Shown here: positions 1-64,000 of the stretch, piece after piece
Numbering within the stretch: the first letter of the stretch is position 1
Layout of the letters: the number at the start of each line of letters is the position of its first letter
Assembly (NCBI GenBank): GCA_024704765.1
Contig: JAKMXF010000311.1
Location: forward strand, 358,426-422,425
DNA length: 64,000 bases
Direction of reading: 5' to 3'
Origin: Oopsacas minuta
Lineage: Eukaryota; Animalia; Porifera
Notes under the pieces: model-generated
Told to the model about the DNA's origin: nothing
The model's input: only the letters and a program-made list of their open reading frames with translations
The model's database searches: none
Made by a program: the position numbers and the translations under genes

Positions 1-667
1 AGTCTGTTAGTGTTAGACTGTGGATAAAGGCTGCAAAACTGCCAGAGTATGTGCTTTACTGTATCATTTACTCGTGTTACAAAGCTGCTTAACTTATGGA
101 TTATGGATAGCATACGACCTGTAAGGAAATTGTAAGTTTGTAATCGTAATAATGATTACAGGAAAATCTGCTATCGATAAATATACCTAGTTTGACTTGA
201 GCTTCTCCTTGCGCAGGTTCAGGTCTGTGAGTAGGATCTATCTTCACTGTTTTATCACTAATATCCTCATGTACAGGACCTTCTTCTTCGTACAGTAGTA
301 AGGGAGGAAGTAGTGTCTCATATAACTCTCTTTTAAGCTGTTTAACCTCATAACATAGAACTGATAATACTACAATTACTTTCGTGAGAACTACATTCTC
401 TGTCTTAGCTAGTTGTATGAAATTTGTGTGTTCATGTGGTGTAAGATTCCAGTCTATCGGAGAGTTATACATACTGGAGTCTGTAGTATCAGGACCTGCT
501 ATGGAGAGATTACCGATTGATAGGGCTTCTTTCATGGCATATAGTTGAGCTGAATAATCTGATATGAATGTGAGGTAAGCCTTTTGTTCCTTCTCTATGG
601 CAATTGTGTGTGAACCTTCATCAAATCCTGAAACCTCCCAGCCTTTTTCATTTGTTCTCTTTGCCAT
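1..667 (-). CDS. WASHC4: WASH complex subunit 4 (SWIP/KIAA1033), 5' part; exon 1 667-187, 68-nt intron, exon 2 118-<1
   Basis: WEVSGFDEGSHTI...QLAKTENVVLTKVIVVLSVLCYEVKQLK resembles the WASHC4 N-terminus. Splicing CTAG|gtatat...ttacag|GTCGT gives GRMLSIIHKLSSFVTRV, matching human GRFISFLQELSCFVTR. Confidence 0.88.
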
Positions 668-970
668 TAACTTAGATGTAGTAATACAAGAGATAGTAAC
701 TATTGCAAAATATAATCACTTTTTTGAGAAATATCGCGAGAACAATAAACCTGTTGAAAAGATTGCATGTCATAATCTTAAAAGGTGTGGATTGTAGAGA
801 GAACACAGAAAAACAAACTGTACAATTAATTATAACAGCAAATCAGAATATTATTCACAAGTTCCATAAAATAATTACATCAAATATGAAATTCAAATAT
901 CTACGATTCTACATCAAAGCTGCTTTTATCAATACTCCGCTAACACATATTTACACGGATAATATAACAC

Positions 971-3900
971 TTATTGTAATACCTCCAAACATACTTCACC
1001 ACCTGCTTTGAGTATAAGAGGCTCGGTCCGGTGATATTTAACGCAATCAGAAACAGACTCGAATTCTAGTTCGTTCTCCTTCTCTTCCCCGACCGAATAT
1101 TTGTTGTTGATCTTTTTACGTAATTTAAGATGACGTATTTCCCCCTGATAGTAAATAGAGAATGAATAGTTACCGGCTCCTTCCTTGGTTGATGGGCGTA
1201 CAACAAATCCTCCATCTTTATTATATTGACGGAGGAAGCTCTCACTTAGATGTCTATCAAAAGTATTTTTAAACCAAACTTGCTCCTCTAGTCTAGTGTT
1301 CTGAGGTGTTGGCGGCGGTTGGGTAGGCTTGAAAGCAGGGGTCGAGATATTTGGTTTGCGGGTAGAGGGCTTTGTTGGGGAGAGAGGGGGTGGTGCATGA
1401 GCTGGAGATACATCAGGCTTCGGAGCGAATGCTGCGAAACGTTTTGTTAATTCGTTTACGGGGGCAGAAGGCTTCTTAGGCTCAGGATTATTGTTTTGTA
1501 GGTAACTTGGTGTGTTATATTGTGGTTTGAAATGAGGAACTATTAGAGAAAGTAGAATAATATTTCGTGAAGTATAAAAGCTGATAATAGTTGAGGTGAG
1601 AGACTAGGTTAATGTCACAAACCCCAAAAGTCATGTCATGCTCTTTATGCTATCTTCATTCAATTTTCATGCAAAAGTTCACGGTTCATGCTATAAGTCA
1701 AAAGTTCAAGCGAAAGCCAAAATGAACTTTGTTCGAGATCTGGTAGCAATGAAAGAAATATACTATATCATATACTCACACTTTGGTGGTGCAAATGATG
1801 GAGGTACAAATTCCTCTTCACGATCTGGTACATCATATGTATCCTCTGTATCCAGAGGGGGAGTGACAGGGAGAGGAGGGGTACTTGGTCCTCGAGTGTG
1901 TCCTCCACCAAGCTGTAAGTTATCAGGCAGATCATAGCTGTCTTCTATGAGAGGATCAGGAGGAGGGTAAGTAGTAGCAGCTGGATTTAAGTTATCAGGA
2001 GTATCGTAGTCCTCATCTGGCTCTACGGGCAGAGGAGGAGTTGATCGACTAGAAATAGACATTTTGATAATAAGTGCATTTATCAGTACTAAACTTCATT
2101 GTTTGAATATTATCACTCGTTCTATATAACGGGGAGTTGATTGTATAATACAAGAGCTCGAGACGAAATACAAAATTGCTAAATTGTATATTTTTCTAAA
2201 CAAACAACAACAAACACTACTCACACAAATAACGATGTAACAATAATGTATACTCATACACAAACATAGTGATGCAGGTTGCTGGAGTAACCCGTAATAT
2301 CGAGGGTAACATACCCTTATAGAAACCACGTACACCCTCATTCCTAGCCGTCATAACGGTTGTCTGGATAATACCTCTATATAAATCATTTTTACTCTGT
2401 ATACGGAAGCGTATAACTTGATACGGATATGTAGGTATAACTGCTAACACCTTTGAAACAGCTGATAACGATATATACACATACCACGGTATATTAATAT
2501 TATTATTATTATTATATTGTTTGTATATAGTTTTCAATCTATCGTATGAAACTATCTGCACAACACCGTGAGAAACTCCAATAACTCCAGCTATATAACC
2601 TCTATAGAGACCAAATATCCCTTCATTTCTCCATATTTTATTCAACCCATCAAATACATTACGGTAATAATACGTATCTGTATATTGAGTTGATTGTAAT
2701 ATCATTCGAGTCTTTACAACCCAGATAGGGTTTGTAATAGATAATGTAGTTACCCCTGATAAACAGGCTGATAGTAACTGATGTTTCATTGTGATTTCTT
2801 CTCCGTTAGCGAGGCTAAATTTTAATATATCGTATAGATACAGGAATACCCCCCAGGATATGCTGGAACCTATCAAATTTGGTGTTACCCCTTGGTAGAA
2901 ACCTTTCATGCCAGAAGTTCTGTATATAACTTGCAATGCATTTGATAAGCCTGTGTATTTGTGGTGGATTATTCGGCTGTTTGAGCCGTCATTAACCGCG
3001 AGGCGTGTTTTCAATACTTCAAACGGATGTAGTGTGAATGTTGCTATTATTCCACCGGAAAATCCTCCTATTAGATGTGGTATACTCCTATTGGTAGGTT
3101 TCGCGATTGTTGAAGTAATATTTTTATCATTCATTACGTGTAAATATATTCGCTAACAGGTTTACGTAAAGTTTATAGAAATTCAACTTCAAAATATAAT
3201 AAAGGCGGGACAGAAGGTACAAATTTAGCGGGGAATCGCGGGACGTGAAATACTTGCATTAGACTGAACAAGAAAAGAGCAGGGTTTTCTGGCAATTTTT
3301 GGCGGGACTTTAGCTTCAAATCAAAACATACCCGAAACTGCGGGACGTACCTCCAAAACCGGAACAGTTAGCTAACATGCAACAAAGAGATTCTTACGCC
3401 TACGCATTTATTGAAAGTTATTGACTTAACTCTGCTTACAACTAATGAAAACTGGTTCCGTAAAGCACTTTCGTCATAACGAAAGTATACAGTCACTTCA
3501 AAATGTTAATCTATTGATAAAGTAACGCTAAAATTTACAGTTCAAAGTATGTCAAATCATGTGATCTATAAATCTACACACCCAGGTTTCCATAGAATGT
3601 AACACTTAGAATAGACCCATATATAATCAGTACACACCCAAATAAACTAAAATTCTAAATTGCGATTATTGTTCTGTTAAATGGTTTGTACTTTTGTTGA
3701 ATTTATCGCTTTTGCCTCAGTTTTAGGTGTTTGTATTATAATAAATACGATATTTATTATTGTGTACGCAATTATTCTTGTCTGTGTACAAACACATAAG
3801 AGTACGCCGGTAACTCCTATTGATGATTTGAAATCTGTCAGTCAATCGCCTCTATTATCCGACAAGAAAACACCAGAGAGTGGTCTACCAGCACCATGCT

Positions 3901-6314
3901 CTGGACAGGTTTTCACGAATGTACATCGTGAACAGAGTATTGTACGAAAACAGCTGGACAGAGTGGCCATGGAAGCGATCTATGGAGCGGACAACTTGGA
4001 GTTAGAACTTCACAGACCGCGTGAAATTCCCATAGGAGGCAAGATATCTGAAAAAGCAAATATCTTTGAGAATCCACAAATATCCACTCCAACACGAGAC
4101 GTACCCAAACTGGATTTAGAGAAAGGTAAAGTGAATGAATTATCTCATAAATTCAAATCAGGTCATAATATACCAATTGGTCTACAATATAAACAGAAAC
4201 AAGTAGAGGAAGCTATACCGGAAGTACCGGAAGAGGAAAAGAAAGAGAAAAAGAAAGCTCCAAAGCCGAAAAAGGTTCAAAAGGCCGCGAAAGATCCGCC
4301 CAGTGTGTTCAAGGGTCGCCACCAACGAGATGAATTCCTTGACTCGGAATTCGCGGAGTTGATGGATCAGACAAACAAACGTCTCGCAGAATACACACTA
4401 GCTGGTATCGTCGAACCTGACGTGCAAATCTTCGCGAATCAACATCTTACACAGCAAAACATCAAACATTCTCAATTAGAATTCAACAAAACAGCATTCC
4501 TTTCAAAAACCATAGATACACATTCTCGTAAACTGAGTGACCAGAAAAATATGATACTTATGGCTCAATCTGTGTTCGATGATTTTGATTATGAAACAGA
4601 TGAGAAGAAAGCTAGCCTAAAGAGTGTAAATTCTCAAAAGACAGAGGTTACTGATCTCAGTCAGGAATATCATAGAAAGTGAATTTACGCTTCCCTAAAT
4701 ATTTATTTTTATAATCTTATCTATTTGTAGGTCTCTATCTATTATTATTTATGTTTTGACTGAATTGTGGCAATTAATTCCCAATATCCAGCATAATACT
4801 GTAGTACCCAATCTGGGGTCTATGAGGATAATGGTGGTCCACAAGATCTGAAAAATTGGATTGTAGTCGATGGGAAGGTCCCATGGGTGAAAATGTTGAG
4901 AACAGCTGATTTAGATGGATTACTGAATGCGTACAGTTAACTCCAGTTATATATAAGCTCATACGATAATACTTCAATATAACCGAAGTTAATTTTACTG
5001 TTCGAAGTATCCGTGTTGAGTTGACTGTAACTCCAAAATGTAATTTCCAGCAAAACTCACTGCAAACTAACCTTTGATAATTCATCCTCTGTGTGGGATA
5101 AGCTGGCATAATACAGTCATCTGGAGCATCATACGTCTCTTCTCTATCATCATCTGGTCCCATATACAGATCCTCGGTATCAGAGGGTTTTAACGGCGGT
5201 GTAGATGGACCCGGGTAATTCATCCTCTGTGCATGGTATGGTGATATTATTTGATCTGTATCAGGTGCGTCATATGTGTCTTCTCCATCTGGTGCTATGT
5301 ACAAGTCTTCAGAGTCTGAGGTTTCCAATGGAGGAGTAGAAGGAGCTACTTGTTGCTAGAATTATGTAAATGTTAATAAACACATTATAAGGCTACTTGT
5401 TTCAGCTCTACCCCCCAGCTTAAATTTATCTGCTGAATTATTTCACGATTTTCTCAGTGAAATTCAACTACACAATATCTACACTAACTAACGGGTGAAT
5501 AGTAGTGATTTTATCTTCACAGACCTCCTTTAACACGCGTAATTAACATATTTAGAAGTAGAGTTAGCTAGGGTATAAATCGAGAATTCATTACCTGTTT
5601 ATAAGCATGGTAATTGCTGGAATATCCATTAGTGACATTAGTACGTCCATGGTTGATATCATCAGGAGCTGCATAATCCTCATCACCTGATAGAGGGGGT
5701 GTACTGGGTTGGTGTGTTGGATATGATGTCATCTGTTTACCACCAAACTATAAATATTAAAAGTAACTCAATTTCACTAATAGTATCATTTTATAGATAG
5801 TGGAGAAATTAGTGTGTAACCTCCACAAACCGAGAGCTAGTGACGCCGAAAATGCTACCACGTTTTGCAAGTTCATTTGTATGAGACAAGGAATTCGCGA
5901 TATTTTTATTTCACTCCGTTTCTAGTAGTTCCCGATCTGTTGAGGTTATACTGAATTGTAATTAGAACATAACTATCTCACCATATCGTTACCACCATCC
6001 TGTAATTCACCAGGAGCAACATACTCATCATCAAATGATCCTGTACTAGTACTCTTGGGTAGACAGGGCTCTTGTGGGAGAGGTACAGGAGCTTTAGGAG
6101 GCTTCCAGGTTCCTGGATATGGATTTGTAGTACGTTGGGGTAATTGAGGTTCAATTGCTTCAGAGGAGTACCCAGGTTTGGTGCTGTTGAGTGGCTTAGG
6201 TGGGAGTGTGTTACCACTGTATGGTGAACGACCTGGGAGGGGTGGGGCATCACTCCTCGGGTCTCTACCCATCTTCTTGGGTTCCTTTCCTTTCTTAGCA
6301 AAATACTTTGACAT
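971..6314 (-). CDS. BLNK/SLP-76-family adaptor (acidic YxxP motifs, Pro-rich region, C-terminal SH2); exons 6314-5982, 5747-5595, 5355-5072, 2048-1780, 1539-971; about 535 aa
   Basis: All junctions are GT-AG and phase-compatible (0,0,2,1). The last exon is missing from the ORF track and encodes WFKNTFDRHLSESFLRQYNKDGGFVVRPST...YSVGEEKENELEFESVSDCVKYHRTEPLIL, similar to the BLNK/SLP-76 SH2 domain. Confidence 0.72.
2217..3134 (-). CDS. SLC25A32: Mitochondrial folate/FAD carrier, intronless, nested in the adaptor intron
   Basis: Three carrier repeats with signature motifs PFEVLKTR, PIWVVKTR and PYQVIRFR. YQGVTPNLIGSSISWG and RVTPATCITMFVYE match SLC25A32/MFT. Confidence 0.92.
   Translation of the reverse strand: MNDKNITSTIAKPTNRSIPHLIGGFSGGIIATFTLHPFEVLKTRLAVNDGSNSRIIHHKYTGLSNALQVIYRTSGMKGFYQGVTPNLIGSSISWGVFLYLYDILKFSLANGEEITMKHQLLSACLSGVTTLSITNPIWVVKTRMILQSTQYTDTYYYRNVFDGLNKIWRNEGIFGLYRGYIAGVIGVSHGVVQIVSYDRLKTIYKQYNNNNNINIPWYVYISLSAVSKVLAVIPTYPYQVIRFRIQSKNDLYRGIIQTTVMTARNEGVRGFYKGMLPSILRVTPATCITMFVYEYTLLLHRYLCE
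3681..4682 (+). CDS. Hypothetical charged, low-complexity protein (start uncertain; ATG 3681 with a hydrophobic N-terminus, or an internal ATG)
   Basis: 333-codon ORF, more GC-rich than its flanks; no recognisable domain. Confidence 0.55.
   Translation: MVCTFVEFIAFASVLGVCIIINTIFIIVYAIILVCVQTHKSTPVTPIDDLKSVSQSPLLSDKKTPESGLPAPCSGQVFTNVHREQSIVRKQLDRVAMEAIYGADNLELELHRPREIPIGGKISEKANIFENPQISTPTRDVPKLDLEKGKVNELSHKFKSGHNIPIGLQYKQKQVEEAIPEVPEEEKKEKKKAPKPKKVQKAAKDPPSVFKGRHQRDEFLDSEFAELMDQTNKRLAEYTLAGIVEPDVQIFANQHLTQQNIKHSQLEFNKTAFLSKTIDTHSRKLSDQKNMILMAQSVFDDFDYETDEKKASLKSVNSQKTEVTDLSQEYHRK
5812..5952. mobile_element. pogo-like MITE (family 2, TIR about CAGTGWAACCTCCACAAAC)
   Basis: gtgtaacctccacaaac ... 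ctgttgaggttatactg. Related copies at about 34140-34260, 40425-40528 and 42936 onward. Confidence 0.55.
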
Positions 6315-6357
6315 AGTGCTAGTGTATGTACAGTCGTGGACTATGTAGTTCACAATA

Positions 6358-6492
6358 CAGTCAATTCTAGTTATATCGAAGCACAAGGGAGAGAGATAAT
6401 TACTTTGATATAAGCGATGATATGTTACTCTACGGCTCGTTTGGGACCATGTTTGTACAATAGCAGACTTCAATATAAGCGGAAGTTAACTG
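6358..6492. mobile_element. pogo/Tigger-like MITE (family 1, TIR about CAGTCAACTCCCGTTATATCGAA)
   Basis: TA-cagtcaattctagttatatcgaa ... ttcaatataagcggaagttaactg-TA: imperfect terminal inverted repeats with TA on both sides. Related copies at 4934-5027, about 24708-24806 and 43605-43746; solo ends near 2125, 11525, 17400, 20865, 22715 and 39955. Confidence 0.75.
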
Positions 6493-6585
6493 TAACTTAA
6501 TTGCAATATTTACTGTTGATTTGGATAATATTATTATTGATAATTCATTATTTATACACATTATCCATTCAGTAATAAATACGTG

Positions 6586-7404
6586 TTAATAAGATTTACT
6601 CTTAGAAGCAGAATACCTTTCTTCAAATTTATCATATCCCTTCTTGGTCTGGAATTCAGTCTGTGAGAAGAGATTTCCCTCAACTTTCAGCAAACTTATC
6701 TTAGAAACAGTCAATATTTCAGTGGGAATTCCCTCAAGCTTGAGTCTATTATTTTCAACTTTTAGTACTTTTAAGTATGGACAATTTGCCATCTCAATTG
6801 GTAGTGACGTAATACTATTAGTGCTTATATTCAATTCGTGTGCATTTAGGTCTGCCATACAAACTGGTAGTTCACTGATATTATTATAAGAGAGGTCTAT
6901 TATGGCTATGTTTGGGAGGAAAGTGAGGGAGATTGGGAACGATGGGAATAAATTATTTGATAATTCTAGACTTTTTAGTGATTTTAAGCTAAGAAAAGTC
7001 TCTGGTAGTGTAGCTAGTCTGTTGTTTGAGAGGTTTAGGATTTCTAGCCTTTTGCATAGACCAATGTCATCTGGTAATTGTTCTATTTGGTTTGTGTGTA
7101 AGGTCAGAGCACGGAGAGATTGAAAAGCCGCGATTTCCGGGGGAACTTGTACGATACAGTTCCGAGATAAATCAAGTGTTCGTAGATTCTTTAACTGGAA
7201 TATCTCAACAGGGAAATTACACAGTTTGTAATCTTTAAAAGTGAATACACCAATAGTAGAGGCTTGCTTTAGGTGTAGAGAGAGGGATTGGGCCTTATTA
7301 GGAGTTCCTCTAACCTTGCTTAGTCCTGTAGATTGTACAGATGCTGGTTTTGTTGTTGGTTGAGGTTTTGGTTTGGGATCTGCTTGCGGTAGATTATTAC
7401 CCAT
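6586..7404 (-). CDS. LRRC57: Leucine-rich repeat-containing protein 57
   Basis: MGN start, GVFTFKD, LRR array, and C-terminal KVEGNLF...KGYDKFEERYSASKSK matching the LRRC57 end. Confidence 0.88.
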   Translation of the reverse strand: MGNNLPQADPKPKPQPTTKPASVQSTGLSKVRGTPNKAQSLSLHLKQASTIGVFTFKDYKLCNFPVEIFQLKNLRTLDLSRNCIVQVPPEIAAFQSLRALTLHTNQIEQLPDDIGLCKRLEILNLSNNRLATLPETFLSLKSLKSLELSNNLFPSFPISLTFLPNIAIIDLSYNNISELPVCMADLNAHELNISTNSITSLPIEMANCPYLKVLKVENNRLKLEGIPTEILTVSKISLLKVEGNLFSQTEFQTKKGYDKFEERYSASKSKSY

Positions 7405-7547
7405 TCTAATATGCATGAACTTATACAAGAAATAAATAATTGATTTAGTAATCTCACATACTTTTTAGTTATATCAAATATGATATCTAATATTGATAAA
7501 TATACTACATTCAATCATTTCCACCCATTTTCATACTACGAGTATAC

Positions 7548-8684
7548 TCACTTCAGCTTGAGTAATATATTCTGTATAATAGTATAAGAGGCATCTCTAC
7601 CGTGATAATCTATATGTCCTCTCTGCCAATCAAATCTCCATTGTTTTTCGTCGATAACTTCCTCTATATCTTCTTGTTCAATAATCGGAGCTTCTAGATT
7701 CAATTCTTCCATTTCTGCTTCTGGGATTTTATGTACAGGCTCAACTTCTTCATGGTTACCGACATGATCATTTGGAATGTTGATAATGACATCATCTTCA
7801 AGCTCAGCAGTATGTTCTATTGTAACATCAGGTAATATGGTATGTGTGTGATCAAGTGAAATTTTAATTTGTGGAATTTCATGCTCTGTTTTGGATTTAT
7901 GAACTTCATTCCTGTTGAAGTATGTATCTTTCTCATTATAAAAGTCCCACCATTTAGCATAGAACTCGTCCCTACTGGTATCAAGGTTCTTGCCTACATT
8001 TTCACTCGATACGTAACAAGGCCGCAACCAAGGTTTATCCAGGCCTAAGAAATGCAGGACACGGATATCACGTTTAAACTTCAGAATAGCAGCGTTATAG
8101 AAATAAGACATATTGATTGCAACATTAAAGATGAAAGGCAATCGTTTATCCTGTTCATTAACCCAATTAACCCAGTAAGTGTTAAACAGGCCCTGATCAC
8201 CTCCATCAAACGATCCCACGTCACCAGCAAGCTTCAGGAGGTTACGGTATGTCTCTAGGCAAGGTTTGAATACGAATACACCCGAATTGAAACAATCAGG
8301 CCAGCCGATATCTGGAGCAGCTGACAACTCGTCTCTACAGAATAACTCATCTATATTACGTAGCACTATAGTATCCGCGTCAAGGAATACACAAGTTTTG
8401 AATTGGATTAATTCCCATACGAGGAGTTTTGAAAATGTAACACCTAATTCAGGACGTCCGATCAGTGACAGGTGCCTAATATCTTTGCTATCTAACACGT
8501 CTATTTGTATGATCTCATCCCATATAGTTCTTAAGTTATTTCTAAGCTCTTGATTTACACCATCAGATACTAGAACAACTTTTCTATACTTTGTATCTGT
8601 TTTGCATAGAGATATGCCCAGTGCAACAGCTCCGTGGTAATAGTACTCGTTTGTTATAATTGTGACGTAAGCGTTGTCTATCAT
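7548..8684 (-). CDS. GYG1: Glycogenin (GT8)
   Basis: NAYVTIITNEYY, FLDADT (DxD), PDIGWPDCFNSGVFV, FDGGDQG, SYFY autoglucosylation Tyr region, and C-terminal WQRGHIDYHG glycogen-synthase-binding motif. Confidence 0.93.
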   Translation of the reverse strand: MIDNAYVTIITNEYYYHGAVALGISLCKTDTKYRKVVLVSDGVNQELRNNLRTIWDEIIQIDVLDSKDIRHLSLIGRPELGVTFSKLLVWELIQFKTCVFLDADTIVLRNIDELFCRDELSAAPDIGWPDCFNSGVFVFKPCLETYRNLLKLAGDVGSFDGGDQGLFNTYWVNWVNEQDKRLPFIFNVAINMSYFYNAAILKFKRDIRVLHFLGLDKPWLRPCYVSSENVGKNLDTSRDEFYAKWWDFYNEKDTYFNRNEVHKSKTEHEIPQIKISLDHTHTILPDVTIEHTAELEDDVIINIPNDHVGNHEEVEPVHKIPEAEMEELNLEAPIIEQEDIEEVIDEKQWRFDWQRGHIDYHGRDASYTIIQNILLKLK

Positions 8685-8766
8685 AACAACGAAAACTAAC
8701 TAATGGCATACTTATTCGTTAAGAAATATTTAGGTTTCAGTTAATTTAGATCTAGCTAGCTATAAC

Positions 8767-8978
8767 ACAGTCAGAATAGGGTTTTTTGCTACCTTGATCA
8801 CTTCAAAAATTGTATTTAATGTATATTTTCTGGCTATTTTCCCTCTCAGTTCCTGTCTCTCTTTCATTCGTCAAGTTTGTGAAAAATTCTCGATTTCGAG
8901 TGCAATTTTTATTAGTAAAAATGAAATATCATCTCATTTCCGTGAATTTTTGGGGCAAAAACCCCCGATTTCGACTGT
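8767..8978. mobile_element. About 210-bp MITE-like element
   Basis: acagtcagaatagggttttttgc ... gcaaaaacccccgatttcgactgt form imperfect terminal inverted repeats. Confidence 0.5.
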
Positions 8979-9054
8979 ATTGTAGTTGGTAACATTTGGA
9001 AAATGTTGCAACTAATTTTACTGGAATTATATAACTTTGCTGGAAAGTACAGAC

Positions 9055-9648
9055 CTGTTGTATGACAGTTTTACTACCTCTATTACTGGTACCATGGATG
9101 CTCTATATCCATGGCAGAGTTACTACCTTACATGACAGAATTATTACCCTTTGATCGTATAACTCAACTCTTAGTTCTTATGACACTGATAATAATGCAT
9201 TTGTTTCTGCTTGAGAGTTATATTAATAGCGATATGTCTACTCACTTCATATATTTCGAAATTGTTACTTTTGCTAAATATAATAGCAATTATATATTCT
9301 AAAATATATGAATTTGATGAACTACAACAGTTACGTTAGGGTTAGACAATTAATTGGCCATCGGGACACATTACTAAGAAACACAAATTATGAAAGTATT
9401 GTAGGTCATCCACCACTCAACGACCATCGTATCACTAAACCTGTAGTTATGTAATATAACTCTCAAGCAGAAACAAAGAAACCATTGAAAATGCATTATT
9501 ATCAGTGTCATAAGAACTAAGTGTTGAGTTATACGATTCATGTCATGATCAAAGGGTAATAATTCTGTCAAGTAAGGTAGTAACTCTGTCATGCATATAG
9601 AGCATCCATGGTACCAGTAATAGAGGTAGTAAAACTGTCATACAACAG
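9055..9648. repeat. Long inverted repeat (arms 9055-9224 and 9453-9648, spacer about 228 bp)
   Basis: The arms are near reverse complements (ctgttgtatgacagttttactacctctattactggtaccatggatgctctatat...) with small indels. This explains the mirror ORFs 9111-9302(+) and 9374-9592(-). Confidence 0.9.
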
Positions 9649-9736
9649 ACCTAATTTGCCATATATCATATTACTTATGATATGTGTAACTATAAATTGG
9701 ATATCTTACAAATATACACAAAAAATTCTTACTATT

Positions 9737-10829
9737 ATGGCAACTCTACACCCAATGGAAACTGAATATACGATTCTTCCTCAAAGATTTGATGATGGCG
9801 GGGCGGAAGATAAGTTCGATGTAAGGTTAGATTATAGTGGGCGTGGGATGGGGGAAGAAAGACCAAAACCAGAACCAATAAAAAAGCCCGAATTAACCGA
9901 AGAAGAGAAGGTCGAACAGGCAAAAATACAGATTCTAAAAGATGCGAATAGAATAACAGAATTGGATTTGTTGACTAAATTAGCAGAAAAGATAACTCCA
10001 ACACAAGTTAGTGATATTAAGATTACTATGAAAATCTATAAGGAAGATTGGAAGGAAGCAATGAATGGACCTGGTTTAATTAAGTATTTGGATGAATTAA
10101 GCAAGAGCGAACCAAAACCGAATCGATTCAGTCCAAAGGATTATGATACTCCACCGGAGTATAATGCTGGGGTCTTAGCAGGGTATCTATTCAATATAGG
10201 TAAGTCAAAAGTTTATGCCAAATCCAAAATCACTGAACTTTGCCCTTGATCTGGCAACTGTGTACGCTCGTTTACACGTTATAAATGCAAAAATATTGTT
10301 TTGAGTGACGTACTATCTAGGTTTATATCAGTTGAGCAATGAAGCAAGATGGATTGAAGCAATAACTAGTATAGATGAACCTAAAGAGGAAGCAACAGTA
10401 GAACATTTCTTCGATAATTTGGTGGATAAACTGAAAAATAATAAAGAATTGTACTCAGAACTCAGATATAAAGCCGAAAATTATCCACGTAAAGTAGGAC
10501 AAGTAAGTACATACTATACTTTAGATGTGATGGGAGTTGACTGTAGTTATATTTGTGTTTGACTTAATATTGTATTTTAGATTCTGGAAGAATTATCTCA
10601 AGAAGGATATTTCCAGAGAAATTTAATAGAATTTTGTGCAACACTTGATTATAAAGGAAAATTCAAAATAAGAGAAGAGTTGCAAAAAGAATATTTGAAG
10701 TCATTTGACCGGAAGTATAAGGATGTGGAATTTAAGACAGAATTCTCAAGATTAGCTAGTAAATTGGCGAGTACAGAAGGAGAGAGCGTAGAAGATGATT
10801 ACAGTGATTACAGTGATTACAGTGATTGA
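9737..10829 (+). CDS. 3-exon hypothetical protein (9737-10199, 10321-10502, 10581-10829; 297 aa), possibly with two death-effector-like domains
   Basis: Phase-compatible GT-AG junctions. Two helical blocks have DED-like hydrophobic periodicity; acidic DDYSDYSDYSD tail. Confidence 0.6.
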
Positions 10830-10920
10830 AATGTGAATTTTGATTTTCATAATATTTTCACTACTTGTAGATATTCTGTGTGATATTATAAGTCAATAAT
10901 AAATTATGAATTTATTAAGT

Positions 10921-11017
10921 GGGTCCCAATTTGGAGTACATGGATCTCTTGGGGGACCACAGAATGTGCTAAAATTGGTATAGGGGCCCGTGGGCGAAAA
11001 AAGGTTGAGAACCGTTG
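10921..11017. mobile_element. hAT/Charlie-like terminal remnant
   Basis: aaaaaggttgagaaccgttg is the reverse complement of CAACGGTTCTCAACCTTTTT, a Charlie-type TIR, and is followed by acctagag. Confidence 0.45.
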
Positions 11018-11237
11018 ACCTAGAGTAAGATGACGTAGGTGATAACTTAAATTATACGAAATATTTTGTAACCAACTATATTGTAAATAGAACGCGTGTA
11101 TATATTTGATAATTATGTAAAGTATGTTTTCTCTCCAATTTATATATAGCACGAAAACAAAGTAAACAGTTTTTAGGGAGGAGGAGCAGTTCTATAGATA
11201 ATATCCATGATTCAATTTAATACATTAATAGAGTTAA

Positions 11238-12418
11238 TTAATTTTTCACATCTGTGAATGAGGGCATTGCATCTTCTAAGGTAGGAGCTCGAGTATGACC
11301 TTTACTGTTACGTCCGCCATTGAAATTCTTGTAGAAATAGACTTTTATCTAAATAAGAGTTGTTAGCAATAAGTACGGTAAACTCTCGTAATTTCGAAGC
11401 CCAATAGGCCGCGATAATTACTTCGATATAATCGACGTAATTATGTTATTTTCACTGTTTGGGACAATAATAGCACAAAATCAGACTACGTTATAAACGG
11501 GTATTTGGATGTATCCGTGCTCGTATAACAGGAGTTGACTGAAATTGATTTACTCCGCTTACAACGAATAAACCAACCACGATCCCAGTCCCTAGCAGTT
11601 CGTTATAAGGATAGTTTACTGTAATATCCATAGTCCATTATACTTACCTTTCTCCTACTGATGTAACAGAAGAATAAAGCAATTATTGTAAAGAAAGAGC
11701 AAAATAGAAAGAATGAGAACACAGACGTTTGATAGAAGTGTTTTGTAGTAACTAATGGTGCAATAGGTGTATTTGTATCATCCAGTTTTGTTTCTTTATC
11801 TGGTACCCCAGGTGTTGCATTTGGCATCAAATGTTCTGCATCTGGCGCCACAGGTTCTGCATCTGGCGCCACAGGTTCTGCATCTGGCGCCACAGGTTCT
11901 GCATCTGGCGCCACAGGTTCTGCATCTGGCGTCACAGGTCCTGCATCTGGTGTCACAGGTCCTGCATCTGGTGTCACAGGTCCTGCATCTGGTGCCTCGG
12001 CTTCAGTGGGTGAAGCTGTTATTACTGATGTTGCATTTGTTGTATTGGATGGTGGAGTTATCGCATTAACTTCTGGGGTATTAGATTCTGCAGATAAGGT
12101 TGTGCTTTCGGTTTTACTAGCCCCCGGCGTGTCTGGGATGTCCCACCTCTTCAATAATGCTTCCAGTACTTTGATAAATGTTTCGGTTTTCTTAAGTCCG
12201 TTCTTATCGTTAGATAACATCATCATGATTTTGACTTCTAGTTCTTTCTCGGTATCTTCTGGTATAGAAGCTTGTGTAGTGTCAGCTTTATTATTATTGT
12301 TTGGCACAACATTGCCACCATTACCGTTCTGTTCTCTCGCTTCTGATCTACCCAATATAAATAGATTGAGAACTAGAATAGATAGCAACAATGCACACTG
12401 CATATATTTCGGCCTCAT
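11238..12418 (-). CDS. Type I membrane mucin-like protein, TGN38/KCT2(C5orf15)-like; exons 12418-11648 and 11348-11238
   Basis: Signal peptide, T/P/A-rich ectodomain, TM followed by RRK. The phase-0 intron AAG|gtaagt...ttatttag|ATA gives the tail IKVYFYKNF...TLEDAMPSFTDVKN, similar to KCT2 NVNEAMPS. Confidence 0.55.
11836..11995 (-). repeat. 21-bp coding tandem repeat (DAGPVTP x3, DAEPVAP x4)
   Basis: tgcatctggcgccacaggttc / tgcatctggtgtcacaggtcc units are directly visible. Confidence 0.95.
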
Positions 12419-12897
12419 TCTATCTGTGCGAGAAGAGCTAATTGAAAATTACAAAATTTTGAAAAGATAAGTTGAGGATAATAACCTTATAATATCGATT
12501 TAGATACATATGAATAATCCAGTGTTGCCAGATGACCCCCACAAAGATCATGCCATGTCTATACCAACTTCACGCCGAAGTTCTTGGTGCATGTCAAGTT
12601 CTTGCCATAAGTCAAAATATATTAACTGGCATATAGCAAGGCGGTAGCAAGCAGATGTCAATTGGTCAGGTTGTCCTATGCAAGATATATGGGACACTAA
12701 GTTGGTCGGGTTGAAACCTGACCAACTGGACACTCTCCTACGGCCATGTATATATTATATAAGCATTCACCAGGGATAATAAGTCATAGACTATCGGGGT
12801 CATGCATTCATTTTGATAATTCTGCCTAAACTGATTGAGGAAAATACAGTGTAAAAGTTGTATAAGTATCCTAATTACGTAATAAGTAATCGCGTTG

Positions 12898-14337
12898 CTA
12901 TTCATCCAACAAAGTATCCAATTTGACAATCTTTTTACGATTGAGACTTTCAGGTATCAACATGCCGAACACGATACACAAAACAAGTGCAATTCCGTTT
13001 AGAACAAAAATGAAATGATAGTCGAATGGGAAAATATGTGTGTTGAGGGATACAGCGAATACGGTACCACCGTATATGGGAGCCATCGCCCTGAAAATAC
13101 TACAAATTGAGAGAGATAATCCGTTGACTGCACCTAGCTTATCGGGTGTAACCGAATTGTTTATGAACATTGATAAAGAAGCGAAAACCGCAGATATGAA
13201 TAGCCGCATGAATAGATTGAATAAACCGAGATAAACCACAGCTGGTATAGCGGATAATGCAGATGCAGACGGTATCAGTATGCACACAGGGATTAGTATA
13301 GCTATTGATACACTAAATGACCTCAAACCACCAAACAATTTCTCTAAAATCTGAAATATGAATAAACTGAAAGGTAACGTTATCAATGCACTAATGGCTA
13401 CGACTATTGAAAAATCTTTAATCGACATTTCTAGACCACCCAGATCACGTGGTGCTTTGACCCATAGAGGCAGTACTTCATCTAGAGACATCGTGACGAC
13501 AGAGAATAGAGAATATATGAATATAGTGAGCATGACTACCCAATCTGTAATCAAATGGTAGAATATACTCTTACGGACTATGGATACAAGTTGATGACCT
13601 AACCGTGTTTTGCTGGTACGGGGCGTTGCTAGCATTTCATCTGTCTCATTCTCTCCCTCACTATATACTTGGTCTTCTGCAACATTTATTGCGTGTGTAT
13701 TGGTTTGCTCCTTTACTGGCTCTTTCATGAAGAAATACACTATAATAACTCCAATAAGTAGAATTGCAGCATTCGCAGCTCCAGGTAATACAAAAGGATA
13801 CTTTACGAATATTTCGTATTTAGGAATATCATATTGCATGATTGGATCGGCTAATATTCCACTGAGTCCAGAGCTAAATACCAATCCTAAGCTGAACACT
13901 CCACCGAGGAATCCCATTGCAAACGGTTGAGTAGAATCGTCACTGTATTCTGATATGACTGCTTTAGCTGTTGGTACTATTCCATTGAAAAACCCAATTA
14001 GAAACCGGAATATTATGGCCACAATTACCGTAGTAGAAAAGCCGAAACCTAGAGTTACAAATGCGAGCAATACCCCGGAAATTATCAATACAATTCTACG
14101 TCCAAATTTGTCAGCCAGCAAACCCCAGACAAATGAACCAAGAATTCGTCCAACGAACTGAAAACTTGCAATGAGTCCTGAGTAGTAGCCAATATCCTTC
14201 TCATGCAGATCTGGAATTAAATGTTGTACCATCCAAGGAAGATATGGGAACACCTGAACCATAGTGTATATGCTTGAAAACAACGAAACCAAGGCTGGAG
14301 CACACCTCTTAACAACCAGGAGGTATTTGTTCACCAT
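12898..14337 (-). CDS. MFS transporter (DHA1/ZIFL1-like), intronless
   Basis: About 12 TM helices, MFS motif A GLLADKFGRRIVL, and GFFNGIVPTAKAVISE. Confidence 0.9.
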   Translation of the reverse strand: MVNKYLLVVKRCAPALVSLFSSIYTMVQVFPYLPWMVQHLIPDLHEKDIGYYSGLIASFQFVGRILGSFVWGLLADKFGRRIVLIISGVLLAFVTLGFGFSTTVIVAIIFRFLIGFFNGIVPTAKAVISEYSDDSTQPFAMGFLGGVFSLGLVFSSGLSGILADPIMQYDIPKYEIFVKYPFVLPGAANAAILLIGVIIVYFFMKEPVKEQTNTHAINVAEDQVYSEGENETDEMLATPRTSKTRLGHQLVSIVRKSIFYHLITDWVVMLTIFIYSLFSVVTMSLDEVLPLWVKAPRDLGGLEMSIKDFSIVVAISALITLPFSLFIFQILEKLFGGLRSFSVSIAILIPVCILIPSASALSAIPAVVYLGLFNLFMRLFISAVFASLSMFINNSVTPDKLGAVNGLSLSICSIFRAMAPIYGGTVFAVSLNTHIFPFDYHFIFVLNGIALVLCIVFGMLIPESLNRKKIVKLDTLLDE

Positions 14338-14700
14338 CTGGGTACCTGTGTGTATATCTAATGTATAAATGCATTGAGAATATTCTATTGCAAACTAGTC
14401 TGTATTTTAAAAGTATATAAGGGCCTTATTCGTTTGCAAATATATATTTGTAGTAGCAGCATATTTTGCTACATATAAAACTCAATGATAAAAGGAAATT
14501 TATATTGTGAAAGTCAACAAAAATAGCTCTTTATGATTGTGTATTGTATATGTAACAGAGCCTAATGACAGATAATAATTACTTTGCATTTGTGAGAAAA
14601 TAAACTGATTTCTCATACATATACATAGTTAACACTTTAAAAATAGAAAAGAATTCTGAACAACACAAATACAAAGTAAATCTAAGCTCAATGTATTACA

Positions 14701-17016
14701 TCATTTTAGGTCTGATAGCAAATGCTGATCTACAAAGCTAGCTCTCCTCTGTGCTGCTGTAAACATCTTATCATTACTTTCCCTCATTCTAGGTAAAGTA
14801 TTGTTAACACCCTCGATTACTTGCGCGTTCTCTTCAATTTCTGGTTGAGTTGGTTTGGTGAATTTTAAATGAGAATATCCAGGTAATTCCTGCTCCATTG
14901 TAACAGGTAGTGTAGATATGTAGGTAGGATTTGTCGGCATTTCTATTACACTAATGGCTGCATCTAGTCTGGTAACGGAAGATCTAGATGTTGGAGAAGG
15001 TATTGGAGGTGCCTTAGCATGATAATCGTTAATACTTTCATAAGTAGAGTTTGGTAATTCGGGATATTGTTCATCAAAATATTGCCGACTTGAACGATAT
15101 TCGTTTATTTCTGAAGTTTGACGCATTGGATTCCTAAATTTAACGTCTTTATCACATTTTTGCCACATTTTTTTAGTAAGCAGGAAGATATTTAATCCAA
15201 TACTGAAAGTCAGCACGAGTAATAGCAACGCAGCGATTGCTGAAACGCTTATTAAACCGGTAAACGAAGTTTGCTCTGTAGCACACTCGACGATTGACTC
15301 ATTGGTTATCGAAAAGGTAATTTCACTGAGTGCTATCCATGGTGCTTCCTCATGCACTTCAATATAGAATTCTAGTAAAATCACGTTTGATGTTATCAAT
15401 GGAAATAACAGTATTTTATATGTACCTCCAATTTCTATTACCGTTGATGTGTCAATTACAATCCCATTCACTGCCATGAATATTGGAGCCTGGAAGTCCT
15501 TATCGCGAATATTTCTAGCTCCGTATATTATTATCGTGTCAAAGAAATATACGTCATCAAAATTAATGAGGATTTTCACTATGGATATAGTCTTGTTTGC
15601 AACCATAATATTCCTGTTGTTACCTGTGTCATTTAATTGCCACATCACGAATAGATCTGGAGTGTTTGTAGTTACCACTGTAGAGAATATAGGATTAGAA
15701 TACAGCTAAGTATTGACCTGCAGTGGTGTTCGCCTATTAGTAATTGTTTCAGGCACGTAGAGTCCACTTGTAGAGAGAGTTCATCCAAATACGAATTGTA
15801 AATATGCGAACTACACTCTATTTGGTTACTATTATATCGTGTCAAAACTTTATTATGATAACATAATGAAATTCATTTACTTGTGTATTTATAACTATTA
15901 GCTAGGGTTTTTACAAGAAATATTCTGTTGGGATAAGACAAACAATTTGACTTTTGCATACTTACCAATTCCTTATAATACTCTTCTGGCATTTATCTGC
16001 TGAACGCAGGGATAATAATATAATTATACAAATCTAACATACCTATATATTTGTCCACTAACTTTCCTATACCTCCTGTACAATAATTCTCAGAACATAA
16101 ACCAGTGTATTCAGAATCAGTATGAGTATCTGTACTTCTAAATGGATTTCGACTTGGCTGGCGCATTTCATACTCGAGTATTTGATATTCTTCTACATAT
16201 TGGCTTGCTTTACAACCGTATAGCTCGAATTGGAGGCAATATACCCCCGTATTGAATATACTGTTATCTATGGAAAGAGTCTCTTTACTGATCTATATAG
16301 GGAACAACTAATTGAATTCTATTGTAATAATCACTACTATTCACCCGTTAGTTAGTGAATCTAGTTGAATTTCACGAAGAAAATAGTAAAATAATTCCAA
16401 TAATGACATAATTCCTGCTACAGGTAAACTTGATGCGGGCGGTGGTACTGATACAGGTTTCCAAATAGCAGTGTTCTCTAAATTAACTTACTGTTATCGT
16501 AGTCATTTTCTCAGGTTTCAAAGCAATTTTTAGCGTTTCCTTATCAATTGTATCAGATTGAATCTTTTGATAGGGTAAAAGCGTGCTTGGTACGATTATC
16601 CCCAGGTCTGTACCTATCGGGTATTCTATGGGGTAGCTTGTTGTAGATGCAGAATTTGTGTATGTTACTTTGTAGCTAGCCGAATAATCTTCAGAAAGTG
16701 ATGAATGACAAATCTTTGCATATTCTTTTCCATCAAATCGTTGTCGAATTCCAATTGCATTTATTATGTACTCTTCATCTAGGTTGTACGTGATTTCATT
16801 ATTTGATCCATGTGAAATTGTAAATATAAACACTTTATTAGAATTGAAGAGAGGGATCGATTGATTTTCTCCTGCCACTTCCTTTATCTCAACTCCTGCC
16901 GTTAAAACTATTGCTTGTGGTTTCCCCAATAATATTCTATCATTGCATGTTGGGTTTGTATTGGTTAAGATTACAGACAGGAAAAGGCAAAATGTCAGCG
17001 TCAATAATTTACACAT
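14701..17016 (-). CDS. Discoidin-domain-receptor-like type I membrane protein without a kinase; exons 17016-16492, 16292-16043, unresolved small exon(s), and about 15677-14701
   Basis: Signal peptide, then YCLQFELYGC (discoidin C-terminal motif, cf. DDR CLRVELYGC), then YTGLCSENYCTGGIGKLVD (cf. DDR GGLGQLxDG) and WIALSEITF (cf. DDR WLxxSEIxF). TM and a roughly 155-aa Tyr-containing tail end at the stop at 14701. Confidence 0.62.
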
Positions 17017-18926
17017 CTTTTCTGGTGAATAATTGGTGTTTTGGCGTCTTTGTGGATTTTTGTAAGCCTACTGGTTTAAATTTACAATTGGCTTTTCCTT
17101 TCAATATTACAACCATGCAATATTTGTTTTACTTTCGAGGTAAGAAACTGGATACTATACATTTTAGAAAGTAGATTAAATATATTTATATACTTTATTT
17201 GGAGCTAATTAATGTCATTCTTGAGTATTATACTAAAATTTGGGAATTTATCACAAATTTGTATAGTTTTGCTTTCAGAAAGCGAATATTCTACTGTTAG
17301 TTATATCGAAATTGTACAAATGTGGTTCCAAAACTTCAAAGTAACGAATATTTAATTGGATATTTTGAAGCAATAATCATGGTCCCTTGAGCTTCGATAT
17401 AACGGGAGTTGACTGTATTTATTTCTTGCATTTTTCAAATATTAATGATAGGCTAAATATCATTGCTAACATTTGTTGTATTTTGCACAAACTCTCTTTG
17501 AATTGCATCGCTGCTTAGCTAATACACTTCTTAGAGACGAGATCTGTTACAGGAATGCACCTACTTAATAGTATAATATTATCTCATTAACCACTATCAG
17601 CTGTCTATGATATACCAAAATTAGCGATAACTAACATATTTCACGTAAATCTATAATATCACGCGAGTTTGCATGAATATATATTTGGAACATTTTAGCA
17701 TAGAAAACTACGTAGTAACAAATTAATCACAATAATCACTTTACGTTATATGGCTGTCAATTACTCGTAAGACAATAGAAGGGAATTCTTGTGCTTAAAT
17801 CTGTATCCAATGAAGGATTAATTGATAGACTGCTTGTAATTGTTTGCTAATTTGACAGGTAATGAATGATATTAATTTCATATGGCTTATGCTAACAATA
17901 GTATAGATTGGGTTAATAATTATTTACCAGTTAGAATGGTAACTGATAGAGAAATTATCCTAAGTATTGATATAATAATTATAGTAAGAAGAAGAAGAAT
18001 CCTTCGCTACAACGAGAGTTTTACTATATTTCAATTTGATGCTGCATCAGTCAAGGTATTTGAACAGCTGATAAAATTCTCACATTATTGACTTCAGTTA
18101 AGTGTCAAGGCTAGACTAAAATGATAATACAAAATATGTAAAGTATGTGACATCTGATTTAGTTAGCAATATAGCTATGTAATTGTTTTGGAATTCTAAA
18201 CTTAAATATGCAATGTAATTCGAATGGAATTTATGTCAGTAATGATAACTATTGTAATTGAAATTGGTATGTTAACTCTGTACTAATTTTGTACGGAATG
18301 AGTAATGAATTCACTGATGCGAGTACGTTTCTTTTCAGATAGAATTATTACGTAGTATATCGGGTGAAACATAAAATGATAGGATAAAGTTCCAAATTGA
18401 AATATGTATTTGTAATGACAATTCTAGAAATAATTACAAATTGAAAAGGAATCAATAAGTTGAACTACGAGAATTTATTACCTTTGCGAGGAAATGGTGG
18501 CAATATCATAGCAACCAGGATGGTGGAATGGAATCTCATTGTATTTAATTGAACCATTATCAAAGAGTGTTAATTTCCGAGAAAAATCGCCCTTGACAAC
18601 GTTAAAGCAGTTAGGAATGCTGTTATGTAAAAATAGAATTTCATAACCAGCCACAACCTAGCAACAATAATGCTACAAACTATGCAATATAATAATATAC
18701 ATAAAGAATAGTGGAAACTGACACCACCTCTTTATATTTACTATTTTTCGCCTAATTAGCATAGTGTTCCATCACAACCCGCCTGATTAATATAATATAT
18801 TATTAATATGCATTGTACTAATGTGCTGATTGAGTATAAATAGACAGCAGTTGAGTAGTACACATCAACATATACACTTGAAAGTGTTCTATATTTACCA
18901 CGAAACATTGTTTTACATTTGTAATT

Positions 18927-20566
18927 ATGCATGCCAACACTGTTCCTATTTCTACTATGCAAATGAAACATGACTCATCGCTTCACGCTGAACATATTTA
19001 TCCCACAACAACTTCTATACATTGCAACCCAGTTCTACCCAGATACCGACAAACTAAGTCTGGAGGTGACCTTCTCAAGTTTTTGAAATCGGCTACTTTG
19101 GAATCGGTAAAAGTTGAGACCAGTGGAAAAGCTGCGAAACGTCGGAAGCGCGTTGTCCATCCGAGCCAACTTATTCTTCGTAATATGAACGAGGAAGGCA
19201 TTGATTGTAGTGCTTACCTAAAGAGAAGAGTTGGCCGCAAGCCTCGGCCTAATGTCATACCAGATGAACAAATGAAAAGCGAAGACTATTTTGATCCCTT
19301 GGTGGAAGCTCTATTTACCGACGCTAGCGAGGTGGAAAGACTTCCGCAAGAAGCATTCAAAACCCCGGATGGAAGGTCTTTCCCCCAGCAAACAAGACTA
19401 CGTGGGAGACCACCAAAGAGAAAGTGAGTTATCTCTTTTATTATGTAATTCCCGAAGGCCAGTCGTACCTGATTACCTCAGAGAAATTTATAATATAATT
19501 GTTACAGTTGTTATTCTGCAATTATTAGAACTTTCAAAATGCAACTGAAATTCTGCAATTAATTAATTAAACTTTTCGAATTAACAAACTATTCCATTCT
19601 GGCGCGTATCTCCCCCTCCACTAAACTTGGGTACATTTTAATTTGTTTGAGCAATTTGAAGTATTTTATTGTAGTTCCTAATTGGAAATTTTTTGATTTC
19701 TTTCCATTAATAAATTACTGTTTTATGAATTGCATTTATTAGAATTCCAACTGAAATTCCAATTGAACGTTTGGTATCAGTACATGCTAACTTCAGTTAC
19801 AACTACAACTTCAACAACAACAACAACAACAACAACAGCAACAACAACAATAATAATTATTATTACACTCACACGACCAACAACAGCCAGCAATGTTTCT
19901 CTGATCCAGCACTTGCAAATATCCTACAAGATGAACTTCAATTCTTACCTACAACTATAGAAGAACTCTATACAAATACTGTACAGACTAATCTTATGAC
20001 TCCATCAAATATGTCAATGAGTAATCTCACGCTACATTCGCCTAAGAGTCCTAAGAAATTACGTCCTATATCAGTGGTGAGTATTTTCAGATTATTCATA
20101 ATTATTATTGTGTAATTCAATTGTTAATGTTTATTAACCAACCATAGCATTGACTCTTTAATTTGAACTATTTATTATTTCATAAATTCGATAACTAGTT
20201 TTATTTTGTGCTTTTATCCTATAGAGACCCACGCATAAAAGTTGTCGAAGGAAGCTTGACTTGTCTCAGGAATCTGCTTTCCATCCAGAAAATTATACTT
20301 TACCCCCCCCAAAGCGAGTCTTTATAGACAGTCATATACCACCTCTCCCTGTAAACTATTACCCTTACCCACCAACCGATCTCATTCCCTCTCCTATCTC
20401 CTTGTCTAATAGGTCTTGGACTGATAGTACAGGAACTAGGTCATACGGGGCTTCGCCCACTGTCGAAGCGCCGTATGACCTAGAACTAGATCAGATTCTA
20501 GATTCACTTGGAAGGGAACAGAGCCAAACCACGTACTTCAGTAACAACGGTATCCTTGTTGAGTAA
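18927..20566 (+). CDS. AT-hook-containing orphan nuclear protein; exons 18927-19423, 19797-20076, 20225-20566 (about 372 aa)
   Basis: RGRPPKRK and VGRKPRP AT-hook-like motifs, poly-Asn tract, and phase-compatible GT-AG junctions (2, 0). Confidence 0.6.
19805..19862 (+). repeat. (AAC/AAT)n coding microsatellite encoding poly-Asn
   Basis: caacaacaacaacaacaacagcaacaacaacaataataattat. Confidence 0.9.
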
Positions 20567-23500
20567 TATTCCGTATGAATATACGAAACGAAGGATGCCG
20601 TTGTTACTGGAGTACGTGGTTTGGCTCTGTTCAGGTTTTTGTATATACACTTTGTATACTTAATAATATATGTAATCTAAATCATTTCTAAATCACTTGT
20701 ATTATATGTTGTTTATATTGATTATACCGTGTGATTAGTGTATATCATTTTCTTGTACTATAGTGTCTTATTACATACGAATTAAACTGAATATTTCAAT
20801 TATCAATTATTTAACTTTTCATTCCTGTTATTTCGAAGCTCAAGGGACCGCGATAATGACTTCGATATAACAGGAGTTGAGTATAATTATATTTCGTTAC
20901 TAACGATCTGATAAAGGCGAAATGTATTAGTGAAACTGCGGAATAAGTTTGCTCTAAAAATAACCGAAATTTTGCAATTAAATTCATATACAAAATTTCG
21001 TTATAAAATGTTGGATAATATAAAAGGAAATGGCACTGAATAGAATTCCATACTCGATACTAGTTACTATGCTGTGTAACTATTATTGTGTTGAGTAATG
21101 TATTTGTATTTGAATATTCATACAGTTAGCAAAGTTTAGGCGCGTTATTTGCATCCAAGTGCTCTCATTGTCTTTCATCTTTTCAATTATTCATTACGCT
21201 ACAAAAAGAATACTTCCAAAGTGAAATTGAAATAAATGAATTATTCATTTTGCGGCTAGATTTCATAATAAGGTATCGAGATGAAAGTATCTTTTAGTAC
21301 ATAGGTATTCTGTACACTTAGAAGTTATAGGGCGTGTGGAGCAAAATTGGTTAGATTTATAAGGAATCGATAATTTGTAAGGTTATGAATGCTGTGAGCA
21401 TTATGTGCAGAAATGAGACACATAATAAACCTAGTATTAGTATACTGAAACATAAATGTATCATGTAATTTTATAGCATACCTAAGTACTGAATCAGTAT
21501 CCAAGGTAGAATTTGGTTAATCCAATGGTATAGTTATACTGACATAATCAAGACTAGTTTTCTGCATAGTTACGGTTGGAATGTGCTCTTATTAATTTCC
21601 AGTGTATATATTCACGAAAATTGAAGATGACCTGCTATGAATTGTCAAATGTCATCATCAAATTAAGGGCTAATTACTGTTGAACGTTAATATTAAAATT
21701 AATTTGATTTCTAATTTCAAACGCAGCGTTTTTGTTTGATTAATTAAAGGACGAATAAGCAAATTCCGAAAACTATTATCATTCGATTAATTTTGTAAAT
21801 CATTAATTTTGGAAAGAATTTCAATTTATTGACAAAGTCATATGATAAGCAAATACGTGACATTTGTTATAATAACGTTTCTCCTCAAGCGAGCGGATTT
21901 TGTGTTCAATCAATGATTTATAATATAGTTATACAATAACTAAGCTATAAGAGTAGTCGGGTTAATTGAGGAAAGAATGTTCAATATAGCTGATTTATTA
22001 TCTTTTGGGGCCTGAATAGTAGTCGAATTTCAGTGCATTCTTGACTGCTTCCTTGGATATATTCTCAACATCCCTGGATTTCAAATTTTCTATGAAAATT
22101 ATACGATTTACAGCTGACAAAAGCAAGATTTAGTAGATTAGCAGACTAAATATATGAATTTGAGTATTGTTAGATTTCAAGAATATGTTTGGAATTTAAT
22201 ATGTCTTTTTAGTTATATGGAACTAAAAGTTTGTACTATAATTCCTCTAAATTGGTGAGTATTAAGTAACAATAAACTGGAGACGTCTTGGTTGTTTATA
22301 TAGTTTCACCCAACCAAATTATTAAATATTAATTACTCTAACCTTCTTGGAAGTATCGAATAGAAAAGACAGTTTTCCTACCAAGGTCTAGACATAATAA
22401 CTCCGGTACAATATTTTCTATTAAATATTCATATAATACCACATAGACAGACAGAAGAATTTGTGCTAATTTGTAAAATAGGGAAGGTAGGAATAATGAT
22501 GATTATCAAAACTTTATGGCTATAGAAAATGGATGAGAGTCGAATATATTCTTGGATCACAATGGAATTGTTATTACAGTCAACTCTCACCATATAGCGC
22601 ACGGATATATGACCGCTTATATCCAAGCCTGAAATTGTACTAATATGGTCCTAAACATTCAAAGTAACATATGTTTATCGGGTGTAATTATTGCGATCCC
22701 TTGAGCTTTGACATAACGGGAGCTGACTGTATCTGAATCAATTGTAGAATTCTAAGAGAATTGTTTGTTCAATACACAAATTTCATTTTTTCGCATCATC
22801 ATAATGTAGTGTATATTAAGTGAGATTACACTCAAACGTAATTAAACATGGTTAGTTCCTTCATGAAAGAAATCAGCTGATCTGAAATGTGTTATTGTGT
22901 CTGATAGATCTAATAGCACCCTCCAAAATATTTACAATTTGACAGTTTATTTCTTCAATTAAAAGAAAGTATAATATTTCACATTTAACATAGTGGTTGT
23001 TACTATGGTGACGAGAAGATAATAAAGAATTTAAACATGAATGACAGTACGTTTCTAGGCAACAGATTTAGAGAATGGAATGAGGATACGCTACTTATAT
23101 TTGGATATAGCAATTAAATACAAAATATGGAGATATAATACATTCCAATTGGCAATTTGGAGTGGTATAGAGTTACACGTGTTCAATGATACTAAATTCC
23201 AATATTATATAATGTTGCTATGGAAAAATAGTCAGAAATTCCGCAGAAATAAAGCCTCTGATTAGTTATATATTTCTTAGCAACCAGTATTGAATCAAGA
23301 ATGCAATATTAACTGATAAATATATTCTAATAAAATGATTCAATTTTTTGGTATCAAAGAAACCTTTGGAATAATCAATTTCATTGAAACTCAATTTAAT
23401 GGATTTATGTAAGCTTGTTGGCATTTGTAATTTTTAGAAATATTATAAGAGATAATAAGACCATAGAATTACAAGAACTAGTTTGTTAAGTTTAAGAGTG

Positions 23501-24910
23501 CGAAACCCATGATTTAGAGTTGAGTTCATTGTTACATGGATGTACTCTATTTTTGATAATTACGCAATATTTCTAGGCGAATGACACTAATATCCTTCGG
23601 TGACAGCGGTTCACAACCATATGAGACACATATACTTTGCAGGAAATTTTTGTTGAATATATCCTATTGTTAAATATATTCGGCTTCTACTGTATAACAT
23701 TTGGAGTGCCTCCAGCCTCTCCTAGGAATTTACAGTGCATTCTTCACAAATTTGGAGACAGCGTGTCTATAGATAAATGCATATTGATTTGCTTATACCA
23801 CCAGCCAGATGGTTTGCTAATTGCAGGGATCACTGTCTGACACTATTTTAAAAATTAAACATACTTTTATCATTCTATTAATTGACACATACACACACGC
23901 ACACAAACACATAGGCAGTTATGATTCTGTGAAGTGAAGATAGGTTGAATCGTCATACAGAATATACTGTTATGACATGTTATTTGATTTAACAGATGGT
24001 AAATGTAATACACGTTGGAGGCAGTATATACTTTACATATCGTGATAATAGAGAACAACGAATTGCCACAGAAATTCACTGAATAATCATTGACAGTTTC
24101 AATTGCAAATTCTCCGATAAGTTTGTTGATTATGCAACTGACTGAATTCATTTTACGTAATATCTGATGAGTATTTCTACAGTAATATAAGGCTATTAGA
24201 TCGAATGCAATTATTCGTATAATTAATTAAATGAATAATTAATTTCTGTATTGTTTCGTAATACTTTATTAATTCAATGCTATTTATCGCATTTACTTGC
24301 CCAGACATTTCAACAGTGGGGAAGTTGTAAACATATTTTCTAAGAAATATATTACGTGGAAAAAGCTGGAACTTACAGGTATTTATTGAACGAATTAAGT
24401 TCCAAATAATCTGACCATTATTTGTTAGAATAATGCAAGGTTGACAATCTGACACCATCAGCTGTTCATTGTACCCCCGAGTAGCCAGACAAATGCTGGT
24501 CAGATCAGCCCTTGCAGCAAAAGTTACATAACTGATCTTTTCATCCTTCGACTAATTCATGTAATTGTGGAAAATATCGCTGATTTGCTATATTGTAGTG
24601 ATTAATAATTTCTAGTAAACTATCATAATTACATGACTGTATCTTACAAGAATCAAATTATAAGGTCGATGGCCAGCATTTGTGGAATCTTTCTCTGAGA
24701 ATAAATAAGTCAACTCCCGTATATCAAACGCGGATATATCAAATACCCGTGTGTATAGATGTAATTTTCTCATTACCTTGAGCTTCGATATAACGGGAGT
24801 ATACTGTAATCCCTTTCTAGAGAATATACATATGTTATACTTGGTTAATAAACATGTCTAAACACTAATATACTACACTAATGAGTTCTATAACAATTAA
24901 CAAATATGAC

Positions 24911-25357
24911 TCAATATTCATCAGTTAGATAGAGAATGAAGTAAATAAGACTTCCAATAGCGTAGACTAAGAATAGAATAAGATGGAAGGTTATCTTTAG
25001 CCAATGTTCTATGTTCAGTCGTTTCAATGTAGACTGATTGAGAATAGTTGTAGAGTCGTAGATCTCTTTGGAATTGTTGGGTGCACGGCGGATATATCTA
25101 TATAGCATGTATAACACCAAGGGTAAATTTATTAGGAGAATTACATAGCGAAATGTGATGAGACTTAGGAAGAATATGGAGAATTGTACGCAGTATTCTG
25201 GTACGAATATCTTGTTGAGAGTTCGTGTCGCGTCCATTGGATTCTTGAAATCGTGAGATAAATCATCTAGTATAATTAATCCCCAGCAAATCATTGCAAT
25301 CGCAACCAAATCAAAAGCAAGGAAAATTAGATACAAAGAAAGATCTATTTCATACAT
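24911..25357 (-). CDS. CNIH: Protein cornichon homolog
   Basis: LDDLSHDFKNPMDATRTLNKIFVPEY, LLINLPLVLY and EIYDSTTILNQ are cornichon motifs. Confidence 0.93.
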   Translation of the reverse strand: MYEIDLSLYLIFLAFDLVAIAMICWGLIILDDLSHDFKNPMDATRTLNKIFVPEYCVQFSIFFLSLITFRYVILLINLPLVLYMLYRYIRRAPNNSKEIYDSTTILNQSTLKRLNIEHWLKITFHLILFLVYAIGSLIYFILYLTDEY

Positions 25358-25619
25358 CTTTGAGAATTATAACCACAAATACAAACAGTTTGATAATAAA
25401 CAAGCTTGCCCACAGGTGAATAGTGATTCGAGTAGAATCTAATTGCTAGCATATTGGCAGCATAAAGCTATGCCATTAGGTTAGTTTATAAGTAATATCA
25501 TATAGTCTGTATAGGGAGACAGGATTGCTAGCCAGTTTGTTTCAATGTCTCTATGTTTTAAACTCCCACCCATTATGAGAATTCTCATTTTTCTGTATAT
25601 TTAATAATGCGCAATGATA

Positions 25620-25872
25620 CATTCCCTGGCCAAAAGTATTGGAACACTCTGCCACAATTGACACTTGGCATAAATATTAATTTACTCTAGTTGCATAAGC
25701 TGAAATTAATTTCAAACATCTGTGATCATATTTCGATCATCATTACTTTTATCATTACAATCGCCTTTTCTGATATATTTTCAGATTATTCAGTACGTAT
25801 ATTCTCGCAATGTACCATATGCCACATGTGTCATTAATGGTATGGTGTTCCAATACTTTTGGCCAGGGAGTG
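25620..25872. mobile_element. Tc1/mariner-type MITE with 28-bp TIRs
   Basis: TA-cattccctggccaaaagtattggaacac ... gtgttccaatacttttggccagggagtg, 27/28 match; no coding capacity. Confidence 0.85.
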
Positions 25873-26566
25873 CAGATCAAATTGTGTATTGTTTTCGGAA
25901 ATAATAGCCTGAAATTGCATTTATTGATATATAACTTGGAATTTTAGGTAATTTGTCGAAAATCCTGTCATTTAACAAATTTTATCTTGGGAAAGCATTA
26001 TAAGGGATTAGTAAGTATGGATTTGTATTACAAAAATTTGATGCAAAAACATTTATGTTAAGTAATTGTAATAAAAGATCTTAAGGTATTTCGTCAGTTC
26101 TAAATTCGAAATAAATCATGTTCTGTCTAGAATTATGATTACAGCTGGGAGATTAATCAAATGGTAAATTCGGAGCTCGAATAATTGGAATTAAATTGTA
26201 GAGATTTGTGTTGTAAGTCTCGCCAAGATAAGATAAACACATTTCAACTTTGTTGAATAATCAATTCGAAAAACACGCGATGGAAGTAATGCTTTAGACT
26301 TCAAACCTAAGTTATGTTTCATTTCAGTCTTTGTAGCTGGAGTATGCAAGTGAGATGATTAGAATATATTATATTAACTTTATGTACAATATCCAGATTT
26401 AGTTGTGATGAAGCAGCCTATTCATATATGATTTGAAGGTTCTAACCATAAATCAATGACAAGTTTGCACATAGCTGGTGGTGTAGCTATATATAATGGA
26501 ATTTGAGTTGCAATTGCAATCAAGCAAGAAAATATATTATATATCTTCTTATATCCATATCTGTTA

Positions 26567-29500
26567 ATGGAAAGTGTATTATTACATACGAATTTGAAAA
26601 AGAGAACCTCAATCGCATCACAAATGGCATTCGGTTCCCAGGAATTCATCGGATCTGTTCCGCTTACAATTCATGAGAGCTCTTCTGGAGATTCTAATAG
26701 TGCGCACACAGGGCTGAGTGATACGAAAATAACAGCAAACGAACTGTATTCTCTCTCAAACTTGATTATACATAAGAAAAGTAGTTACTTCTCAACTAAT
26801 ATCCTACCATTGTTAAAGCACATTGAACAGAATTCTGTCAATAAAGTAGCACAACATAATGAAGGTTTGAAGGCTTCTAAATTGACTTTAGAAACCAAAA
26901 AAGAAATGTTCTTACTAACAGTACGAGCAAATAAATGCTTGACTTCAAGCAAAGAGCATGAAGCCCAGCTGATATTAACAAGGACAGGTACACCTACTAA
27001 TCGTAGAGAGTCTCGTAAGGAAAGTAGAGACACACAATCTGTGACTACTAAAATACAGAAAATGCTCAATACAACCCCCAGGCAGATTGAGGACTGGACG
27101 AATGAGATTGAAGCTATGACTCAAGTCGAAAGGTGGATTGAGATAACAGTCGAAGAAGCGAGCGGTCTATTCCAAGCCGAGGGGGCAGGGTTAGAAAGGG
27201 CAGAGCAGCCTAACCCGTTCTGTAAATTCGGATTGATGGCACAACATGAAGCATTCGCCAATAACAAAAAGAGTAAGGCAACTAATTGGGATGCTTGTGA
27301 TTCAATTTGTATTACAAATGCAAAGCAAACTACAAATAACCCAAAATGGAGAGATAGCTTCAAAATACCACTATTTCCAAACAGAAACTTGATCGTTATG
27401 GAGGTCTGGGACCAGCAATCGCCTAACCTAGAGCAAAGCAGGAGACGACGGGGAAAATGTATCATGGTCAGAAGTAAGAAAAAGGATATAGGCAGTCAGT
27501 ATATCGGTAGATGCACGTTTGATGTGAGTAATGTGGGAGGTGAAAAGGAATCTCAAACTGCAAAATTGTTGTCGCATTCTGGTAAATCAATCCGCGGAAG
27601 CTTGCAGGTATCTACACAGGTTATAACCACATCACATGATGACGCACTTGAACAACTTAAGAAGGGAGACCATGGATTAGAACTGTTCCAATTAATCCTA
27701 ACAGAGTGGGGGCGCTCTCAACTAGCGAGTGGTAAAACTTCACTTGATAATGCCTTGCCGGATTCTCTATTGGTCCTGTTGAAGAAAATCGCGGAATTAC
27801 TCGGATTATCACACTTCCAACAATCATTAGCATTCTGGCCTTACTACACAGATTACCTTGTACAGCATTCTAACAACAGGGAACAACTGACTAGTTCATT
27901 ATTCACGATTAGCTCGCTATGGGAAGAAGAAGGGCAGAGACTTTCACAAGCACAATTGAATAGTTTCAAGAATTCTCTAATGAAGATCTACAACCATGAT
28001 TTAGCTTTGATAGAGAGAGCACGTGTGCTTTTCCCGCCTAATAATCAGGCAGCTGTCCATAGCTTAACAAACATAACAAAATGTCTGCAACAAATTTTCA
28101 AGTTCTTAAAGAAACTCGAAATGATTGGAGAAGAAGTAGACTTTAAGGCTGAGTTATTAGCTAGAGTTGAAAAAGACGTTACTGACTGGTTCAGCACTGT
28201 ATTATCTAACGCACAGCCGAAATTCGCTAGCAATGACGAATTAGATCAATCCAGTTCACTCGCCGATGTTCTACAGGTATTAGCACAAGATCTAGCAGAT
28301 TCGCTTAAGTTCTATCCAAACGCGTTTGGGAAGCTAGGCATCAACTATTTTGAGACTTCACTGATCATCTATGACCGTGAGATCAACAATGCAATCAAGG
28401 AATATTTCAATTCATACGATCTTAACTCGTACTTCGGAGAGAATAATGATTATGAAGACGATTTAGATGATGTATGCGAACGCACGCAGTGTTCATTGAG
28501 TTTATTCCGTCTGTATATCGGTATTCGTAACCTGGTAGCATTCAAACAATTCTCCTCGGACACTAATATCGAACTTTCCCTTGAAAAGTATCATTCACTC
28601 TTCAAACAGTTTGTGAGAACTTGGATTGATAGTTTAAGATATCTCACGCACATACACACGGAGACCATTTCCTTAGAAACCGAGGTCCAAACTTATCAAG
28701 AGTTGAATATCAAAATTTCCGTTTCGGCCTTAGAAATATTGCAAATATTCGAGCATTGCCATGATTTCTACGAAAAAATACAGTGGCCATATATCGAGGA
28801 TAGTTTCAACTTTGCAGTGAGAGTAACAGAAATTATCAGAGACTCGGCTAAACTGTATGTACATTATGAACGAGAACGAATAAAAAATGAAACTCAAAGA
28901 ATGTTAACAAAAGGAGGTGGGTTCGAAGTATGCGAGGATTTATGCTTAGCATTGAATAACTGCCAATACGTTATACATTACCTTGAGCAAGCTAGAAGCC
29001 TCGAAAAGTGGACAAGACTAACTGATTGCTTTCCACTACAAGCCAGTTCTTTTATTGAAACTATCGAGGGATTATATGATGAATCTATTAGAGAAGTGAA
29101 AGCGTTTATGAGGCAAATGATTGAATCACTCGCGTTTGCATTTCAGAAACAATTCAAGCAATATTTCGTAGGGTTCATGGCCAAACCGGATGTCATTGAG
29201 ATAAAGAAAGCCATTTATGACCAGCAAAATTGGCTAGAAAACAACATAGCTTCCACCAAGGTTCATTTGCCAAATACAATTGCTCCTTTGATGATCGAGC
29301 AGATGTGGATGAGCGTACTCAGAGTAATAATGCCATACAGAGAGGATGTTACAAAATGCGAACGACAGTATAGCAAAATGTTCGATGCCATTGGGATTCT
29401 ATTTGAACTGTTCTCTAGCAAAGGCCAACTACCTAGAGATACTCTATGTAGCTATGAATACAACCTCATATACGATTACTTCAAACTCCATACTATCTCT

Positions 29501-30172
29501 ACAACCAAGCTGATTCGTGCTTACTGCAAAGAATTAGTTCAAACGGACCGAATTCCAACGGAGGATTTGGGTACATTAACCTTCAGTGCAATGTACAGTG
29601 GAAAATCAGGCAAATTAGAAGTGAACTTCATCAAAGCAGCTGGGCTGAACTTCCTGGAGGATTACCAGAGTTACAAAGCTTGCGTTAAGCTGAGTGTATT
29701 CCCTGAACAGAACCATGTAGACTCTGGTAAAACTAAGGTATTTAACAGTGGAACTAATCCCACCATTCTACAAGAGGTTTCTATTGGTATTCCCGGGGAA
29801 ATAATGAACAAAGAGGGCGTATTGCTTCTACTATCAATACACAGTGAAGCTAGTAAGGATAGTGCATTCGGTGGTAGTGTATATTTCCCATTATGCTCTG
29901 TACAGCAATTTTCTGATGCCAGTGAACGTGATAAAACAGTCAAGCCTGAGTCACTAACGCTTCCGTTTACTCTCCCTATTAGCTCAGATATACTCACTGT
30001 ACTTCATGAGAGAACTAATGAAAAGGCCGCGACAAGTTTCCTCAAGAAACTTAACAAACGAAAATTGACGGACAAAACTAAAGGCAGTATTTTGCGTATC
30101 AGAAACTGTGATTCCCCTGAAAGCATAAGAGGAGATAAGAAAGGGAGATTTTTATCTAAGTTAAAACTTTAA
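26567..30172 (+). CDS. UNC13D: Munc13-4/BAIAP3-like protein (C2A-MUN-C2B), single exon, 1201 aa
   Basis: C2A (ITVEEASGL...NPFC...TTNNPKWRDSF...MEVWD), long helical MUN region (LCLALNNCQYV), and C-terminal C2 (LEVNFIKAAGL...VKLSVFPE...TKVFNSGTNP). UNC13D versus BAIAP3 is not resolved. Confidence 0.8.
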   Translation: MESVLLHTNLKKRTSIASQMAFGSQEFIGSVPLTIHESSSGDSNSAHTGLSDTKITANELYSLSNLIIHKKSSYFSTNILPLLKHIEQNSVNKVAQHNEGLKASKLTLETKKEMFLLTVRANKCLTSSKEHEAQLILTRTGTPTNRRESRKESRDTQSVTTKIQKMLNTTPRQIEDWTNEIEAMTQVERWIEITVEEASGLFQAEGAGLERAEQPNPFCKFGLMAQHEAFANNKKSKATNWDACDSICITNAKQTTNNPKWRDSFKIPLFPNRNLIVMEVWDQQSPNLEQSRRRRGKCIMVRSKKKDIGSQYIGRCTFDVSNVGGEKESQTAKLLSHSGKSIRGSLQVSTQVITTSHDDALEQLKKGDHGLELFQLILTEWGRSQLASGKTSLDNALPDSLLVLLKKIAELLGLSHFQQSLAFWPYYTDYLVQHSNNREQLTSSLFTISSLWEEEGQRLSQAQLNSFKNSLMKIYNHDLALIERARVLFPPNNQAAVHSLTNITKCLQQIFKFLKKLEMIGEEVDFKAELLARVEKDVTDWFSTVLSNAQPKFASNDELDQSSSLADVLQVLAQDLADSLKFYPNAFGKLGINYFETSLIIYDREINNAIKEYFNSYDLNSYFGENNDYEDDLDDVCERTQCSLSLFRLYIGIRNLVAFKQFSSDTNIELSLEKYHSLFKQFVRTWIDSLRYLTHIHTETISLETEVQTYQELNIKISVSALEILQIFEHCHDFYEKIQWPYIEDSFNFAVRVTEIIRDSAKLYVHYERERIKNETQRMLTKGGGFEVCEDLCLALNNCQYVIHYLEQARSLEKWTRLTDCFPLQASSFIETIEGLYDESIREVKAFMRQMIESLAFAFQKQFKQYFVGFMAKPDVIEIKKAIYDQQNWLENNIASTKVHLPNTIAPLMIEQMWMSVLRVIMPYREDVTKCERQYSKMFDAIGILFELFSSKGQLPRDTLCSYEYNLIYDYFKLHTISTTKLIRAYCKELVQTDRIPTEDLGTLTFSAMYSGKSGKLEVNFIKAAGLNFLEDYQSYKACVKLSVFPEQNHVDSGKTKVFNSGTNPTILQEVSIGIPGEIMNKEGVLLLLSIHSEASKDSAFGGSVYFPLCSVQQFSDASERDKTVKPESLTLPFTLPISSDILTVLHERTNEKAATSFLKKLNKRKLTDKTKGSILRIRNCDSPESIRGDKKGRFLSKLKL

Positions 30173-31025
30173 AATACTCAATTATTTATCCAATCCAATC
30201 TTTGTTCTAAGTTTGTCATAACCTGTTAGTAGTGTATGTTATGTTATGTTATGTTATGTTCTGTATACTAAATATTGTATTTTACACCCTCAAAATTATT
30301 ATTTTGTATCCGATTTATTAGAGTAGTAGTTAGTATTTTAAGTGGGGTAAGCAATTGGAACTTAAATCAGTATTGCATAATTACCACAGAATTAGGAAGA
30401 GATTATGGAAGCAAAACGTGTAATATTTCATAAAAATAATGCTTTGATCATTCTCTGTCATTTAAGCTATTGTTTAGAAGACGAATTCAGGGAAATATAT
30501 TGGAAAACAACAATATTCATCATTGCTAGTAAATAACACGAAATATCCTGTAAATATATACAAATCATACAAATAAGTGCTGAGTATATTTATAAATATT
30601 GAAATCCGTCCATTTGTGTACTTTAAGTATTTTACATTATAAGGATTGTAGGCACGAAAACCAACTGCGTGGTTGAAGTTCAAAATAGCAAATATATTCA
30701 AAGAACTTTTCAAGACAAATCTACACTGTCTCTTGCGCCATACAGATGTAAACTGACTGCAAAACCACTTTCAAAATAGGATTGTAATTCAATGAGGATA
30801 GTTATTAATAGATAAATTTGATACCTTAATGATAAATGATAGGCCTCTTATTTATTAGATTATTTCACAATTATTTCTAAGGACAATGTATGTGACAGAT
30901 AATTATCTAATTCGACACAATCTGCAATCAATTATAGACTGTAATTATATTTAATTAACAAATTAGAATATAAATCTGTTAAAATCAATATTTTAATGTT
31001 AAATAATAGAATAAATTAGCAAATA

Positions 31026-31743
31026 ATGCAACTGAAGAGTATAATCCGTGTAGAACTAATACAGACAGAAAACAGAGATTACAGTAACAGTATACATGTG
31101 TGTTACTCTAAATCTGATTCTGTTATCAGCATCAAACATAAGCTGCAGCTAGTGACAGGTATTCCAACAGATAATCAGATTCTATACCATGCTACTTCCT
31201 ATCTATCAGATTCTACCCTTATACATATCCTATCTCAAGCAAATCATCCTATTCCTACTCTACACATGCATGTATCTGTTAAGGGAGGAGCTGCAAGGCC
31301 TAGTAATCAATTTGCATCATTTATATTTAAAGATGTAACAAGAGAAGAATGCTTTGAGAATTGTAAAGTAGTTCTTCCGACCATCTTACTGGACTATTGA
31401 CAAAGGACTAAGTTTTATAGCAACTTGTTCTAATCCTTGCTGTATATCTGTGCAAAATAGACACAAAGTGTGTATCCCTAAGGGTATGTACCAACATCAT
31501 GGAGGATATGTGTCACTTCGTTGTGAAGTATTCAAATTGACATGCCCTGCTTGCCAATCTAAGATTCCTTCTCAAAATTGGTTTAATATAGTATTCTATA
31601 ATTGCACTGCTGATATAGAATGGAGGCTAACTGACGATACAGAAGGGGAGATAACACTTGTAACTGAAGATGGTAAGTACACTCAAGCAAAGGAGGGCAA
31701 CGGAACGAAAGAATATCATTCTTTAGATGCTACACTAAAGTGA
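31026..31743 (+). pseudogene. UBL-GG + Cys-rich domain, copy 1, with a net 2-nt frameshift near 31366-31396
   Basis: 31 nt between gagaat and actattgac versus 33 nt in copy 2; stop at 31400. The Cys-rich domain continues in another frame to 31743. Confidence 0.8.
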
Positions 31744-33245
31744 ATGAATGTGAAAAAATCTGGATTTAGTGTGTTATAGAATAATGACGTAAATTTAGAC
31801 TATGTTAGCGTGAAAATGGATTTTACTTGTAATTCTTGTCTATAATATAATTACTAAGCTTGTTTGTGAATAATTGATGTTATAATATATACAACTGCGG
31901 GCTTCGCTTGCTAGGTCGTTACGCGACAGCTTAGTACATCAGTTTAGCTTAAGTATGAAACAACCAGTATTCTTAGTAGTTTTGGTCGCTACGTGACGGA
32001 AAATATTCAGCACTTCGTGCATCAAGTATGAAATAGCAGAAATTTTAATTTTGTATTATCTATGGTCCATCCGAAATAATCACCTTCTGCGGTAAAACTT
32101 GATATGATACATGACTGTATATTAGCATCCAACTATACAAATAATGCAACTGAAGGGCCTAATCCGTGTAGAACTGATACAGACAGAAAACAGAGATTAT
32201 AATAACAGTATACATGTGTGTTACTCTAAATCTGATTCTGTTATCAGCATCAAACATAAGCTGCATCTAGTGACAGGTATTTCAACAGATAATCAGATTC
32301 TATACCATGCTACTTCCCATCTATCAGATTCTACTCCGATACATATCCTATCTCAAGCAAATCATCCTATTCCTACTCTACACATGCATGTATCTGTTAA
32401 GGGAGGAGCTGCAAGGCCTAGAAATGGCGCAGTTACAAGAGAAGAATGCTTTGAGAATCTTGAACTTGCTTCTTCCGCACCATATTACCGTACTATTGAC
32501 AAAGGACTAAGTTTTCTAGCAACTTGTTCTAATCCTTGCTGTATATCTGTACAAAATGGACACAGTGTGAGTATCCCTAAGGGTATGTACCCAAATCAGA
32601 AAGGATATGTGTCAATTCGTACTGAAGTATTCAAATTGAAATGCCCTGCTTGCCAATGTCTCATTCCTCCTCAAAATTGGGATAATATAGTACTCTATAA
32701 GTGCACTGCTGATATAGAATGGATTCTAACTGATGATACAGAAGGGAAGATAACACTTTTACCTGAAGATGGTAAGTACACTCAAGCAAAGCAGGGCAAC
32801 GAACTGAAAGAATATCAAGCTTTAACTGTTAGAGTAAAGTGAATGAATGTGAAAAACTCGGGATTTAGTGTGTTATAGAATAATGACGTAAATTTAAACC
32901 ATGTTAGCATGAAACTGGATTTTACTTGTAATTCTTGACTATAATATAATTCCTAAGCTTGTTTGCGAATAATTGATGTTATAATATATACAACTAGCGG
33001 GCTTCACTTGCTAGGTCGTTACGCGACAGTTTAGTGCATCAGTTTAGCTTAAGTATGAAACAACCAATTTTCTTAGTATTTTTGGTCGCTACGTGACGAA
33101 ACATATTCAGCACTTCGTGCCTCGAGTATATGAAATAGCAGAAATTTTAAATTTGTATTATCTATGGTCCATCCGAAATAATCGCCTTCTGCGGTAATAC
33201 TGGATGTGATGCGTGGCTTTATATTAGCACCCAACTATACAAATA
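31741..33245. repeat. Tandem duplication spacers (31741-32143 and 32840-33245); unit about 1.1 kb
   Basis: Near-identical intergenic sequence (gtgaatgaatgtgaaaaa...aactatacaaataATG); start codons are 1118 and 1102 nt apart. Confidence 0.9.
32144..32842 (+). CDS. Ubiquitin-like domain (88 aa, ends VKGG) fused to a Cys-rich domain, copy 2
   Basis: SDSVISIKHKL..TGISTDNQILY...LSD...TLHMHVSVKGG aligns to ubiquitin SDTIENVKAKI..EGIPPDQQRL...LED...TLHLVLRLRGG. It is followed by CSNPCC and CPAC. Confidence 0.85.
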   Translation: MQLKGLIRVELIQTENRDYNNSIHVCYSKSDSVISIKHKLHLVTGISTDNQILYHATSHLSDSTPIHILSQANHPIPTLHMHVSVKGGAARPRNGAVTREECFENLELASSAPYYRTIDKGLSFLATCSNPCCISVQNGHSVSIPKGMYPNQKGYVSIRTEVFKLKCPACQCLIPPQNWDNIVLYKCTADIEWILTDDTEGKITLLPEDGKYTQAKQGNELKEYQALTVRVK

Positions 33246-33965
33246 ATGCAACTGAAGAGTATAATCCGTGTAGAACTAATACAGAAAGAAAACAGAGATT
33301 ATAGTAACAGTATACATGTGTGTTACTCTAAATCTGATTCTGTTATCAGCATCAAACATAAGCTGCAGCTAGTGACAGGTATTCCAACAGATAATCAGAT
33401 TCTATACCATGCTACTTCCTATCTATCAGATTCTACCCTTATACATATCCTATCTCAAGCAAATCATCCTATTCCTACTCTACACATGCATGTATCTGTT
33501 AAGGGAGGAGCTGCAAGGCCTAGAAATGGATTTCAACCATTTACATTTAAAGATGTAACAAGTAATGACTGCTTTGAAAGCTGTAATTTTTCGGAATCTT
33601 CTCCATACTATTGTATCATCGACAAAGGGATCAGTTTCGAGGCTATTTGCACGAATAAATTATGTGATTCAGTTAATAATGATAGTCGTGTATTTATAAG
33701 CAAAGGTATGTATCGACATCAAAATGGTTATGTAGCCATTCGAACTGAAGTTTGTTTCTTAGAATGCCCAGCATGTGGCCAAAAGATTCCTTCAAAAAAT
33801 TGGCAGAATATCTTATTTAATGGCTGCACCGCGGAAATCACATGGGTCTTGATAGATGGATCAGGTGGCCAAACAACGCTGAAAACTGAGGATGGAAAAT
33901 TTATTCAAGTCAAACAGAATAAGGGAATGAAAGACTACCATTTATTAGATGTTCAACTTCAATAA
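33246..33965 (+). CDS. Ubiquitin-like domain fused to a Cys-rich domain, copy 3
   Basis: Same UBL, then KGISFEAICTNKLC...CPACGQKI...FNGC. Confidence 0.85.
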   Translation: MQLKSIIRVELIQKENRDYSNSIHVCYSKSDSVISIKHKLQLVTGIPTDNQILYHATSYLSDSTLIHILSQANHPIPTLHMHVSVKGGAARPRNGFQPFTFKDVTSNDCFESCNFSESSPYYCIIDKGISFEAICTNKLCDSVNNDSRVFISKGMYRHQNGYVAIRTEVCFLECPACGQKIPSKNWQNILFNGCTAEITWVLIDGSGGQTTLKTEDGKFIQVKQNKGMKDYHLLDVQLQ

Positions 33966-34386
33966 GTTTTATATTTAACCTCTTAGAAGGTATATGTTTA
34001 TGTGTGATAGATAGGCCGTAAATGAAGACTCTATGTATGTTTGCACATTTTTGATAAATTTGAATATTCATATCATTGATAGATTATTTGTTGCTTTAAT
34101 GGGTAACTAACTAATCATTAGTAATCTACAGTGCTATGTCCACAGACTTGGAGCCAGGGAAGCCGAAAAATGCTACCACAAATGTTTGTATTTCATTCCT
34201 AATCGCTCTATTTATCTTAATCCGTTTCTGCGTCTCTAAAGCCCCGTTTGTGGAAGTTTAGCCTGTGAGTACAGGCTAAACTTCCATCTATTTATAAATC
34301 CTTTGAAATCTAAGACAATATTCAGATTTGCAATAATCCAGAATAATTCCTTTTAAATGATACTATAGTAGATATCTTGGTGTTTC

Positions 34387-35334
34387 ATGGCATGTAAGCA
34401 ACCTCATAGTTACGGTGGAAATATTACCGAATCTCAACCTACAAGTCCAGGAAATGAAATTGACAAAAAGAAAACTCGAATAGACAAAAATAATCACGAT
34501 GTGAGTCTTGTGACTGGTATCCAAGATACAATTACAACTATCGGAGAAAATAGTATTGAGATCTCCGGAGTATCCTCGGAAGAATCAACTAAAATGAACA
34601 AATATTTCCAGACAGATAAGGGAAATGAAAGGATACCATCAGTAAAACAACCACATAGTGAGAGCTATTTCCAGAACTACACATTGATAGACATTATTCT
34701 ACACCCAAGGGAATCTGTATTGGGGTTTTGGAGGTATGATGAAGGGCCTCAATCGAATGAAACAACCAAAAAGAGCTCAAAACCATCTAACAAGCAATGT
34801 GTTACATTATCACGCAAGCAGTCAGGTAGGAAGAATTATACTCCTAAAATTACCAAAGAAGAGGTAACAAAGGAGAGAAACATCTTTAAAATGCTACAAC
34901 ATTGCTATACTACCCATGTCAATGAAATCGGCTTTATACAAGTGAAGTATAATTGGCCACAAAGACATCTCACTTTGGTACAGGGATTAAATCTACTTGT
35001 TACTTGCAAGAATCATGAATGTGAACAGTACATGCAGGGTGTTGTCTGTCCACGAGGAATGTTCAGTGATAGAAATGGTTACTGTCCTTTAGATTCGGAG
35101 TTATACAAAGCTAAGTGTCCTACTTGTAAATTGAAAATTACTCCAGATGAATCTTTTGGATTTGGATTCTACCAATGTTCTTTTCAGCTAACTTATATGT
35201 TAATGGATCAGAGAGAATACAGAATGAAACTAGAGAATAGTTCCAAGATATTCTACTTCAGAAGATTTAGCATATTAAGCAGCAAATTCAGATTTATGGA
35301 GGCTCACATCTCATTTGAAGAGGATATTGTTTAA
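34387..35334 (+). CDS. Cys-rich domain family member with a disordered N-terminal extension
   Basis: QGLNLLVTCKNHEC...VVCPRG...NGYC...CPTC...FYQC. Confidence 0.8.
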   Translation: MACKQPHSYGGNITESQPTSPGNEIDKKKTRIDKNNHDVSLVTGIQDTITTIGENSIEISGVSSEESTKMNKYFQTDKGNERIPSVKQPHSESYFQNYTLIDIILHPRESVLGFWRYDEGPQSNETTKKSSKPSNKQCVTLSRKQSGRKNYTPKITKEEVTKERNIFKMLQHCYTTHVNEIGFIQVKYNWPQRHLTLVQGLNLLVTCKNHECEQYMQGVVCPRGMFSDRNGYCPLDSELYKAKCPTCKLKITPDESFGFGFYQCSFQLTYMLMDQREYRMKLENSSKIFYFRRFSILSSKFRFMEAHISFEEDIV

Positions 35335-35832
35335 TTTATTTAGCTATTATTAACGGATCAAGTACATAGTTAGGTACTGTAATTATCATGTTAGAATGAT
35401 TGCTTTTGTGTGGTGAATATTCACAATGTACGATGGATTTTAGATTAGAAACTTTGGAAAGAAAATGTTGCCATAACTACATATGATGGCTCTAGATATT
35501 CTATAGTAACAAGTTATCCTCAGTATTACATTATTCATACAAACGAGCGATTCATTTGCTTGCGCTACGCGGCTTGAGAACACTCTGAGCTCGCAAAGAA
35601 CTCGGCACTTCGAGCATCGAATTTATATAGGAACAAAATATATGTAAATATGAGTGACCTGTGTGTAATTCAGGATCACTTAATCAATTACAACAAATGT
35701 ACCCGTAGAAAATAGTTTCTGAGACTATTTGAAATTTGTTTATTTTACATTCATAAAACAAAAATAAATATACATATGAGAAAATATTCATTAGTGCATA
35801 TATGGATATAATTTGTCGTTTAACAAAACATA

Positions 35833-36561
35833 GTGATGTCTAAAATGCACAGACCCTGTCGCAGGAGAACTAGGCGGCAACTTAAACAGAGAAATAAAGA
35901 TCCGTATGAAGTTAGGAGTAGATCACCCTGGAAAAGCAAAGATAACGATGATGATGATTCTGACTCAGAAATTGAGTTTAAATTCATGAAAGATGATCAT
36001 ATGAGGTATAATTCGAATTCAAGCAATCTATCTGAATACTCTACTATGAAAGAATTCAATAACTGCTACAACCATTTGCAATTTCCAAAAATTTTTGAGA
36101 AGAAAATAGCGATAGAACGATTGTTTAGAACACTGCCCAGCACAGACATAACTGATAGGTACAGCTATGCTAGGGTCTCAGTTGATTGGAGCGAGAAACA
36201 CTTGCAAATTGTACCCGGAGCTAACCTGTTAGCTACGTGTAAGAACTTTGAATGTGAATTTTTCCTAAAGGATGTTATCTGTCCGAGAGGTTTATATCCA
36301 GAAAGAAATGGTTATTGCCCAATGGATGGAGAAATTTACAGAATAAAATGCCCAATTTGCAAACAACGAATTACACCAGACGCTAGTATAGGGATTGGAT
36401 TCTTTCGTTGTGTTTTTAAAGTGTCTTACATGCTGAGAGCTTCTAAGGGGAGAACAGTAGAACTGAAAGCTGCTGGAGATACACTAGTATTTGCTAAATG
36501 CAGTAAATTTACCAATGAACTGTTCCTCTACCTTGATATTAATGTAGATCCTATTGTATAG
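35833..36561 (+). CDS. Cys-rich domain family member with a basic/acidic N-terminal extension
   Basis: PGANLLATCKNFEC...VICPRG...NGYC...CPIC...FFRC. Confidence 0.8.
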   Translation: MMSKMHRPCRRRTRRQLKQRNKDPYEVRSRSPWKSKDNDDDDSDSEIEFKFMKDDHMRYNSNSSNLSEYSTMKEFNNCYNHLQFPKIFEKKIAIERLFRTLPSTDITDRYSYARVSVDWSEKHLQIVPGANLLATCKNFECEFFLKDVICPRGLYPERNGYCPMDGEIYRIKCPICKQRITPDASIGIGFFRCVFKVSYMLRASKGRTVELKAAGDTLVFAKCSKFTNELFLYLDINVDPIV

Positions 36562-36762
36562 TTTGAAATTGGAAGAATTGATAATAATAGAGCTGGACTG
36601 TACTTATATTATTTGTTTGAATTGCTTTGTATAATTAACAAATAAGAATCAATACTTAGGATTATTTATTAAAGCCTCAGGGTAATACAATTACAGTTAC
36701 AAATATAGAAAATAATCACTTTTAGAAATGTATAGATACATACATACACGATACAAGTATCA

Positions 36763-37239
36763 TTATTTCACAAAGAGTATTAAGTACTCATATTGCTTAA
36801 GTTCTCCATCAGGTTTCAGTCTCTTGTATTTCCCCTTAGGACAATCGACATCAAACTCTCCAGCCTTATCGTCTTTAGTCCTCCAATCAATGTTTACATT
36901 ACAATCTGTGAAGATAAAATTTTCCAGATTGTTGGCGCCAATTTCTACCCCACAAGCTGGGCAAAAATTGTCAAACATTGCTTTTCTAACGTTACAAGTT
37001 CCAGGAGACCTTGCATCCCTGCAAAAACCCTTTTGTATACAGACTATTCCGTATCCAAAGGATTGGCAGTACGATTCACAGAAAGAATTAAAACATTTCA
37101 CATTGAAGTTTATCCCTTTACCTGCAGTCATGTAATCAGGTCCTGATTTTGCAAAGTCTCTCGTTTCAAAGCAATTTTCTGAAGTTGCATCCAATAATTC
37201 GAAATTTGTAAACATTCTTGGTGTATTATTAGAGGCCAT
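36763..37239 (-). CDS. Stand-alone Cys-rich domain family member (158 aa), inverted orientation
   Basis: KGINFNVKCFNSFC...CPAC...FTDCNVNIDW; closest in style to the C-terminal domains of the UBL fusions. Confidence 0.82.
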   Translation of the reverse strand: MASNNTPRMFTNFELLDATSENCFETRDFAKSGPDYMTAGKGINFNVKCFNSFCESYCQSFGYGIVCIQKGFCRDARSPGTCNVRKAMFDNFCPACGVEIGANNLENFIFTDCNVNIDWRTKDDKAGEFDVDCPKGKYKRLKPDGELKQYEYLILFVK

Positions 37240-37698
37240 TTGTGTGTCTGTGTTGAGATAATTTATACATAATATAGGTTATTAGGGATATTTATAAGAT
37301 CTGTAATTTTAAATTTAGTAACAACTTAATTAAATATTACGTAATACTTTCAGTAAAGTACCCAATAAAATTCCCTCTGCTAAAGATTCCAATATTCGTA
37401 AGTGTTTTATTCTAAATCTAGTTTGGTTAATTTTTGATATTGTTAACAAGTTATACAAATGATTTGTTAGACATTAGAATTGCACTGAATAATTAACAAA
37501 TATGAGAAGTATAACTTACTAATATTAATTAGAGTCCCAGGGTAAATTTAGTGGGTACATTACAGGAATAATTAAGTAATATAGCGCTTATTAATTGTAT
37601 AAGAAATACTAAATTTAGAAATCCATTGAAATATTTTTCATCCTTAAATCAACCCAAAATCTTATAAATACGTATTACCAAAATAAATTCTATATAAA

Positions 37699-38658
37699 TT
37701 GCAGAAATCAGCAAACATAACAAATACAATGGCTACTTCTCCAGAAAAGATACCATCAAACTATGGAGCATCAACCATAATGGATAGAGATAATAATTAC
37801 AGAGATTCACAAGACGGGCAGATACCGTCTGATATGATACCTTCAAAAAAACGGAAATTTCCAGAATATATAGAGGAAATGGACCCAAAAACTGTGCGAA
37901 AAAGCCAAACAACAAACTTAGAGATACGGCAGGAAATAACGAAAGACGCTTATATGCAAGAAAGGAGTGTATCGTTTCAGGAAGAAAATAGTGTTGAAAG
38001 TTGGAGTACAATTAGTGAGAATATATATGATCGCAGTTCTTCAATATCCAATATCAAAAAACCCGATCCTGAACTATTTCAGCCTGAGTCTGTCAAACAG
38101 GAAATGAATCCTCCTAAATTGAATACGGAAACAGAAACCAACAGAGCAGATTCCCTTGAGTATAAGAAACACATAACTCCTCCTGTATCCACATCCCATA
38201 ACCAAACAGAAGATGCATTATCATTTATAGACAATGTATTCTCAGAAATAGCAAGCAGACATTTGGTCATGATTGAGGATAATTGGAGCAAATGCGCTAT
38301 AGCTCCTATTCCTGGAATAAACCTCATCGCTGTGTGCAAAAACTTGGAAATTCATGATACGCTTAAAACCATAATTTGTCCTATGGGGATGTTTGTAGGT
38401 GCGAATGGATATTGTAGCGTCGACAGGGAAATTTATAGATTAACTTGCCCGCAATGCAAATTTAAGATAATCCCAGATAACTCACTATGTTTAGCATTCT
38501 ATCAATGCAAGTATACGATTACTTACCAAACAGAAAAGATGAATAGTAAGTCTGGAGAAACTATTGAAGGAATCGTAAAAGATAATGAACTTGTTTATGG
38601 AAGAGTTTTTAATACTGATGGTACTCCCTTTAACTATTTAGAAGTTGTTGTTGAATAA
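37699..38658 (+). CDS. Cys-rich domain family member with a long disordered N-terminus (likely start ATG 37729)
   Basis: PGINLIAVCKNLEIH...IICPMG...NGYC...CPQC...FYQC. Confidence 0.78.
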   Translation: MQKSANITNTMATSPEKIPSNYGASTIMDRDNNYRDSQDGQIPSDMIPSKKRKFPEYIEEMDPKTVRKSQTTNLEIRQEITKDAYMQERSVSFQEENSVESWSTISENIYDRSSSISNIKKPDPELFQPESVKQEMNPPKLNTETETNRADSLEYKKHITPPVSTSHNQTEDALSFIDNVFSEIASRHLVMIEDNWSKCAIAPIPGINLIAVCKNLEIHDTLKTIICPMGMFVGANGYCSVDREIYRLTCPQCKFKIIPDNSLCLAFYQCKYTITYQTEKMNSKSGETIEGIVKDNELVYGRVFNTDGTPFNYLEVVVE

Positions 38659-38803
38659 TTACACATACTGTTTGCATGAAACATTTATGTTACTGTTTAT
38701 ATTTATTAATACAATATGCAGTTGAATAGTTCTCAGATAAGTACGAATATATTACAAGTACTCACATACCAATATACACATGGCGTAAACAGGGAAGTAA
38801 TAA

Positions 38804-39694
38804 TTAACTTGTAGATACTCCTAATCCCATAGGTTGTAATGAATCTCTAGGAACTGTTCCTTTACGGGGGCAAAGTTGTGGATTGTTCGAATCAACCTCT
38901 TTTCTAGCATGATACCTCCAAGCCGAGGAAATGAAACTCACAGGGATGTATTTTTTCACTTCGTTCTCTTTCTCAACTAGTGAAAGGTATTCCTGATCCA
39001 ATAGCGGGAACCTCACATGACTTATTACTCTCTCTACTGTATCTCCTAATGATTTATTACTGGCTAATGCGTTAACGCCAGCCCATTCCTTGACTCTACT
39101 TAGAATCTCCACCTCGTCGATATTCAGTAGATCTGATTGCAGAATGAATGCTAGTGCTTCGTCTGAGATTTCTCTAAAAGCGCTGGTCTTGAAAACTTCC
39201 TCCGTCTTAACTTCAATGTATTCCAGACATTCAGCTTGCAAATCAACTTGCTCGTACATAAGGGCTGCTTGTACATATTCACATACAGTGTCTACGCTCA
39301 TGCTTTCCCGCATAAATTGTACACAAATCCGTCTCAATCCGTCTAATCCAAACTCTATAGCAGCTCTAAGTACTTCGGATACAAATTCAGAACTAAGTTT
39401 ACAGCTGTTTGTGTAAATGAATTCTAGAACCGATAAGAAGATAGGTGGGGAAATATCAGAGAGTACCAGTGGAGTATTGGGGTCCTCTCCCTCGCTGGGT
39501 GGGACAGAGAGCATAGCACGAAATACAGCACATCTGGCAGCTAGCATAGATCTATGTGAACACATTATACGACGCTCATCTCCCACTAAAAATTTAATAT
39601 CACTCCATTCCTCATCATCTATCATTTTACTCATTTCCTGTGCAAATGCATCAGGATCACCGTATAAGGTTTTCTCTTTCATTAAGCGGGACAT
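38804..39694 (-). CDS. BTBD19: BTB/POZ-BACK domain protein 19
   Basis: WSDIKFLVGDERR..SHRSMLAARC, FLSVLEFIYTNS, BACK domain, and C-terminal AWRYHA...CPRKGTVPR like BTBD19. Confidence 0.85.
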   Translation of the reverse strand: MSRLMKEKTLYGDPDAFAQEMSKMIDDEEWSDIKFLVGDERRIMCSHRSMLAARCAVFRAMLSVPPSEGEDPNTPLVLSDISPPIFLSVLEFIYTNSCKLSSEFVSEVLRAAIEFGLDGLRRICVQFMRESMSVDTVCEYVQAALMYEQVDLQAECLEYIEVKTEEVFKTSAFREISDEALAFILQSDLLNIDEVEILSRVKEWAGVNALASNKSLGDTVERVISHVRFPLLDQEYLSLVEKENEVKKYIPVSFISSAWRYHARKEVDSNNPQLCPRKGTVPRDSLQPMGLGVSTS

Positions 39695-40118
39695 CGTTAT
39701 ATCGTGAATGCAAATAGTTTAGTGAATCTATATTTGTTTGTGAATAATATTTATACTCATCGCCATTGGACTATAGTGCAGATTTGTACAAATAAATCTG
39801 ATTGGATTAAATATTTCATACAAATACATTAGCAGAATGCAGTAACTTATCTCAATATGTATAAAGTTAACTCAGGACCCTCGTTTCATTTCGATAAGCG
39901 GAGTAAAATCAAATACTTGCTAGCAATTCGGGGTAAAGAATAACTTCGTCATTACGGGAGTTTACTGTAACTAAATATTACACGATGGTATGGGCAATAT
40001 AATTGGCCAACATATATCAGGGTCCTATGATATAGATCTTGCTTTAGCATTTTAGCAAAATTATTGTTATGCAAATCCATTGTATCTCTGTAAGCAATAA
40101 AGTACATTCTTGCAACAG

Positions 40119-41529
40119 TCAGTCCATCAGTTTTCCATCGCAAAATGGATCATCAGATTCATGTGAGAATCTACACATTCCGCTATAGTAACCATGTCCT
40201 GATACTTCTACTATTATTCCATTCTTCCCTGCTCCAATAGACTCCTCTTTAACTGCTTGAGCTATGAATTTACCTCCTGAAGGTCCTGTGAACATTCTCT
40301 GTTGTCCAAGCTTGAGATTGTGTTTGTAGAATTGTATGGCAATTCTTGCTGTAGTCCCTGAACCACAGGGACTTCGATCAACCTATTAATTAATTATATT
40401 AAAGATTGTTGCATTGGAGTCATATAGCGTAACCTCCACAAACAGAAACGGAGTTTCAAGCACACCGATATATGCTAAATCGGGTCCTTCTCCCGATTCT
40501 ACCAATTCCCCATTGGTGGAGGCTCACTGTATTATTGTTCTATTAAACTAACTTGAGCATCTCCAAATACAACAAAATTATTACATATTTCTTCAGTATT
40601 ATCATTTTCATCGATAAGAATTGTTCCGTATAGAAATGCAAGATCTGAGTCAGTATGCTGTAACTTAATTGTCTTTCTTAGTAATTCAGTGAGGCTAGCA
40701 GCTGCAGACCTCAAGGCCTCATACCCTGAGGTTTTTAGATCTAAGCCGAACTGAGTAACTAAAGCTACAGCATAGAAAGCACCACCATATGCAATATCGT
40801 AGTGTATAACGCCATAGCCTGGTAACTCTATTTGTGAATCTTGTGAGAAGATATATGATGGCACAGAGATGAAGCGAGCTCTGCCAGACTTTCCTTCTGA
40901 ATACTCCACAAATACAGTTACGAGGCCACAAGGACATTGTATGTTAACTTTAGTCTCAGGAGCTACTGCCGGAACTATACCGTAATCTATAGCATAGCGG
41001 CCTAGAGCTATAACAGCATGCCCACACATTGTAGAATATCCTGTAAATAACCATGGATTATAGCCTATAGAATATATCTTGAGAGAGCTACAATTTTGCC
41101 TCAACCACTTTGCATGGTAATATCTTGAAAACTATAGGTCAATTTTGTATGCGCAAAATGGCAAAAATGTAGGTTCGAGCGTCATCTTCCTGAAAAATTA
41201 TGTCCCGGAACAATTCGTCATACCACAACTACACTGAACAGGGCATTAAACAAACCTTCATTATGCATGAATAGTACTGCCATATCTGCATTGGGCAGAT
41301 CAGGCTTAACAGGAATAACTCCGTACATTGCACGACTACCTCTTGGCTCACAGATAAGTCTTGTTCTCAAATGATCCAGGTGCTTAGTCACAAATTGTCT
41401 TTTCTCTAATATTGTGGTACCCTCAATATTTGGATATCCGGATTGTATAATGCGTACAGGTTCAAGGCAAGTGTGCATTTCTAATGTCTCTAAAATATCC
41501 TGTCCTATCAGCTGTGCTCCACTAGCCAT
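40119..41529 (-). CDS. L3HYPDH: Proline racemase / trans-3-hydroxy-L-proline dehydratase family enzyme (copy A); exons 41529-41256, 41040-40553, 40382-40119; 341 aa
   Basis: EMHT..EPVRII, EPRG, YSTMCGH, DIAYGGAFYA, LYGTILID, VDRSPCGSGTTAR; canonical phase-compatible junctions. Confidence 0.9.
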
Positions 41530-42635
41530 GCTAACAAACTGTTAATTGATTGGGAACACATTTATATGCAATTGTTCAATTGACCACAATTAAAATATTC
41601 TCAGTACATAAATAGATCCATATGATTGAGTAATACATTCTAATCGGAAGATACTATTTGGTGACATTTGGCTAAAGCAAAACAGACCAGACTTTGTTGT
41701 AAAAAGCAAATTATGAAGTTTCAGACCACAATATCGCCACAAAACCTACACAGTTTAAGAATAGAATATGTAACTATTGAACCAACAGAAAGTAATAATA
41801 GCTGCAACATCTTATTGTGATAATCTGGGTAAAATTAGACTAGAAATAGTAATGATCATATTACAAAGTGAAAGTATAGATTATATTCAGCAAATTCGCC
41901 AGATGTTTGACTACGTAACTCGTGCGAAGCAATAAAGATCTTCTGTCATGCATTAAACCATGTAATATTGTAATTATCTTATTTTCAAATGGTACAGATG
42001 GTTCTGGTGGTTGAATATGAAACTGTTAATAATAACTCTAATATTTTGAATGTATTTATTTCCTTATTAATTCCTTTCAAGTTTGAATTATAATATAGTA
42101 GAAAGTATTTAATGTTTGCATTAAGAGGGTCAAGCAAATATAGAAATCTCCCATAGCGATATCATATATCCGAAAATGCAAGATATCGATAAATATCGCG
42201 ATTTTGTTTGTAAATATCAAAAATATCGAAAAATGGAGAAATATGTGACAAATGTTCCTTGTATGCAAATACGTAACTATCCAAACTTGAATGCAAGATA
42301 TTATACGTAAAATCCACAATAATGAAGTTCTTGTATATTTCCTTAGAACTTGAATTCTTATATGAATTATTCTAATCAATAAAATTACTGTCTCAATGTA
42401 GCCACAAATATATCTAGTGGAGCATTTGAATATACATATTTGTCATTGCGGGCAAGAAAGTCATACAGAAACAATAAACAAATCAACATAGCGCATTACA
42501 TGGAAAAGAAAAGATAATTAAATATTGGATAATATACAATCTGTTGGGGCATGCAGGAAGTATGCTAACTTGAGCTAGCAAATAAATTAATGCAAGGAAA
42601 TTGCAGTGCAACTCGGAAGCTTTGGATGTTAGCGA

Positions 42636-44412
42636 TTATTTAAGCAGCAGTCCGTTTGGCAGCGTGTCTTCTTTCTCTATTCTAAACGTGTGTTCTCCTG
42701 TGTAAAAGCTCTGGCCAGAGACCTCAACTACAATTCCATGTCTTTCTCCTCGCTTCTCTTCTCTTAGAGCCCGTCCTGTGAAAAATCCGCCAGACGGCCC
42801 GCTGAAAGTTCGAAGATCTCCGAGTTGTATAAAACCTTTGTAGTACTGAAGTGCTATGCGAGCTGTAACGCCGCTACCACAAGGACCACGAGCTATCTAC
42901 AAATGAGATTAATTTAAATTCAGGTCAATTAATTACAGTGAAACCTCCACAAACTGGGACTTTGTCAGAAATGGGGTAGGACTATTTGCCAGGGCCGTTT
43001 AAGTCCTCAATCAACCCCTGGTATAAATGGGAGAATGGTATCACTAACTACACTATACTTACTTGTCCATCTGCCAATACACAAATATTAGCGGATACTT
43101 CTTCAGGATTCCTATCATTATCATCTATCAGAATAACTCCAGCTAGAACTCCGAGTTCTGGGCACTCTGTATGTTCTATCATAACAGTTCTCCTCAGAGC
43201 TTCTGTTAGTATTACTCCAGCAGCTGACAGACTCTGTGTAGTAGAGTCTTGCAAATTTAGTTTGAATTGACTTACATTTGCAATTGCATAATAAGTTCCA
43301 CCGTATGCAATATCGTAATTAATCCATCCGTAGTGGTCGAGGTGTATTTCATGATCTTTTGTGTAGACGAATGCTGGTACTGAGTGGAATCTGACTCTAC
43401 CAGATTTTCCATTCGAATACTCCACGAATACTTTCACAACTCCACAAGGACATTGTATCTTAACTTTAGTTTCTGGTGCCTGTGGTTTTACGAGCTTGTG
43501 GTCTAGCGCATATCTTCCAAGGGAAATTATACAATGTCCACACATTGTTACATAACCTAGATATGAAAAGGATATCACATATCACAGATTAAGCATTGCA
43601 AATAGAGTCAACTCCAGTCATATAGAAACTCAAAGGACAAGGATAATATAAGCGAATATAACCAGCGAAACGTATGTTTGGGACCATATTTGTACAATTT
43701 CAGACCTCAAAATAAGCAGATATTTCGATATAACTGGAGTTGAGTGTATTTTGCTATCACTTGTAAAGTCAACCATACAACACTACAATTTAGATTTGTT
43801 AGCCACAAATTATTCAACTTTGGAATTTGCATTTTTAGATTCTAAGGACTGATTTTGTCTGCATTCCGTAAATAATTAATTATATTTTAGTTGGTTAGCT
43901 CAGGCTGAGTTTATTGTGGGATTAAGCGGAAAGTATTTTATGTGGATTTTAATTATTTGTAACAGCAATTTTGTAAATAAGTAAAACATATATCAAAGCT
44001 CATTAATTATTTGATTATCCTATTAATTAGCTCATTAAGTACTCAATTAATTATTAACGAATGAAAATTTATTTGTACTACAAGGTTGATTCAAACTAAC
44101 CAGAACTGTTCATGAATAGAGCTGCTATGTCGGCTTCAGGGACATCCGGTGTAACGGGTAGTACCCCAAACATGTCTTTATGTCCTCTTGGCTCTAACAT
44201 AAGTCTCATACGGAGAGAATCTAAATGGCCCCTCGCATATTTTCTCTTTTCTAGGATTGTATTGCCAGTTATGCTCGGATATCCTGCTGTCACTATTCTT
44301 ACTGGATCGCCACATGTATGCATGTCTATTGTAGATATAGAACAGCTGATATCTGTGTTTGTTATAGGGCTGTTGGTAGTAGTAGTGGGGCAAATCTTTT
44401 TTGAGGGAGCAT
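42636..44412 (-). CDS. L3HYPDH: Proline racemase-family domain (copy B), C-terminal part of the fusion
   Basis: TIDMHTCGDPVRIV, EPRGHKDMFG, YVTMCGH, DIAYGGTYYA, IARGPCGSGVTAR. The third exon (42896-42636) is absent from the ORF track. Confidence 0.92.
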
Positions 44413-47400
44413 CTGGAGAGATAATGTTATGTTGAAATACAGTGGAGTTCGCCAATTTGTAATATTCGCCTAAATAGCAAGTACTCACCTAATTGTGCAA
44501 GATTTTCGGAAGAAGAAGATAGAGATCGTTTCTGAGAATCACTTCTATTATGTGTATGCGAATTATCCAATTCTTGTGAATCATTGTTTGTATGAGGAAT
44601 TTCACGTTTCATACAATGGTATAAACTTAAATTCTGTCTGTGTGAGTTATTGTTAATATGTTCAGGTCTTATAAACTGGGGCGGAACTTCTGACTTTAGC
44701 TGGTAAGGTATAGGACTAGCTTTAATAGGAAAATTTTGTATCGGGTAAGGGAGTGTGGGTGTGTTAGGCATTACTAGACTTATGGCATGATATGGGTGAG
44801 CTGGTGATGTTATAGCAGGGCTGGAGAGAGTTTGTTTATAGTTTGTTGATGGAATATCCAAGTGCATACCATTTGCATGCTAAATAATTACAGTTATGAT
44901 AAATAGCAACGTAAAATTGGTTTCAATTGATCTACTGGGGTAAGAAAATACGAATTTTGCACTTTCAAGCTTCTCATATGCAAATTGATTTTGTTTTTAT
45001 GTTTATTGGAACTTGATAACTTACCTTTGGAGTAGATGGAGTAGAAGTAATGGAATAAGATGTAGCAGGGTTAAGCTTTTTCTTAGGATTTGTAGATTGT
45101 ATATTAGGAATTAGGAGAGATAATGGTACATCATGGTTAGCATCAAGTCTGTGTAGACCTGGTGTAGACGGAGAAGGGAGGAGAGGATTAATCTTAGAAT
45201 TTGAAGGATCGAATGTGATTGGAGTTAATGGAGAGAGATGTGAGCTAGCTACACCGCTAGGCATTACTAGATAACTTCTGTTGAATAGAGATGGACTGCT
45301 GGGGGTTATTTCTCCCTGAGAACTTTCAAAAGCATTGAGATTTGTTAGTTTCTAAATGCAATGATAGTTAGAATCAATACATTTGAAATTTGAATATTTG
45401 GAAAGTATTCATTGTTTATGCTGGGATTTTCGAAATATACAGGGAAAAAGTTTGCATATTTCTGTGTGCATTTTCCCAAATAATAGCTTGAAGTTGCAAG
45501 GAAATCTTTTGAAAAAAGTTTAGTAAATGTGTGATAGAAACATAAATAATCTTGTTTCAGAACTTACAGTTGTAACAGACAGCTGGGATGATAAAGATTC
45601 AGACTGAGAGATAGGTCCTAGGGATTGTGAGTTAGTCATATAATGAGGCATTAAATCAGCAATAGAATCTTCATATACACAACTACTGAGCTCATCTGGT
45701 GTTTCTTGGTTAGACTTGGGGAATCCAGGTATTTGTGTGGGTACCTGTGGGTATTCCTTGGAGGGAGTCTCCCCGGCATTATCGGTCAGCTCGTATACCC
45801 TATGGCCTCTTATGTAGACGTCTTTACGTTCTTTAATTCCACGGACGGAGTACAGTGCGCATCTAAAAATTTTTGAGTAATTAGAAACCTAACATGCTAC
45901 AATACATTTGTACTTTGAGATCATGAAACGTAAGGAGTGGAATAAAATCTGTATGTTTATAATTGAATTAGAATACTTATATTGGATTACCATGTGATTA
46001 TATTAGAAAGGAAATATACGAATATTACAAGGAATTGAGTTATTGAAGTTTACTGTTTACAAAGGGGCTGAATTGTTTAAAATCAAAGGTATAACTAATT
46101 TCTATTCAAGTTTCTGTAAATATACACAACATAAATGTTACATAATATGGAATATATTTTGAAGCCTTATTTCAATAGAAATATATTTTGTATAGAAAAT
46201 TACTGAATGAAAGAATTTGGAATTCATTGATTTTGCAGAAAAGAATTTAATATTTCTGAAATTATGATAACGATAGAGGGAATAATATTTGCAACTAATT
46301 TACCGAAAATTGAGTTTCCAGTTTATTGGATTGGCTTCACTCTTCCTATGTTTGCCAGAATAAGATGCCCATTCCTTGTACAAGGCAGCATCTTTATCCA
46401 TGCAATAGGTCTTCTCGCGTGCATGTTTCCAAGGCACAGAGAACAAAGTCTTTCCGTCTGTCAACCATTTAAGTCCCTCGTACTTTCCAGAATTTATTTG
46501 TTCTACTAACCACTTTTTGAGTCGTCGCTTACCTAAGAAAATTTGTAATAAATAGTTGCGTAATTTCTTTAATTCCCTGAATAATGTCAATTCAGAAAAT
46601 TTGCATAAAACATGGAATGTGTTTTAAAGTTTCAATATTCTTTGAAAATGAGGAAAGTGTCTAGTAGCATAAAGATAGAAATCTTGCATTGCGCAAGAAA
46701 TAATGAAATTATAATTAGAAGTATTGGATCAGGCTTTTAAGAAAATACTTTCAATAACAATTTGGTCTGAAAATACTGATTGTGATGCATTACCCATTCA
46801 CTTTCATACAATCTTGTTAATTGACAAACAAAGAGAAATGTTCAGTAATATTGCGAAAATTAGTATTTCATAAAAATATCATTCATCTAAGTTATTTGCC
46901 ACATGTAATCCTATGCAAACTGTACCTTTCGATAACTTTGAGACAAGAATAACAGATCTCATAAATTCGTAATTGCAATCTAATCTATCATAGTCATGAT
47001 AAATGATGTAACATAGCAACCATTCGGATTACACAGGTGTAATGCGTCTAATGTGAAAGTAACGACAATGCATTAATCATCGTGACTTGGTATAAGAAAG
47101 AATTTCAGTTTGGCTACTGTAACATTCCACAGATTGCTGTCATTCCTAAGAGACTACAATTCTCTAAGCAACGTATATCGTGCCAAGAATGCAGTATATC
47201 AGTGTACTCAAAAATTCAAATAGGATTTGGATTGTAATGAAACAACAAAAGACGGAATAAATAATCAAACCTGGAGTTTCAATATTTAGCTCTCCACCGA
47301 ACTCTCCATCAGAATAACTACTGTTAATCAAGTCTAATTCTTGACCGCCTGAGGGAGATTGTGAATCCTGTGTTAGCGGAGACATATTTCCCTTGTCAGA

Positions 47401-47809
47401 GCCTGAGTATACAGGGAGATGAGGTGATGGGGGAGTTATGTTGGTAGAACGATGGTGATTTTCATCCTGGAACATTTCTGGTTTAGTATCAACACAGATC
47501 TAAAGATAGCATTACGTAAATTGGAAATTGTTCAATTTATAGTACAGTGTATGCAGATTATAAGAACACCGGAAATAAGCACTCTAGGAAACCGGTCTTG
47601 ATATATTCCTGTATATTTTATGCCGGTTGTAAGAACATGTGTTGCTACTCCGAAGGTTGTACTCATAAACGACAAACGGCATCCTGTATATTATTGATGA
47701 ATATTATTCATAGGAAAGTTACCTTTTCGTCTTCGTTGTAGTCGGGGAGGATTGTGAGAGGATGAGGAGAAGAAGATTCTATTTCCTGAGATTCAGATGC
47801 CAATTCCAT
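42636..47809 (-). CDS. Predicted IRF-proline racemase(L3HYPDH-like) fusion protein, 9 exons, 874 aa
   Basis: Exons 47809-47723, 47499-47271, 46532-46304, 45862-45568, 45351-45025, 44879-44489, 44412-44101, 43556-43063, 42896-42636 total 2625 nt with no internal stop; all introns are GT-AG and phase-matched. Confidence 0.7.
45790..46532 (-). CDS. IRF: IRF DNA-binding domain (split by intron 46303-45863)
   Basis: RLKKWLVEQINSGKYEGLKW...FSVPWKHA...DAALYKEWA..SGKH...NPINWKLNFRCAL: all five IRF tryptophans are present; IRF4/8-like in style. Confidence 0.95.
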
Positions 47810-48993
47810 TGCAAACTAAATATTTACAAAACATTAATTCTAAAATTATAGAATTTCATAATAAGCAACTAGTTAATTGCAAATTCAAGCATTTATACAA
47901 ATAGAACAGTGAAATTGAAAGTAAAATAATATGAAAATAGGCTATATGTGTATTTCAGTGAATAACATTGCTATATTATTGTTACTAAGATGAGATCGTA
48001 AAAATAGAAAACTCACTTTATCCACATTTGCAAAGAAATTCCACTAATAATTGCCAGAGATTTGTGTTTCAGTTAGAAGAACCAATCGAATTGAAAGTAA
48101 TTGAAAGCCATTTTTCCAATTTCAGGTGGTTTTATACTCTTCAATCTCTACTACAACTCTCTGTACAATAGGAATGTTCAACTTTAGGCTCAACAACTGT
48201 TGCATATTTCTATATTATTTTCTATTGAATCTCTCTATTGATATGTGTTCTATGCTTGTTACACGTAGAAGAATTTCATAATAGCAGTTATATAACCAAA
48301 TCCATGACATTAAGTAAAGGAAGAAACCATTTTAAGTTGTCCTGAGTGAAGCAACAAAGGAGTGAAATCGAAATTCGCTTAGTTTAGCCATACCAATGAA
48401 GCCGGCGAGTTTATTTTGTGGGATTCTGCTATTCAGAAATTTCAAGATTTCTACAAAGTGTAATAATATCTGAGAAAAGCTTTGCTCTGCTTTCAAGTAT
48501 TTCTAAGATAATTATGAATCAATCAAATGCGAAGAATTCAGGATACTTGAACCTGGAAACTCATCAAGTGGAAATTGATTGTTCTCTGGAAACGGCTTCG
48601 AAAGTTGTCAACCTTGGACTGGAATGCATCTTATACTTTGATTCTCTTTCGTTTCCGAGTCTTGAGTTGCACAAAGAGGCAATAAATTGACCATATCGTA
48701 ACTCTAATGTTATTATCAACAAATTATAAACAAGATCCTACTGCTTAGTTATTAGATTCCAAACATTATAAGTGTAATTCCAATTATTGCAACCTTGAAT
48801 ATGTCATACAAGTAAATATTCAATTCCCATTATTTATAATGTTAGATTTAGATAATTATCACTCACACATTATTTACATAAAGCAAACCAAATATAAACT
48901 AGAAAACAAGAATAGATAGTCCTGAGTATCCTCAAAATTGTAAAAATATAATAAAATATGTATAATTACTCAGTGAACTTACCTATGGTAGAT

Positions 48994-51900
48994 CTAGGTA
49001 GTCGAATCAGATTGGGCTTTTACCACTGTTTCCTGATCTTTAGGGAGATTGCTAGCTTCAGAACTTTGTTCTTTATCGTTACTTGGCGGTTTCTGATTCA
49101 TTTCTGTAGTTTCTAAGGAAGTTCTTTTCGGTTTAGCTGGAGCTGTTGGCTTGGCCTTTACGGGCGGGGATTTATTACCTTCAATACTACTGGATAATTC
49201 CTTAGAATCTAATTGGTTAGTGACGTCATCATCTGCGTTAGCTTTTTCCTTTTTCGGCACTTCTTCAGCAACTTTCTCCTTCACTTCTTTAGCATCTGCA
49301 GAAACTGTGGTTGATTTTAACACTGGTTTATTTGCAGTAGGTTTAGGTCTGGTTGCAACCTGAGGCTTTGGTAAGATTGGTTTCTTAGAAACTGAGGGAG
49401 ATTTCCTAATATCATCTTGCCCTAAAAGCGCTGGAGTAATGGCACCAACAGATGTTTTTCTAGTCGGCTTTTCTTCTATAGGTTCCGGAGTTTTTTTTTG
49501 TGTTTTAGGAGAGGGCATAGTAGTTCTCCTCACTGCTATTGGTGGGGATAAGGTAGGGTTAGCAGTAGTAATATGCTCGCTTGTAATTATATTTTCTTCT
49601 GTATTATCGCTACTGGTTAGTTCTCCACTTGGGATAGGTGAGATTGTATCCTCCACTTTTTCTACTTTTGATTGCGCTGGTTTTTCAGTTATTTCTTTGC
49701 TCTCATCTCTATCAACAATTCCTGAACCGGAAATACTGTCATGTTTTGTAACAGTTCCTATATCTTCTAATTTGTCTTCAATTTCTGGTGCCGTTTCATT
49801 TGTTTCGGATTCTTTCGTTACAGGAGTTTCCTCTACCTTAGATTCTGGTAATAAGGTTGCTTCCTCCAACTTAGATTCAGTCAATTCAGTAGTCTGAATA
49901 GGTTTTTCGGGTTCTGGATTTGGAGATTTAGGCACTTCGTGTTTCTCTGGCGTGACATTGCTTTCTTCTATTTTGGCGGCTGGGGATTCCGAAATATCTT
50001 CTGTTTTGGTTCCTCGAGATACGGAGGTATCTTTTGTTTTCGCGCTTGGAGTTACAGGAGTATCTTCTGCTTTGGCGCTTGGAGTGACAGGAGTATCTTG
50101 TGCTTTGGCGCTTGGAGTGACAGGAGTATCTTGTGCTTTGGCGCTTGGAGTTGCAGGAGTATCTTCTGCTTTGGCGCTTGGAGTTGCAGGAGTATCTTCT
50201 GCTTTGGCGCTTGGAGTTGCAGGAGTATCTTCTGCTTTGGCGCTTGGAGTTTCAGGAGTATCTTCTGCTTTGGCGCTTGGAGTTAGGGCCGTATCTTCTG
50301 TTTTGGCGCTTGGAGTTACAGGAGTATCTTCTGCTTTAGCGCCTGGAGGAATACCCTCCAAGTTTGAACCAAATGATACAGTGTCTTCTTCCAAATTAGG
50401 AACAGGGGATTTAGGAGTATCTTTTAACTTTGAAGTTCCATCTTGAGTAGAGTCCAGAATTGTATCCAATTTATGTTTTGCAGCAACAGGAGGTTCATTG
50501 ATCTCTTCAGCAGGTTTTATAGCCTTGTTATCTGGTCTCTGCTTTGGTTTAGGCTTAGATGGAATTGGTTGAGAATCAGTTTTCCTTACAGTTTGACTTG
50601 AGACCGTTTTTTCCGGCAAATCTTCATCCATTATCGATTCTTGGAAAATGTTTTCGGAGGATTTTGTTGCTGCGAGCTTTGCTTTACCCAATCCACCCTG
50701 TAGTACAGAGGCTAAGCCCGGGCCCATACCAATCGGTACTTTCATTGCCTTCCGTGGAGAAGTTGGAGGAGCAACTTTTTTCTCTTCTGTGCCTTCAGGC
50801 TGCTTAGCTGACGAAGCTTGATCTGTCATTTCTAACTTTAATTGAGATCTATCTTTTACAACAGGTTCATCCTCAGCTTCTGGAACATTCTCGAATCCTG
50901 GAGCAGATGCATTACTTATCTCAGTGAATAAATCTATTTCTTCTTTTGCTATGTCTGGAGCAGTACGTTCTTTCCTACGTGGTGGCCGTCTTGGGGGACC
51001 TCTTGGTTTGGATTTATGCATATCTAAATCTGGCGCTTGTGCTGCTACTTTCGAAAGATCATCGAATGTTGTAATATCAGGTAATGAATCAGTCTCAACT
51101 TTCTTTAGAGAAGAACTTGAATCGTTTCGCTTTGCAGGCTTTGATTTCTTGTCTTTATCTTCTTTCTCTTTCTTACCTTTGAGAGAATTGATGAATTTTG
51201 GTTTTCCAAATCGTTTCCCATGTTTGGTGGCAGTTTCTTGGGTGGAATCAGCTGTTGCCCCCTCGCAAACATTTTGTATGTCTGACACATCACATGGTGC
51301 TGTAGTCTCAATTATTTTAGGAATTGGATCTGCAGAGATTTCTGAAGGTTGTGAATCGCTCTCTAAGTCATCTAAATCCTCTGATTTTGTGTCAATATTA
51401 AATTCTGGATTGAAAGTTGAATAGCTAACACGATGGCGTTTCATACTTACACTAAATGCTAGTTTAAGTCTGCTGGTTGTTCCTGACAGATTCCTGTCTG
51501 GACTTTTAGGGAATTCTGTAGTTTCTAAGTTAGAAACTTGCTGACACATTACGTCAATTTCTTTCACAACCAACTCGCATGTTTGCAAAATCAGTATTTC
51601 AACCATTTTCAAATTTCTTGCATTTACACTTGATGATAATCCACTAAGAAATACTGACAGAGTATCTTCAGTAAATATGTTCTGATTGTCTGAAGCTGGA
51701 AGGTTTTCCTTTAGTTCTTCGATCTTTTCCTTACTAATCACATCACCCAATGAATATTCCAACTTTTCTAACATATCAGCTATTATCTTGTCTCTATAAG
51801 TAAGGATTTGAGGTGATAAAGCTGTCTTTGATTGCTCATTTATTAGTTCTGAGAGGCGAAATGAAATTTCTTTTTCAAGTTTGTTTGAGTAGAAGTCCTC

Positions 51901-54138
51901 ACAAAGTGTAGTTACCAAACTAGCTTTGGCCTTTAAGTTATTTGCTTTTGAGATTATTTCTCTCCTTGATTCTGTTATATTTGAAATGTCGAAAAGATTG
52001 ATTTCTTCTTCTAATTCTACTATTTTCTTATCTAAAATAAGTTGTTGTTCTGCAATTAATAAATCTATTCGTTTCCGAATTCCCCCCAGAACTTGTTCAC
52101 GTTTTAAAGGTGATTGATTTCTTGTTAAGAGCCTGGAAATATTCGAGAGAGCAACCTCAACCTCCCGATCATTCTCCTTCTTTAACTTAACAATATCTCT
52201 AAAATGAATAGCCATTTCTTGGATAGTAAAATTGTTTTCTAGAGCAGCAGCTATTATATTCAAAGAACTGATGTTCGTTAAATTGTCATCAAATTCAATA
52301 GCTTCTAAAACGCAATTATTATTGATAAGTTTCGCAAGTTGTCTGAAGGAAGAAGGTCCCATTAGATTTCCAGATATTTCCAGCCTCTTCATATTGGTAT
52401 TCCTTATCAAACCACATAGAACATATGATATGTTATCGCCGAGTTTGCAATCATTCAGTTTTAGAGTTTCCAATTTACACTTTTTACTAGAATTTGATTC
52501 CTCAAGAACTTTAGCTGCTGCAGATTTATGCTTACGAATATTCCCTGAAATATCTAAATGTTTGATAGAAGTGTTTTTCAATAAAGTACCAATCACATCT
52601 TCAAAATCTGAATCCAAAGATGTGTAGCTTAGGTCCATAGAGTCGATACAAGTAATTTCTGATAGAATTGCCGCTATTTCCTTCAGTCCGCAATTCAAAT
52701 CATTTTGCGATAGATTCATTTGCAAAGAGAATATAGAAGTATTCTCCTTTAGACCTGCAAGTATTTGTAAAATAAGATCTGCAGATAGTTTACAGTTCGA
52801 AAGATTAACTTGCTTTAATCCGATCGCTGTTTGGAAGAATTGTTGCATTGCAGTGGATTTTGTTTGTACCTTTCCAATAGCAGGTTTACTGTTACCGGAA
52901 ATGTTGAGACAGGTTAAATGCATTGTACAACCACGTTGTAGTGCAGCGAATAACTGTTCGAATGGCATGTTAGTTGAGGCTAATGATAGTTCTTGGATTC
53001 TGTTATTTCCAGCTAGAAATGCTAAGAAAGCTTGCAAATCAGATGAAGAACTTGAAAAATGATTATTTGAGAGATCCAAAACTGTTAAAGTATTAGAGAT
53101 TTCTGAGTGTTTTATGAAATGCTTTGAAAAGTTTGCAAATGATTTGGATGAAACTCCTACTCCGCTAAGCTTTAATTCCCTCAAACCTAATGGGAAATGC
53201 TGGACAGATGAAGCGAGACTCTCAACGCCTTTCTCTTCAATAATCGTATCTGTCAGATCAACCTTTTCTAACACACAATTCTGATTAGTACCAAATCCTT
53301 GTGCAAACATCTTTTGCGCAATTTTATGATTCAATCCTGCGATTCCTCTCAAACTAAGAAAATGCAGGCTGCACGAATGTTTTGAAATATGAATTAATGC
53401 ATCGAAAGATTCTGAACACAATTTGATACCGTCAGCGCTGATACCTTCGAATCTTGGACAGAACTCCAGCATGCGTATCAGAGGAACAAAATCTCTTGTA
53501 GGGAAGTGGTCGAAATGGTTCAATGACAGAGTTCTAATACTGTGTGTTTGATATGTGTTTTCTAAATCCCATGCTATTTCGTCATGGAATGAAATGTCAA
53601 AGAAATCGCAGAGTAGAGCATAGACTTCAGAAACTGAACCGCCCTGCCAACCCTGAGAAACTCTGGCTACATTTTCATCTACAATTTCGTCCAATTTATC
53701 TTGCCTGCCTTCACCAGTAATCTTTACCTTGAGCCTTCTTTGCAGTGCAGCTTTACCAAGCGTTGAATGAAGTGGGGATAATATTGCAGCCAAAAGTTCT
53801 ACAAAAGATTCACTCTGTACTTCAAATTTTAATTGTTTGGCTTTGTCAGAATATGGATCGATATTATAGGCAAGAGTAAGTTTGTCATTTGTCGAGCTAG
53901 TTAGCTCACAAATTGCTAGCAAACTAATCGAGAGATCCAATTTGGGAGGTTTTCCTTGAATGTTTAGAATGTAGAGACGTTTACTGGATACACAAATTTT
54001 CTTTTTCTCTTTGGCATTTTTCTTTTCTCCTTCTCCAATTACTTCTTGCGTATAGAATATTCCTCTTTCCTTTGATCCCAATAATTTGAGTTCTGTGGAA
54101 GATACCAACTCGCTGAAATTGTAATCGGTTGAGGCCAT
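48994..54138 (-). CDS. CARMIL: CARMIL (LRRC16) capping-protein regulator, single exon, 1714 aa
   Basis: N-terminal PH-like domain, EIAWDLENTY linker, RI-like LRR array, LLTRNQSP, helical dimerisation domain, CPI-like LDMHKSKPRGPPRRPP, and Pro-rich tail with KPxxP motifs. Confidence 0.9.
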   Translation of the reverse strand: MASTDYNFSELVSSTELKLLGSKERGIFYTQEVIGEGEKKNAKEKKKICVSSKRLYILNIQGKPPKLDLSISLLAICELTSSTNDKLTLAYNIDPYSDKAKQLKFEVQSESFVELLAAILSPLHSTLGKAALQRRLKVKITGEGRQDKLDEIVDENVARVSQGWQGGSVSEVYALLCDFFDISFHDEIAWDLENTYQTHSIRTLSLNHFDHFPTRDFVPLIRMLEFCPRFEGISADGIKLCSESFDALIHISKHSCSLHFLSLRGIAGLNHKIAQKMFAQGFGTNQNCVLEKVDLTDTIIEEKGVESLASSVQHFPLGLRELKLSGVGVSSKSFANFSKHFIKHSEISNTLTVLDLSNNHFSSSSSDLQAFLAFLAGNNRIQELSLASTNMPFEQLFAALQRGCTMHLTCLNISGNSKPAIGKVQTKSTAMQQFFQTAIGLKQVNLSNCKLSADLILQILAGLKENTSIFSLQMNLSQNDLNCGLKEIAAILSEITCIDSMDLSYTSLDSDFEDVIGTLLKNTSIKHLDISGNIRKHKSAAAKVLEESNSSKKCKLETLKLNDCKLGDNISYVLCGLIRNTNMKRLEISGNLMGPSSFRQLAKLINNNCVLEAIEFDDNLTNISSLNIIAAALENNFTIQEMAIHFRDIVKLKKENDREVEVALSNISRLLTRNQSPLKREQVLGGIRKRIDLLIAEQQLILDKKIVELEEEINLFDISNITESRREIISKANNLKAKASLVTTLCEDFYSNKLEKEISFRLSELINEQSKTALSPQILTYRDKIIADMLEKLEYSLGDVISKEKIEELKENLPASDNQNIFTEDTLSVFLSGLSSSVNARNLKMVEILILQTCELVVKEIDVMCQQVSNLETTEFPKSPDRNLSGTTSRLKLAFSVSMKRHRVSYSTFNPEFNIDTKSEDLDDLESDSQPSEISADPIPKIIETTAPCDVSDIQNVCEGATADSTQETATKHGKRFGKPKFINSLKGKKEKEDKDKKSKPAKRNDSSSSLKKVETDSLPDITTFDDLSKVAAQAPDLDMHKSKPRGPPRRPPRRKERTAPDIAKEEIDLFTEISNASAPGFENVPEAEDEPVVKDRSQLKLEMTDQASSAKQPEGTEEKKVAPPTSPRKAMKVPIGMGPGLASVLQGGLGKAKLAATKSSENIFQESIMDEDLPEKTVSSQTVRKTDSQPIPSKPKPKQRPDNKAIKPAEEINEPPVAAKHKLDTILDSTQDGTSKLKDTPKSPVPNLEEDTVSFGSNLEGIPPGAKAEDTPVTPSAKTEDTALTPSAKAEDTPETPSAKAEDTPATPSAKAEDTPATPSAKAEDTPATPSAKAQDTPVTPSAKAQDTPVTPSAKAEDTPVTPSAKTKDTSVSRGTKTEDISESPAAKIEESNVTPEKHEVPKSPNPEPEKPIQTTELTESKLEEATLLPESKVEETPVTKESETNETAPEIEDKLEDIGTVTKHDSISGSGIVDRDESKEITEKPAQSKVEKVEDTISPIPSGELTSSDNTEENIITSEHITTANPTLSPPIAVRRTTMPSPKTQKKTPEPIEEKPTRKTSVGAITPALLGQDDIRKSPSVSKKPILPKPQVATRPKPTANKPVLKSTTVSADAKEVKEKVAEEVPKKEKANADDDVTNQLDSKELSSSIEGNKSPPVKAKPTAPAKPKRTSLETTEMNQKPPSNDKEQSSEASNLPKDQETVVKAQSDSTT
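50010..50345 (-). repeat. 33-bp coding tandem repeat (TPSAKAEDTPA/V, about 9 copies) in the CARMIL tail
   Basis: ggcgcttggagttgcaggagtatcttctgcttt units are visible. Confidence 0.95.
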
Positions 54139-54539
54139 GATCGCTATTGTCTATTTTCTATGTAAATCCCCTTTAAATGTATAAGCATACAGATATGAAG
54201 ACTAATGCAGATACTAATCTTATTAGATATTGAATATCCTTTGTGGTAAGGGATACCCCTATACACAACAAATATATCTCGATAGTCAGGTTACAAATTC
54301 AATAATTAAAACCATTTATATGTCAAAATTATACATTCGTATCTGACGCTATGATTAAAATTAGAAGTACGTGCATGAACAATTGTTTATCCTACTTTCT
54401 CACTGATTGTGAATTCACTTATTATTCGAACTTTAGTATAGCAAATTGACTAATGATTGAGTTACCTAACTTTTTAGCATCAAAATGGTGGAGTCAAATA
54501 CCCTCCCGATATAACTAAGTTATTCTTTACCCCTTATAG

Positions 54540-54609
54540 CAGCGCTTCCCATCTTGAGGTCTATGTACTCATTGGTGGTCCACGGACGACAGGCCTTTGG
54601 GAAACGCTG
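54540..54609. mobile_element. 70-bp hAT/Charlie-like MITE in the CARMIL-BLTP2 divergent intergenic region
   Basis: cagcgcttccca ... tgggaaacgctg, 11/12 TIR match. Confidence 0.6.
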
Positions 54610-54938
54610 CCCTAAAACTTGAAAGTAATTGATTTTGCTCCGATCTCTAACATTCCGGCCACTTTGTTATAAAGCTATTACACTATGTAGTTTAATTTTA
54701 TCAATCTTAATCTAACTATGACTCAGATCTAACTAATGTAATTCAATCTTTATCCAAGAAAGTTTTCTTAAACCTATTCATTGCTCAATTCTATTGTGCC
54801 AGCACACAAAGGATAAATACATCTGAATTGTCACTAAAGAGGCCATTACAAACGCGGGATTATTGGTAATGTACAATTTTACCATATTTGCATATAATTA
54901 GCTATTACGTAGGCCAAACAGCTGATTTATGAACTGAG

Positions 54939-57900
54939 ATGACATCCAACTCGTTAGAAACAGACTATGTGACTCTAGTCCTATACTTTGTGTATCTGTG
55001 GTTCGGTCTACTCACGTTATTCATATTCAGTTCCTGTATCATAAAATCTTTCTATTCATTCGTTATATTTATTTCACAATACTGGCTGAGATGCTCAATC
55101 ACTACAGAAGGTTTAGGACTTATTTCTGTGGACAGAGTAGAGATATTTCTGTGGGATACAAAGACTTATATTATGATTGAAGAAATTGGATTATCTTTCT
55201 TAGATCCGTTTACAAGTTCTTTATTGAGGATTACAGTAGGGAAGACAAGAGTTGAATATATTCACTCTGTCCCGCCCAGCTCACAGGAAATGATTAGGTA
55301 AGTATATAGTATATACAGCTGGTTGTAAGAACATATAACGAGCATAAAGTATATGTGTATGGTGCTTATGGCCTGTGTTCTTATAACCGGCATTGAGTAA
55401 CTAAACAATTTGTCTACTCAAAATCTCAAATTTCTGACGTATATTTTCATATCTAATAATTTTCATTGAGCCATTGATGTTATTGTTTATGACTTTTGCC
55501 TAATCCGTCTTACACATCTATTTATTTATTTATTTATTTACTTATTTATTCATTTAGATGGTACCACAAACTAATTCCCAGATTTTTTACCAAAAACAAA
55601 CAGAATAAAAAGCCTAGACAGAGAGGGTTTATATATAAAGTATTTATAAAGATAATCAGATATTTATTATCTTTCGTACAAATTGAGTTTTGTATTTTTG
55701 AATTTCTAACCTCTCACGAATTACAAACAGACCTCTTTGCTCTACTAACTGCTGCCAGTACTGTAATATCAATATATCCATTCTCTAATGACAAATACTC
55801 GCTAGACCTTACATTACAAGTTAGAGAAATTAAAGCTTCTTTTGAAATGAGAAATGATCCGACAACTTCAGATTTACCCTCCCTACTTTCTCTTAGAACT
55901 CCGATCCTAGCTAAACTCTGTTATAATGCTTTATTCCCGACTCAACCTGTAACACATCTAGAATTATCTGTTAATAATTCTCACGTTTCTTTCCTTCAAA
56001 AAGCTCCTGAAATATTTACTGGATTTATAAAGCTCTTTTTTGTCAAACGACCTCTAACAAATAATAACTCTGACAACCAATCGATTGAAGCTATTCTGTC
56101 CAATTTATTTTCAAATAATAATCCATGGTACTTCCCTTCATCTCTGTCTCTGCTCTGTACTAACTGTTCTGTATCTTACCTTACTTTCAGTGGACAATCT
56201 CTACGCTGTATTATAAAGCAATGTCTGTTAGAACTAAAATCAGAAGAAGACTGTATTAGGAATATAAGCAGTAGTATACAGTATAGAGGGGATAGGAGGG
56301 GGACAGGAGCTGGAGTACTATGCAAAGTTACTGGTGCTAAGCTAGAGACTACTTCTATGGAGCACGTCATGTCTCTGGGAGATTTGTTATGTGATATTGA
56401 GATTAACAGACATATTCTTAACAAGAAAACAGCGAATACTTCTGATTCTATTAAAAATATCGCTAAGAATAAATTCAAGAAAATGACGAATATTTTATGG
56501 AGATTTATGCGAGATAAAAAATCTAAACCAGATTCAAATAATTCTAAGTTATATAACTTGTCAATAACGATTGATTTCAAGTCTCTATACCTCAAAATTG
56601 ATCCTGTAATATTAGCAAACTTTATCAGTTATGAGATTTCTACATTAAAAATAGATTCTCAATCAAATAATAGATTTACTAATCTCTTTACAAGTGATAA
56701 GACATTTGCTTCCAGACAGATTTCTATTTCCTCAGAAGATGTAGTTATAGATCTCTACCATACAGAACCTCTGATACGATCTAAGGAGCCTTTATTCAAA
56801 CTCGTATATGCTAACTCTGTATTCTCAGTTATTCTATCGAGTGAATGTTTACCAATTATTATATTCACATCTCAAGACTTGTACATACATACTCCTGGTG
56901 TATCATTCAATCCAGACAAAACTAATGAACCAACCCAGCTCTGCTCTAAGCCAGATAACCTCAGTATACTACCAGGAACTGGGAGTCATCTCTGGGGACG
57001 ATTCTTTGAATGTGCTAAACTGAATTTCAAATCGGAAATACCTTTTGTTAGAAACTCACAAAATCCAATTTCTATTTCGGTTATTGGTTCTCTCATAAAC
57101 TTAGAATTCTCAAGAGATACTTTATTCGCTATAGAATGGTTATTATCACCATTTCTACCTGTCATTACCACTGATAATACAAATACAGACAATACTCTAT
57201 CAGTTACTTGTCCTGAATTTTCTATTAATTGTTCTATGCAAAACTTAAACATATTCATATATGACGATAATCCAAACGCTCCTTCTCTTCTATTCCATTC
57301 TGGGTTTACATGCTGTGAGTCATCTACAGACTCTGTATTACTATCTGCTTCAGAGATAGGAGTATTGCCTATACAGGTTGATGAGGAAAGATTTGCTGTT
57401 AGCACATTAGCTAATCTACCTCAGGGTCTGCTTGAGAATGATTTACTTACTGCTGCTATATCCTGGAAAGATACTCCGTATACTCTGGAATTAGGAAGCG
57501 AGGTAGCGTCTCTATACTGGTCACCGACTAAGCATTGTCATTTCGCTGAGAATATTAGAGCTCTATCTTTACAGTTAAGAGAAGCTAAACGTTTCTTGTC
57601 GAATCGATTAAGCTTTTTGAAAGAAAGTTCTACAAGTATTATTTCTTTCGATAATCAACCCAAACTAGAGAAGGAAGGGTTTGAATACAGAAGTTTTGTT
57701 GGACAAATTCGATCTATTTTTGACATTTCTTGTGGTTGCAAACAGTTTGATTTAACTATCAGACCGGATTTTAATACCAGAGTTGTGTTAAATTTCAAGG
57801 AAAATTATGGTTGTTTGAAATCTGGTCAATTATCATTTTCAAGTCGGAATTTAAAGATCTCATTCGACAAACAAGAAATTATTAGTTTCGATCAAATATT

Positions 57901-60900
57901 TCTTATTCGAATGAATCATCCAACACAAGAATTATCACAATACCGCGTTTTATTCCCTGAAACAGTCTGGCCATCCAATTATCCAATCGCTATTTCATTC
58001 CAAAGACTTGTCGTATCATTTCCGTATAAATATAACTTTGCTTTGGTGGTTCACAAACTTACGAATATTTTAAAGTTCCTGAAGAGAACTCATTGGCCTA
58101 TTTCTACTGACAATACTCGTCTAATCGTACCTCCTGACATCATTTTGAGTGCAGAAGAAATTTTGATTGATCTCCCTGATGATGCATTTGAAGTTAAACT
58201 GAGAGATCAGTACGAACTCAAATCAGATGAATCTATGCAGAAATCACACCGTTGGCTATTACTGAATGAAAAAATTCGCGGGATAAAATCACAAGAAGGC
58301 GAACTAGGAACTTCTGATAAAATAGCTTCTCTACAGGAATCGCTCAATACAGAAGATTCTATGGTGTATATTAATAGAGTAAAGTCTTTCTATCAGAAAA
58401 ATCCTATGAGACATTGGTTGTTAAGAATTAAACTATCAAAATGCTCACTCACTATCTTAGCTGATCCAAGTCTGCAGGGAACTAACAATCTATTCTGCTG
58501 GCTCGCTAAGCTTAATCCTGAATCTCCTATTACAGAGGATTTAGAGTTTAGTATTCTTTGGGGAAGATACACTAAAGGAATTGTAGCAAAGTTTGAATTA
58601 ACACTTAGAGATTATTCACAGCCTCTTTTAGCTATAGATAGGTTAGATTTCCAAGGCACTGTCTTGGGAGCAGAGCGGAAGGGCGGACCATTTTCAATCA
58701 GAGAGGGAAGTGTTGATATATTCCCGCCTTGGGAATCTTATAAACTTAATCTGAATGTCTGTCCATTAAAGTTTATACACGATCTTACAGCCGAGACTGC
58801 CAAGATCGATTTTGCATGGGGGGCTGCTTTTGAGTATGCTTGGAATCAGGTAGGAGAAGCTACGGAGATGTTATACTTACCTACAATTGACCCTTCACCG
58901 CCTCTCCCATTCTGGGATCGTATACGTATTAAAAGACATGGAAATTTTAGGTTAAAGTCTGATACATTTACGGTTTATGCCTTATCATCCAAAGATCCTT
59001 ATAACAATACTGAGAGTTTGGTTGTGGAAATGCAAGATTTTGAATTTCTGTGGTCGAAATGCAATCTGAAATTTGACGGTGAAGTTTCCTTTTTTGTCAG
59101 TACAGCTTCCAAGTACGATAATTGTCGTATTGCTTATCTTCCTAAAGCTTGCTTAGAGATTGAAATGAAATGGATAACTTCAGGTAATCTCATGGATCAC
59201 CATTCTATAGTTCCTATTAGTAAGTACCGAGCTAGTCCGCCATTTTCAGATTCATACTCTGCATTTCGTTCTTCTAATCTAGACCTTTCTATTTCATTTA
59301 ATATTCAATCAATTAATCGCTCTGGTCATGACTTGAAGCCGAAATTCGTTTGTTACGCCAGTACTATTCGGTGGCTTGAGAACTTCAAGAATAATGTAAT
59401 ACTTAATGTAACTCGTCCTACAAGGAAAGGCACTGTTTGGTACAATGTACGTATTCCTAAGAAGAAACTATCCAGACATTTCAGGATTGTTGCATTTGAT
59501 ATGAATCTTAACCATTTTCAGCTCAGTTACTGGAGTTCTTATAATAATCGTATTGGGCTAGTTTTTAGAGTCAATGCTTTGTCACTTAAGTCTGAATACA
59601 AATTAGCAATAAACCCAGTATTAGATGGACTTATACACAGACCCCGAGCTAAGTTCCATGTACAACATTGCTCTGTTGATACTTCAAACTTCAGAATTGA
59701 TACACGCTGTTTTAGCCCAAATATGGAAATGAAAGAGATAAAATTCGTTTACATAAGTGCATTCTCCTACACTTACAATACTACAAGTTTCAATAGAGAT
59801 AGTGTAGATGGAATTACGCCTTCAGAATCTAACCCTTATAGACACCATATAGAAGCTACTACTGTTAAATTCCTTTGGAATTGTTTTAACAGAAAGATTG
59901 TATTCAGTTTATATGAATCCTATGAGAATAGTCGGATATTACGTAAGAATATGTCTACTGAAGTTTTGATGAGTATTGCCCTCTTGAAGAAGGCTCTGAA
60001 ACAATCTTCTCTAGCAGAACACACGCCCGTTAGGCAGGACAACCATTTCCCATCTCCTAGTTCAGTGCAGAAATCTTCCAAGAGGATATTAGAGTTGGAC
60101 CGTTTCTTAGAACTACGAGAGAAGAGTCGCAGTCATGAAGACATAATGCGGTGCTCACAGCCTGAGGTACTCTTCCATGAGAACAGATGGTTGATAAATA
60201 TGAGAGAAATACAGCTAGCTTTGTGTTGTGAGAGAGAAGAGCAACAAGCAGGTGAGTATGGTGAAGGATGGCTACTGATAACCTCAGCACATTCATTCGT
60301 TACTGGTCTACTGGATGAACCACGATGGAATAAAGGAAGTTTACTTCAGAAGAAGATCTGGGAAGCTAGAATTAATCTTATTCAGTATTTTGCTTCTCAC
60401 TCATTCAGTAAGGCTGGACAAGTACCTTGGTTAGATTCAGCTTTGATTTTAGGAGAATCTAGTTCTAATGATACAATCTACAGCGAATTGTTCCCTCAGG
60501 AAGATGACCTCGCTCGGGAACAGCAGGATTTCGCATTAGGAGCTGTATACAGTAGTGAGGCTAGTGATTTACTGAGAATTGCTTATTCTACGTATTGCTC
60601 TGTTTCATATTCTACATATCACGAGTTAGAGAGTGAGAACTCTTCAGATTTGGAGATCTATTCCAGCAAAGAATCTCTGACCAGTAGTAATTCATTTAAC
60701 ACAGATACTGCTAGTTCATTCTATCTGAGACACCCTGAACTGAAGGTTGCTACATCATCAGTACAGTACTCTATTGTATTGGATATTGTCAATAATCTAT
60801 TGCTGCATTTTGAAACTGAGAAGAAGAAAGTAACACATCGTTATGAGCAGTTAAAATTCGAGATAGAGCTGAATAACTCTTGCAAAGATCTAGGAATTGT

Positions 60901-62191
60901 TCTCACGGAGTTTCAAGATCGTGTAAGGACACTAGCTTCTAAGGTTAGAACCTTAGAGAAGAATTTATACACCGCTGATCATGGACATAAAGGACCTCGG
61001 CCATTGAGTGGAGAAGGTGCTGGTATGATTTCTGGGGTAAGTACTCGTAGTTTGGATCTCCAGTCACAGTTCTCTCAAGCTAAAGACGATCTTGCTAGCG
61101 CTTCTCTAGATTTGAAACTTATTATCAAGTATATCAAGGAAGTCGAATTTACGAAGAGTAGCTCCGAGGGTAATGTAGAGATGGAATCTGGTTCATCTAC
61201 AACTCGAGAAGTTGATATTTGGTTAGAAGAAGCAAGATGGACACTATTGCAAGATGGACAGCTCGCTATTGCAGAGATTGACTTAGGGGAAGCTTTCTAT
61301 TGTGTGAGTACTAATCAGGATGGGAGTGGAGAGCATCGATTCGAGTTAGGATGTCTATCAGTGAGAAATCTATTGCCTAATACGCCATTTCCAAATGCCC
61401 TATCAGCTTATGACCCCGGGCTCTCAAACCCTAAGATTGATTGTAACTCTTCCCTAAGAATTTTCCTGAAAGAAAGAGCTCCTGTAGGAGGAATATACCT
61501 AAAGGAACATCTAGAGGTTAACCTGGTGCCTCTGGCTATTCGATTAACTAGGAGATTCTATAAAACATTGTTTGCATACTTTTTCCAGCAAACTTCTTCG
61601 TCAATGCATTCAGATTTGACAGATGGATTCGTGGCTGGTGCTGACGGAACTTCTCTCGATTTGGTTAGTTTAAGTGGAGATAGTGTTAATGGGGAAGATA
61701 TCGAGAGGATGAAAGAACGAGCTGGCAAGAACAAAAGTTTCATCTACATTAAGATTCCTGTTGTTCCTATCTGTCTATCTTATAAAGGCAATAAAGAAAA
61801 GAATATTGAAGATGTGAGGGACCTTGAATGCGTGTTTGGTCCGCTAGAATATCACAACCAGATTTATACATGGAAAGAATTATTTATTCGTCTAAAGAAG
61901 GAAATTAAGCGACTTGTTATATCGCAAGCATTCAAACGTAAAATTGGTATACGGACAAGTTTTGAAGTTCGACCTGGCTCGAATATTCAGGAAGCTGAAA
62001 AGGCGAAACTAATCGGCGTTCGCAAATCTCCGACTGTTACTCGCAAGAGAAAGAAGAAAGGTATGAAGTTAGCTATAGCAGATAGCGATTTTTCAACAAG
62101 TGTTCCAACTGATGAGTCAGACCAATCGGATTTTACTTGTAATGTCTCAGAACCTCTGCCTTTTCCTTATAACCATCAGCATGATTACTGA
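54939..62191 (+). CDS. BLTP2: Bridge-like lipid transfer protein 2 (KIAA0100/hobbit/FMP27); exons 54939-55297 and 55558-62191; about 2330 aa
   Basis: N-terminal TM, then ATTAG|gtaagt...catttag|ATGG in phase. Motifs PPDIILS..DDAFEVKLRDQYELKSDE, SPPLPFWDRIR..HG, KDPYNNTE and SIVLDIVNNLLL are typical of KIAA0100. Confidence 0.92.
55316..55395. mobile_element. Short MITE-like element (family 3) in BLTP2 intron 1
   Basis: TA-cagctggttgtaagaaca ... tgttcttataaccggca; related sequence at about 47558-47640. Confidence 0.5.
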
Positions 62192-62856
62192 TTTGTAACT
62201 GTTTTACTAATTGTTGTAAAATATTGAAGAGTAGAATGTTATTTATATGACAATTTGCTTAAGAAAAATTGGGTTTAATATTTTAGGTTATCATGGGTCT
62301 AAGAACAATCTTGCTGGCCATAGAGTTAATGTTATTGTATTGCGATTAATAAAGATATTCTTTAAGAAAATCTTCGTATAAATAAGGAAGGTTCCATTTG
62401 AGTCACGGGAATAGTCAGTTATAATATTTGTATAATTATTTGATTATTTTTGAATTTAGCGCATTTTTCTAAAATAGGAGAGAAATGATTATATTCTTAA
62501 CTTCATTATCAATATTAATTGTTATAAGAAATTGTATCACAAATAATAGCTTATAATATGAAAAACTCTGAGGTAGATCCTCTTGCACTTGCTTAGTAAC
62601 TTGGCCGTGAGTGGAAGAGAAATATTAATTCTTAAGTTCAATTCTGATCGTATATATGCTAGTTGGTGAGGTGCAGGCGTCACAACATGTTTTTACAACT
62701 ATACTATTTCCTAAGTTACCACCTGCAACACCTGCACTAGTGAAAAGAGTATAAATACAAGCAATATTTTCATTTGTAATATTTCTTCTACTTCAATCTC
62801 AGATGTCACAATTCTTCAATCTCTTTCGTCCTCCACGCTCCTATTCACTCTATCTC

Positions 62857-63228
62857 CTGCAATGCAATAGTCTTACTCTCAATTCTTCACTCACGTCTGC
62901 TCAATTTTCTGACAGAATTCTCGCAATTCTTCACTCACCTCTGCTCAATTTTCTGACAGAATTCTGTCAATTCGTCACTTACCTCTGCCCAGTTTTCTAA
63001 AGAGTTCTCTCAATTCTTGATCCACCTCTGCTCAATTTTCTGGCAGAATTCTCTCAATTCTTCACTCACCTCTGCTCAATTTTCTGGTATCATTCTCTCA
63101 ATTCGTCAATCGCCTCCGCTCAATTTTCGTACAGAATCCCCTCATTTCTTCCCTCACCTTGGCTCAATTTTCTAAAAGATTTCTCTCAATTCGTCACTCA
63201 CCTTTGCTCAATTTTCGTACAGAATCTC
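62857..63228. repeat. 44-bp minisatellite, about 8 diverged copies
   Basis: tcaattttct recurs at 62901, 62945, 62989, 63032, 63076, 63120, 63164 and 63208. Confidence 0.92.
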
Positions 63229-63534
63229 GATGTGTCAATCACCTGACATTCAAAATATAAATTCCTATCTAACTGAACCTAGAAACATTGGAGATGCTAA
63301 AGAAGTGATTGGAAATACAATTATTGCGTACGTTGATTGATTCTTATAATTGTAAAGAGCTTAGAATTATGATTTGAATATTTGAAATATTGTGGAACTT
63401 ATAATGCATAGGGTAGTGGAATAGTTATAATACAAAACATTCATAAAATAGATTAAACAAGTAATACAGTCAATGCAGGTTATATGAACATCGTCGTGAA
63501 CTGGAAATAATAGCCAGAAAACCAGAATGTGTTA

Positions 63535-63852
63535 GACAAGAACATGTTCTTATAACCAGTATGTCTTATATAATAACAAGTTGTTATAAACATGTTTGAA
63601 AAAAGAACAAGTTCTTATAACCAACAAGTGTTATATAAGAACATATTCTTGTAACCAGCATGTCTTATATAATGACATATTATTATAACCAGCATGTCTT
63701 ACATAATGACATATTATTATAACCAGCATGTCTTACATAATGACATATTATTATAACCAGCATGTGTTATATAATAACAAGTTCTTATAACCAGCATGTC
63801 TTATAGAAGAACAAATACTTATAAACAGCAATTCTTAGACAAGAACATGTTC
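63535..63852. repeat. 34-bp minisatellite (ttataaccagcatgtcttacataatgacatatta)
   Basis: Three near-perfect central copies (about 63649-63750) flanked by diverged copies. Confidence 0.92.
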
Positions 63853-64000
63853 TGATACGAGCTGTGGACGAGGACTTAAAGGTTATTTCAAGTAGATGAA
63901 TGTAGGCGGATGGCGTTTGATTGGATTCTAGCTGAAAAGGGTGAACCGGGGGGCGTGAGAATTTTTTGGAAAACAAGGAAAGGAGCGAGAATGTCTTCCC

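Follow-up and report, generated by a model that had tools for sequence, protein, structure and literature searches.

An array of seven related genes

Positions 31026-38658 of the window (the whole 64,000-nucleotide stretch of Oopsacas minuta DNA analysed here) hold seven paralogous single-exon genes which, according to the ORF list and alignments, have a C-terminal Cys-containing domain (C-domain) in common (Table 1). A hidden Markov model of this domain finds exactly seven places in the 64 kb, with E-values from 1e-26 to 5e-49, and the ORF is intact in six of the seven copies. The initial annotation had assigned a common C-terminal domain to every ORF of the interval, and this holds for every real gene, the short overlapping ORFs being spurious. 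Its domain length of about 135 aa was an underestimate (nearer 145-150 aa here), but its three copies fused to an 88-aa ubiquitin-like (UBL) module are indeed found: in copies 1-3 the module ends in VKGG directly at the junction with its partner, and AARP follows. The minus-strand orientation of copy6 had been left out.

Table 1. Coordinates of the array genes and their parts (positions in the window)
Feature	Position	Strand	Description
copy1	31026-31743	+	UBL and frameshifted C-domain
copy1 UBL	31026..31289	+	88 aa, VKGG end; from ORF list; Pfam ubiquitin E 1e-4, below family cut-off
copy1 C-domain	31290..31743	+	frameshift near 31368-31377
copy2 5' flank	31897..32143	+	duplicated upstream of copy3 (32997-33245), about 91-92% identical
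copy2	32144..32842	+	232 aa; UBL 32144-32407, C-domain 32408-32842
copy3	33246..33965	+	239 aa; UBL 33246-33509, C-domain 33510-33965
copy4	34387..35334	+	164-aa low-complexity N-terminal region; C-domain 34879-35334; UBL-less subfamily
copy5	35836..36561	+	basic N-terminal region; C-domain 36121-36561; UBL-less subfamily
copy6	36763..37239	-	158 aa, C-domain only; orientation opposite to that of the other copies
copy7	37729..38658	+	180-aa N-terminal region; C-domain 38269-38658; most divergent copy

In copy1, piecewise translation meets a stop in frame 0 at 31400 and continues in frame +1 to 31743; the DNA alignment attributes the shift to a 2-nt gap relative to copy2. A variant contig (X3) carries one extra T behind 31368, with which the frame would stay broken. 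The UBL of this copy is 99 % identical in DNA to that of copy3. The duplicated 5' flank of copies 2 and 3 is probably a shared promoter or 5'UTR. Orthologs of copies 4 and 5 lie at 10492-11493 and 12784-13554 of a related genome (L001). Copy6 groups in the tree with the UBL-fused subfamily, and its L001 ortholog (11783-12517) carries a UBL; no UBL remnant is present upstream of copy6 in the window. On this comparison copy6 appears to have been UBL-fused ancestrally, like copies 1-3.

Around the array lie assorted housekeeping genes. Their order (Cornichon, C2 protein, array, BTB-BACK, proline racemase) is conserved in the related genome, which is so diverged that dS is saturated and in which the array orthologs are one-to-one.

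The ubiquitin-like module and the C-domain family

Single UBL sequences score 18.7-22.2 bits against the Pfam ubiquitin model (PF00240), below its cut-off of 25.4. A profile of 11 sponge UBLs matches mono-ubiquitin chains of the PDB at E 2e-7, and hhalign reaches a probability of 96.1 % (E 3e-9) with modules of canonical ubiquitin, the UBL Gly-Gly aligning with G75-G76. The N-terminal module is thus a ubiquitin homologue, as initially proposed; its identity with ubiquitin over the stretches that align is about 19-32 %. Arg72 of ubiquitin is replaced by Ser or Pro, Ile44 by Tyr, Lys48 by Ser, and Leu73-Arg74 by Val/Ile-Lys/Arg; the changes at Arg72 and Leu73-Arg74 make recognition by general deubiquitinases uncertain. 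The possibility that the module is canonical ubiquitin supplying the pool of free ubiquitin was also considered and set aside, given the diverged sequence. A single-sequence AlphaFold run of the whole copy3 fusion gave a pLDDT of 32.5.

The C-domain motif reads, in copy6 numbering, G42-x-N/S44-x4-C49-x-N51-x2-C54 ... G71 ... C93-P94-x-C96 ... F110-x2-C113, much as first annotated; copy7, with Ile for C54, is the lone exception. A profile from the seven copies alone retrieves 430 outside representative proteins at E<=1e-3 that share the motif, which is therefore not a chance pattern, and 147 family hits were examined. C49 and C96 are invariant wherever aligned among these 147 relatives and C93 is Cys in all but one (146/147). 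C54 is kept in 134 and C113 in 138 of the 146 aligned members; none has lost both, and every member retains at least four of the five Cys. Two Cys pairs thus sit in knuckles (C-x-N-x2-C and C-P-x-C) conserved across the family, which makes the Zn binding suggested at the outset plausible in the form of a Cys4-type metal site; the C-domain is probably zinc-binding. Residues that never or hardly ever vary are Cys, Gly, Asn and Pro; a set of catalytic type is absent from them, a pattern that fits a binding module.

Neither the seven copies nor the 147 relatives match any Pfam-A family, and PDB sequence searches with the C-domain were blank or insignificant. The family is nameless in any library searched and has neither a Pfam model nor a solved structural relative. 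The AlphaFold model of copy6 (pLDDT 94.7) predicts an all-beta domain of about 150 aa, a beta-sandwich. Foldseek with this model finds nothing in the PDB at E<=1e-3, and VIA-align gives a best Z of 4.0 in a wide search and 3.6 in a second look, with no PDB match above Z 4.0. The best structural neighbours, cupin/jelly-roll and beta-gamma-crystallin folds, are likewise all-beta sandwiches. However, they lack zinc knuckles and match below the level expected for related folds (Z at most 4.0, Atlas TM 0.40); membership in them was rejected.

Closer structural relatives are found in giant viruses and fungi, in line with the statement of the initial annotation that hypothetical proteins joining ubiquitin to a Cys-rich part exist in protists and giant viruses. 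Pandoravirus salinus 'Ubiquitin' (S4W648), the Barrevirus 'Ring and ubiquitin domain protein' (A0A3G4ZQ93) and a Mucoromycota cluster share the predicted fold, joined to ubiquitin (TM by query 0.72-0.74, E 2e-9, Atlas TM 0.74, at 15-16 % sequence identity). Their ubiquitin is canonical and accompanied by a RING finger; in the sponge genes the UBL is diverged and a RING is lacking. The design of a ubiquitin-like tag extended by the C-domain recurs in rotifers, fungi and giant viruses, with a patchy distribution, and the link with ubiquitin extends to animal, fungal and giant-virus members of the family. Ubiquitin or a UBL lies directly upstream of the domain in 43 of the 147 hits; Pfam ubiquitin is present in 42 of the 147, some near-canonical with E down to 1.7e-50. 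The domain is also found without any UBL. At the junction, 33 of the 43 fused hits have Gly-Gly; the next residue is mostly G or A, and the domain begins 3-10 residues further on. Every UBL copy at four sponge loci retains Gly-Gly; 10 of the 43 fused relatives lack it, so that in some lineages the UBL would be a permanent domain.

Evolution of the two halves of the gene

Among paralogs in each of three genomes (the window, L001 and L003), the UBL is 92-100 % identical exactly from ATG to Gly-Gly, whereas in the same comparison flanks and C-domains are only 35-65 % identical. Between species the UBLs are 57-59 % identical. Within a genome UBL dS is 0.02-0.12, as against more than 1.4 for the C-domain; in trees the UBLs cluster by species, the C-domains by ortholog. 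These comparisons show that the UBL module evolves in concert within each genome, and indicate homogenisation by gene conversion with its boundary at the Gly-Gly codons. Ubiquitin-coding units evolve likewise in concert (PMC10457151).

The C-domains take the opposite course. Ortholog dN is 0.26-0.42, compared with 0.05-0.16 for neighbouring genes, and synonymous diversity between haplotypes is about 5-fold higher in the array than in flanking genes. Copies 1 and 2, whose 3' flanks are 94.4 % identical, differ in their C-domains by 43.2 nonsynonymous (Nd) and 3.8 synonymous (Sd) changes, a dN/dS of 3.3 (p 0.018), and the variant contig over copy1 has six amino-acid changes and no synonymous one. 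In at least this one recent duplicate pair, divergence is thus faster than neutral. Between the two haplotypes of the related species, omega is 0.35, that is, net purifying selection. Sequence comparison hence shows C-domain divergence that is fast or positive, the signal of positive selection coming from one recent pair and one variant contig, with copy1 itself frameshifted. The orthology tree, ortholog dN and the copy1/copy2 ratio bear out the first impression of a lineage-expanded, fast-evolving family. As far as the sequences go, what is new here is the concerted evolution of the UBL, together with C-domains that are orthologous across species and diverge fast.

What the array may encode

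The closest parallels are ubiquitin-eL40 (UBA52), ubiquitin-eS31 (RPS27A) and FUBI-eS30 (FAU), which like the array genes have an N-terminal ubiquitin or UBL ending in Gly-Gly. In the ubiquitin-ribosomal fusions a small Cys4 zinc-binding partner follows directly, as does a partner with a predicted Cys4 site in the array, and their ubiquitin-coding units share concerted evolution with the array UBL (PMC10457151). The array partner, however, is a predicted beta-sandwich of about 150 aa rather than a ribosomal protein, it belongs to a diversifying tandem array, and its UBL is remote from ubiquitin and lacks Arg72, Ile44 and Lys48. With ISG15 and other modifiers ending in Gly-Gly, the array UBL shares diverged ubiquitin homology, the terminus and a C-terminal extension that would need removal, but it is single rather than a tandem pair, its extension is a conserved folded domain, and the locus has neither conjugation enzymes in the window nor an interferon-type promoter motif. 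TRIM-type SPRY domains offer an analogy of role only: a beta-sandwich, tandem arrays, fast evolution and association with ubiquitin or RING. Structure searches of the PDB found no sequence or fold relationship of the C-domain to SPRY, and the binding role here is one that we infer.

The reading that we favour, tentatively and at somewhat less than an even chance, is that of a ubiquitin-fusion-type precursor cut after Gly-Gly to give a common UBL and a variable binding protein built as a zinc beta-sandwich; cleavage and zinc binding, like any link to conflict or immunity, are putative. General deubiquitinases cut linear ubiquitin fusions unless the residue after ubiquitin is Pro, and a deubiquitinase-type protease would here release two products. 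One, a UBL identical from every array gene, might act mainly in cis as an aid to folding or expression, possibly also as a modifier; for eL40 and eS31, both zinc proteins, the action of ubiquitin as a cis-chaperone has been reviewed (PMC8122580). The other, stabilised by a predicted Cys4 zinc site made of the two knuckles, would serve as a binding or recognition module under pressure to diversify.

An attached UBL can also dock its protein, as in the UBL-UBA shuttle factors Rad23 and Dsk2 and in parkin, and an uncleaved sponge UBL might bring a ligand of the C-domain to the proteasome or another UBL receptor. Fused relatives without Gly-Gly in which the UBL still directly precedes the domain (10/43), the lack of Arg72 in the sponge UBL, and single chains of ubiquitin, domain and RING in Mucoromycota and giant viruses are consistent with this. 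We regard it as unlikely, though not strongly so, given Gly-Gly at the exact junction in most fused relatives (33/43) and in every UBL copy of the four sponge loci. Near-canonical members with LRLRGG-G would be cut by ordinary deubiquitinases, the domain seems able to work without a UBL, judging from copy6 and its UBL-fused ortholog, and homogenisation of the UBL alone is easier to explain as one shared product. It is distinctly unlikely that the array serves mainly to produce the UBL as a dedicated modifier for conjugation, in the manner of ISG15, FUBI or NEDD8, with the C-domains as minor carriers or propeptides. Eukaryotes and giant viruses alike conserve the C-domain with its invariant Cys and Gly positions, in UBL-less proteins too, which argues against a tail that could be dispensed with; purifying selection acts on the domain in comparisons both of haplotypes and of species, and E1 and E2 genes are absent from the window. 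The terminal Gly-Gly, the homology to ubiquitin, concerted evolution like that of ubiquitin genes and a UBL ORF left intact in the frameshifted copy1 would nevertheless suit a modifier.

The initial annotation had pointed to the nearby IRF gene as a hint of defence. Beta-sandwiches that bind pathogen or viral proteins, in the way of SPRY domains in TRIM proteins, and are controlled by the IRF gene would account for the tandem array, the dN/dS above 1 in the recent pair, the all-nonsynonymous variants, the raised synonymous diversity between haplotypes, and homologues in giant viruses and in RING-linked forms. However, the ISRE-type GAAANNGAAA, for which it had proposed a promoter scan, has 14 sites in the window, none of them in array promoters or intergenic regions and one inside the copy7 coding sequence. 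With housekeeping neighbours, an overall omega of 0.35 and an IRF gene merely 4-9 kb off in a compact genome, such an innate-immune repertoire is rather unlikely, and the link between IRF and defence finds no support here. An origin from giant viruses or mobile elements, or decay of genes without host function, is a very remote prospect: relatives in Pandoravirus and Barrevirus, the patchy distribution and the frameshift of copy1 point that way, against conserved synteny, one-to-one orthologs in a dS-saturated genome, six of seven ORFs intact and under purifying selection, and no transposon features seen at the array.

Beyond the precursor that we favour, one may speculate on an undescribed but widespread system of eukaryotes and giant viruses, in which a protease-released, homogenised UBL would be a dedicated modifier or activator and the co-translated, diversifying new-fold domain its target-recognition arm. 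Glass sponges, rotifers and Mucoromycota would then possess a repertoire for conflict or immunity inside the cell, copied by giant viruses; we rate this as rather improbable.

To our knowledge natural ubiquitin fusions are few, namely eL40, eS31, FUBI-eS30 and scattered algal cases, and the array points to a large family of partners beyond them. What purpose the non-ribosomal ubiquitin fusions serve is unknown, according to a published review (PMC8122580). The C-domain, a candidate both for a new fold and for a recognition module, is put forward for structural and biochemical work. Within one sponge gene, tag and partner follow opposite evolutionary courses, the former homogenised, the latter diverging. 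This makes the array a clean natural setting in which to ask for what reason cells make certain proteins as extensions of ubiquitin.

The gene array and its ubiquitin-like module

According to the ORF list and alignments, seven genes with alignable C-termini lie between 29 and 41 kb of the window. A profile HMM of their common C-terminal domain (C-domain) matches exactly seven places across the 64-kb window, and thus bears out the cluster described in the initial annotation. The three fusions to a ubiquitin-like module (UBL) that it proposed also stand: copies 1–3 open with an 88-aa module that ends in VKGG and is followed by AARP.

Genes of the array, in window positions
Gene	Position	Strand	Architecture	Source
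copy1	31026-31400, then other frame to 31743		UBL + C-domain	ORF list, alignment
copy2	32144-32842		UBL + C-domain	ORF list, alignment
copy3	33246-33965		UBL + C-domain	ORF list, alignment
copy4	34387-35334		without UBL	ORF list, alignment
copy5	35836-36561		without UBL	ORF list, alignment
copy6	36763-37239	minus	without UBL	ORF list, alignment
copy7	37729-38658		without UBL	ORF list, alignment

In the DNA alignment and translation, the frame of copy1 is broken by a gap of 2 nt against copy2 near 31368-31377, which the one extra T of a variant contig at 31368 does not mend; the UBL ORF of copy1 hence counts as intact and its C-domain as broken. At the N-terminus of copy4 (34387-34425) the start motif M-A-x-K-Q-P-H-S-Y-G-G is kept in the relatives P0003, P0013, P0017 and P0022, the N-terminal extension of the copy4 orthologs being otherwise poorly conserved. 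On both sides of the inverted copy6 there is a 32-nt direct repeat (36616-36647 and 37474-37505, 84% identical), which may be the trace of a rearrangement or due to chance.

The depth of contigs from the sequencing run X2 reaches thousands over gene bodies and is zero in the intergenic bins 31863-31969 and 32933-33039; the contigs terminate in Illumina adapter. In two of them, ...CTTCATAAAAAA(AA)CTTAC is attached some 20 nt before the ATG of copy2 and that of copy3 (32124, 33226), and this attached sequence is absent from the window. X2 resembles RNA whose 5' end comes from a spliced leader or a remote exon. Spliced leaders have been described in another glass sponge (PMC10282587). The CTTCATAAAAAA junctions could also stem from a paralog located elsewhere in the genome. 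X2 was not taken as proof of expression: the kind of run is not on record, none of the runs being listed as RNA, and paralog contigs can map twice.

Single UBL copies match the Pfam ubiquitin family solely below the cut-off. However, since a profile from 11 sponge UBLs (A6) hits mono-ubiquitin chains with an E-value of 2e-7, aligning ubiquitin residues 9-76 and placing its GG on G75-G76, and since hhalign relates the sponge UBLs to the canonical ubiquitin modules of distant family members with 96.1% probability (E 3e-9), homology to ubiquitin is well supported. In comparison with ubiquitin, Ile44 is replaced by Tyr, Lys48 by Ser and Arg72 by Ser (Pro in relatives), and the tail reads V-K-G-G or I-R-G-G in place of L-R-G-G. 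Arg72 of ubiquitin is important for E1 recognition. Because functionally important positions including this one are altered, entry of the sponge UBL into the ordinary ubiquitin pathway seems unlikely; its tail, given the similarity to that of ubiquitin, could be cleavable. An AlphaFold model of the whole of copy3, computed from the single sequence without an alignment, reached a pLDDT of 32.5. Within the UBL coding sequence, at 31174-31235 and likewise in copies 2 and 3, two adjoining 31-nt units are 68–71% alike, perhaps by chance since the period is no multiple of three.

The C-domain and its relatives

The motif initially ascribed to the C-domain was recovered: G42, N44, C49, N51, C54, G71, G80, C93, P94, C96 and C113 (copy6 numbering) are conserved, although copy7 has Ile at position 54. 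Conserved positions are all Cys, Gly, Asn or Pro, and the conservation analysis found no catalytic-looking set among them. All five Cys are kept in 125 of 147 members, C54 being lost in 12, C113 in 8 and both in none, a mutual exclusivity that is not statistically significant at these numbers. The two knuckles, C-x-N-x2-C and C-P-x-C, are arranged as in a classical Cys4 zinc site, and the C-domain is predicted to bind zinc there.

No Pfam family covers the C-domain in the seven copies or in the 147 relatives, and PDB sequence searches with domain profiles came back blank or insignificant; RAD18 UBZ was discarded as a relative, its match (E 0.18, insignificant) being confined to the CPxC. An AlphaFold model of copy6, built on a 65-sequence alignment of the C-domain (A4), is confident and all-beta (pLDDT 94.7, pTM 0.85). 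Foldseek found 0 matches to it in the PDB at E<=1e-3, and VIA-align, run against 48,161 representative chains, gave a top Z of 4.0 for a beta-gamma-crystallin (3.6 on a second look). As VIA-align itself states that Z values of 7–8 are typical of unrelated models, the modelled fold has no solved structural relative at a useful level. The matches to this model in the ESM Atlas are its own family alone (TM 0.74–0.79), cupins coming next at TM 0.40. The structural evidence is too weak for a cupin or crystallin assignment, as it is for calling the umbrella toxin UmbB or nucleoplasmin fold relatives.

The seven-copy profile retrieves 430 sequences at E<=1e-3, and 81 at E<=1e-10, from 1.84 billion representative proteins. 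In 43 of the 147 hits examined, ubiquitin or a UBL stands directly upstream of the C-domain; Pfam ubiquitin is found in 42 of the 147, sometimes in near-canonical form (MQIFVK...LRLRGG). GG is present at the junction in 33 of the 43 fused hits and missing from 10; the residue that follows is mostly Gly (17) or Ala (6), and the domain begins 3–10 residues further on. The C-domain also occurs by itself, in tandem repeats (at most 11 stretches, in a protein of 1428 aa) and, in one case, fused to a trypsin-like peptidase. Five relatives of 680–1430 aa from long eukaryotic contigs (P0002, P0005, P0011, P0016 and P0021) contain 5–11 tandem stretches, each matching just the first ~110 domain positions; they may be a variant of the family built from repeats, or gene models in which neighbouring members of tandem arrays were merged.

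ESM Atlas clusters of the same fold belong chiefly to Rotifera (60 to 1269 members), also to Porifera and to Mucoromycota, where ubiquitin, C-domain and RING occur together. Viral proteins with the fold in BFVD are "Ubiquitin" S4W648 of Pandoravirus salinus (TM 0.72, E 2e-9) and, from a Barrevirus, a "Ring and ubiquitin domain protein" (TM 0.74), so that the initial suggestion of relatives in giant viruses and other eukaryotes holds. Word-index protein searches with copy6, the 65-sequence alignment and a canonical member returned almost exclusively the queries and close relatives from sponges, all unnamed, and are uninformative because the family is too divergent for such a tool. A description of the C-domain was not found in the literature on ubiquitin fusions, including that on rotifers, giant viruses, Oopsacas and concerted evolution; an algal ubiquitin-fusion paper lists ubiquitin–"hypothetical protein" fusions, which are uncharacterised there.

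Two paralogs without UBL on contigs from related genomes (L001:9350-10150 and L003:8923-9606) open with MGCVQCKRMRK... and MGCLNCSYFK..., starts which we take to resemble the myristoylation/palmitoylation motif of Src-family kinases; the analogy suggests that some family members may be membrane-anchored. None of the seven window copies has such a start. On another organism's contig (L002:8026-9000), an array of four family genes fused to canonical ubiquitin is directly followed by a multi-exon gene for a USP-type deubiquitinase, whose Cys-box exon presumably resembles USP47. This proximity may be coincidental.

Evolution of the two modules

In a related genome, Cornichon, the C2 protein, six family genes, BTB-BACK and proline racemase are kept in synteny, and the array is present on two haplotype contigs of one sample, L001 and L005. 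The C-domain tree comprises two subfamilies, one without UBL (copies 4, 5 and 7) and one UBL-fused (copies 1–3 and 6), and pairs copy4 with L001 10492, copy5 with L001 12784, copy6 with L001 11783 and copies 2/3 with L001 6819. The C-domain would appear to function on its own, because copy6 is inverted and UBL-less while its L001 ortholog carries the UBL and lies on the plus strand. A UBL remnant was looked for beside copy6 in the window and not found.

Within the window, L001 and L003, sliding-window comparison finds paralogs 92–100% identical over a block that stretches roughly from the start codon (ATG) as far as the GG codons (nt ~260), as against 35–65% upstream and downstream of this block, except that copies 2 and 3 have their 5' flank in common as well. 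Within genomes, paralog dS is 0.02–0.12 in the UBL and above 1.4 in the C-domain; between species, amino-acid identity is 57–59% for the UBL and 50–64% for the C-domains of ortholog pairs; in trees, the UBL groups by species and the C-domain by ortholog. Because synonymous sites are homogenised as well, purifying selection does not suffice, and the pattern is one of concerted evolution through gene conversion limited to the UBL module. Ubiquitin-coding units are known to behave likewise, fusion loci exchanging sequence with one another (PMC10457151).

Between the window and L001, ortholog dN is 0.26–0.42 for C-domains compared with 0.05 for BTB, 0.15 for Cornichon and 0.16 for the C2 protein; dN/dS is unusable as a ratio for these orthologs, dS being saturated. 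For the recent copy1/copy2 pair (121 codons; Nd 43.2, Sd 3.8) dN/dS is 3.3 (binomial p 0.018), and the 3' non-coding flank is 94.4% identical. Relaxed constraint alone cannot take dN/dS beyond 1, and an old paralog acting as conversion donor would have brought along many synonymous changes. A contig of another run (X3) over copy1 shows 8 nucleotide differences, corresponding to 6 amino-acid changes and 0 synonymous ones. However, omega between the L001 and L005 haplotypes is 0.35 in C-domains (0.14 in neighbours), which argues against positive selection as a general feature. The array of the related species is also a local hot spot of polymorphism between these haplotypes: synonymous divergence is 0.048–0.073 in array genes versus 0.0095 in five flanking genes, a ~5–7x excess that points to paralog exchange or long-lived alleles.

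Locus context and proposed mechanism

The array is flanked by Cornichon, a 1201-aa C2-domain protein, a BTB-BACK protein and proline-racemase-like genes, and mitochondrial carrier, LRR, GT8 glycosyltransferase, MFS transporter and Hobbit-family genes lie nearby. This context is one of mixed housekeeping genes and does not form an immune island. Its single-exon compact genes agree with published glass-sponge genomes (PMC10282587). The defence link initially drawn from a neighbouring IRF gene is not borne out by these neighbours, nor by a scan of the window, in which the promoters of the array contain no ISRE-type GAAANNGAAA sites. The family may nevertheless have a defensive role, in view of its diversification, polymorphism and giant-virus homologues. 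The BTB-BACK protein (38804-39694, minus strand; 91.5% identical to its ortholog) adjoins the array in both genomes. Since BTB-BACK proteins are commonly CUL3 adaptors, a functional tie to the array is conceivable.

The best-supported mechanism, to which we give slightly less than even credence, is that the family genes encode precursors of the ubiquitin-fusion type. The main rival, an adaptor that is left uncleaved and keeps its UBL attached, is favoured by the ten fused relatives without GG and by the occurrence of ubiquitin, C-domain and RING as single chains, and appears rather improbable. If the family genes do encode ubiquitin-fusion-type precursors, a protease would cut after GG and release a UBL common to all UBL-fused genes, the other product being a variable zinc beta-sandwich protein, probably with a binding role, which would be driven to diversify. 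The homogenisation of the UBL is what would be expected if every gene must deliver one identical UBL.

Follow-up and report, generated by a model that had tools for sequence, protein, structure and literature searches.

A probable chimeric gene of Oopsacas minuta encoding an IRF DNA-binding domain and a complete proline racemase-family domain

Positions 42636 to 47809 of the stretch of Oopsacas minuta DNA analysed here (64,000 nt, hereafter the window) carry on the minus strand an open reading frame (ORF) that is likely to represent a genuine and old chimeric gene, in which an IRF DNA-binding domain (DBD), a long, disordered linker rich in S/P/T and a complete domain of the L3HYPDH/proline-racemase superfamily (PRS) are predicted to form one protein of 874 aa. 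The PRS domain would occupy the place of the IAD in other animal IRFs. No earlier report of an IRF-proline-racemase fusion was found in the literature searched.

Gene model and domain content

The ORF runs through nine exons to a stop codon without internal stop, all introns being GT..AG with matching phases; translation and, for exon 5, orthologue comparison bear out the gene structure given in the initial annotation. Inspection of the sequence likewise confirmed the intron proposed to link the two halves. The features of the model are as follows.

47723..47809, minus strand: exon 1, aa 1-29, start codon and acidic/Ser-rich N-terminus
47271..47499, minus strand: exon 2, aa 30-105, acidic/Ser-rich
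46304..46532, minus strand: exon 3, aa 106-181, main IRF DBD with all five Trp, PF00605 match
45568..45862, minus strand: exon 4, aa 182-280, end of the IRF DBD (CALYSVRGIKERKD..RVYEL), then start of the S/P-rich linker
45025..45351, minus strand: exon 5, aa 281-389, linker, no Pfam family
44489..44879, minus strand: exon 6, aa 390-519, linker, ending in phase 1 (..ENLAQL + G|gtgagt)
44413..44488, minus strand: linking intron, 76 nt, GT..AG (TAG|gtgagt ... ctctccag|AT), no ATG and no AATAAA
44101..44412, minus strand: exon 7, pre-domain spacer of 29 codons, then racemase N-terminus (IDMHTCGDPVRIV..EPRGH..)
43063..43556, minus strand: exon 8, core of the racemase, MCGH containing the first catalytic Cys (Cys629), Pfam and 7qpo matches
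42636..42896, minus strand: exon 9, racemase C-terminus, ARGPCGSG (Cys794), stop codon

The exon 5 acceptor was set at 45351 on the basis of orthologue comparison; an alternative acceptor at 45315, which gives 862 aa, was rejected since the orthologues favour the 874-aa model. Exon 4 is near-invariant across four genomes, and two Lys (KK) are conserved in the exon 7 spacer. An acceptor (ag|tttgcaATGGAA) that lies 6 nt 5' of the ATG of exon 1 is conserved in 4/4 genomes and therefore implies an intron in the 5'UTR. A single mRNA would begin upstream of 47809 and be spliced across the short phase-1 intron 44488-44413. Reads of this sample, when assembled independently, also give contigs that span the junction between exons 6 and 7 in one piece, which excludes a misassembly. 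Five sequencing runs contain the locus, and all correspond to genomic DNA (flat depth, contigs continuing through the introns); they show no spliced joint, as is to be expected of DNA. Among the in-sample variants listed inside exons, 8 of 12 are synonymous and 4 nonsynonymous.

The exon 3 product matched PF00605 (E 2.2e-22; 79.8 bits against a cutoff of 27) over profile positions 1-74 of 105, the remaining part of the DBD being encoded by exon 4, which alone falls below scoring in Pfam. When compared to the PDB, exon 3 matched DBD structures of IRF4, IRF2 and IRF10 with E values of 1e-18 to 1e-19 (1.4e-19 for IRF4). The five Trp occur at residues 113, 128, 140, 160 and 177 and are invariant in 4/4 genomes, and the DBD is followed by ca. 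300 aa of S/P-rich linker. The PF00605 match and these residue positions agree with the order initially described for this half, namely an acidic/Ser N-terminus, an IRF DBD with five Trp and a long linker. No IAD was found, exons 2, 4, 5 and 6 and the orthologous linker exons giving only Pfam noise at E<=1; this supports the earlier claim that an enzyme domain stands instead of an IAD, with less certainty for IAD2 because a good profile for it is lacking. As in the IRF family (vertebrate IRF1-9 and invertebrate IRFs), the winged-helix DBD is on the N-terminal side and has five spaced Trp. In contrast to that family, the predicted protein has ca. 105 acidic/Ser-rich residues before the DBD and no detectable IAD1/IAD2, and its C-terminal module is a complete PRS enzyme fold.

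In the second half, Pro_racemase (PF05544) was matched over profile positions 2-76, 79-240 and 244-324 of 325 by exons 7, 8 and 9, with E values of 2e-22, 4e-38 and 9e-18, respectively. The domain is thus complete and two-lobed, and the full proline racemase domain announced by the initial annotation is present. The closest solved structure is 7qpo (E 4e-35 with exon 8). Cys629 (TMCGH) and Cys794 (PCGSG) align with the catalytic positions of 7qpo, 7pb3 and 6r76 and are invariant in 4/4 fused copies. The DRSP motif has been replaced by ARGP in a fixed manner (ARGPCGSG in 4/4 fused copies), so that the motif Asp is an Ala; D comes first in 178 of the 189 motifs taken from retrieved PF05544 members. 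The fused domain resembles PRS enzymes in its full length, its C-terminal ending (..GxLLK) and its first catalytic Cys (MCGH), and differs from them in this Asp-to-Ala change, in its position behind a transcription factor and in having no start codon of its own. A Cys/Cys pair characterizes racemases and epimerases, while Thr as second residue characterizes the dehydratase (PMC4113996, PMC10875296); the second residue being Cys and not Thr, the fused domain does not have the Cys/Thr dehydratase pair. In PMC10875296, substitution of the Thr is quoted as turning the human dehydratase into an epimerase. Since both catalytic Cys are kept, binding of a proline-like ligand by the pocket of the fused domain is probably preserved.

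Conservation of the junction and alternative gene structures

Orthologues, for which the initial annotation had proposed a search, were found at syntenic loci in three other assemblies (L001, L002 and L003), with intact fusion ORFs of 867, 859 and 874 aa, respectively, and GT-AG at every intron, in gene models that were built with the window model as guide. Gene order is shared and consists of a large CARMIL-like ORF, the IRF, racemase 1, racemase 2 and BTB/BACK. The four genomes are deeply diverged, and for most pairs dS is saturated, indicating that neutral sequence has turned over. Two further features of the window are used in the comparison.

40119..41529, minus strand: copy 2, free-standing tandem paralogue, 3 exons, 341 aa, own ATG, DRSPCGSG
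47810..48700, minus strand: exceptionally conserved non-coding region upstream of the start codon, ca. 900 nt, mean column identity of 80% in four genomes

Copy 2 displays 53% identity with the fused racemase domain, and the fused copies form a single clade (support 100/99). The region upstream of the start codon contains two TATAAA-like boxes and two invariant GAAANNGAAA ISRE-like sites (GAAATTGAAA at 47911-47920 and GAAATCGAAA at 48364-48373), such sites in the gene's own upstream region being a further likeness to the IRF family. Rfam gave no match over 39000-49500.

An exhaustive protein search with exon 8 gave, among its best 150 matches, none longer than 500 aa and none with an IRF fusion, the nearest of these being fragmentary ORFs predicted on contigs of genomic DNA. 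One close match each came from word-indexed searches that used exon 7 or IRF exon 3 as query, leading to L002 and L003. Among the matches listed for exons 8, 7 and 3, no transcript-derived protein extended across the junction. A protein profile search with alignment A2 was filled by 8000 bacterial racemases and is uninformative on fusions, and a scan of metagenomes that used the alignment of exon 7 detected 80 loci, all of them intronless racemase genes and none with an IRF.

The junction itself is in phase 1 with GT-AG in 4/4 genomes, the junction codon being GAT or GAA; the linking intron differs in length (76, 51, 141 or 570 nt) and is unalignable. As the junction is seen in genomic DNA, the region could also be read as two neighbouring genes, in which the IRF mRNA would end just past exon 6 and the racemase would be expressed from its own internal promoter, with translation beginning at the M of IDMHT or in a mini-exon further upstream that escaped detection. 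We regard such an arrangement as unlikely. Separate genes would not account for a donor whose codon and phase coincide in all four genomes despite saturated dS. None of the four fused copies has a start codon, a conserved ATG in frame and before MHT being found in 0/4, whereas copy 2, which lies 1 kb downstream, begins with a conserved MA[ST] in 4/4. In the window no in-frame ATG exists from the stop at 44491-44489 to the M, as had been noted initially for the sequence upstream of IDMHT, and the linking intron contains no ATG in any frame; that of L002, on the other hand, has an in-frame ATG 17 nt 5' of the acceptor, from which a free-standing racemase could be translated. Initiation at the M of MHT is conceivable in principle, but this would delete the conserved first strand (ISTV/ID) of a domain that Pfam covers from position 2. 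A mini-exon finds some support in L004, a free-standing relative whose first racemase exon has an acceptor-like site and no in-frame ATG, so that a start-codon exon further upstream may be ancestral in the family.

The sequence on either side of the acceptor also bears on this question. If the intron is retained, the IRF frame stops 1, 2, 20 or 22 codons on at a position that is not conserved, promptly in L002 and L003, which would suit an IRF mRNA ending there. In the window this stop comes after 20 codons, however, and only 15 nt separate it from the acceptor at 44412, leaving no room for a 3'UTR and a promoter. The 28-29 pre-domain codons are open and change in length only by whole codons (dN/dS 0.2-0.48), which counts against separate genes; under intron base composition the chance of their being stop-free is ca. 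0.1 per lineage, and run X5, from a fifth and close relative, shows 3 nt deleted in frame within them. The missing conserved promoter before exon 7 is uninformative because conservation is also lacking upstream of copy 2 (56% column identity).

Spliced-leader trans-splicing has been reported in glass sponges, and an operon-like pair in which the acceptor at 44412 takes a spliced leader, and not exon 6, would fit two genes that are close and on the same strand and a strong acceptor, which is circumstantial evidence. This organization is very unlikely, given that the first ATG after the acceptor is out of frame in the window and opens an ORF of 16 codons, that no genome has an in-frame ATG between the acceptor and MHT, and that the window offers neither an AATAAA nor space for an intercistronic region. 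It would also leave unexplained the conserved cis donor with its compatible phase. Least probable of all is that the fused racemase represents a decaying duplicate, functionless and dragged into the IRF transcript by read-through. The change of DRSP to ARGP might suggest decay, but dN/dS is 0.05-0.10 over the 326 codons of the racemase domain in four genomes in spite of the saturated dS, no stop or frameshift occurs in any of these, and both catalytic Cys and ARGPCGSG are invariant. The dN/dS data effectively refute a pseudogene and indicate, at the sequence level, that the fused domain is under strong purifying selection, values for the IRF DBD and the linker being 0.02 and 0.06-0.10, respectively. 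The proposal that the IRF and the racemase form one gene is thus upheld as far as sequence comparison extends, by the conserved ORF, phase and splice sites, by the lack of a conserved racemase start and by purifying selection.

Putative origin, function and significance

The chimeric gene may have originated from one of two old paralogous racemase genes that was located directly downstream of the IRF gene, and that would have lost its start, the first of its coding exons becoming internal to the IRF gene by capture. Binding of tandem GAAA repeats by IRFs requires dimerisation, and PRS enzymes are obligate homodimers, which together suggest that the enzyme fold would most likely act as a dimerisation or regulatory module replacing the IAD. 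The still-intact proline-type pocket, with both Cys and the fixed Asp-to-Ala change, may contribute a dependence on ligand or some remaining epimerase activity. An mRNA that retains the linking intron would encode an IRF-only isoform, stopping 1-22 codons into the intron, and the junction would therefore constitute a possible switch point. Shorter isoforms may also arise from internal promoters.

The metabolite sensing put forward in the initial annotation, in which proline, hydroxyproline or D-amino acids would be coupled to immune gene control, is speculative. A rather improbable version of it is that the racemase-like domain has become a ligand sensor that controls the IRF, its pocket being kept while the Asp-to-Ala change has weakened catalysis. 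Binding of a proline-type metabolite, such as collagen-derived hydroxyproline or bacterial D-proline and other D-amino acids, would then close the two lobes, and lobe closure would control IRF dimerisation, nuclear entry or DNA binding. If true, a single protein would lead directly from a metabolite of microbial or matrix origin to the transcription of innate-immune genes in an early-branching animal, and the conserved ISRE-like sites in the gene's own promoter would add autoregulation.

A partial parallel is found in bacterial PutA, in which a ribbon-helix-helix DNA-binding domain is joined to an enzyme of proline utilisation. Both proteins would combine a sequence-specific DNA-binding domain and a proline-metabolising fold in one polypeptide, which suggests metabolite-linked gene control, but folds, domain order and kingdom are unrelated and PutA would be a functional analogue, not a homologue. 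IRFs stand at the core of antiviral and antibacterial transcription in animals, and are made signal-dependent by their C-terminal association domain. Human L3HYPDH is interferon-induced and antiviral (PMC10875296), and thus connects this family of enzymes with the IRF/interferon axis, although it is a separate induced gene there while enzyme and IRF would be covalently joined in the sponge. In the sponge Amphimedon, an IRF is described as the earliest regulator telling symbionts from foreign bacteria (PMC13372038). A link between proline and immunity would fit with both of these observations.

Overall, the predicted protein is, on sequence grounds, a new IRF variant that has an enzyme fold, normally dimeric, in the place of the IAD. 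The locus would provide a clean case of two genes fusing through exon capture following a tandem duplication, the unfused paralogue being adjacent as a control. It would also represent a second way to control or dimerise an IRF, maintained over a long evolutionary span, and offer a testable link between proline/hydroxyproline chemistry and immune gene control.

The fusion reading frame and its orthologues

Within the minus-strand region 42400-48200 of the window, a nine-exon chain was assembled for the putative gene joining an IRF to a proline-racemase-family domain:

47809-47723, 47499-47271 and 46532-46304, minus strand: exons 1-3
45862-45568, 45351-45025 and 44879-44489, minus strand: exons 4-6
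44412-44101, 43556-43063 and 42896-42636, minus strand: exons 7-9

The CDS has 2625 nt (874 codons and a TAA) without internal stops, and its introns of 223, 738, 441, 216, 145, 76, 544 and 166 nt all have GT..AG borders (8/8). Together with the orthologue alignment, these data bear out the 874-aa frame proposed in the initial annotation. A nearer exon 5 acceptor (862 aa) was dropped because the alignment adds 12 conserved codons (KLTNLNAFESSQ), which indicates that the 874-aa model is right. Exon 3 matches Pfam IRF (E 2.2e-22) and the five tryptophans announced for the DNA-binding domain (DBD) were all located (residues 113, 128, 140, 160 and 177), while Pro_racemase spans exons 7-9 (E 2e-22, 4e-38 and 9e-18; profile positions 2-324 of 325), so that both domains were recovered in one ORF. 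The linker (residues 216-519) is S/P-rich as described, with 17% Ser and 12.5% Pro, and matched no Pfam family, in particular no IAD.

Queries with exon 8 (exhaustive protein search) and with exon 7 and IRF exon 3 (word-indexed searches) each gave one close match, an ORF fragment on a long contig of another assembly. These contigs supplied the orthologues that the initial annotation had proposed to look for, namely three loci (L001, L002 and L003), all syntenic with the window. The shared gene order is a CARMIL-like single-exon ORF (1600-1730 aa), the IRF exons, racemase copy 1 (the fused domain), copy 2 (a free-standing tandem paralogue) and a BTB/BACK gene. Fusion exons of the window and of these loci have 68-78% nucleotide identity. 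Rebuilt with the window model as guide, the fusion ORFs of L001, L002 and L003 have 867, 859 and 874 aa, free of stops and with GT-AG at all introns, the four genomes being related by descent and not four independent trials. An extra phase-1 intron splits exon 6 in L001 (L001:7896-8229) and L003 (L003:11073-11131) and is absent from the window and L002.

The single-exon ORF, whose position is conserved in 4/4 genomes, has 1714 aa in the window (48994-54138, minus strand) and carries consecutive AKAEDTPxTPS repeats close to its C-terminus; its L002 orthologue has weak CARMIL/LRR-type matches.

The junction and its alternative readings

The linking intron (44488-44413, between exons 6 and 7) was found as claimed, with 76 nt and the borders TAG/gtgagt..ctctccag/AT. 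Also confirmed on the sequence was the lack of an in-frame ATG upstream of IDMHT: the racemase frame has none from the TAG at 44491-44489 to the M of this motif, and the whole window intron is ATG-free. In the four genomes, a single codon base closes exon 6 before GT (G/gtgagt, G/gttagt, G/gtaggt, G/gtaggc) and exon 7 contributes the two bases that follow AG (AT or AA), so that the junction codon is GAT or GAA. The introns themselves (76, 51, 141 and 570 nt) are unalignable, that of L001 (L001:8410-8979) owing its expansion to 570 nt to an insert bounded by inverted repeats. The acceptor-to-MHT spacer of 28-29 codons is open in 4/4 genomes, differs in length by whole codons only and keeps a KK motif and ISTV/ID; a stop-free spacer would arise by chance with a probability of ca. 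0.1 per lineage, assuming intron base composition.

Run searches for RNA evidence gave the same four runs of one sample and one of a close relative (X5). Flat depth and contigs crossing introns uninterrupted (e.g. one at 43726-48100) indicate that these runs are genomic DNA. The junction region assembles identically from independent genomic runs, and X5 has a 3-nt in-frame deletion at 44379, within the exon 7 spacer codons. Stretches in introns 7, 1 and 8 (43584-43772, 47553-47741 and 42828-43016) have, in every run, word depths 3-50x those of the adjacent sequence, and loose ends are numerous at 43676/43705-43717 and 47601/47618. Repeats of high copy number, probably small transposable elements, account for these stretches.

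An obligately fused gene is the simplest and a probable reading of these sequences: racemase copy 1, next in line after the IRF gene, would no longer have a start of its own, and the exon that once opened its coding sequence would now serve as an internal exon. An IRF-only isoform produced by intron retention would be compatible with it. If retained, the linking intron stops the IRF frame after 20, 1, 2 and 22 codons in the four genomes, with mutually dissimilar read-through tails. The window leaves just 15 nt between this stop and the exon 7 acceptor, and no AATAAA was found there.

Two separate genes, the second transcribed from an internal promoter or translated from the M of MHT, appear unlikely: no conserved in-frame ATG precedes the fused racemase in the four genomes (only L002 has one, which is intronic), and copy 2, ca. 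1 kb downstream, unlike the fused copy has an MA[ST] start in 4/4. A spliced-leader operon is highly improbable, and a decaying duplicate scarcely more than conceivable. Regarding selection, dS is >1 or undefined for most pairs; this saturation of synonymous sites indicates deeply diverged species with turnover of their neutral sequence.

dN/dS by segment (Nei-Gojobori, four genomes)
IRF DBD: 0.02
Linker: 0.06-0.10
Exon 7 spacer: 0.2-0.48
Racemase domain: 0.05-0.10

The enzyme domain and its relatives

The fused domain is a member of the animal L3HYPDH branch. At the catalytic positions it has Cys629 (MCGH) and Cys794 (ARGPCGSG), a Cys/Cys pair and not the Cys/Thr of the dehydratase. PMC4113996 and PMC10875296 (quoting Visser 2012) give Cys/Cys as the racemase/epimerase signature and Cys/Thr as that of the dehydratase. 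All four fused copies have Ala (ARGPCGSG) in place of the Asp of DRSP(C/T)G. This Asp is retained in the free paralogue (DRSPCGSG) and opens 178 of 189 motifs among retrieved family members. With the Cys pair kept and this Asp changed, the pocket is regarded as conserved but remodelled.

In the tree, the four fused domains form one clade (100/99), and copy 2 groups in a sister clade (100/98) with the free-standing gene of a fifth genome (L004), which has a different neighbourhood and lacks an IRF within 10 kb, so that the duplication is older than any of these lineages.

40119-41529, minus strand: copy 2, 341 aa, 3 exons, own ATG, DRSPCGSG

Its intron positions are those of the fused domain. 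EPRGS..AMYG replaces the family's EPRGH..DMYG in copy 2, its orthologues and L004, so that each paralogue has altered a different conserved motif.

Two divergent eukaryote-like family members (P0003 and P0022) lack the first catalytic Cys, indicating that non-canonical members exist elsewhere; one shares the ARGPCGSG motif of the fused domains, and one consists of two domains in tandem. Such proteins are perhaps non-catalytic.

Upstream region, mode of action and origin

Conservation over the ca. 900 nt preceding the IRF start codon exceeds that of the coding exons, with a mean column identity of 80% across the four genomes despite saturated synonymous sites:

Window 47810-48700, minus strand: conserved upstream region
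L001:2980-3895, L002:6300-7190 and L003:7270-8215: its counterparts

Indels in this region are not multiples of three, and it had no Rfam match. It contains two exact invariant ISRE-like GAAANNGAAA sites (48364-48373 and 47911-47920), further invariant blocks (AACTGAAA and GGAAACGAAAG) and two TATAAA-like boxes, and may act as a promoter or enhancer under autoregulation or IRF control.

Among the papers searched in full text, none describes a fusion of an IRF with a proline-racemase domain. In humans, L3HYPDH is interferon-stimulated and antiviral (PMC10875296), and the IRF of the sponge Amphimedon is the earliest factor telling symbionts from foreign bacteria (PMC13372038).

The predicted fusion protein shares the DBD with the IRF family but differs from it by a proline racemase superfamily (PRS) domain and the lack of a detectable IAD, a pattern by which it is classed as an IRF whose C-terminal module is new. 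Binding of tandem GAAA repeats by IRFs requires dimerisation, normally via the IAD. PRS enzymes form homodimers, and their two lobes close around the ligand. On this basis, the best-supported mechanism is that the enzyme fold would take over the role of the IAD in dimerisation or regulation; gating by a ligand or some remaining catalysis may also occur.

As to origin, the free-standing gene of L004 (L004:9170-11122) also has no in-frame ATG ahead of MHT in its first racemase exon, and an acceptor-like site (tcacctcacag/AG) lies 16 codons upstream. In this racemase family, the start codon may thus sit on a mini-exon further upstream, which, if ancestral, would have made exon capture easy.

What the first reader, a model, noticed from the sequence alone, without database searches (positions are those of the whole stretch)
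42636..44330. Fused racemase domain has a remodelled active site (DRSP to ARGP)
Seen: the fused copy keeps both catalytic cysteines (TMCGH; PCGSG, Cys codon 42881-42879). However, the near-invariant DRSP motif reads ARGP and HTGGEP reads HTCGDP. Established: the Asp of DRSPC (Asp296 in Trypanosoma cruzi proline racemase, next to Cys300) contacts the substrate. Inference: altered specificity, or conversion of the enzyme into a ligand or redox sensor. The intact ORF, splice sites and Cys pair argue against simple decay.
Basis: partly seen in the sequence, partly recalled or inferred. Interest (0 to 1): 0.7.

Follow-up and report, generated by a model that had tools for sequence, protein, structure and literature searches.

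The report
Racemase-like sensor domain on sponge IRF
An expressed sponge gene joins an interferon-regulatory-factor DNA-binding domain to a proline-racemase-type enzyme domain that has lost, in all six species examined, the aspartate that holds the substrate's nitrogen. The domain keeps both catalytic cysteines and is strongly conserved, so it looks like an enzyme turned into a regulatory module.

Summary
**Observation: confirmed.** On the minus strand the last racemase exon opens I-A-R-G-P-C-G-S-G (Ala codon 42893-42891, Cys codon 42881-42879). MCGH and HTCGDP are also present.

**Not an error, not decay.**
- Four read sets carrying two haplotypes show no variant in the motif.
- Five further sponge assemblies hold syntenic orthologues with Ala at this position.
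- dN/dS is 0.03-0.10, as low as for the stand-alone paralog (0.07-0.13).
- Only Asp→Ala is fixed. Two species read ARSP, so Ser→Gly is not fixed. The Cys of HTC is shared with the paralog.

**The fusion is real.** A read set that behaves like RNA has a spliced GT-AG contig joining the linker to the racemase domain. The nine-exon model is one open frame of 874 codons.

**New findings.**
- The three ring-contacting pocket positions are invariant in the paralog but among the most variable columns in the fused copies.
- The closed-state Tyr-Tyr latch is lost.
- A new invariant Cys makes MCGHC, seen in 0 of 141 canonical relatives.
- Loss of the Asp arose independently in a tunicate, a snail, an acorn worm and an octocoral, each time with the second Cys kept.

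**Best reading (0.5):** a non-canonical, probably non-catalytic dimerising or sensing domain with a thiol centre.

The joined protein was neither searched nor folded, and no activity was tested.

The parts
42636..47809 (-). Nine-exon gene model for the IRF-linker-racemase-like fusion: 874 codons plus stop
   Evidence: All introns are GT-AG and there is a single stop, at codon 875. Spliced joints in run X4 are 47499>47723, 45862>46304, 45351>45571 and 44412>44489; loose ends confirm exon 2>3 and racemase A>B. The exon 5>6 and racemase B>C junctions are inferred from canonical splice sites, frame, the depth drop and conservation.
46304..46532 (-). Exon 3: main part of the IRF DNA-binding domain
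   Evidence: Pfam PF00605, 81.7 bits. PDB matches to the IRF4, IRF7 and IRF3 DNA-binding domains at E 1e-19 to 1e-23. 92-97% identical in five orthologous loci.
45568..45862 (-). Exon 4: end of the IRF DNA-binding domain (the R-CALYS helix) followed by the start of the Ser/Pro-rich linker
   Evidence: Reading; joint 45862>46304; frame check.
44489..45351 (-). Exons 5 (45351-45025) and 6 (44879-44489): Ser/Pro-rich linker with no Pfam domain and no IRF association domain
   Evidence: One search finds 0 families. Linker exons are recognisable at 39-64% identity in orthologues. An in-frame junction of the form QL|[DE]xPxKK is predicted in L002, L005 and L006, and a similar one (HN|ETPAKK) in L009.
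44101..44412 (-). Racemase exon A (a lead peptide, then the domain from 44332). Contains HTCGDP at 44320-44303, EPRGHKDMFG at 44194-44165, and Phe at 44170-44168 in the position of hL3HYPDH Tyr76 / TcPRAC Phe102
   Evidence: The joint to the linker, 44412>44489, has GT-AG ends at depth 2678 in X4.
43063..43556 (-). Racemase exon B. Contains MCGHC at 43545-43531 (catalytic Cys 43542-43540, extra Cys 43533-43531), QCPCG at 43455-43441, Ala at 43143-43141 in the Tyr241 position, and Leu at 43077-43075 in the Phe263 / TcPRAC Phe290 position
42636..42896 (-). Racemase exon C, opening with I-A-R-G-P-C-G-S-G. ARGPCGSG spans 42893-42870, with Ala at 42893-42891 and the second catalytic Cys at 42881-42879
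40119..41529 (-). Tandem stand-alone paralog in three exons with VDRSPCGSG. It is the sister clade of the fused domain
   Evidence: tree support 98/91*.

Best explanation
The last 327 codons of an expressed 874-codon IRF gene encode an L3HYPDH-type proline-racemase-fold domain. It arose by a sponge-lineage duplication of a Cys/Cys enzyme and no longer works as a canonical proline or hydroxyproline racemase, epimerase or dehydratase.

**Shown.**
- The Asp that, together with the MCGH His, holds the prolyl nitrogen is Ala in all six species.
- The ring-contacting side chains vary freely between species.
- The Tyr-Tyr latch of the closed state is gone.
- The domain as a whole evolves as slowly as the paralogous enzyme.
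- It keeps Cys-His-Cys, the two helix-N-terminal glycine loops and the CPC cysteines.
- It has a new invariant Cys that makes C-G-H-C.

**Inferred.**
- The domain replaces the missing IRF association domain. It supplies the homodimer that this fold forms in every solved member, which would bring two IRF DNA-binding domains together.
- Its cluster of reactive thiols, and/or the retained carboxylate-binding cleft, couples dimer or hinge geometry to redox state, an electrophile or a small acid. Transcription factor activity would then respond to that signal.
For: **Family and closest structure.** Pfam PF05544 matches all three exons. The best PDB match for every exon is human L3HYPDH, 7QPO, at E 1.7e-23, 4.2e-35 and 3.9e-23.

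**Fusion and expression.** There is a spliced GT-AG joint from linker to racemase at depth 2678, further joints upstream, and an exon/intron depth contrast in X4. The model is a single open frame.

**Conservation.** Six species carry the same gene order and Ala, with codons GCT and GCA. dN/dS is 0.03-0.10 against 0.07-0.13 for the paralog.

**Role of the Asp.** PMC4113996 Fig. 5 legend and PMC1964878.

**Pocket release.** The equivalents of TcPRAC Phe102, Leu127 and Phe290 read FWWMWC, VNHSQQ and LTLLFC in the fused copies and are invariant in the seven stand-alone copies. All three fall in the top 8.7% most variable columns (hypergeometric P about 6e-4). One of them is polymorphic within the sample, Val/Gly at 43550.

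**Latch residues.** Tyr76, Tyr241 and residue 98 are named in PMC9309405 and are replaced in the fused copies.

**CGHC.** Cys at this column occurs in 6 of 6 fused copies and 0 of 141 canonical family members.

**Convergence.** The Asp was lost independently in Styela, Batillaria, Saccoglossus and Paramuricea, always with the second Cys kept; the first Cys is also kept wherever its region is present, and Tyr76, Ser102 and Tyr241 were mostly lost too.

**Dimer and redox precedents.** hL3HYPDH, TcPRAC and the T. litoralis enzyme are dimers with 1470-2640 A2 interfaces, and hL3HYPDH forms a regulatory Cys104-Cys137 disulfide (PMC9309405). Both of those cysteines are kept here.

**No IRF association domain.** One search finds no Pfam domain in the linker.
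Against: - No activity, binding, redox or oligomer measurement exists.
- The domain keeps almost everything an active Cys/Cys enzyme needs apart from the Asp: both Cys, His106, Met103, Tyr192, Ser275, Arg270 and the glycine loops. Catalysis on a substrate without a protonated ring nitrogen cannot be excluded.
- CGHC is a motif resemblance only. I have no 3-D model, so the Cys-Cys distances are unknown.
- The pocket-variability test was formalised after I had seen the alignment.
- RNA evidence comes from one run of unknown library type, in one study, possibly from the same individual as the assembly.
- The B>C and 5>6 splice junctions are inferred.
- dS is saturated for most species pairs.
Confidence: 0.5

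Rival explanations
1. The domain is still an enzyme with a shifted substrate. Removing the Asp (and in four species the Ser) re-tunes the Cys/Cys acid-base machinery to a cyclic carboxylate whose ring atom is not a protonated amine. Examples would be an N-substituted or betaine proline, 5-oxoproline, pyrroline-2-carboxylate or an oxygen heterocycle. The IRF part would then tether, or be regulated by, turnover of that substrate.
For: Both catalytic Cys, the His, Met103, Tyr192, Ser275, Arg270 and the glycine-rich carboxylate loops are invariant. Purifying selection is strong. The same kind of change (Asp to a small residue, Ser to Gly) recurs in a snail (ARGPC) and a tunicate (GRGPC), which could mark a recurrent specificity switch.
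Against: A new specificity should fix new pocket residues. Instead the three ring-contacting positions take 4-5 states among six species, and one is polymorphic within the sample. The closed-state latch Tyr76-Tyr241 is lost. The other lineages that lost the Asp also lose the His (Styela Glu, Batillaria Thr), which looks more like loss of catalysis.
Confidence: 0.25
2. The domain is a purely structural dimerisation module. Only the fold and the dimer interface are under selection, and the cysteines, His and loops are kept because they are structurally embedded. There is no ligand or redox sensing.
For: Every solved member of the fold is a dimer with a large interface (PMC9309405). The IRF lacks its usual association domain. 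Twenty-six columns are invariant in the fused copies but variable in the paralog, which suggests new surface constraints.
Against: This does not explain why a new Cys next to the catalytic Cys is fixed in 6 of 6 species and seen in 0 of 141 relatives. It also does not explain why every independent lineage that lost the Asp keeps the second catalytic Cys (and the first where its region is present) while losing other pocket residues.
Confidence: 0.15
3. Artefact or decay. ARGP is an assembly error or a private polymorphism, the fusion is a mis-joined gene model, or the domain is a decaying pseudogene remnant.
For: None was found. The only weakness is that all the reads come from one sample and one study.
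Against: Four runs with two haplotypes agree on the motif. Six species share it, with a synonymous codon difference in the Ala codon. dN/dS is at most 0.10. There is a spliced in-frame joint at high depth. The frame of 874 codons is open.
Confidence: 0.02

Closest known systems
[quoted passage not shown]
   Same: It is the best solved match for each of the three exons. Shared features are the fold family PF05544, MCGH, Met103, Cys137 (in CPCG), Tyr192, Arg270, Ser275 and the Asp74 equivalent. The family is dimeric.
   Different: The second catalytic residue is Cys rather than Thr. Asp269 is Ala. Tyr76 is F/W/M/C, Tyr241 is Ala or Leu, Ser102 and Phe263 are variable, and residue 98 is Ser or Ala. 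There is an extra Cys (CGHC). The domain is the C-terminal part of a transcription factor rather than a free enzyme.
Cys/Cys proline racemase (TcPRAC, PDB 1W61) and 4-hydroxyproline 2-epimerases
   Same: The Cys-Cys dyad, the His of MCGH, and the two opposed helix N-termini that bind the carboxylate (PMC4113996, PMC1964878).
   Different: It fails the minimal signature DRSPCGxGxxAxxA at the Asp, and in four species at the Ser as well. The Asp that coordinates the prolyl nitrogen is missing. The equivalents of Phe102, Leu127 and Phe290 are unconstrained.
The tandem stand-alone sponge paralog (window 40119-41529 and its orthologues)
   Same: It is the sister clade (98/91*), with the same three-exon structure, both Cys and CPCG. 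It lies adjacent on the same strand in five of six assemblies.
   Different: The paralog keeps DRSP, Tyr76, Ser102, Tyr241 and Phe263. It has lost the Gly of HTxGEP, the His of EPRGH and the Asp74 equivalent, all of which the fused copy keeps. It is not fused to an IRF.
IRF transcription factors with a C-terminal IRF association domain (IRF3 to IRF9 type)
   Same: The N-terminal IRF DNA-binding domain (PF00605; PDB matches to IRF4, IRF7 and IRF3), followed by a Ser/Pro-rich linker.
   Different: No association domain is detectable. A proline-racemase-fold domain stands in its place.
Animal 'trans-L-3-hydroxyproline dehydratase-like' paralogs that have lost the Asp: Styela clava XP_039249424 (GRGPC), Batillaria attramentaria KAG5704836 (ARGPC), Saccoglossus XP_002739157 (CRAPC), Paramuricea (CRSPC)
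   Same: Loss of the Asp with the second Cys kept (and the first wherever its region is present in the model), usually together with loss of Tyr76, Ser102 and Tyr241. Each arose from a lineage-specific Cys/Cys duplicate.
   Different: Their origins are independent: the one-clade hypothesis is rejected at p-AU 5e-96. They are stand-alone proteins, none has CGHC, and Styela and Batillaria have also lost the His.
The thioredoxin / protein disulfide isomerase C-G-H-C active-site motif
   Same: The same four residues, with the first Cys at a helix N-terminus. The helix position is inferred from the fold description in PMC4113996.
   Different: The fold is unrelated. No structural or redox evidence was obtained here, so the resemblance rests on the motif alone.

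Membership tests
Proline racemase superfamily (Pfam PF05544) | Profile match above the gathering score across the whole domain | tested here: met
   Exons A, B and C score 82.5, 131.7 and 64.8 bits against a cut-off of 27 and cover profile positions 2-324 collinearly.
Functional proline racemase / hydroxyproline epimerase (signatures of Goytia et al., PMC1964878) | MCGH block carrying the first catalytic Cys | tested here: met
   MCGH at 43545-43534, invariant in six species.
Functional proline racemase / hydroxyproline epimerase (signatures of Goytia et al., PMC1964878) | MIII* signature DRSPCGxGxxAxxA | tested here: not met
   The window reads ARGPCGSGVTARIA. The Asp is Ala in 6 of 6 species and the Ser is Gly in 4 of 6.
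Functional proline racemase / hydroxyproline epimerase | An Asp and a His that coordinate the prolyl nitrogen (PMC4113996, Fig. 5) | tested here: not met
   The His is kept and the Asp is replaced by Ala.
Functional proline racemase / hydroxyproline epimerase | Measured racemase or epimerase activity | not testable with these tools
   Needs recombinant protein.
[quoted passage not shown] | A Cys/Thr catalytic pair (DRSPTGSG) | tested here: not met
   The second position is Cys in all sponge copies. The domain still belongs to the same animal sequence clade.
IRF transcription factor family | IRF DNA-binding domain (PF00605) | tested here: met
   81.7 bits; PDB IRF4, IRF7 and IRF3 DNA-binding domains at E down to 1e-23.
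IRF3 to IRF9 type IRFs | C-terminal IRF association domain | tested here: not met
   No Pfam family is found in exons 5 and 6. The C-terminus is the racemase-fold domain.
Thiol-disulfide CxxC redox proteins | A redox-active CxxC pair at a helix N-terminus | tested here: inconclusive
   The CGHC motif is present and invariant. Its geometry and redox activity were not testable here.

The most novel reading that the evidence does not exclude
The gene is a one-component innate immune sensor. The racemase-fold cleft, freed from catalysis, would bind a microbial or damage-derived small carboxylate (a proline analogue, a D-amino acid, pyrrole-2-carboxylate and the like) or react with an electrophile through its thiols. 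That event would directly switch the attached IRF DNA-binding domain on or off.

The between-species and within-sample variation of the pocket side chains would then reflect diversifying ligand recognition, as in immune receptors, rather than relaxation. The link would echo human L3HYPDH being an interferon-stimulated gene (PMC10875296).
Probability: 0.15. Interest if true: 0.9.

Novelty: new variant of a known kind. Interest (0 to 1): 0.62.

Why it matters
If this reading holds, it is a clean natural example of a metabolic enzyme fold recruited as the regulatory C-terminal domain of an animal immune-type transcription factor, in one of the earliest-branching animal groups. The key loss, the substrate-anchoring Asp, is fixed for a long time under strong purifying selection.

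It gives a directly testable model for how IRFs could be controlled before, or without, the association domain. It also points to a recurrent and so far uncharacterised class of Asp-less, Cys-Cys-retaining L3HYPDH-like proteins in several animal phyla.

No paper in the searched library links IRF and proline racemase. No long IRF-racemase protein appears among the best 150 of the 1161 hits (E ≤ 0.001) from a library of 1.84 billion representative proteins.

Tried and rejected
**Sequencing error or polymorphism at ARGP.** Rejected.

**Neutral decay.** Rejected: dN/dS is at most 0.10.

**A single ancient 'ARGP subfamily' shared with Batillaria, Styela, Saccoglossus and Paramuricea.** Rejected. 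Each nests with DRSPC paralogs of its own lineage, and the AU test gives p 5e-96. The group was named after seeing the tree.

**Searching for more fused-type orthologues in JGI metagenome contigs.**
- The single-sequence scan found nothing.
- The alignment scan found nine loci, all DRSPCGSG-type genes; most have stop codons just upstream of the aligned exon, as expected for intron-bearing eukaryotic genes.

**Look-ups that gave little.**
- The contig for the Batillaria ARGPC protein is not on record.
- The PDB search with IRF exon 4 gave no hit, as expected because it is mostly linker.
- P0099/L011, the only other protein with CGHC, sits on a contig too short to show its C-terminal motif.
- Long racemase-containing proteins (Bolivina, a GNAT fusion, Sycon) carry no IRF domain.

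**Left out under the operators' note.** The joined spliced protein or domain was never built as a sequence for any search, fold or tree. Exons were handled one by one by reference. In one search I only walked codons across exon boundaries to count stops.
Full report
**1. What is there**

The window is an intron-bearing animal genome.

Two proline-racemase-family genes lie in tandem on the minus strand. Each has three collinear exons matching Pfam PF05544.
- The downstream gene (40119-41529) stands alone and reads VDRSPCGSG.
- The upstream gene is the finding. Exon A runs 44412-44101, exon B 43556-43063 and exon C 42896-42636.
- MCGH(C) is at 43545-43531 and HTCGDP at 44320-44303.

**2. The fusion and its expression**

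- An IRF DNA-binding domain lies upstream on the same strand: PF00605 at 81.7 bits, with PDB matches to the IRF4, IRF7 and IRF3 DNA-binding domains.
- Two Ser/Pro-rich exons follow, with no Pfam domain.
- A nine-exon model from 47809 to 42636 has GT-AG at all eight introns and a single stop at codon 875.

Four runs of one sample and one study hold the stretch. Three behave as DNA. The fourth, X4, whose library type is not on record, has exon depths of about 4,600-16,500 in fully exonic bins against about 30-1,400 in largely intronic bins. X4 also has spliced contigs with GT-AG ends:
- 47499>47723 and 45862>46304;
- 45351>45571;
- 44412>44489 at depth 2678, which joins the linker in frame to the racemase domain.

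Loose ends confirm the exon 2>3 and racemase A>B junctions. The exon 5>6 and racemase B>C junctions are inferred from canonical sites, frame, the depth drop and conservation.

**3. Error or polymorphism?**

Contigs of all four runs cover the motif. Two haplotypes are present and differ at many neighbouring sites. No difference is reported at 42879-42893.

The differences that do fall in the racemase exons are:
- synonymous changes at 43531, 44309 and 42735;
- a Val/Ala change at 44142 in a variable stretch;
- a Val/Gly change at 43550, at the Ser102-equivalent pocket position discussed below.

**4. Orthologues**

A search of 1.84 billion representative proteins and a word search, both with exon B, returned ORF fragments from ENA assemblies. 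Their contigs are syntenic with the window: a gene of about 1,700 residues, the IRF exons, the linker exons, the fused racemase exons, the stand-alone racemase (absent from L009), then a BTB-BACK gene; ubiquitin-like genes follow in L002 and L005-L007.

Five further assemblies carry the fused gene: L001, L002/L003, L005, L006/L007 and L009. In L002, L005 and L006 an in-frame GT-AG junction of the form QL|[DE]xPxKK can be placed where the window's confirmed junction lies; L009 allows a similar in-frame junction (HN|ETPAKK).

| Feature | Fused copies (6 species) | Stand-alone copies (7) |
|---|---|---|
| Motif before second Cys | [IV]-A-R-[GS]-P-C-G-S-[GS] | V-D-R-S-P-C-G-S-[GA] |
| Residue at the Asp position | Ala in 6/6 (GCT in the window, GCA elsewhere) | Asp in 7/7 |
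| Residue at the Ser position | Gly in 4, Ser in L002 and L009 | Ser in 7/7 |

Nei-Gojobori counts, summed exon by exon, give:
- fused domain: dN/dS 0.03-0.10 (0.07-0.10 for the pairs whose dS is not saturated);
- stand-alone gene: dN/dS 0.07-0.13.

The IRF exon is 92-97% identical across species and the linker 39-64%. Neutral decay is excluded.

**5. What else changed in the active site**

I mapped the exons onto human L3HYPDH, the best solved match for every exon. I also mapped them onto a family alignment of 141 canonical full-length relatives, adding the exons as separate fragments.

Roles of residues from the literature:
- Asp232 and His90 of a 4-Hyp epimerase coordinate the prolyl nitrogen, and Asp232 is four residues before the second Cys (PMC4113996).
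- TcPRAC Leu127, His132, Asp296 and Phe290 are named as neighbour residues that assist the catalytic Cys, and the position equivalent to Phe102 (Val60 in the P. aeruginosa epimerase) as a specificity determinant (PMC1964878).
- In hL3HYPDH, Asp74-Arg270 is a salt bridge and Tyr76-Tyr241 an H-bond of the closed state.
- Residue 98 pairs with Gln267 in the open state.
- Met103, Tyr192 and Ser275 are ligand-site residues, and Cys104-Cys137 forms a regulatory disulfide (PMC9309405).

Kept in the fused clade: Cys104, His106, Met103, Cys137, Tyr192, Arg270, Cys273, Ser275, Gln267, and Asp74 (Asn in one species).

| Human residue | TcPRAC equivalent | Fused copies | Seven stand-alone copies |
|---|---|---|---|
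| Asp269 | Asp296 | Ala (6/6) | Asp, invariant |
| Tyr76 | Phe102 | F, W, W, M, W, C | Tyr, invariant |
| Ser102 | Leu127 | V, N, H, S, Q, Q | Ser, invariant |
| Phe263 | Phe290 | L, T, L, L, F, C | Phe, invariant |
| Tyr241 | – | Ala ×5, Leu ×1 | Tyr, invariant |
| Residue 98 | – | Ser/Ala | Glu (Gly in L010) |

- The three ring-contacting positions (Tyr76, Ser102, Phe263 equivalents) all fall among the 28 of 322 columns with four or more states in the fused clade. The hypergeometric P is about 6e-4. I formalised this test after seeing the data.
- Of 135 family columns conserved at 80% or more, the fused clade keeps 80 and the stand-alone clade 97.
- The fused clade has 26 columns that are invariant in it but variable in the paralog. 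One example is the block QLGDLRTF-GPSGGFFTGRALREE.
- The residue after MCGH is Cys in 6 of 6 fused copies. Among the 141 canonical relatives it is Cys in 0 (Ala 123, Gly 15). This creates C-G-H-C.

**5b. The stand-alone paralog is not a clean control**

The paralog has itself lost residues that are (near-)invariant among the 141 canonical relatives:
- the Gly of HTxGEP, now Cys or Leu;
- the His of EPRGH, now Ser or Gly;
- the Asp74 equivalent, now Ala or Ser.

**6. Phylogeny and convergence**

I built a maximum-likelihood tree on the exon-B columns only, so the motif's own columns are excluded.
- The six fused copies form the sister group of the seven sponge stand-alone copies (98/91*). This indicates a duplication within this sponge lineage.
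- Among about 190 family sequences retrieved with a recognisable motif, the Asp is missing only in a few animal paralogs: Styela clava (GRGPC), Batillaria attramentaria (ARGPC, SYGPC, AHGPC), Saccoglossus (CRAPC), Paramuricea (CRSPC), and one unnamed sequence.
- Styela, Batillaria and Paramuricea each nest with Asp-bearing paralogs or relatives of their own lineage; Saccoglossus is left unresolved on the tree.
- Forcing all Asp-less rows into one clade costs 177.6 log-likelihood units, p-AU 5e-96. The group was named post hoc.
- All of these lineages keep the second catalytic Cys (and the first wherever its region is present in the model). Styela, Batillaria and Saccoglossus also lost Ser102, Tyr241 and (Batillaria) Tyr76 wherever those regions are aligned. 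Styela and Batillaria lost the His as well.

**7. Interpretation**

The data show a domain under strong constraint whose canonical substrate-holding residues are either replaced (the Asp, the Tyr-Tyr latch) or free to vary (the ring-contacting side chains). Its thiol-His-thiol core and the carboxylate loops are frozen, and a further Cys has been added.

The simplest reading is that it is no longer a proline or hydroxyproline enzyme. I infer the following.
- It serves the IRF as a dimerising domain. All solved members are dimers with interfaces of 1,470-2,640 A2 (PMC9309405), and the usual IRF association domain is absent.
- It probably also acts as a thiol-based or small-acid-sensing switch.

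A shifted enzymatic specificity cannot be excluded, because almost all catalytic hardware remains. The unconstrained pocket argues against it.

A more adventurous reading is that the variable pocket reflects diversifying recognition of microbial metabolites by a one-component sensor and transcription factor. In another sponge, IRF is reported as the earliest regulator distinguishing symbionts from foreign bacteria (PMC13372038). Human L3HYPDH is an interferon-stimulated gene with antiviral activity (PMC10875296). Both are context only, not evidence for this gene.

**8. Limits**

- There is therefore no 3-D model, no Cys-Cys distances and no docking.
- RNA support rests on one run of unrecorded type from one study.
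- dS is saturated in most species pairs.

Noticed in passing
window 40119-41529 (-); L001 13184-14966; L002 11550-12633; L005 12148-13244; L006 12522-13951; L008; L010: The stand-alone paralog keeps DRSPC, Tyr76, Ser102, Tyr241 and Phe263. In all seven sponge copies it has lost the Gly of HTxGEP (now C or L) and the His of EPRGH (now S or G), both invariant among the 141 canonical relatives, and also the Asp74 salt-bridge partner (now A or S). Its own activity is therefore uncertain, and its losses are complementary to those of the fused copy.
   Followed up: partly
window 43550, 43531, 44142, 44309, 42735: Allelic differences occur inside the fused racemase exons in the read sets. 43550 changes Val to Gly at the variable Ser102-equivalent pocket position, 44142 changes Val to Ala, and the other three are synonymous. 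None falls in the ARGPC codons.
   Followed up: partly
window about 43675-43710 (intron between racemase exons A and B) and about 47601-47637: Short stretches reach depths of 3,000-5,800 in the DNA-like runs against a baseline of about 90-170, with many loose ends, so they are high-copy repeats. There is also an inversion-like joint carrying the extra letters CCGGGTATA at 47637/47601.
   Followed up: no
L001 about 8970-9056; L005 about 9132-9209; L006 about 9036-9113; L009 about 9344-9421: In orthologues a basic patch P-x-K-K-R-[RK]-S sits directly before the racemase domain and is a possible nuclear localisation signal. The window reads PSKKICP there (44405-44385).
   Followed up: no
window 45861-45844: The IRF recognition helix reads R-CALYS in the window and CALYS in L001. 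From memory, vertebrate IRFs have Asn at the Tyr position (IRF1 Asn86). This might alter DNA specificity.
   Followed up: no
L004 (ERZ26869290 ctg189480), whole 7.9 kb: The contig holds several partial, inverted copies of both the fused-type and stand-alone-type racemase exons. This is either an assembly artefact or a real local rearrangement or amplification.
   Followed up: no
L008 9236-11119; L010 9516-10794: A further DRSPC-type paralog lies at a different locus next to an NHL-repeat gene, and in L010 beside a cluster of TRAF/MATH genes. In the L009 species the tandem stand-alone copy is missing and this may be its only stand-alone copy.
   Followed up: partly
L011 981-1649 (JGI 3300059824): This is the only other protein found with MCGHC. 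It has a 60-residue N-terminal extension and no intron between the A and B parts. The contig ends before the second-Cys motif, and the organism is unknown.
   Followed up: partly
P0011, P0016, P0022, P0171-P0173, P0273: Loss of the substrate-nitrogen Asp recurs independently in L3HYPDH-like paralogs of a tunicate, an acorn worm, a snail (an expanded cluster reading ARGPC, SYGPC and AHGPC) and an octocoral, always with the second catalytic Cys kept (the first as well where its region is present). This is an uncharacterised class in its own right.
   Followed up: partly
L001, L002, L005, L006, L009 flanks: Microsynteny is conserved. In L001, L005 and L006/L007 the order is a gene of about 1,700 residues, the IRF-racemase gene, the stand-alone racemase and a BTB-BACK gene; L002/L003 and L009 share the part from the IRF-racemase gene to BTB-BACK (no tandem stand-alone copy in L009).
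   Followed up: no
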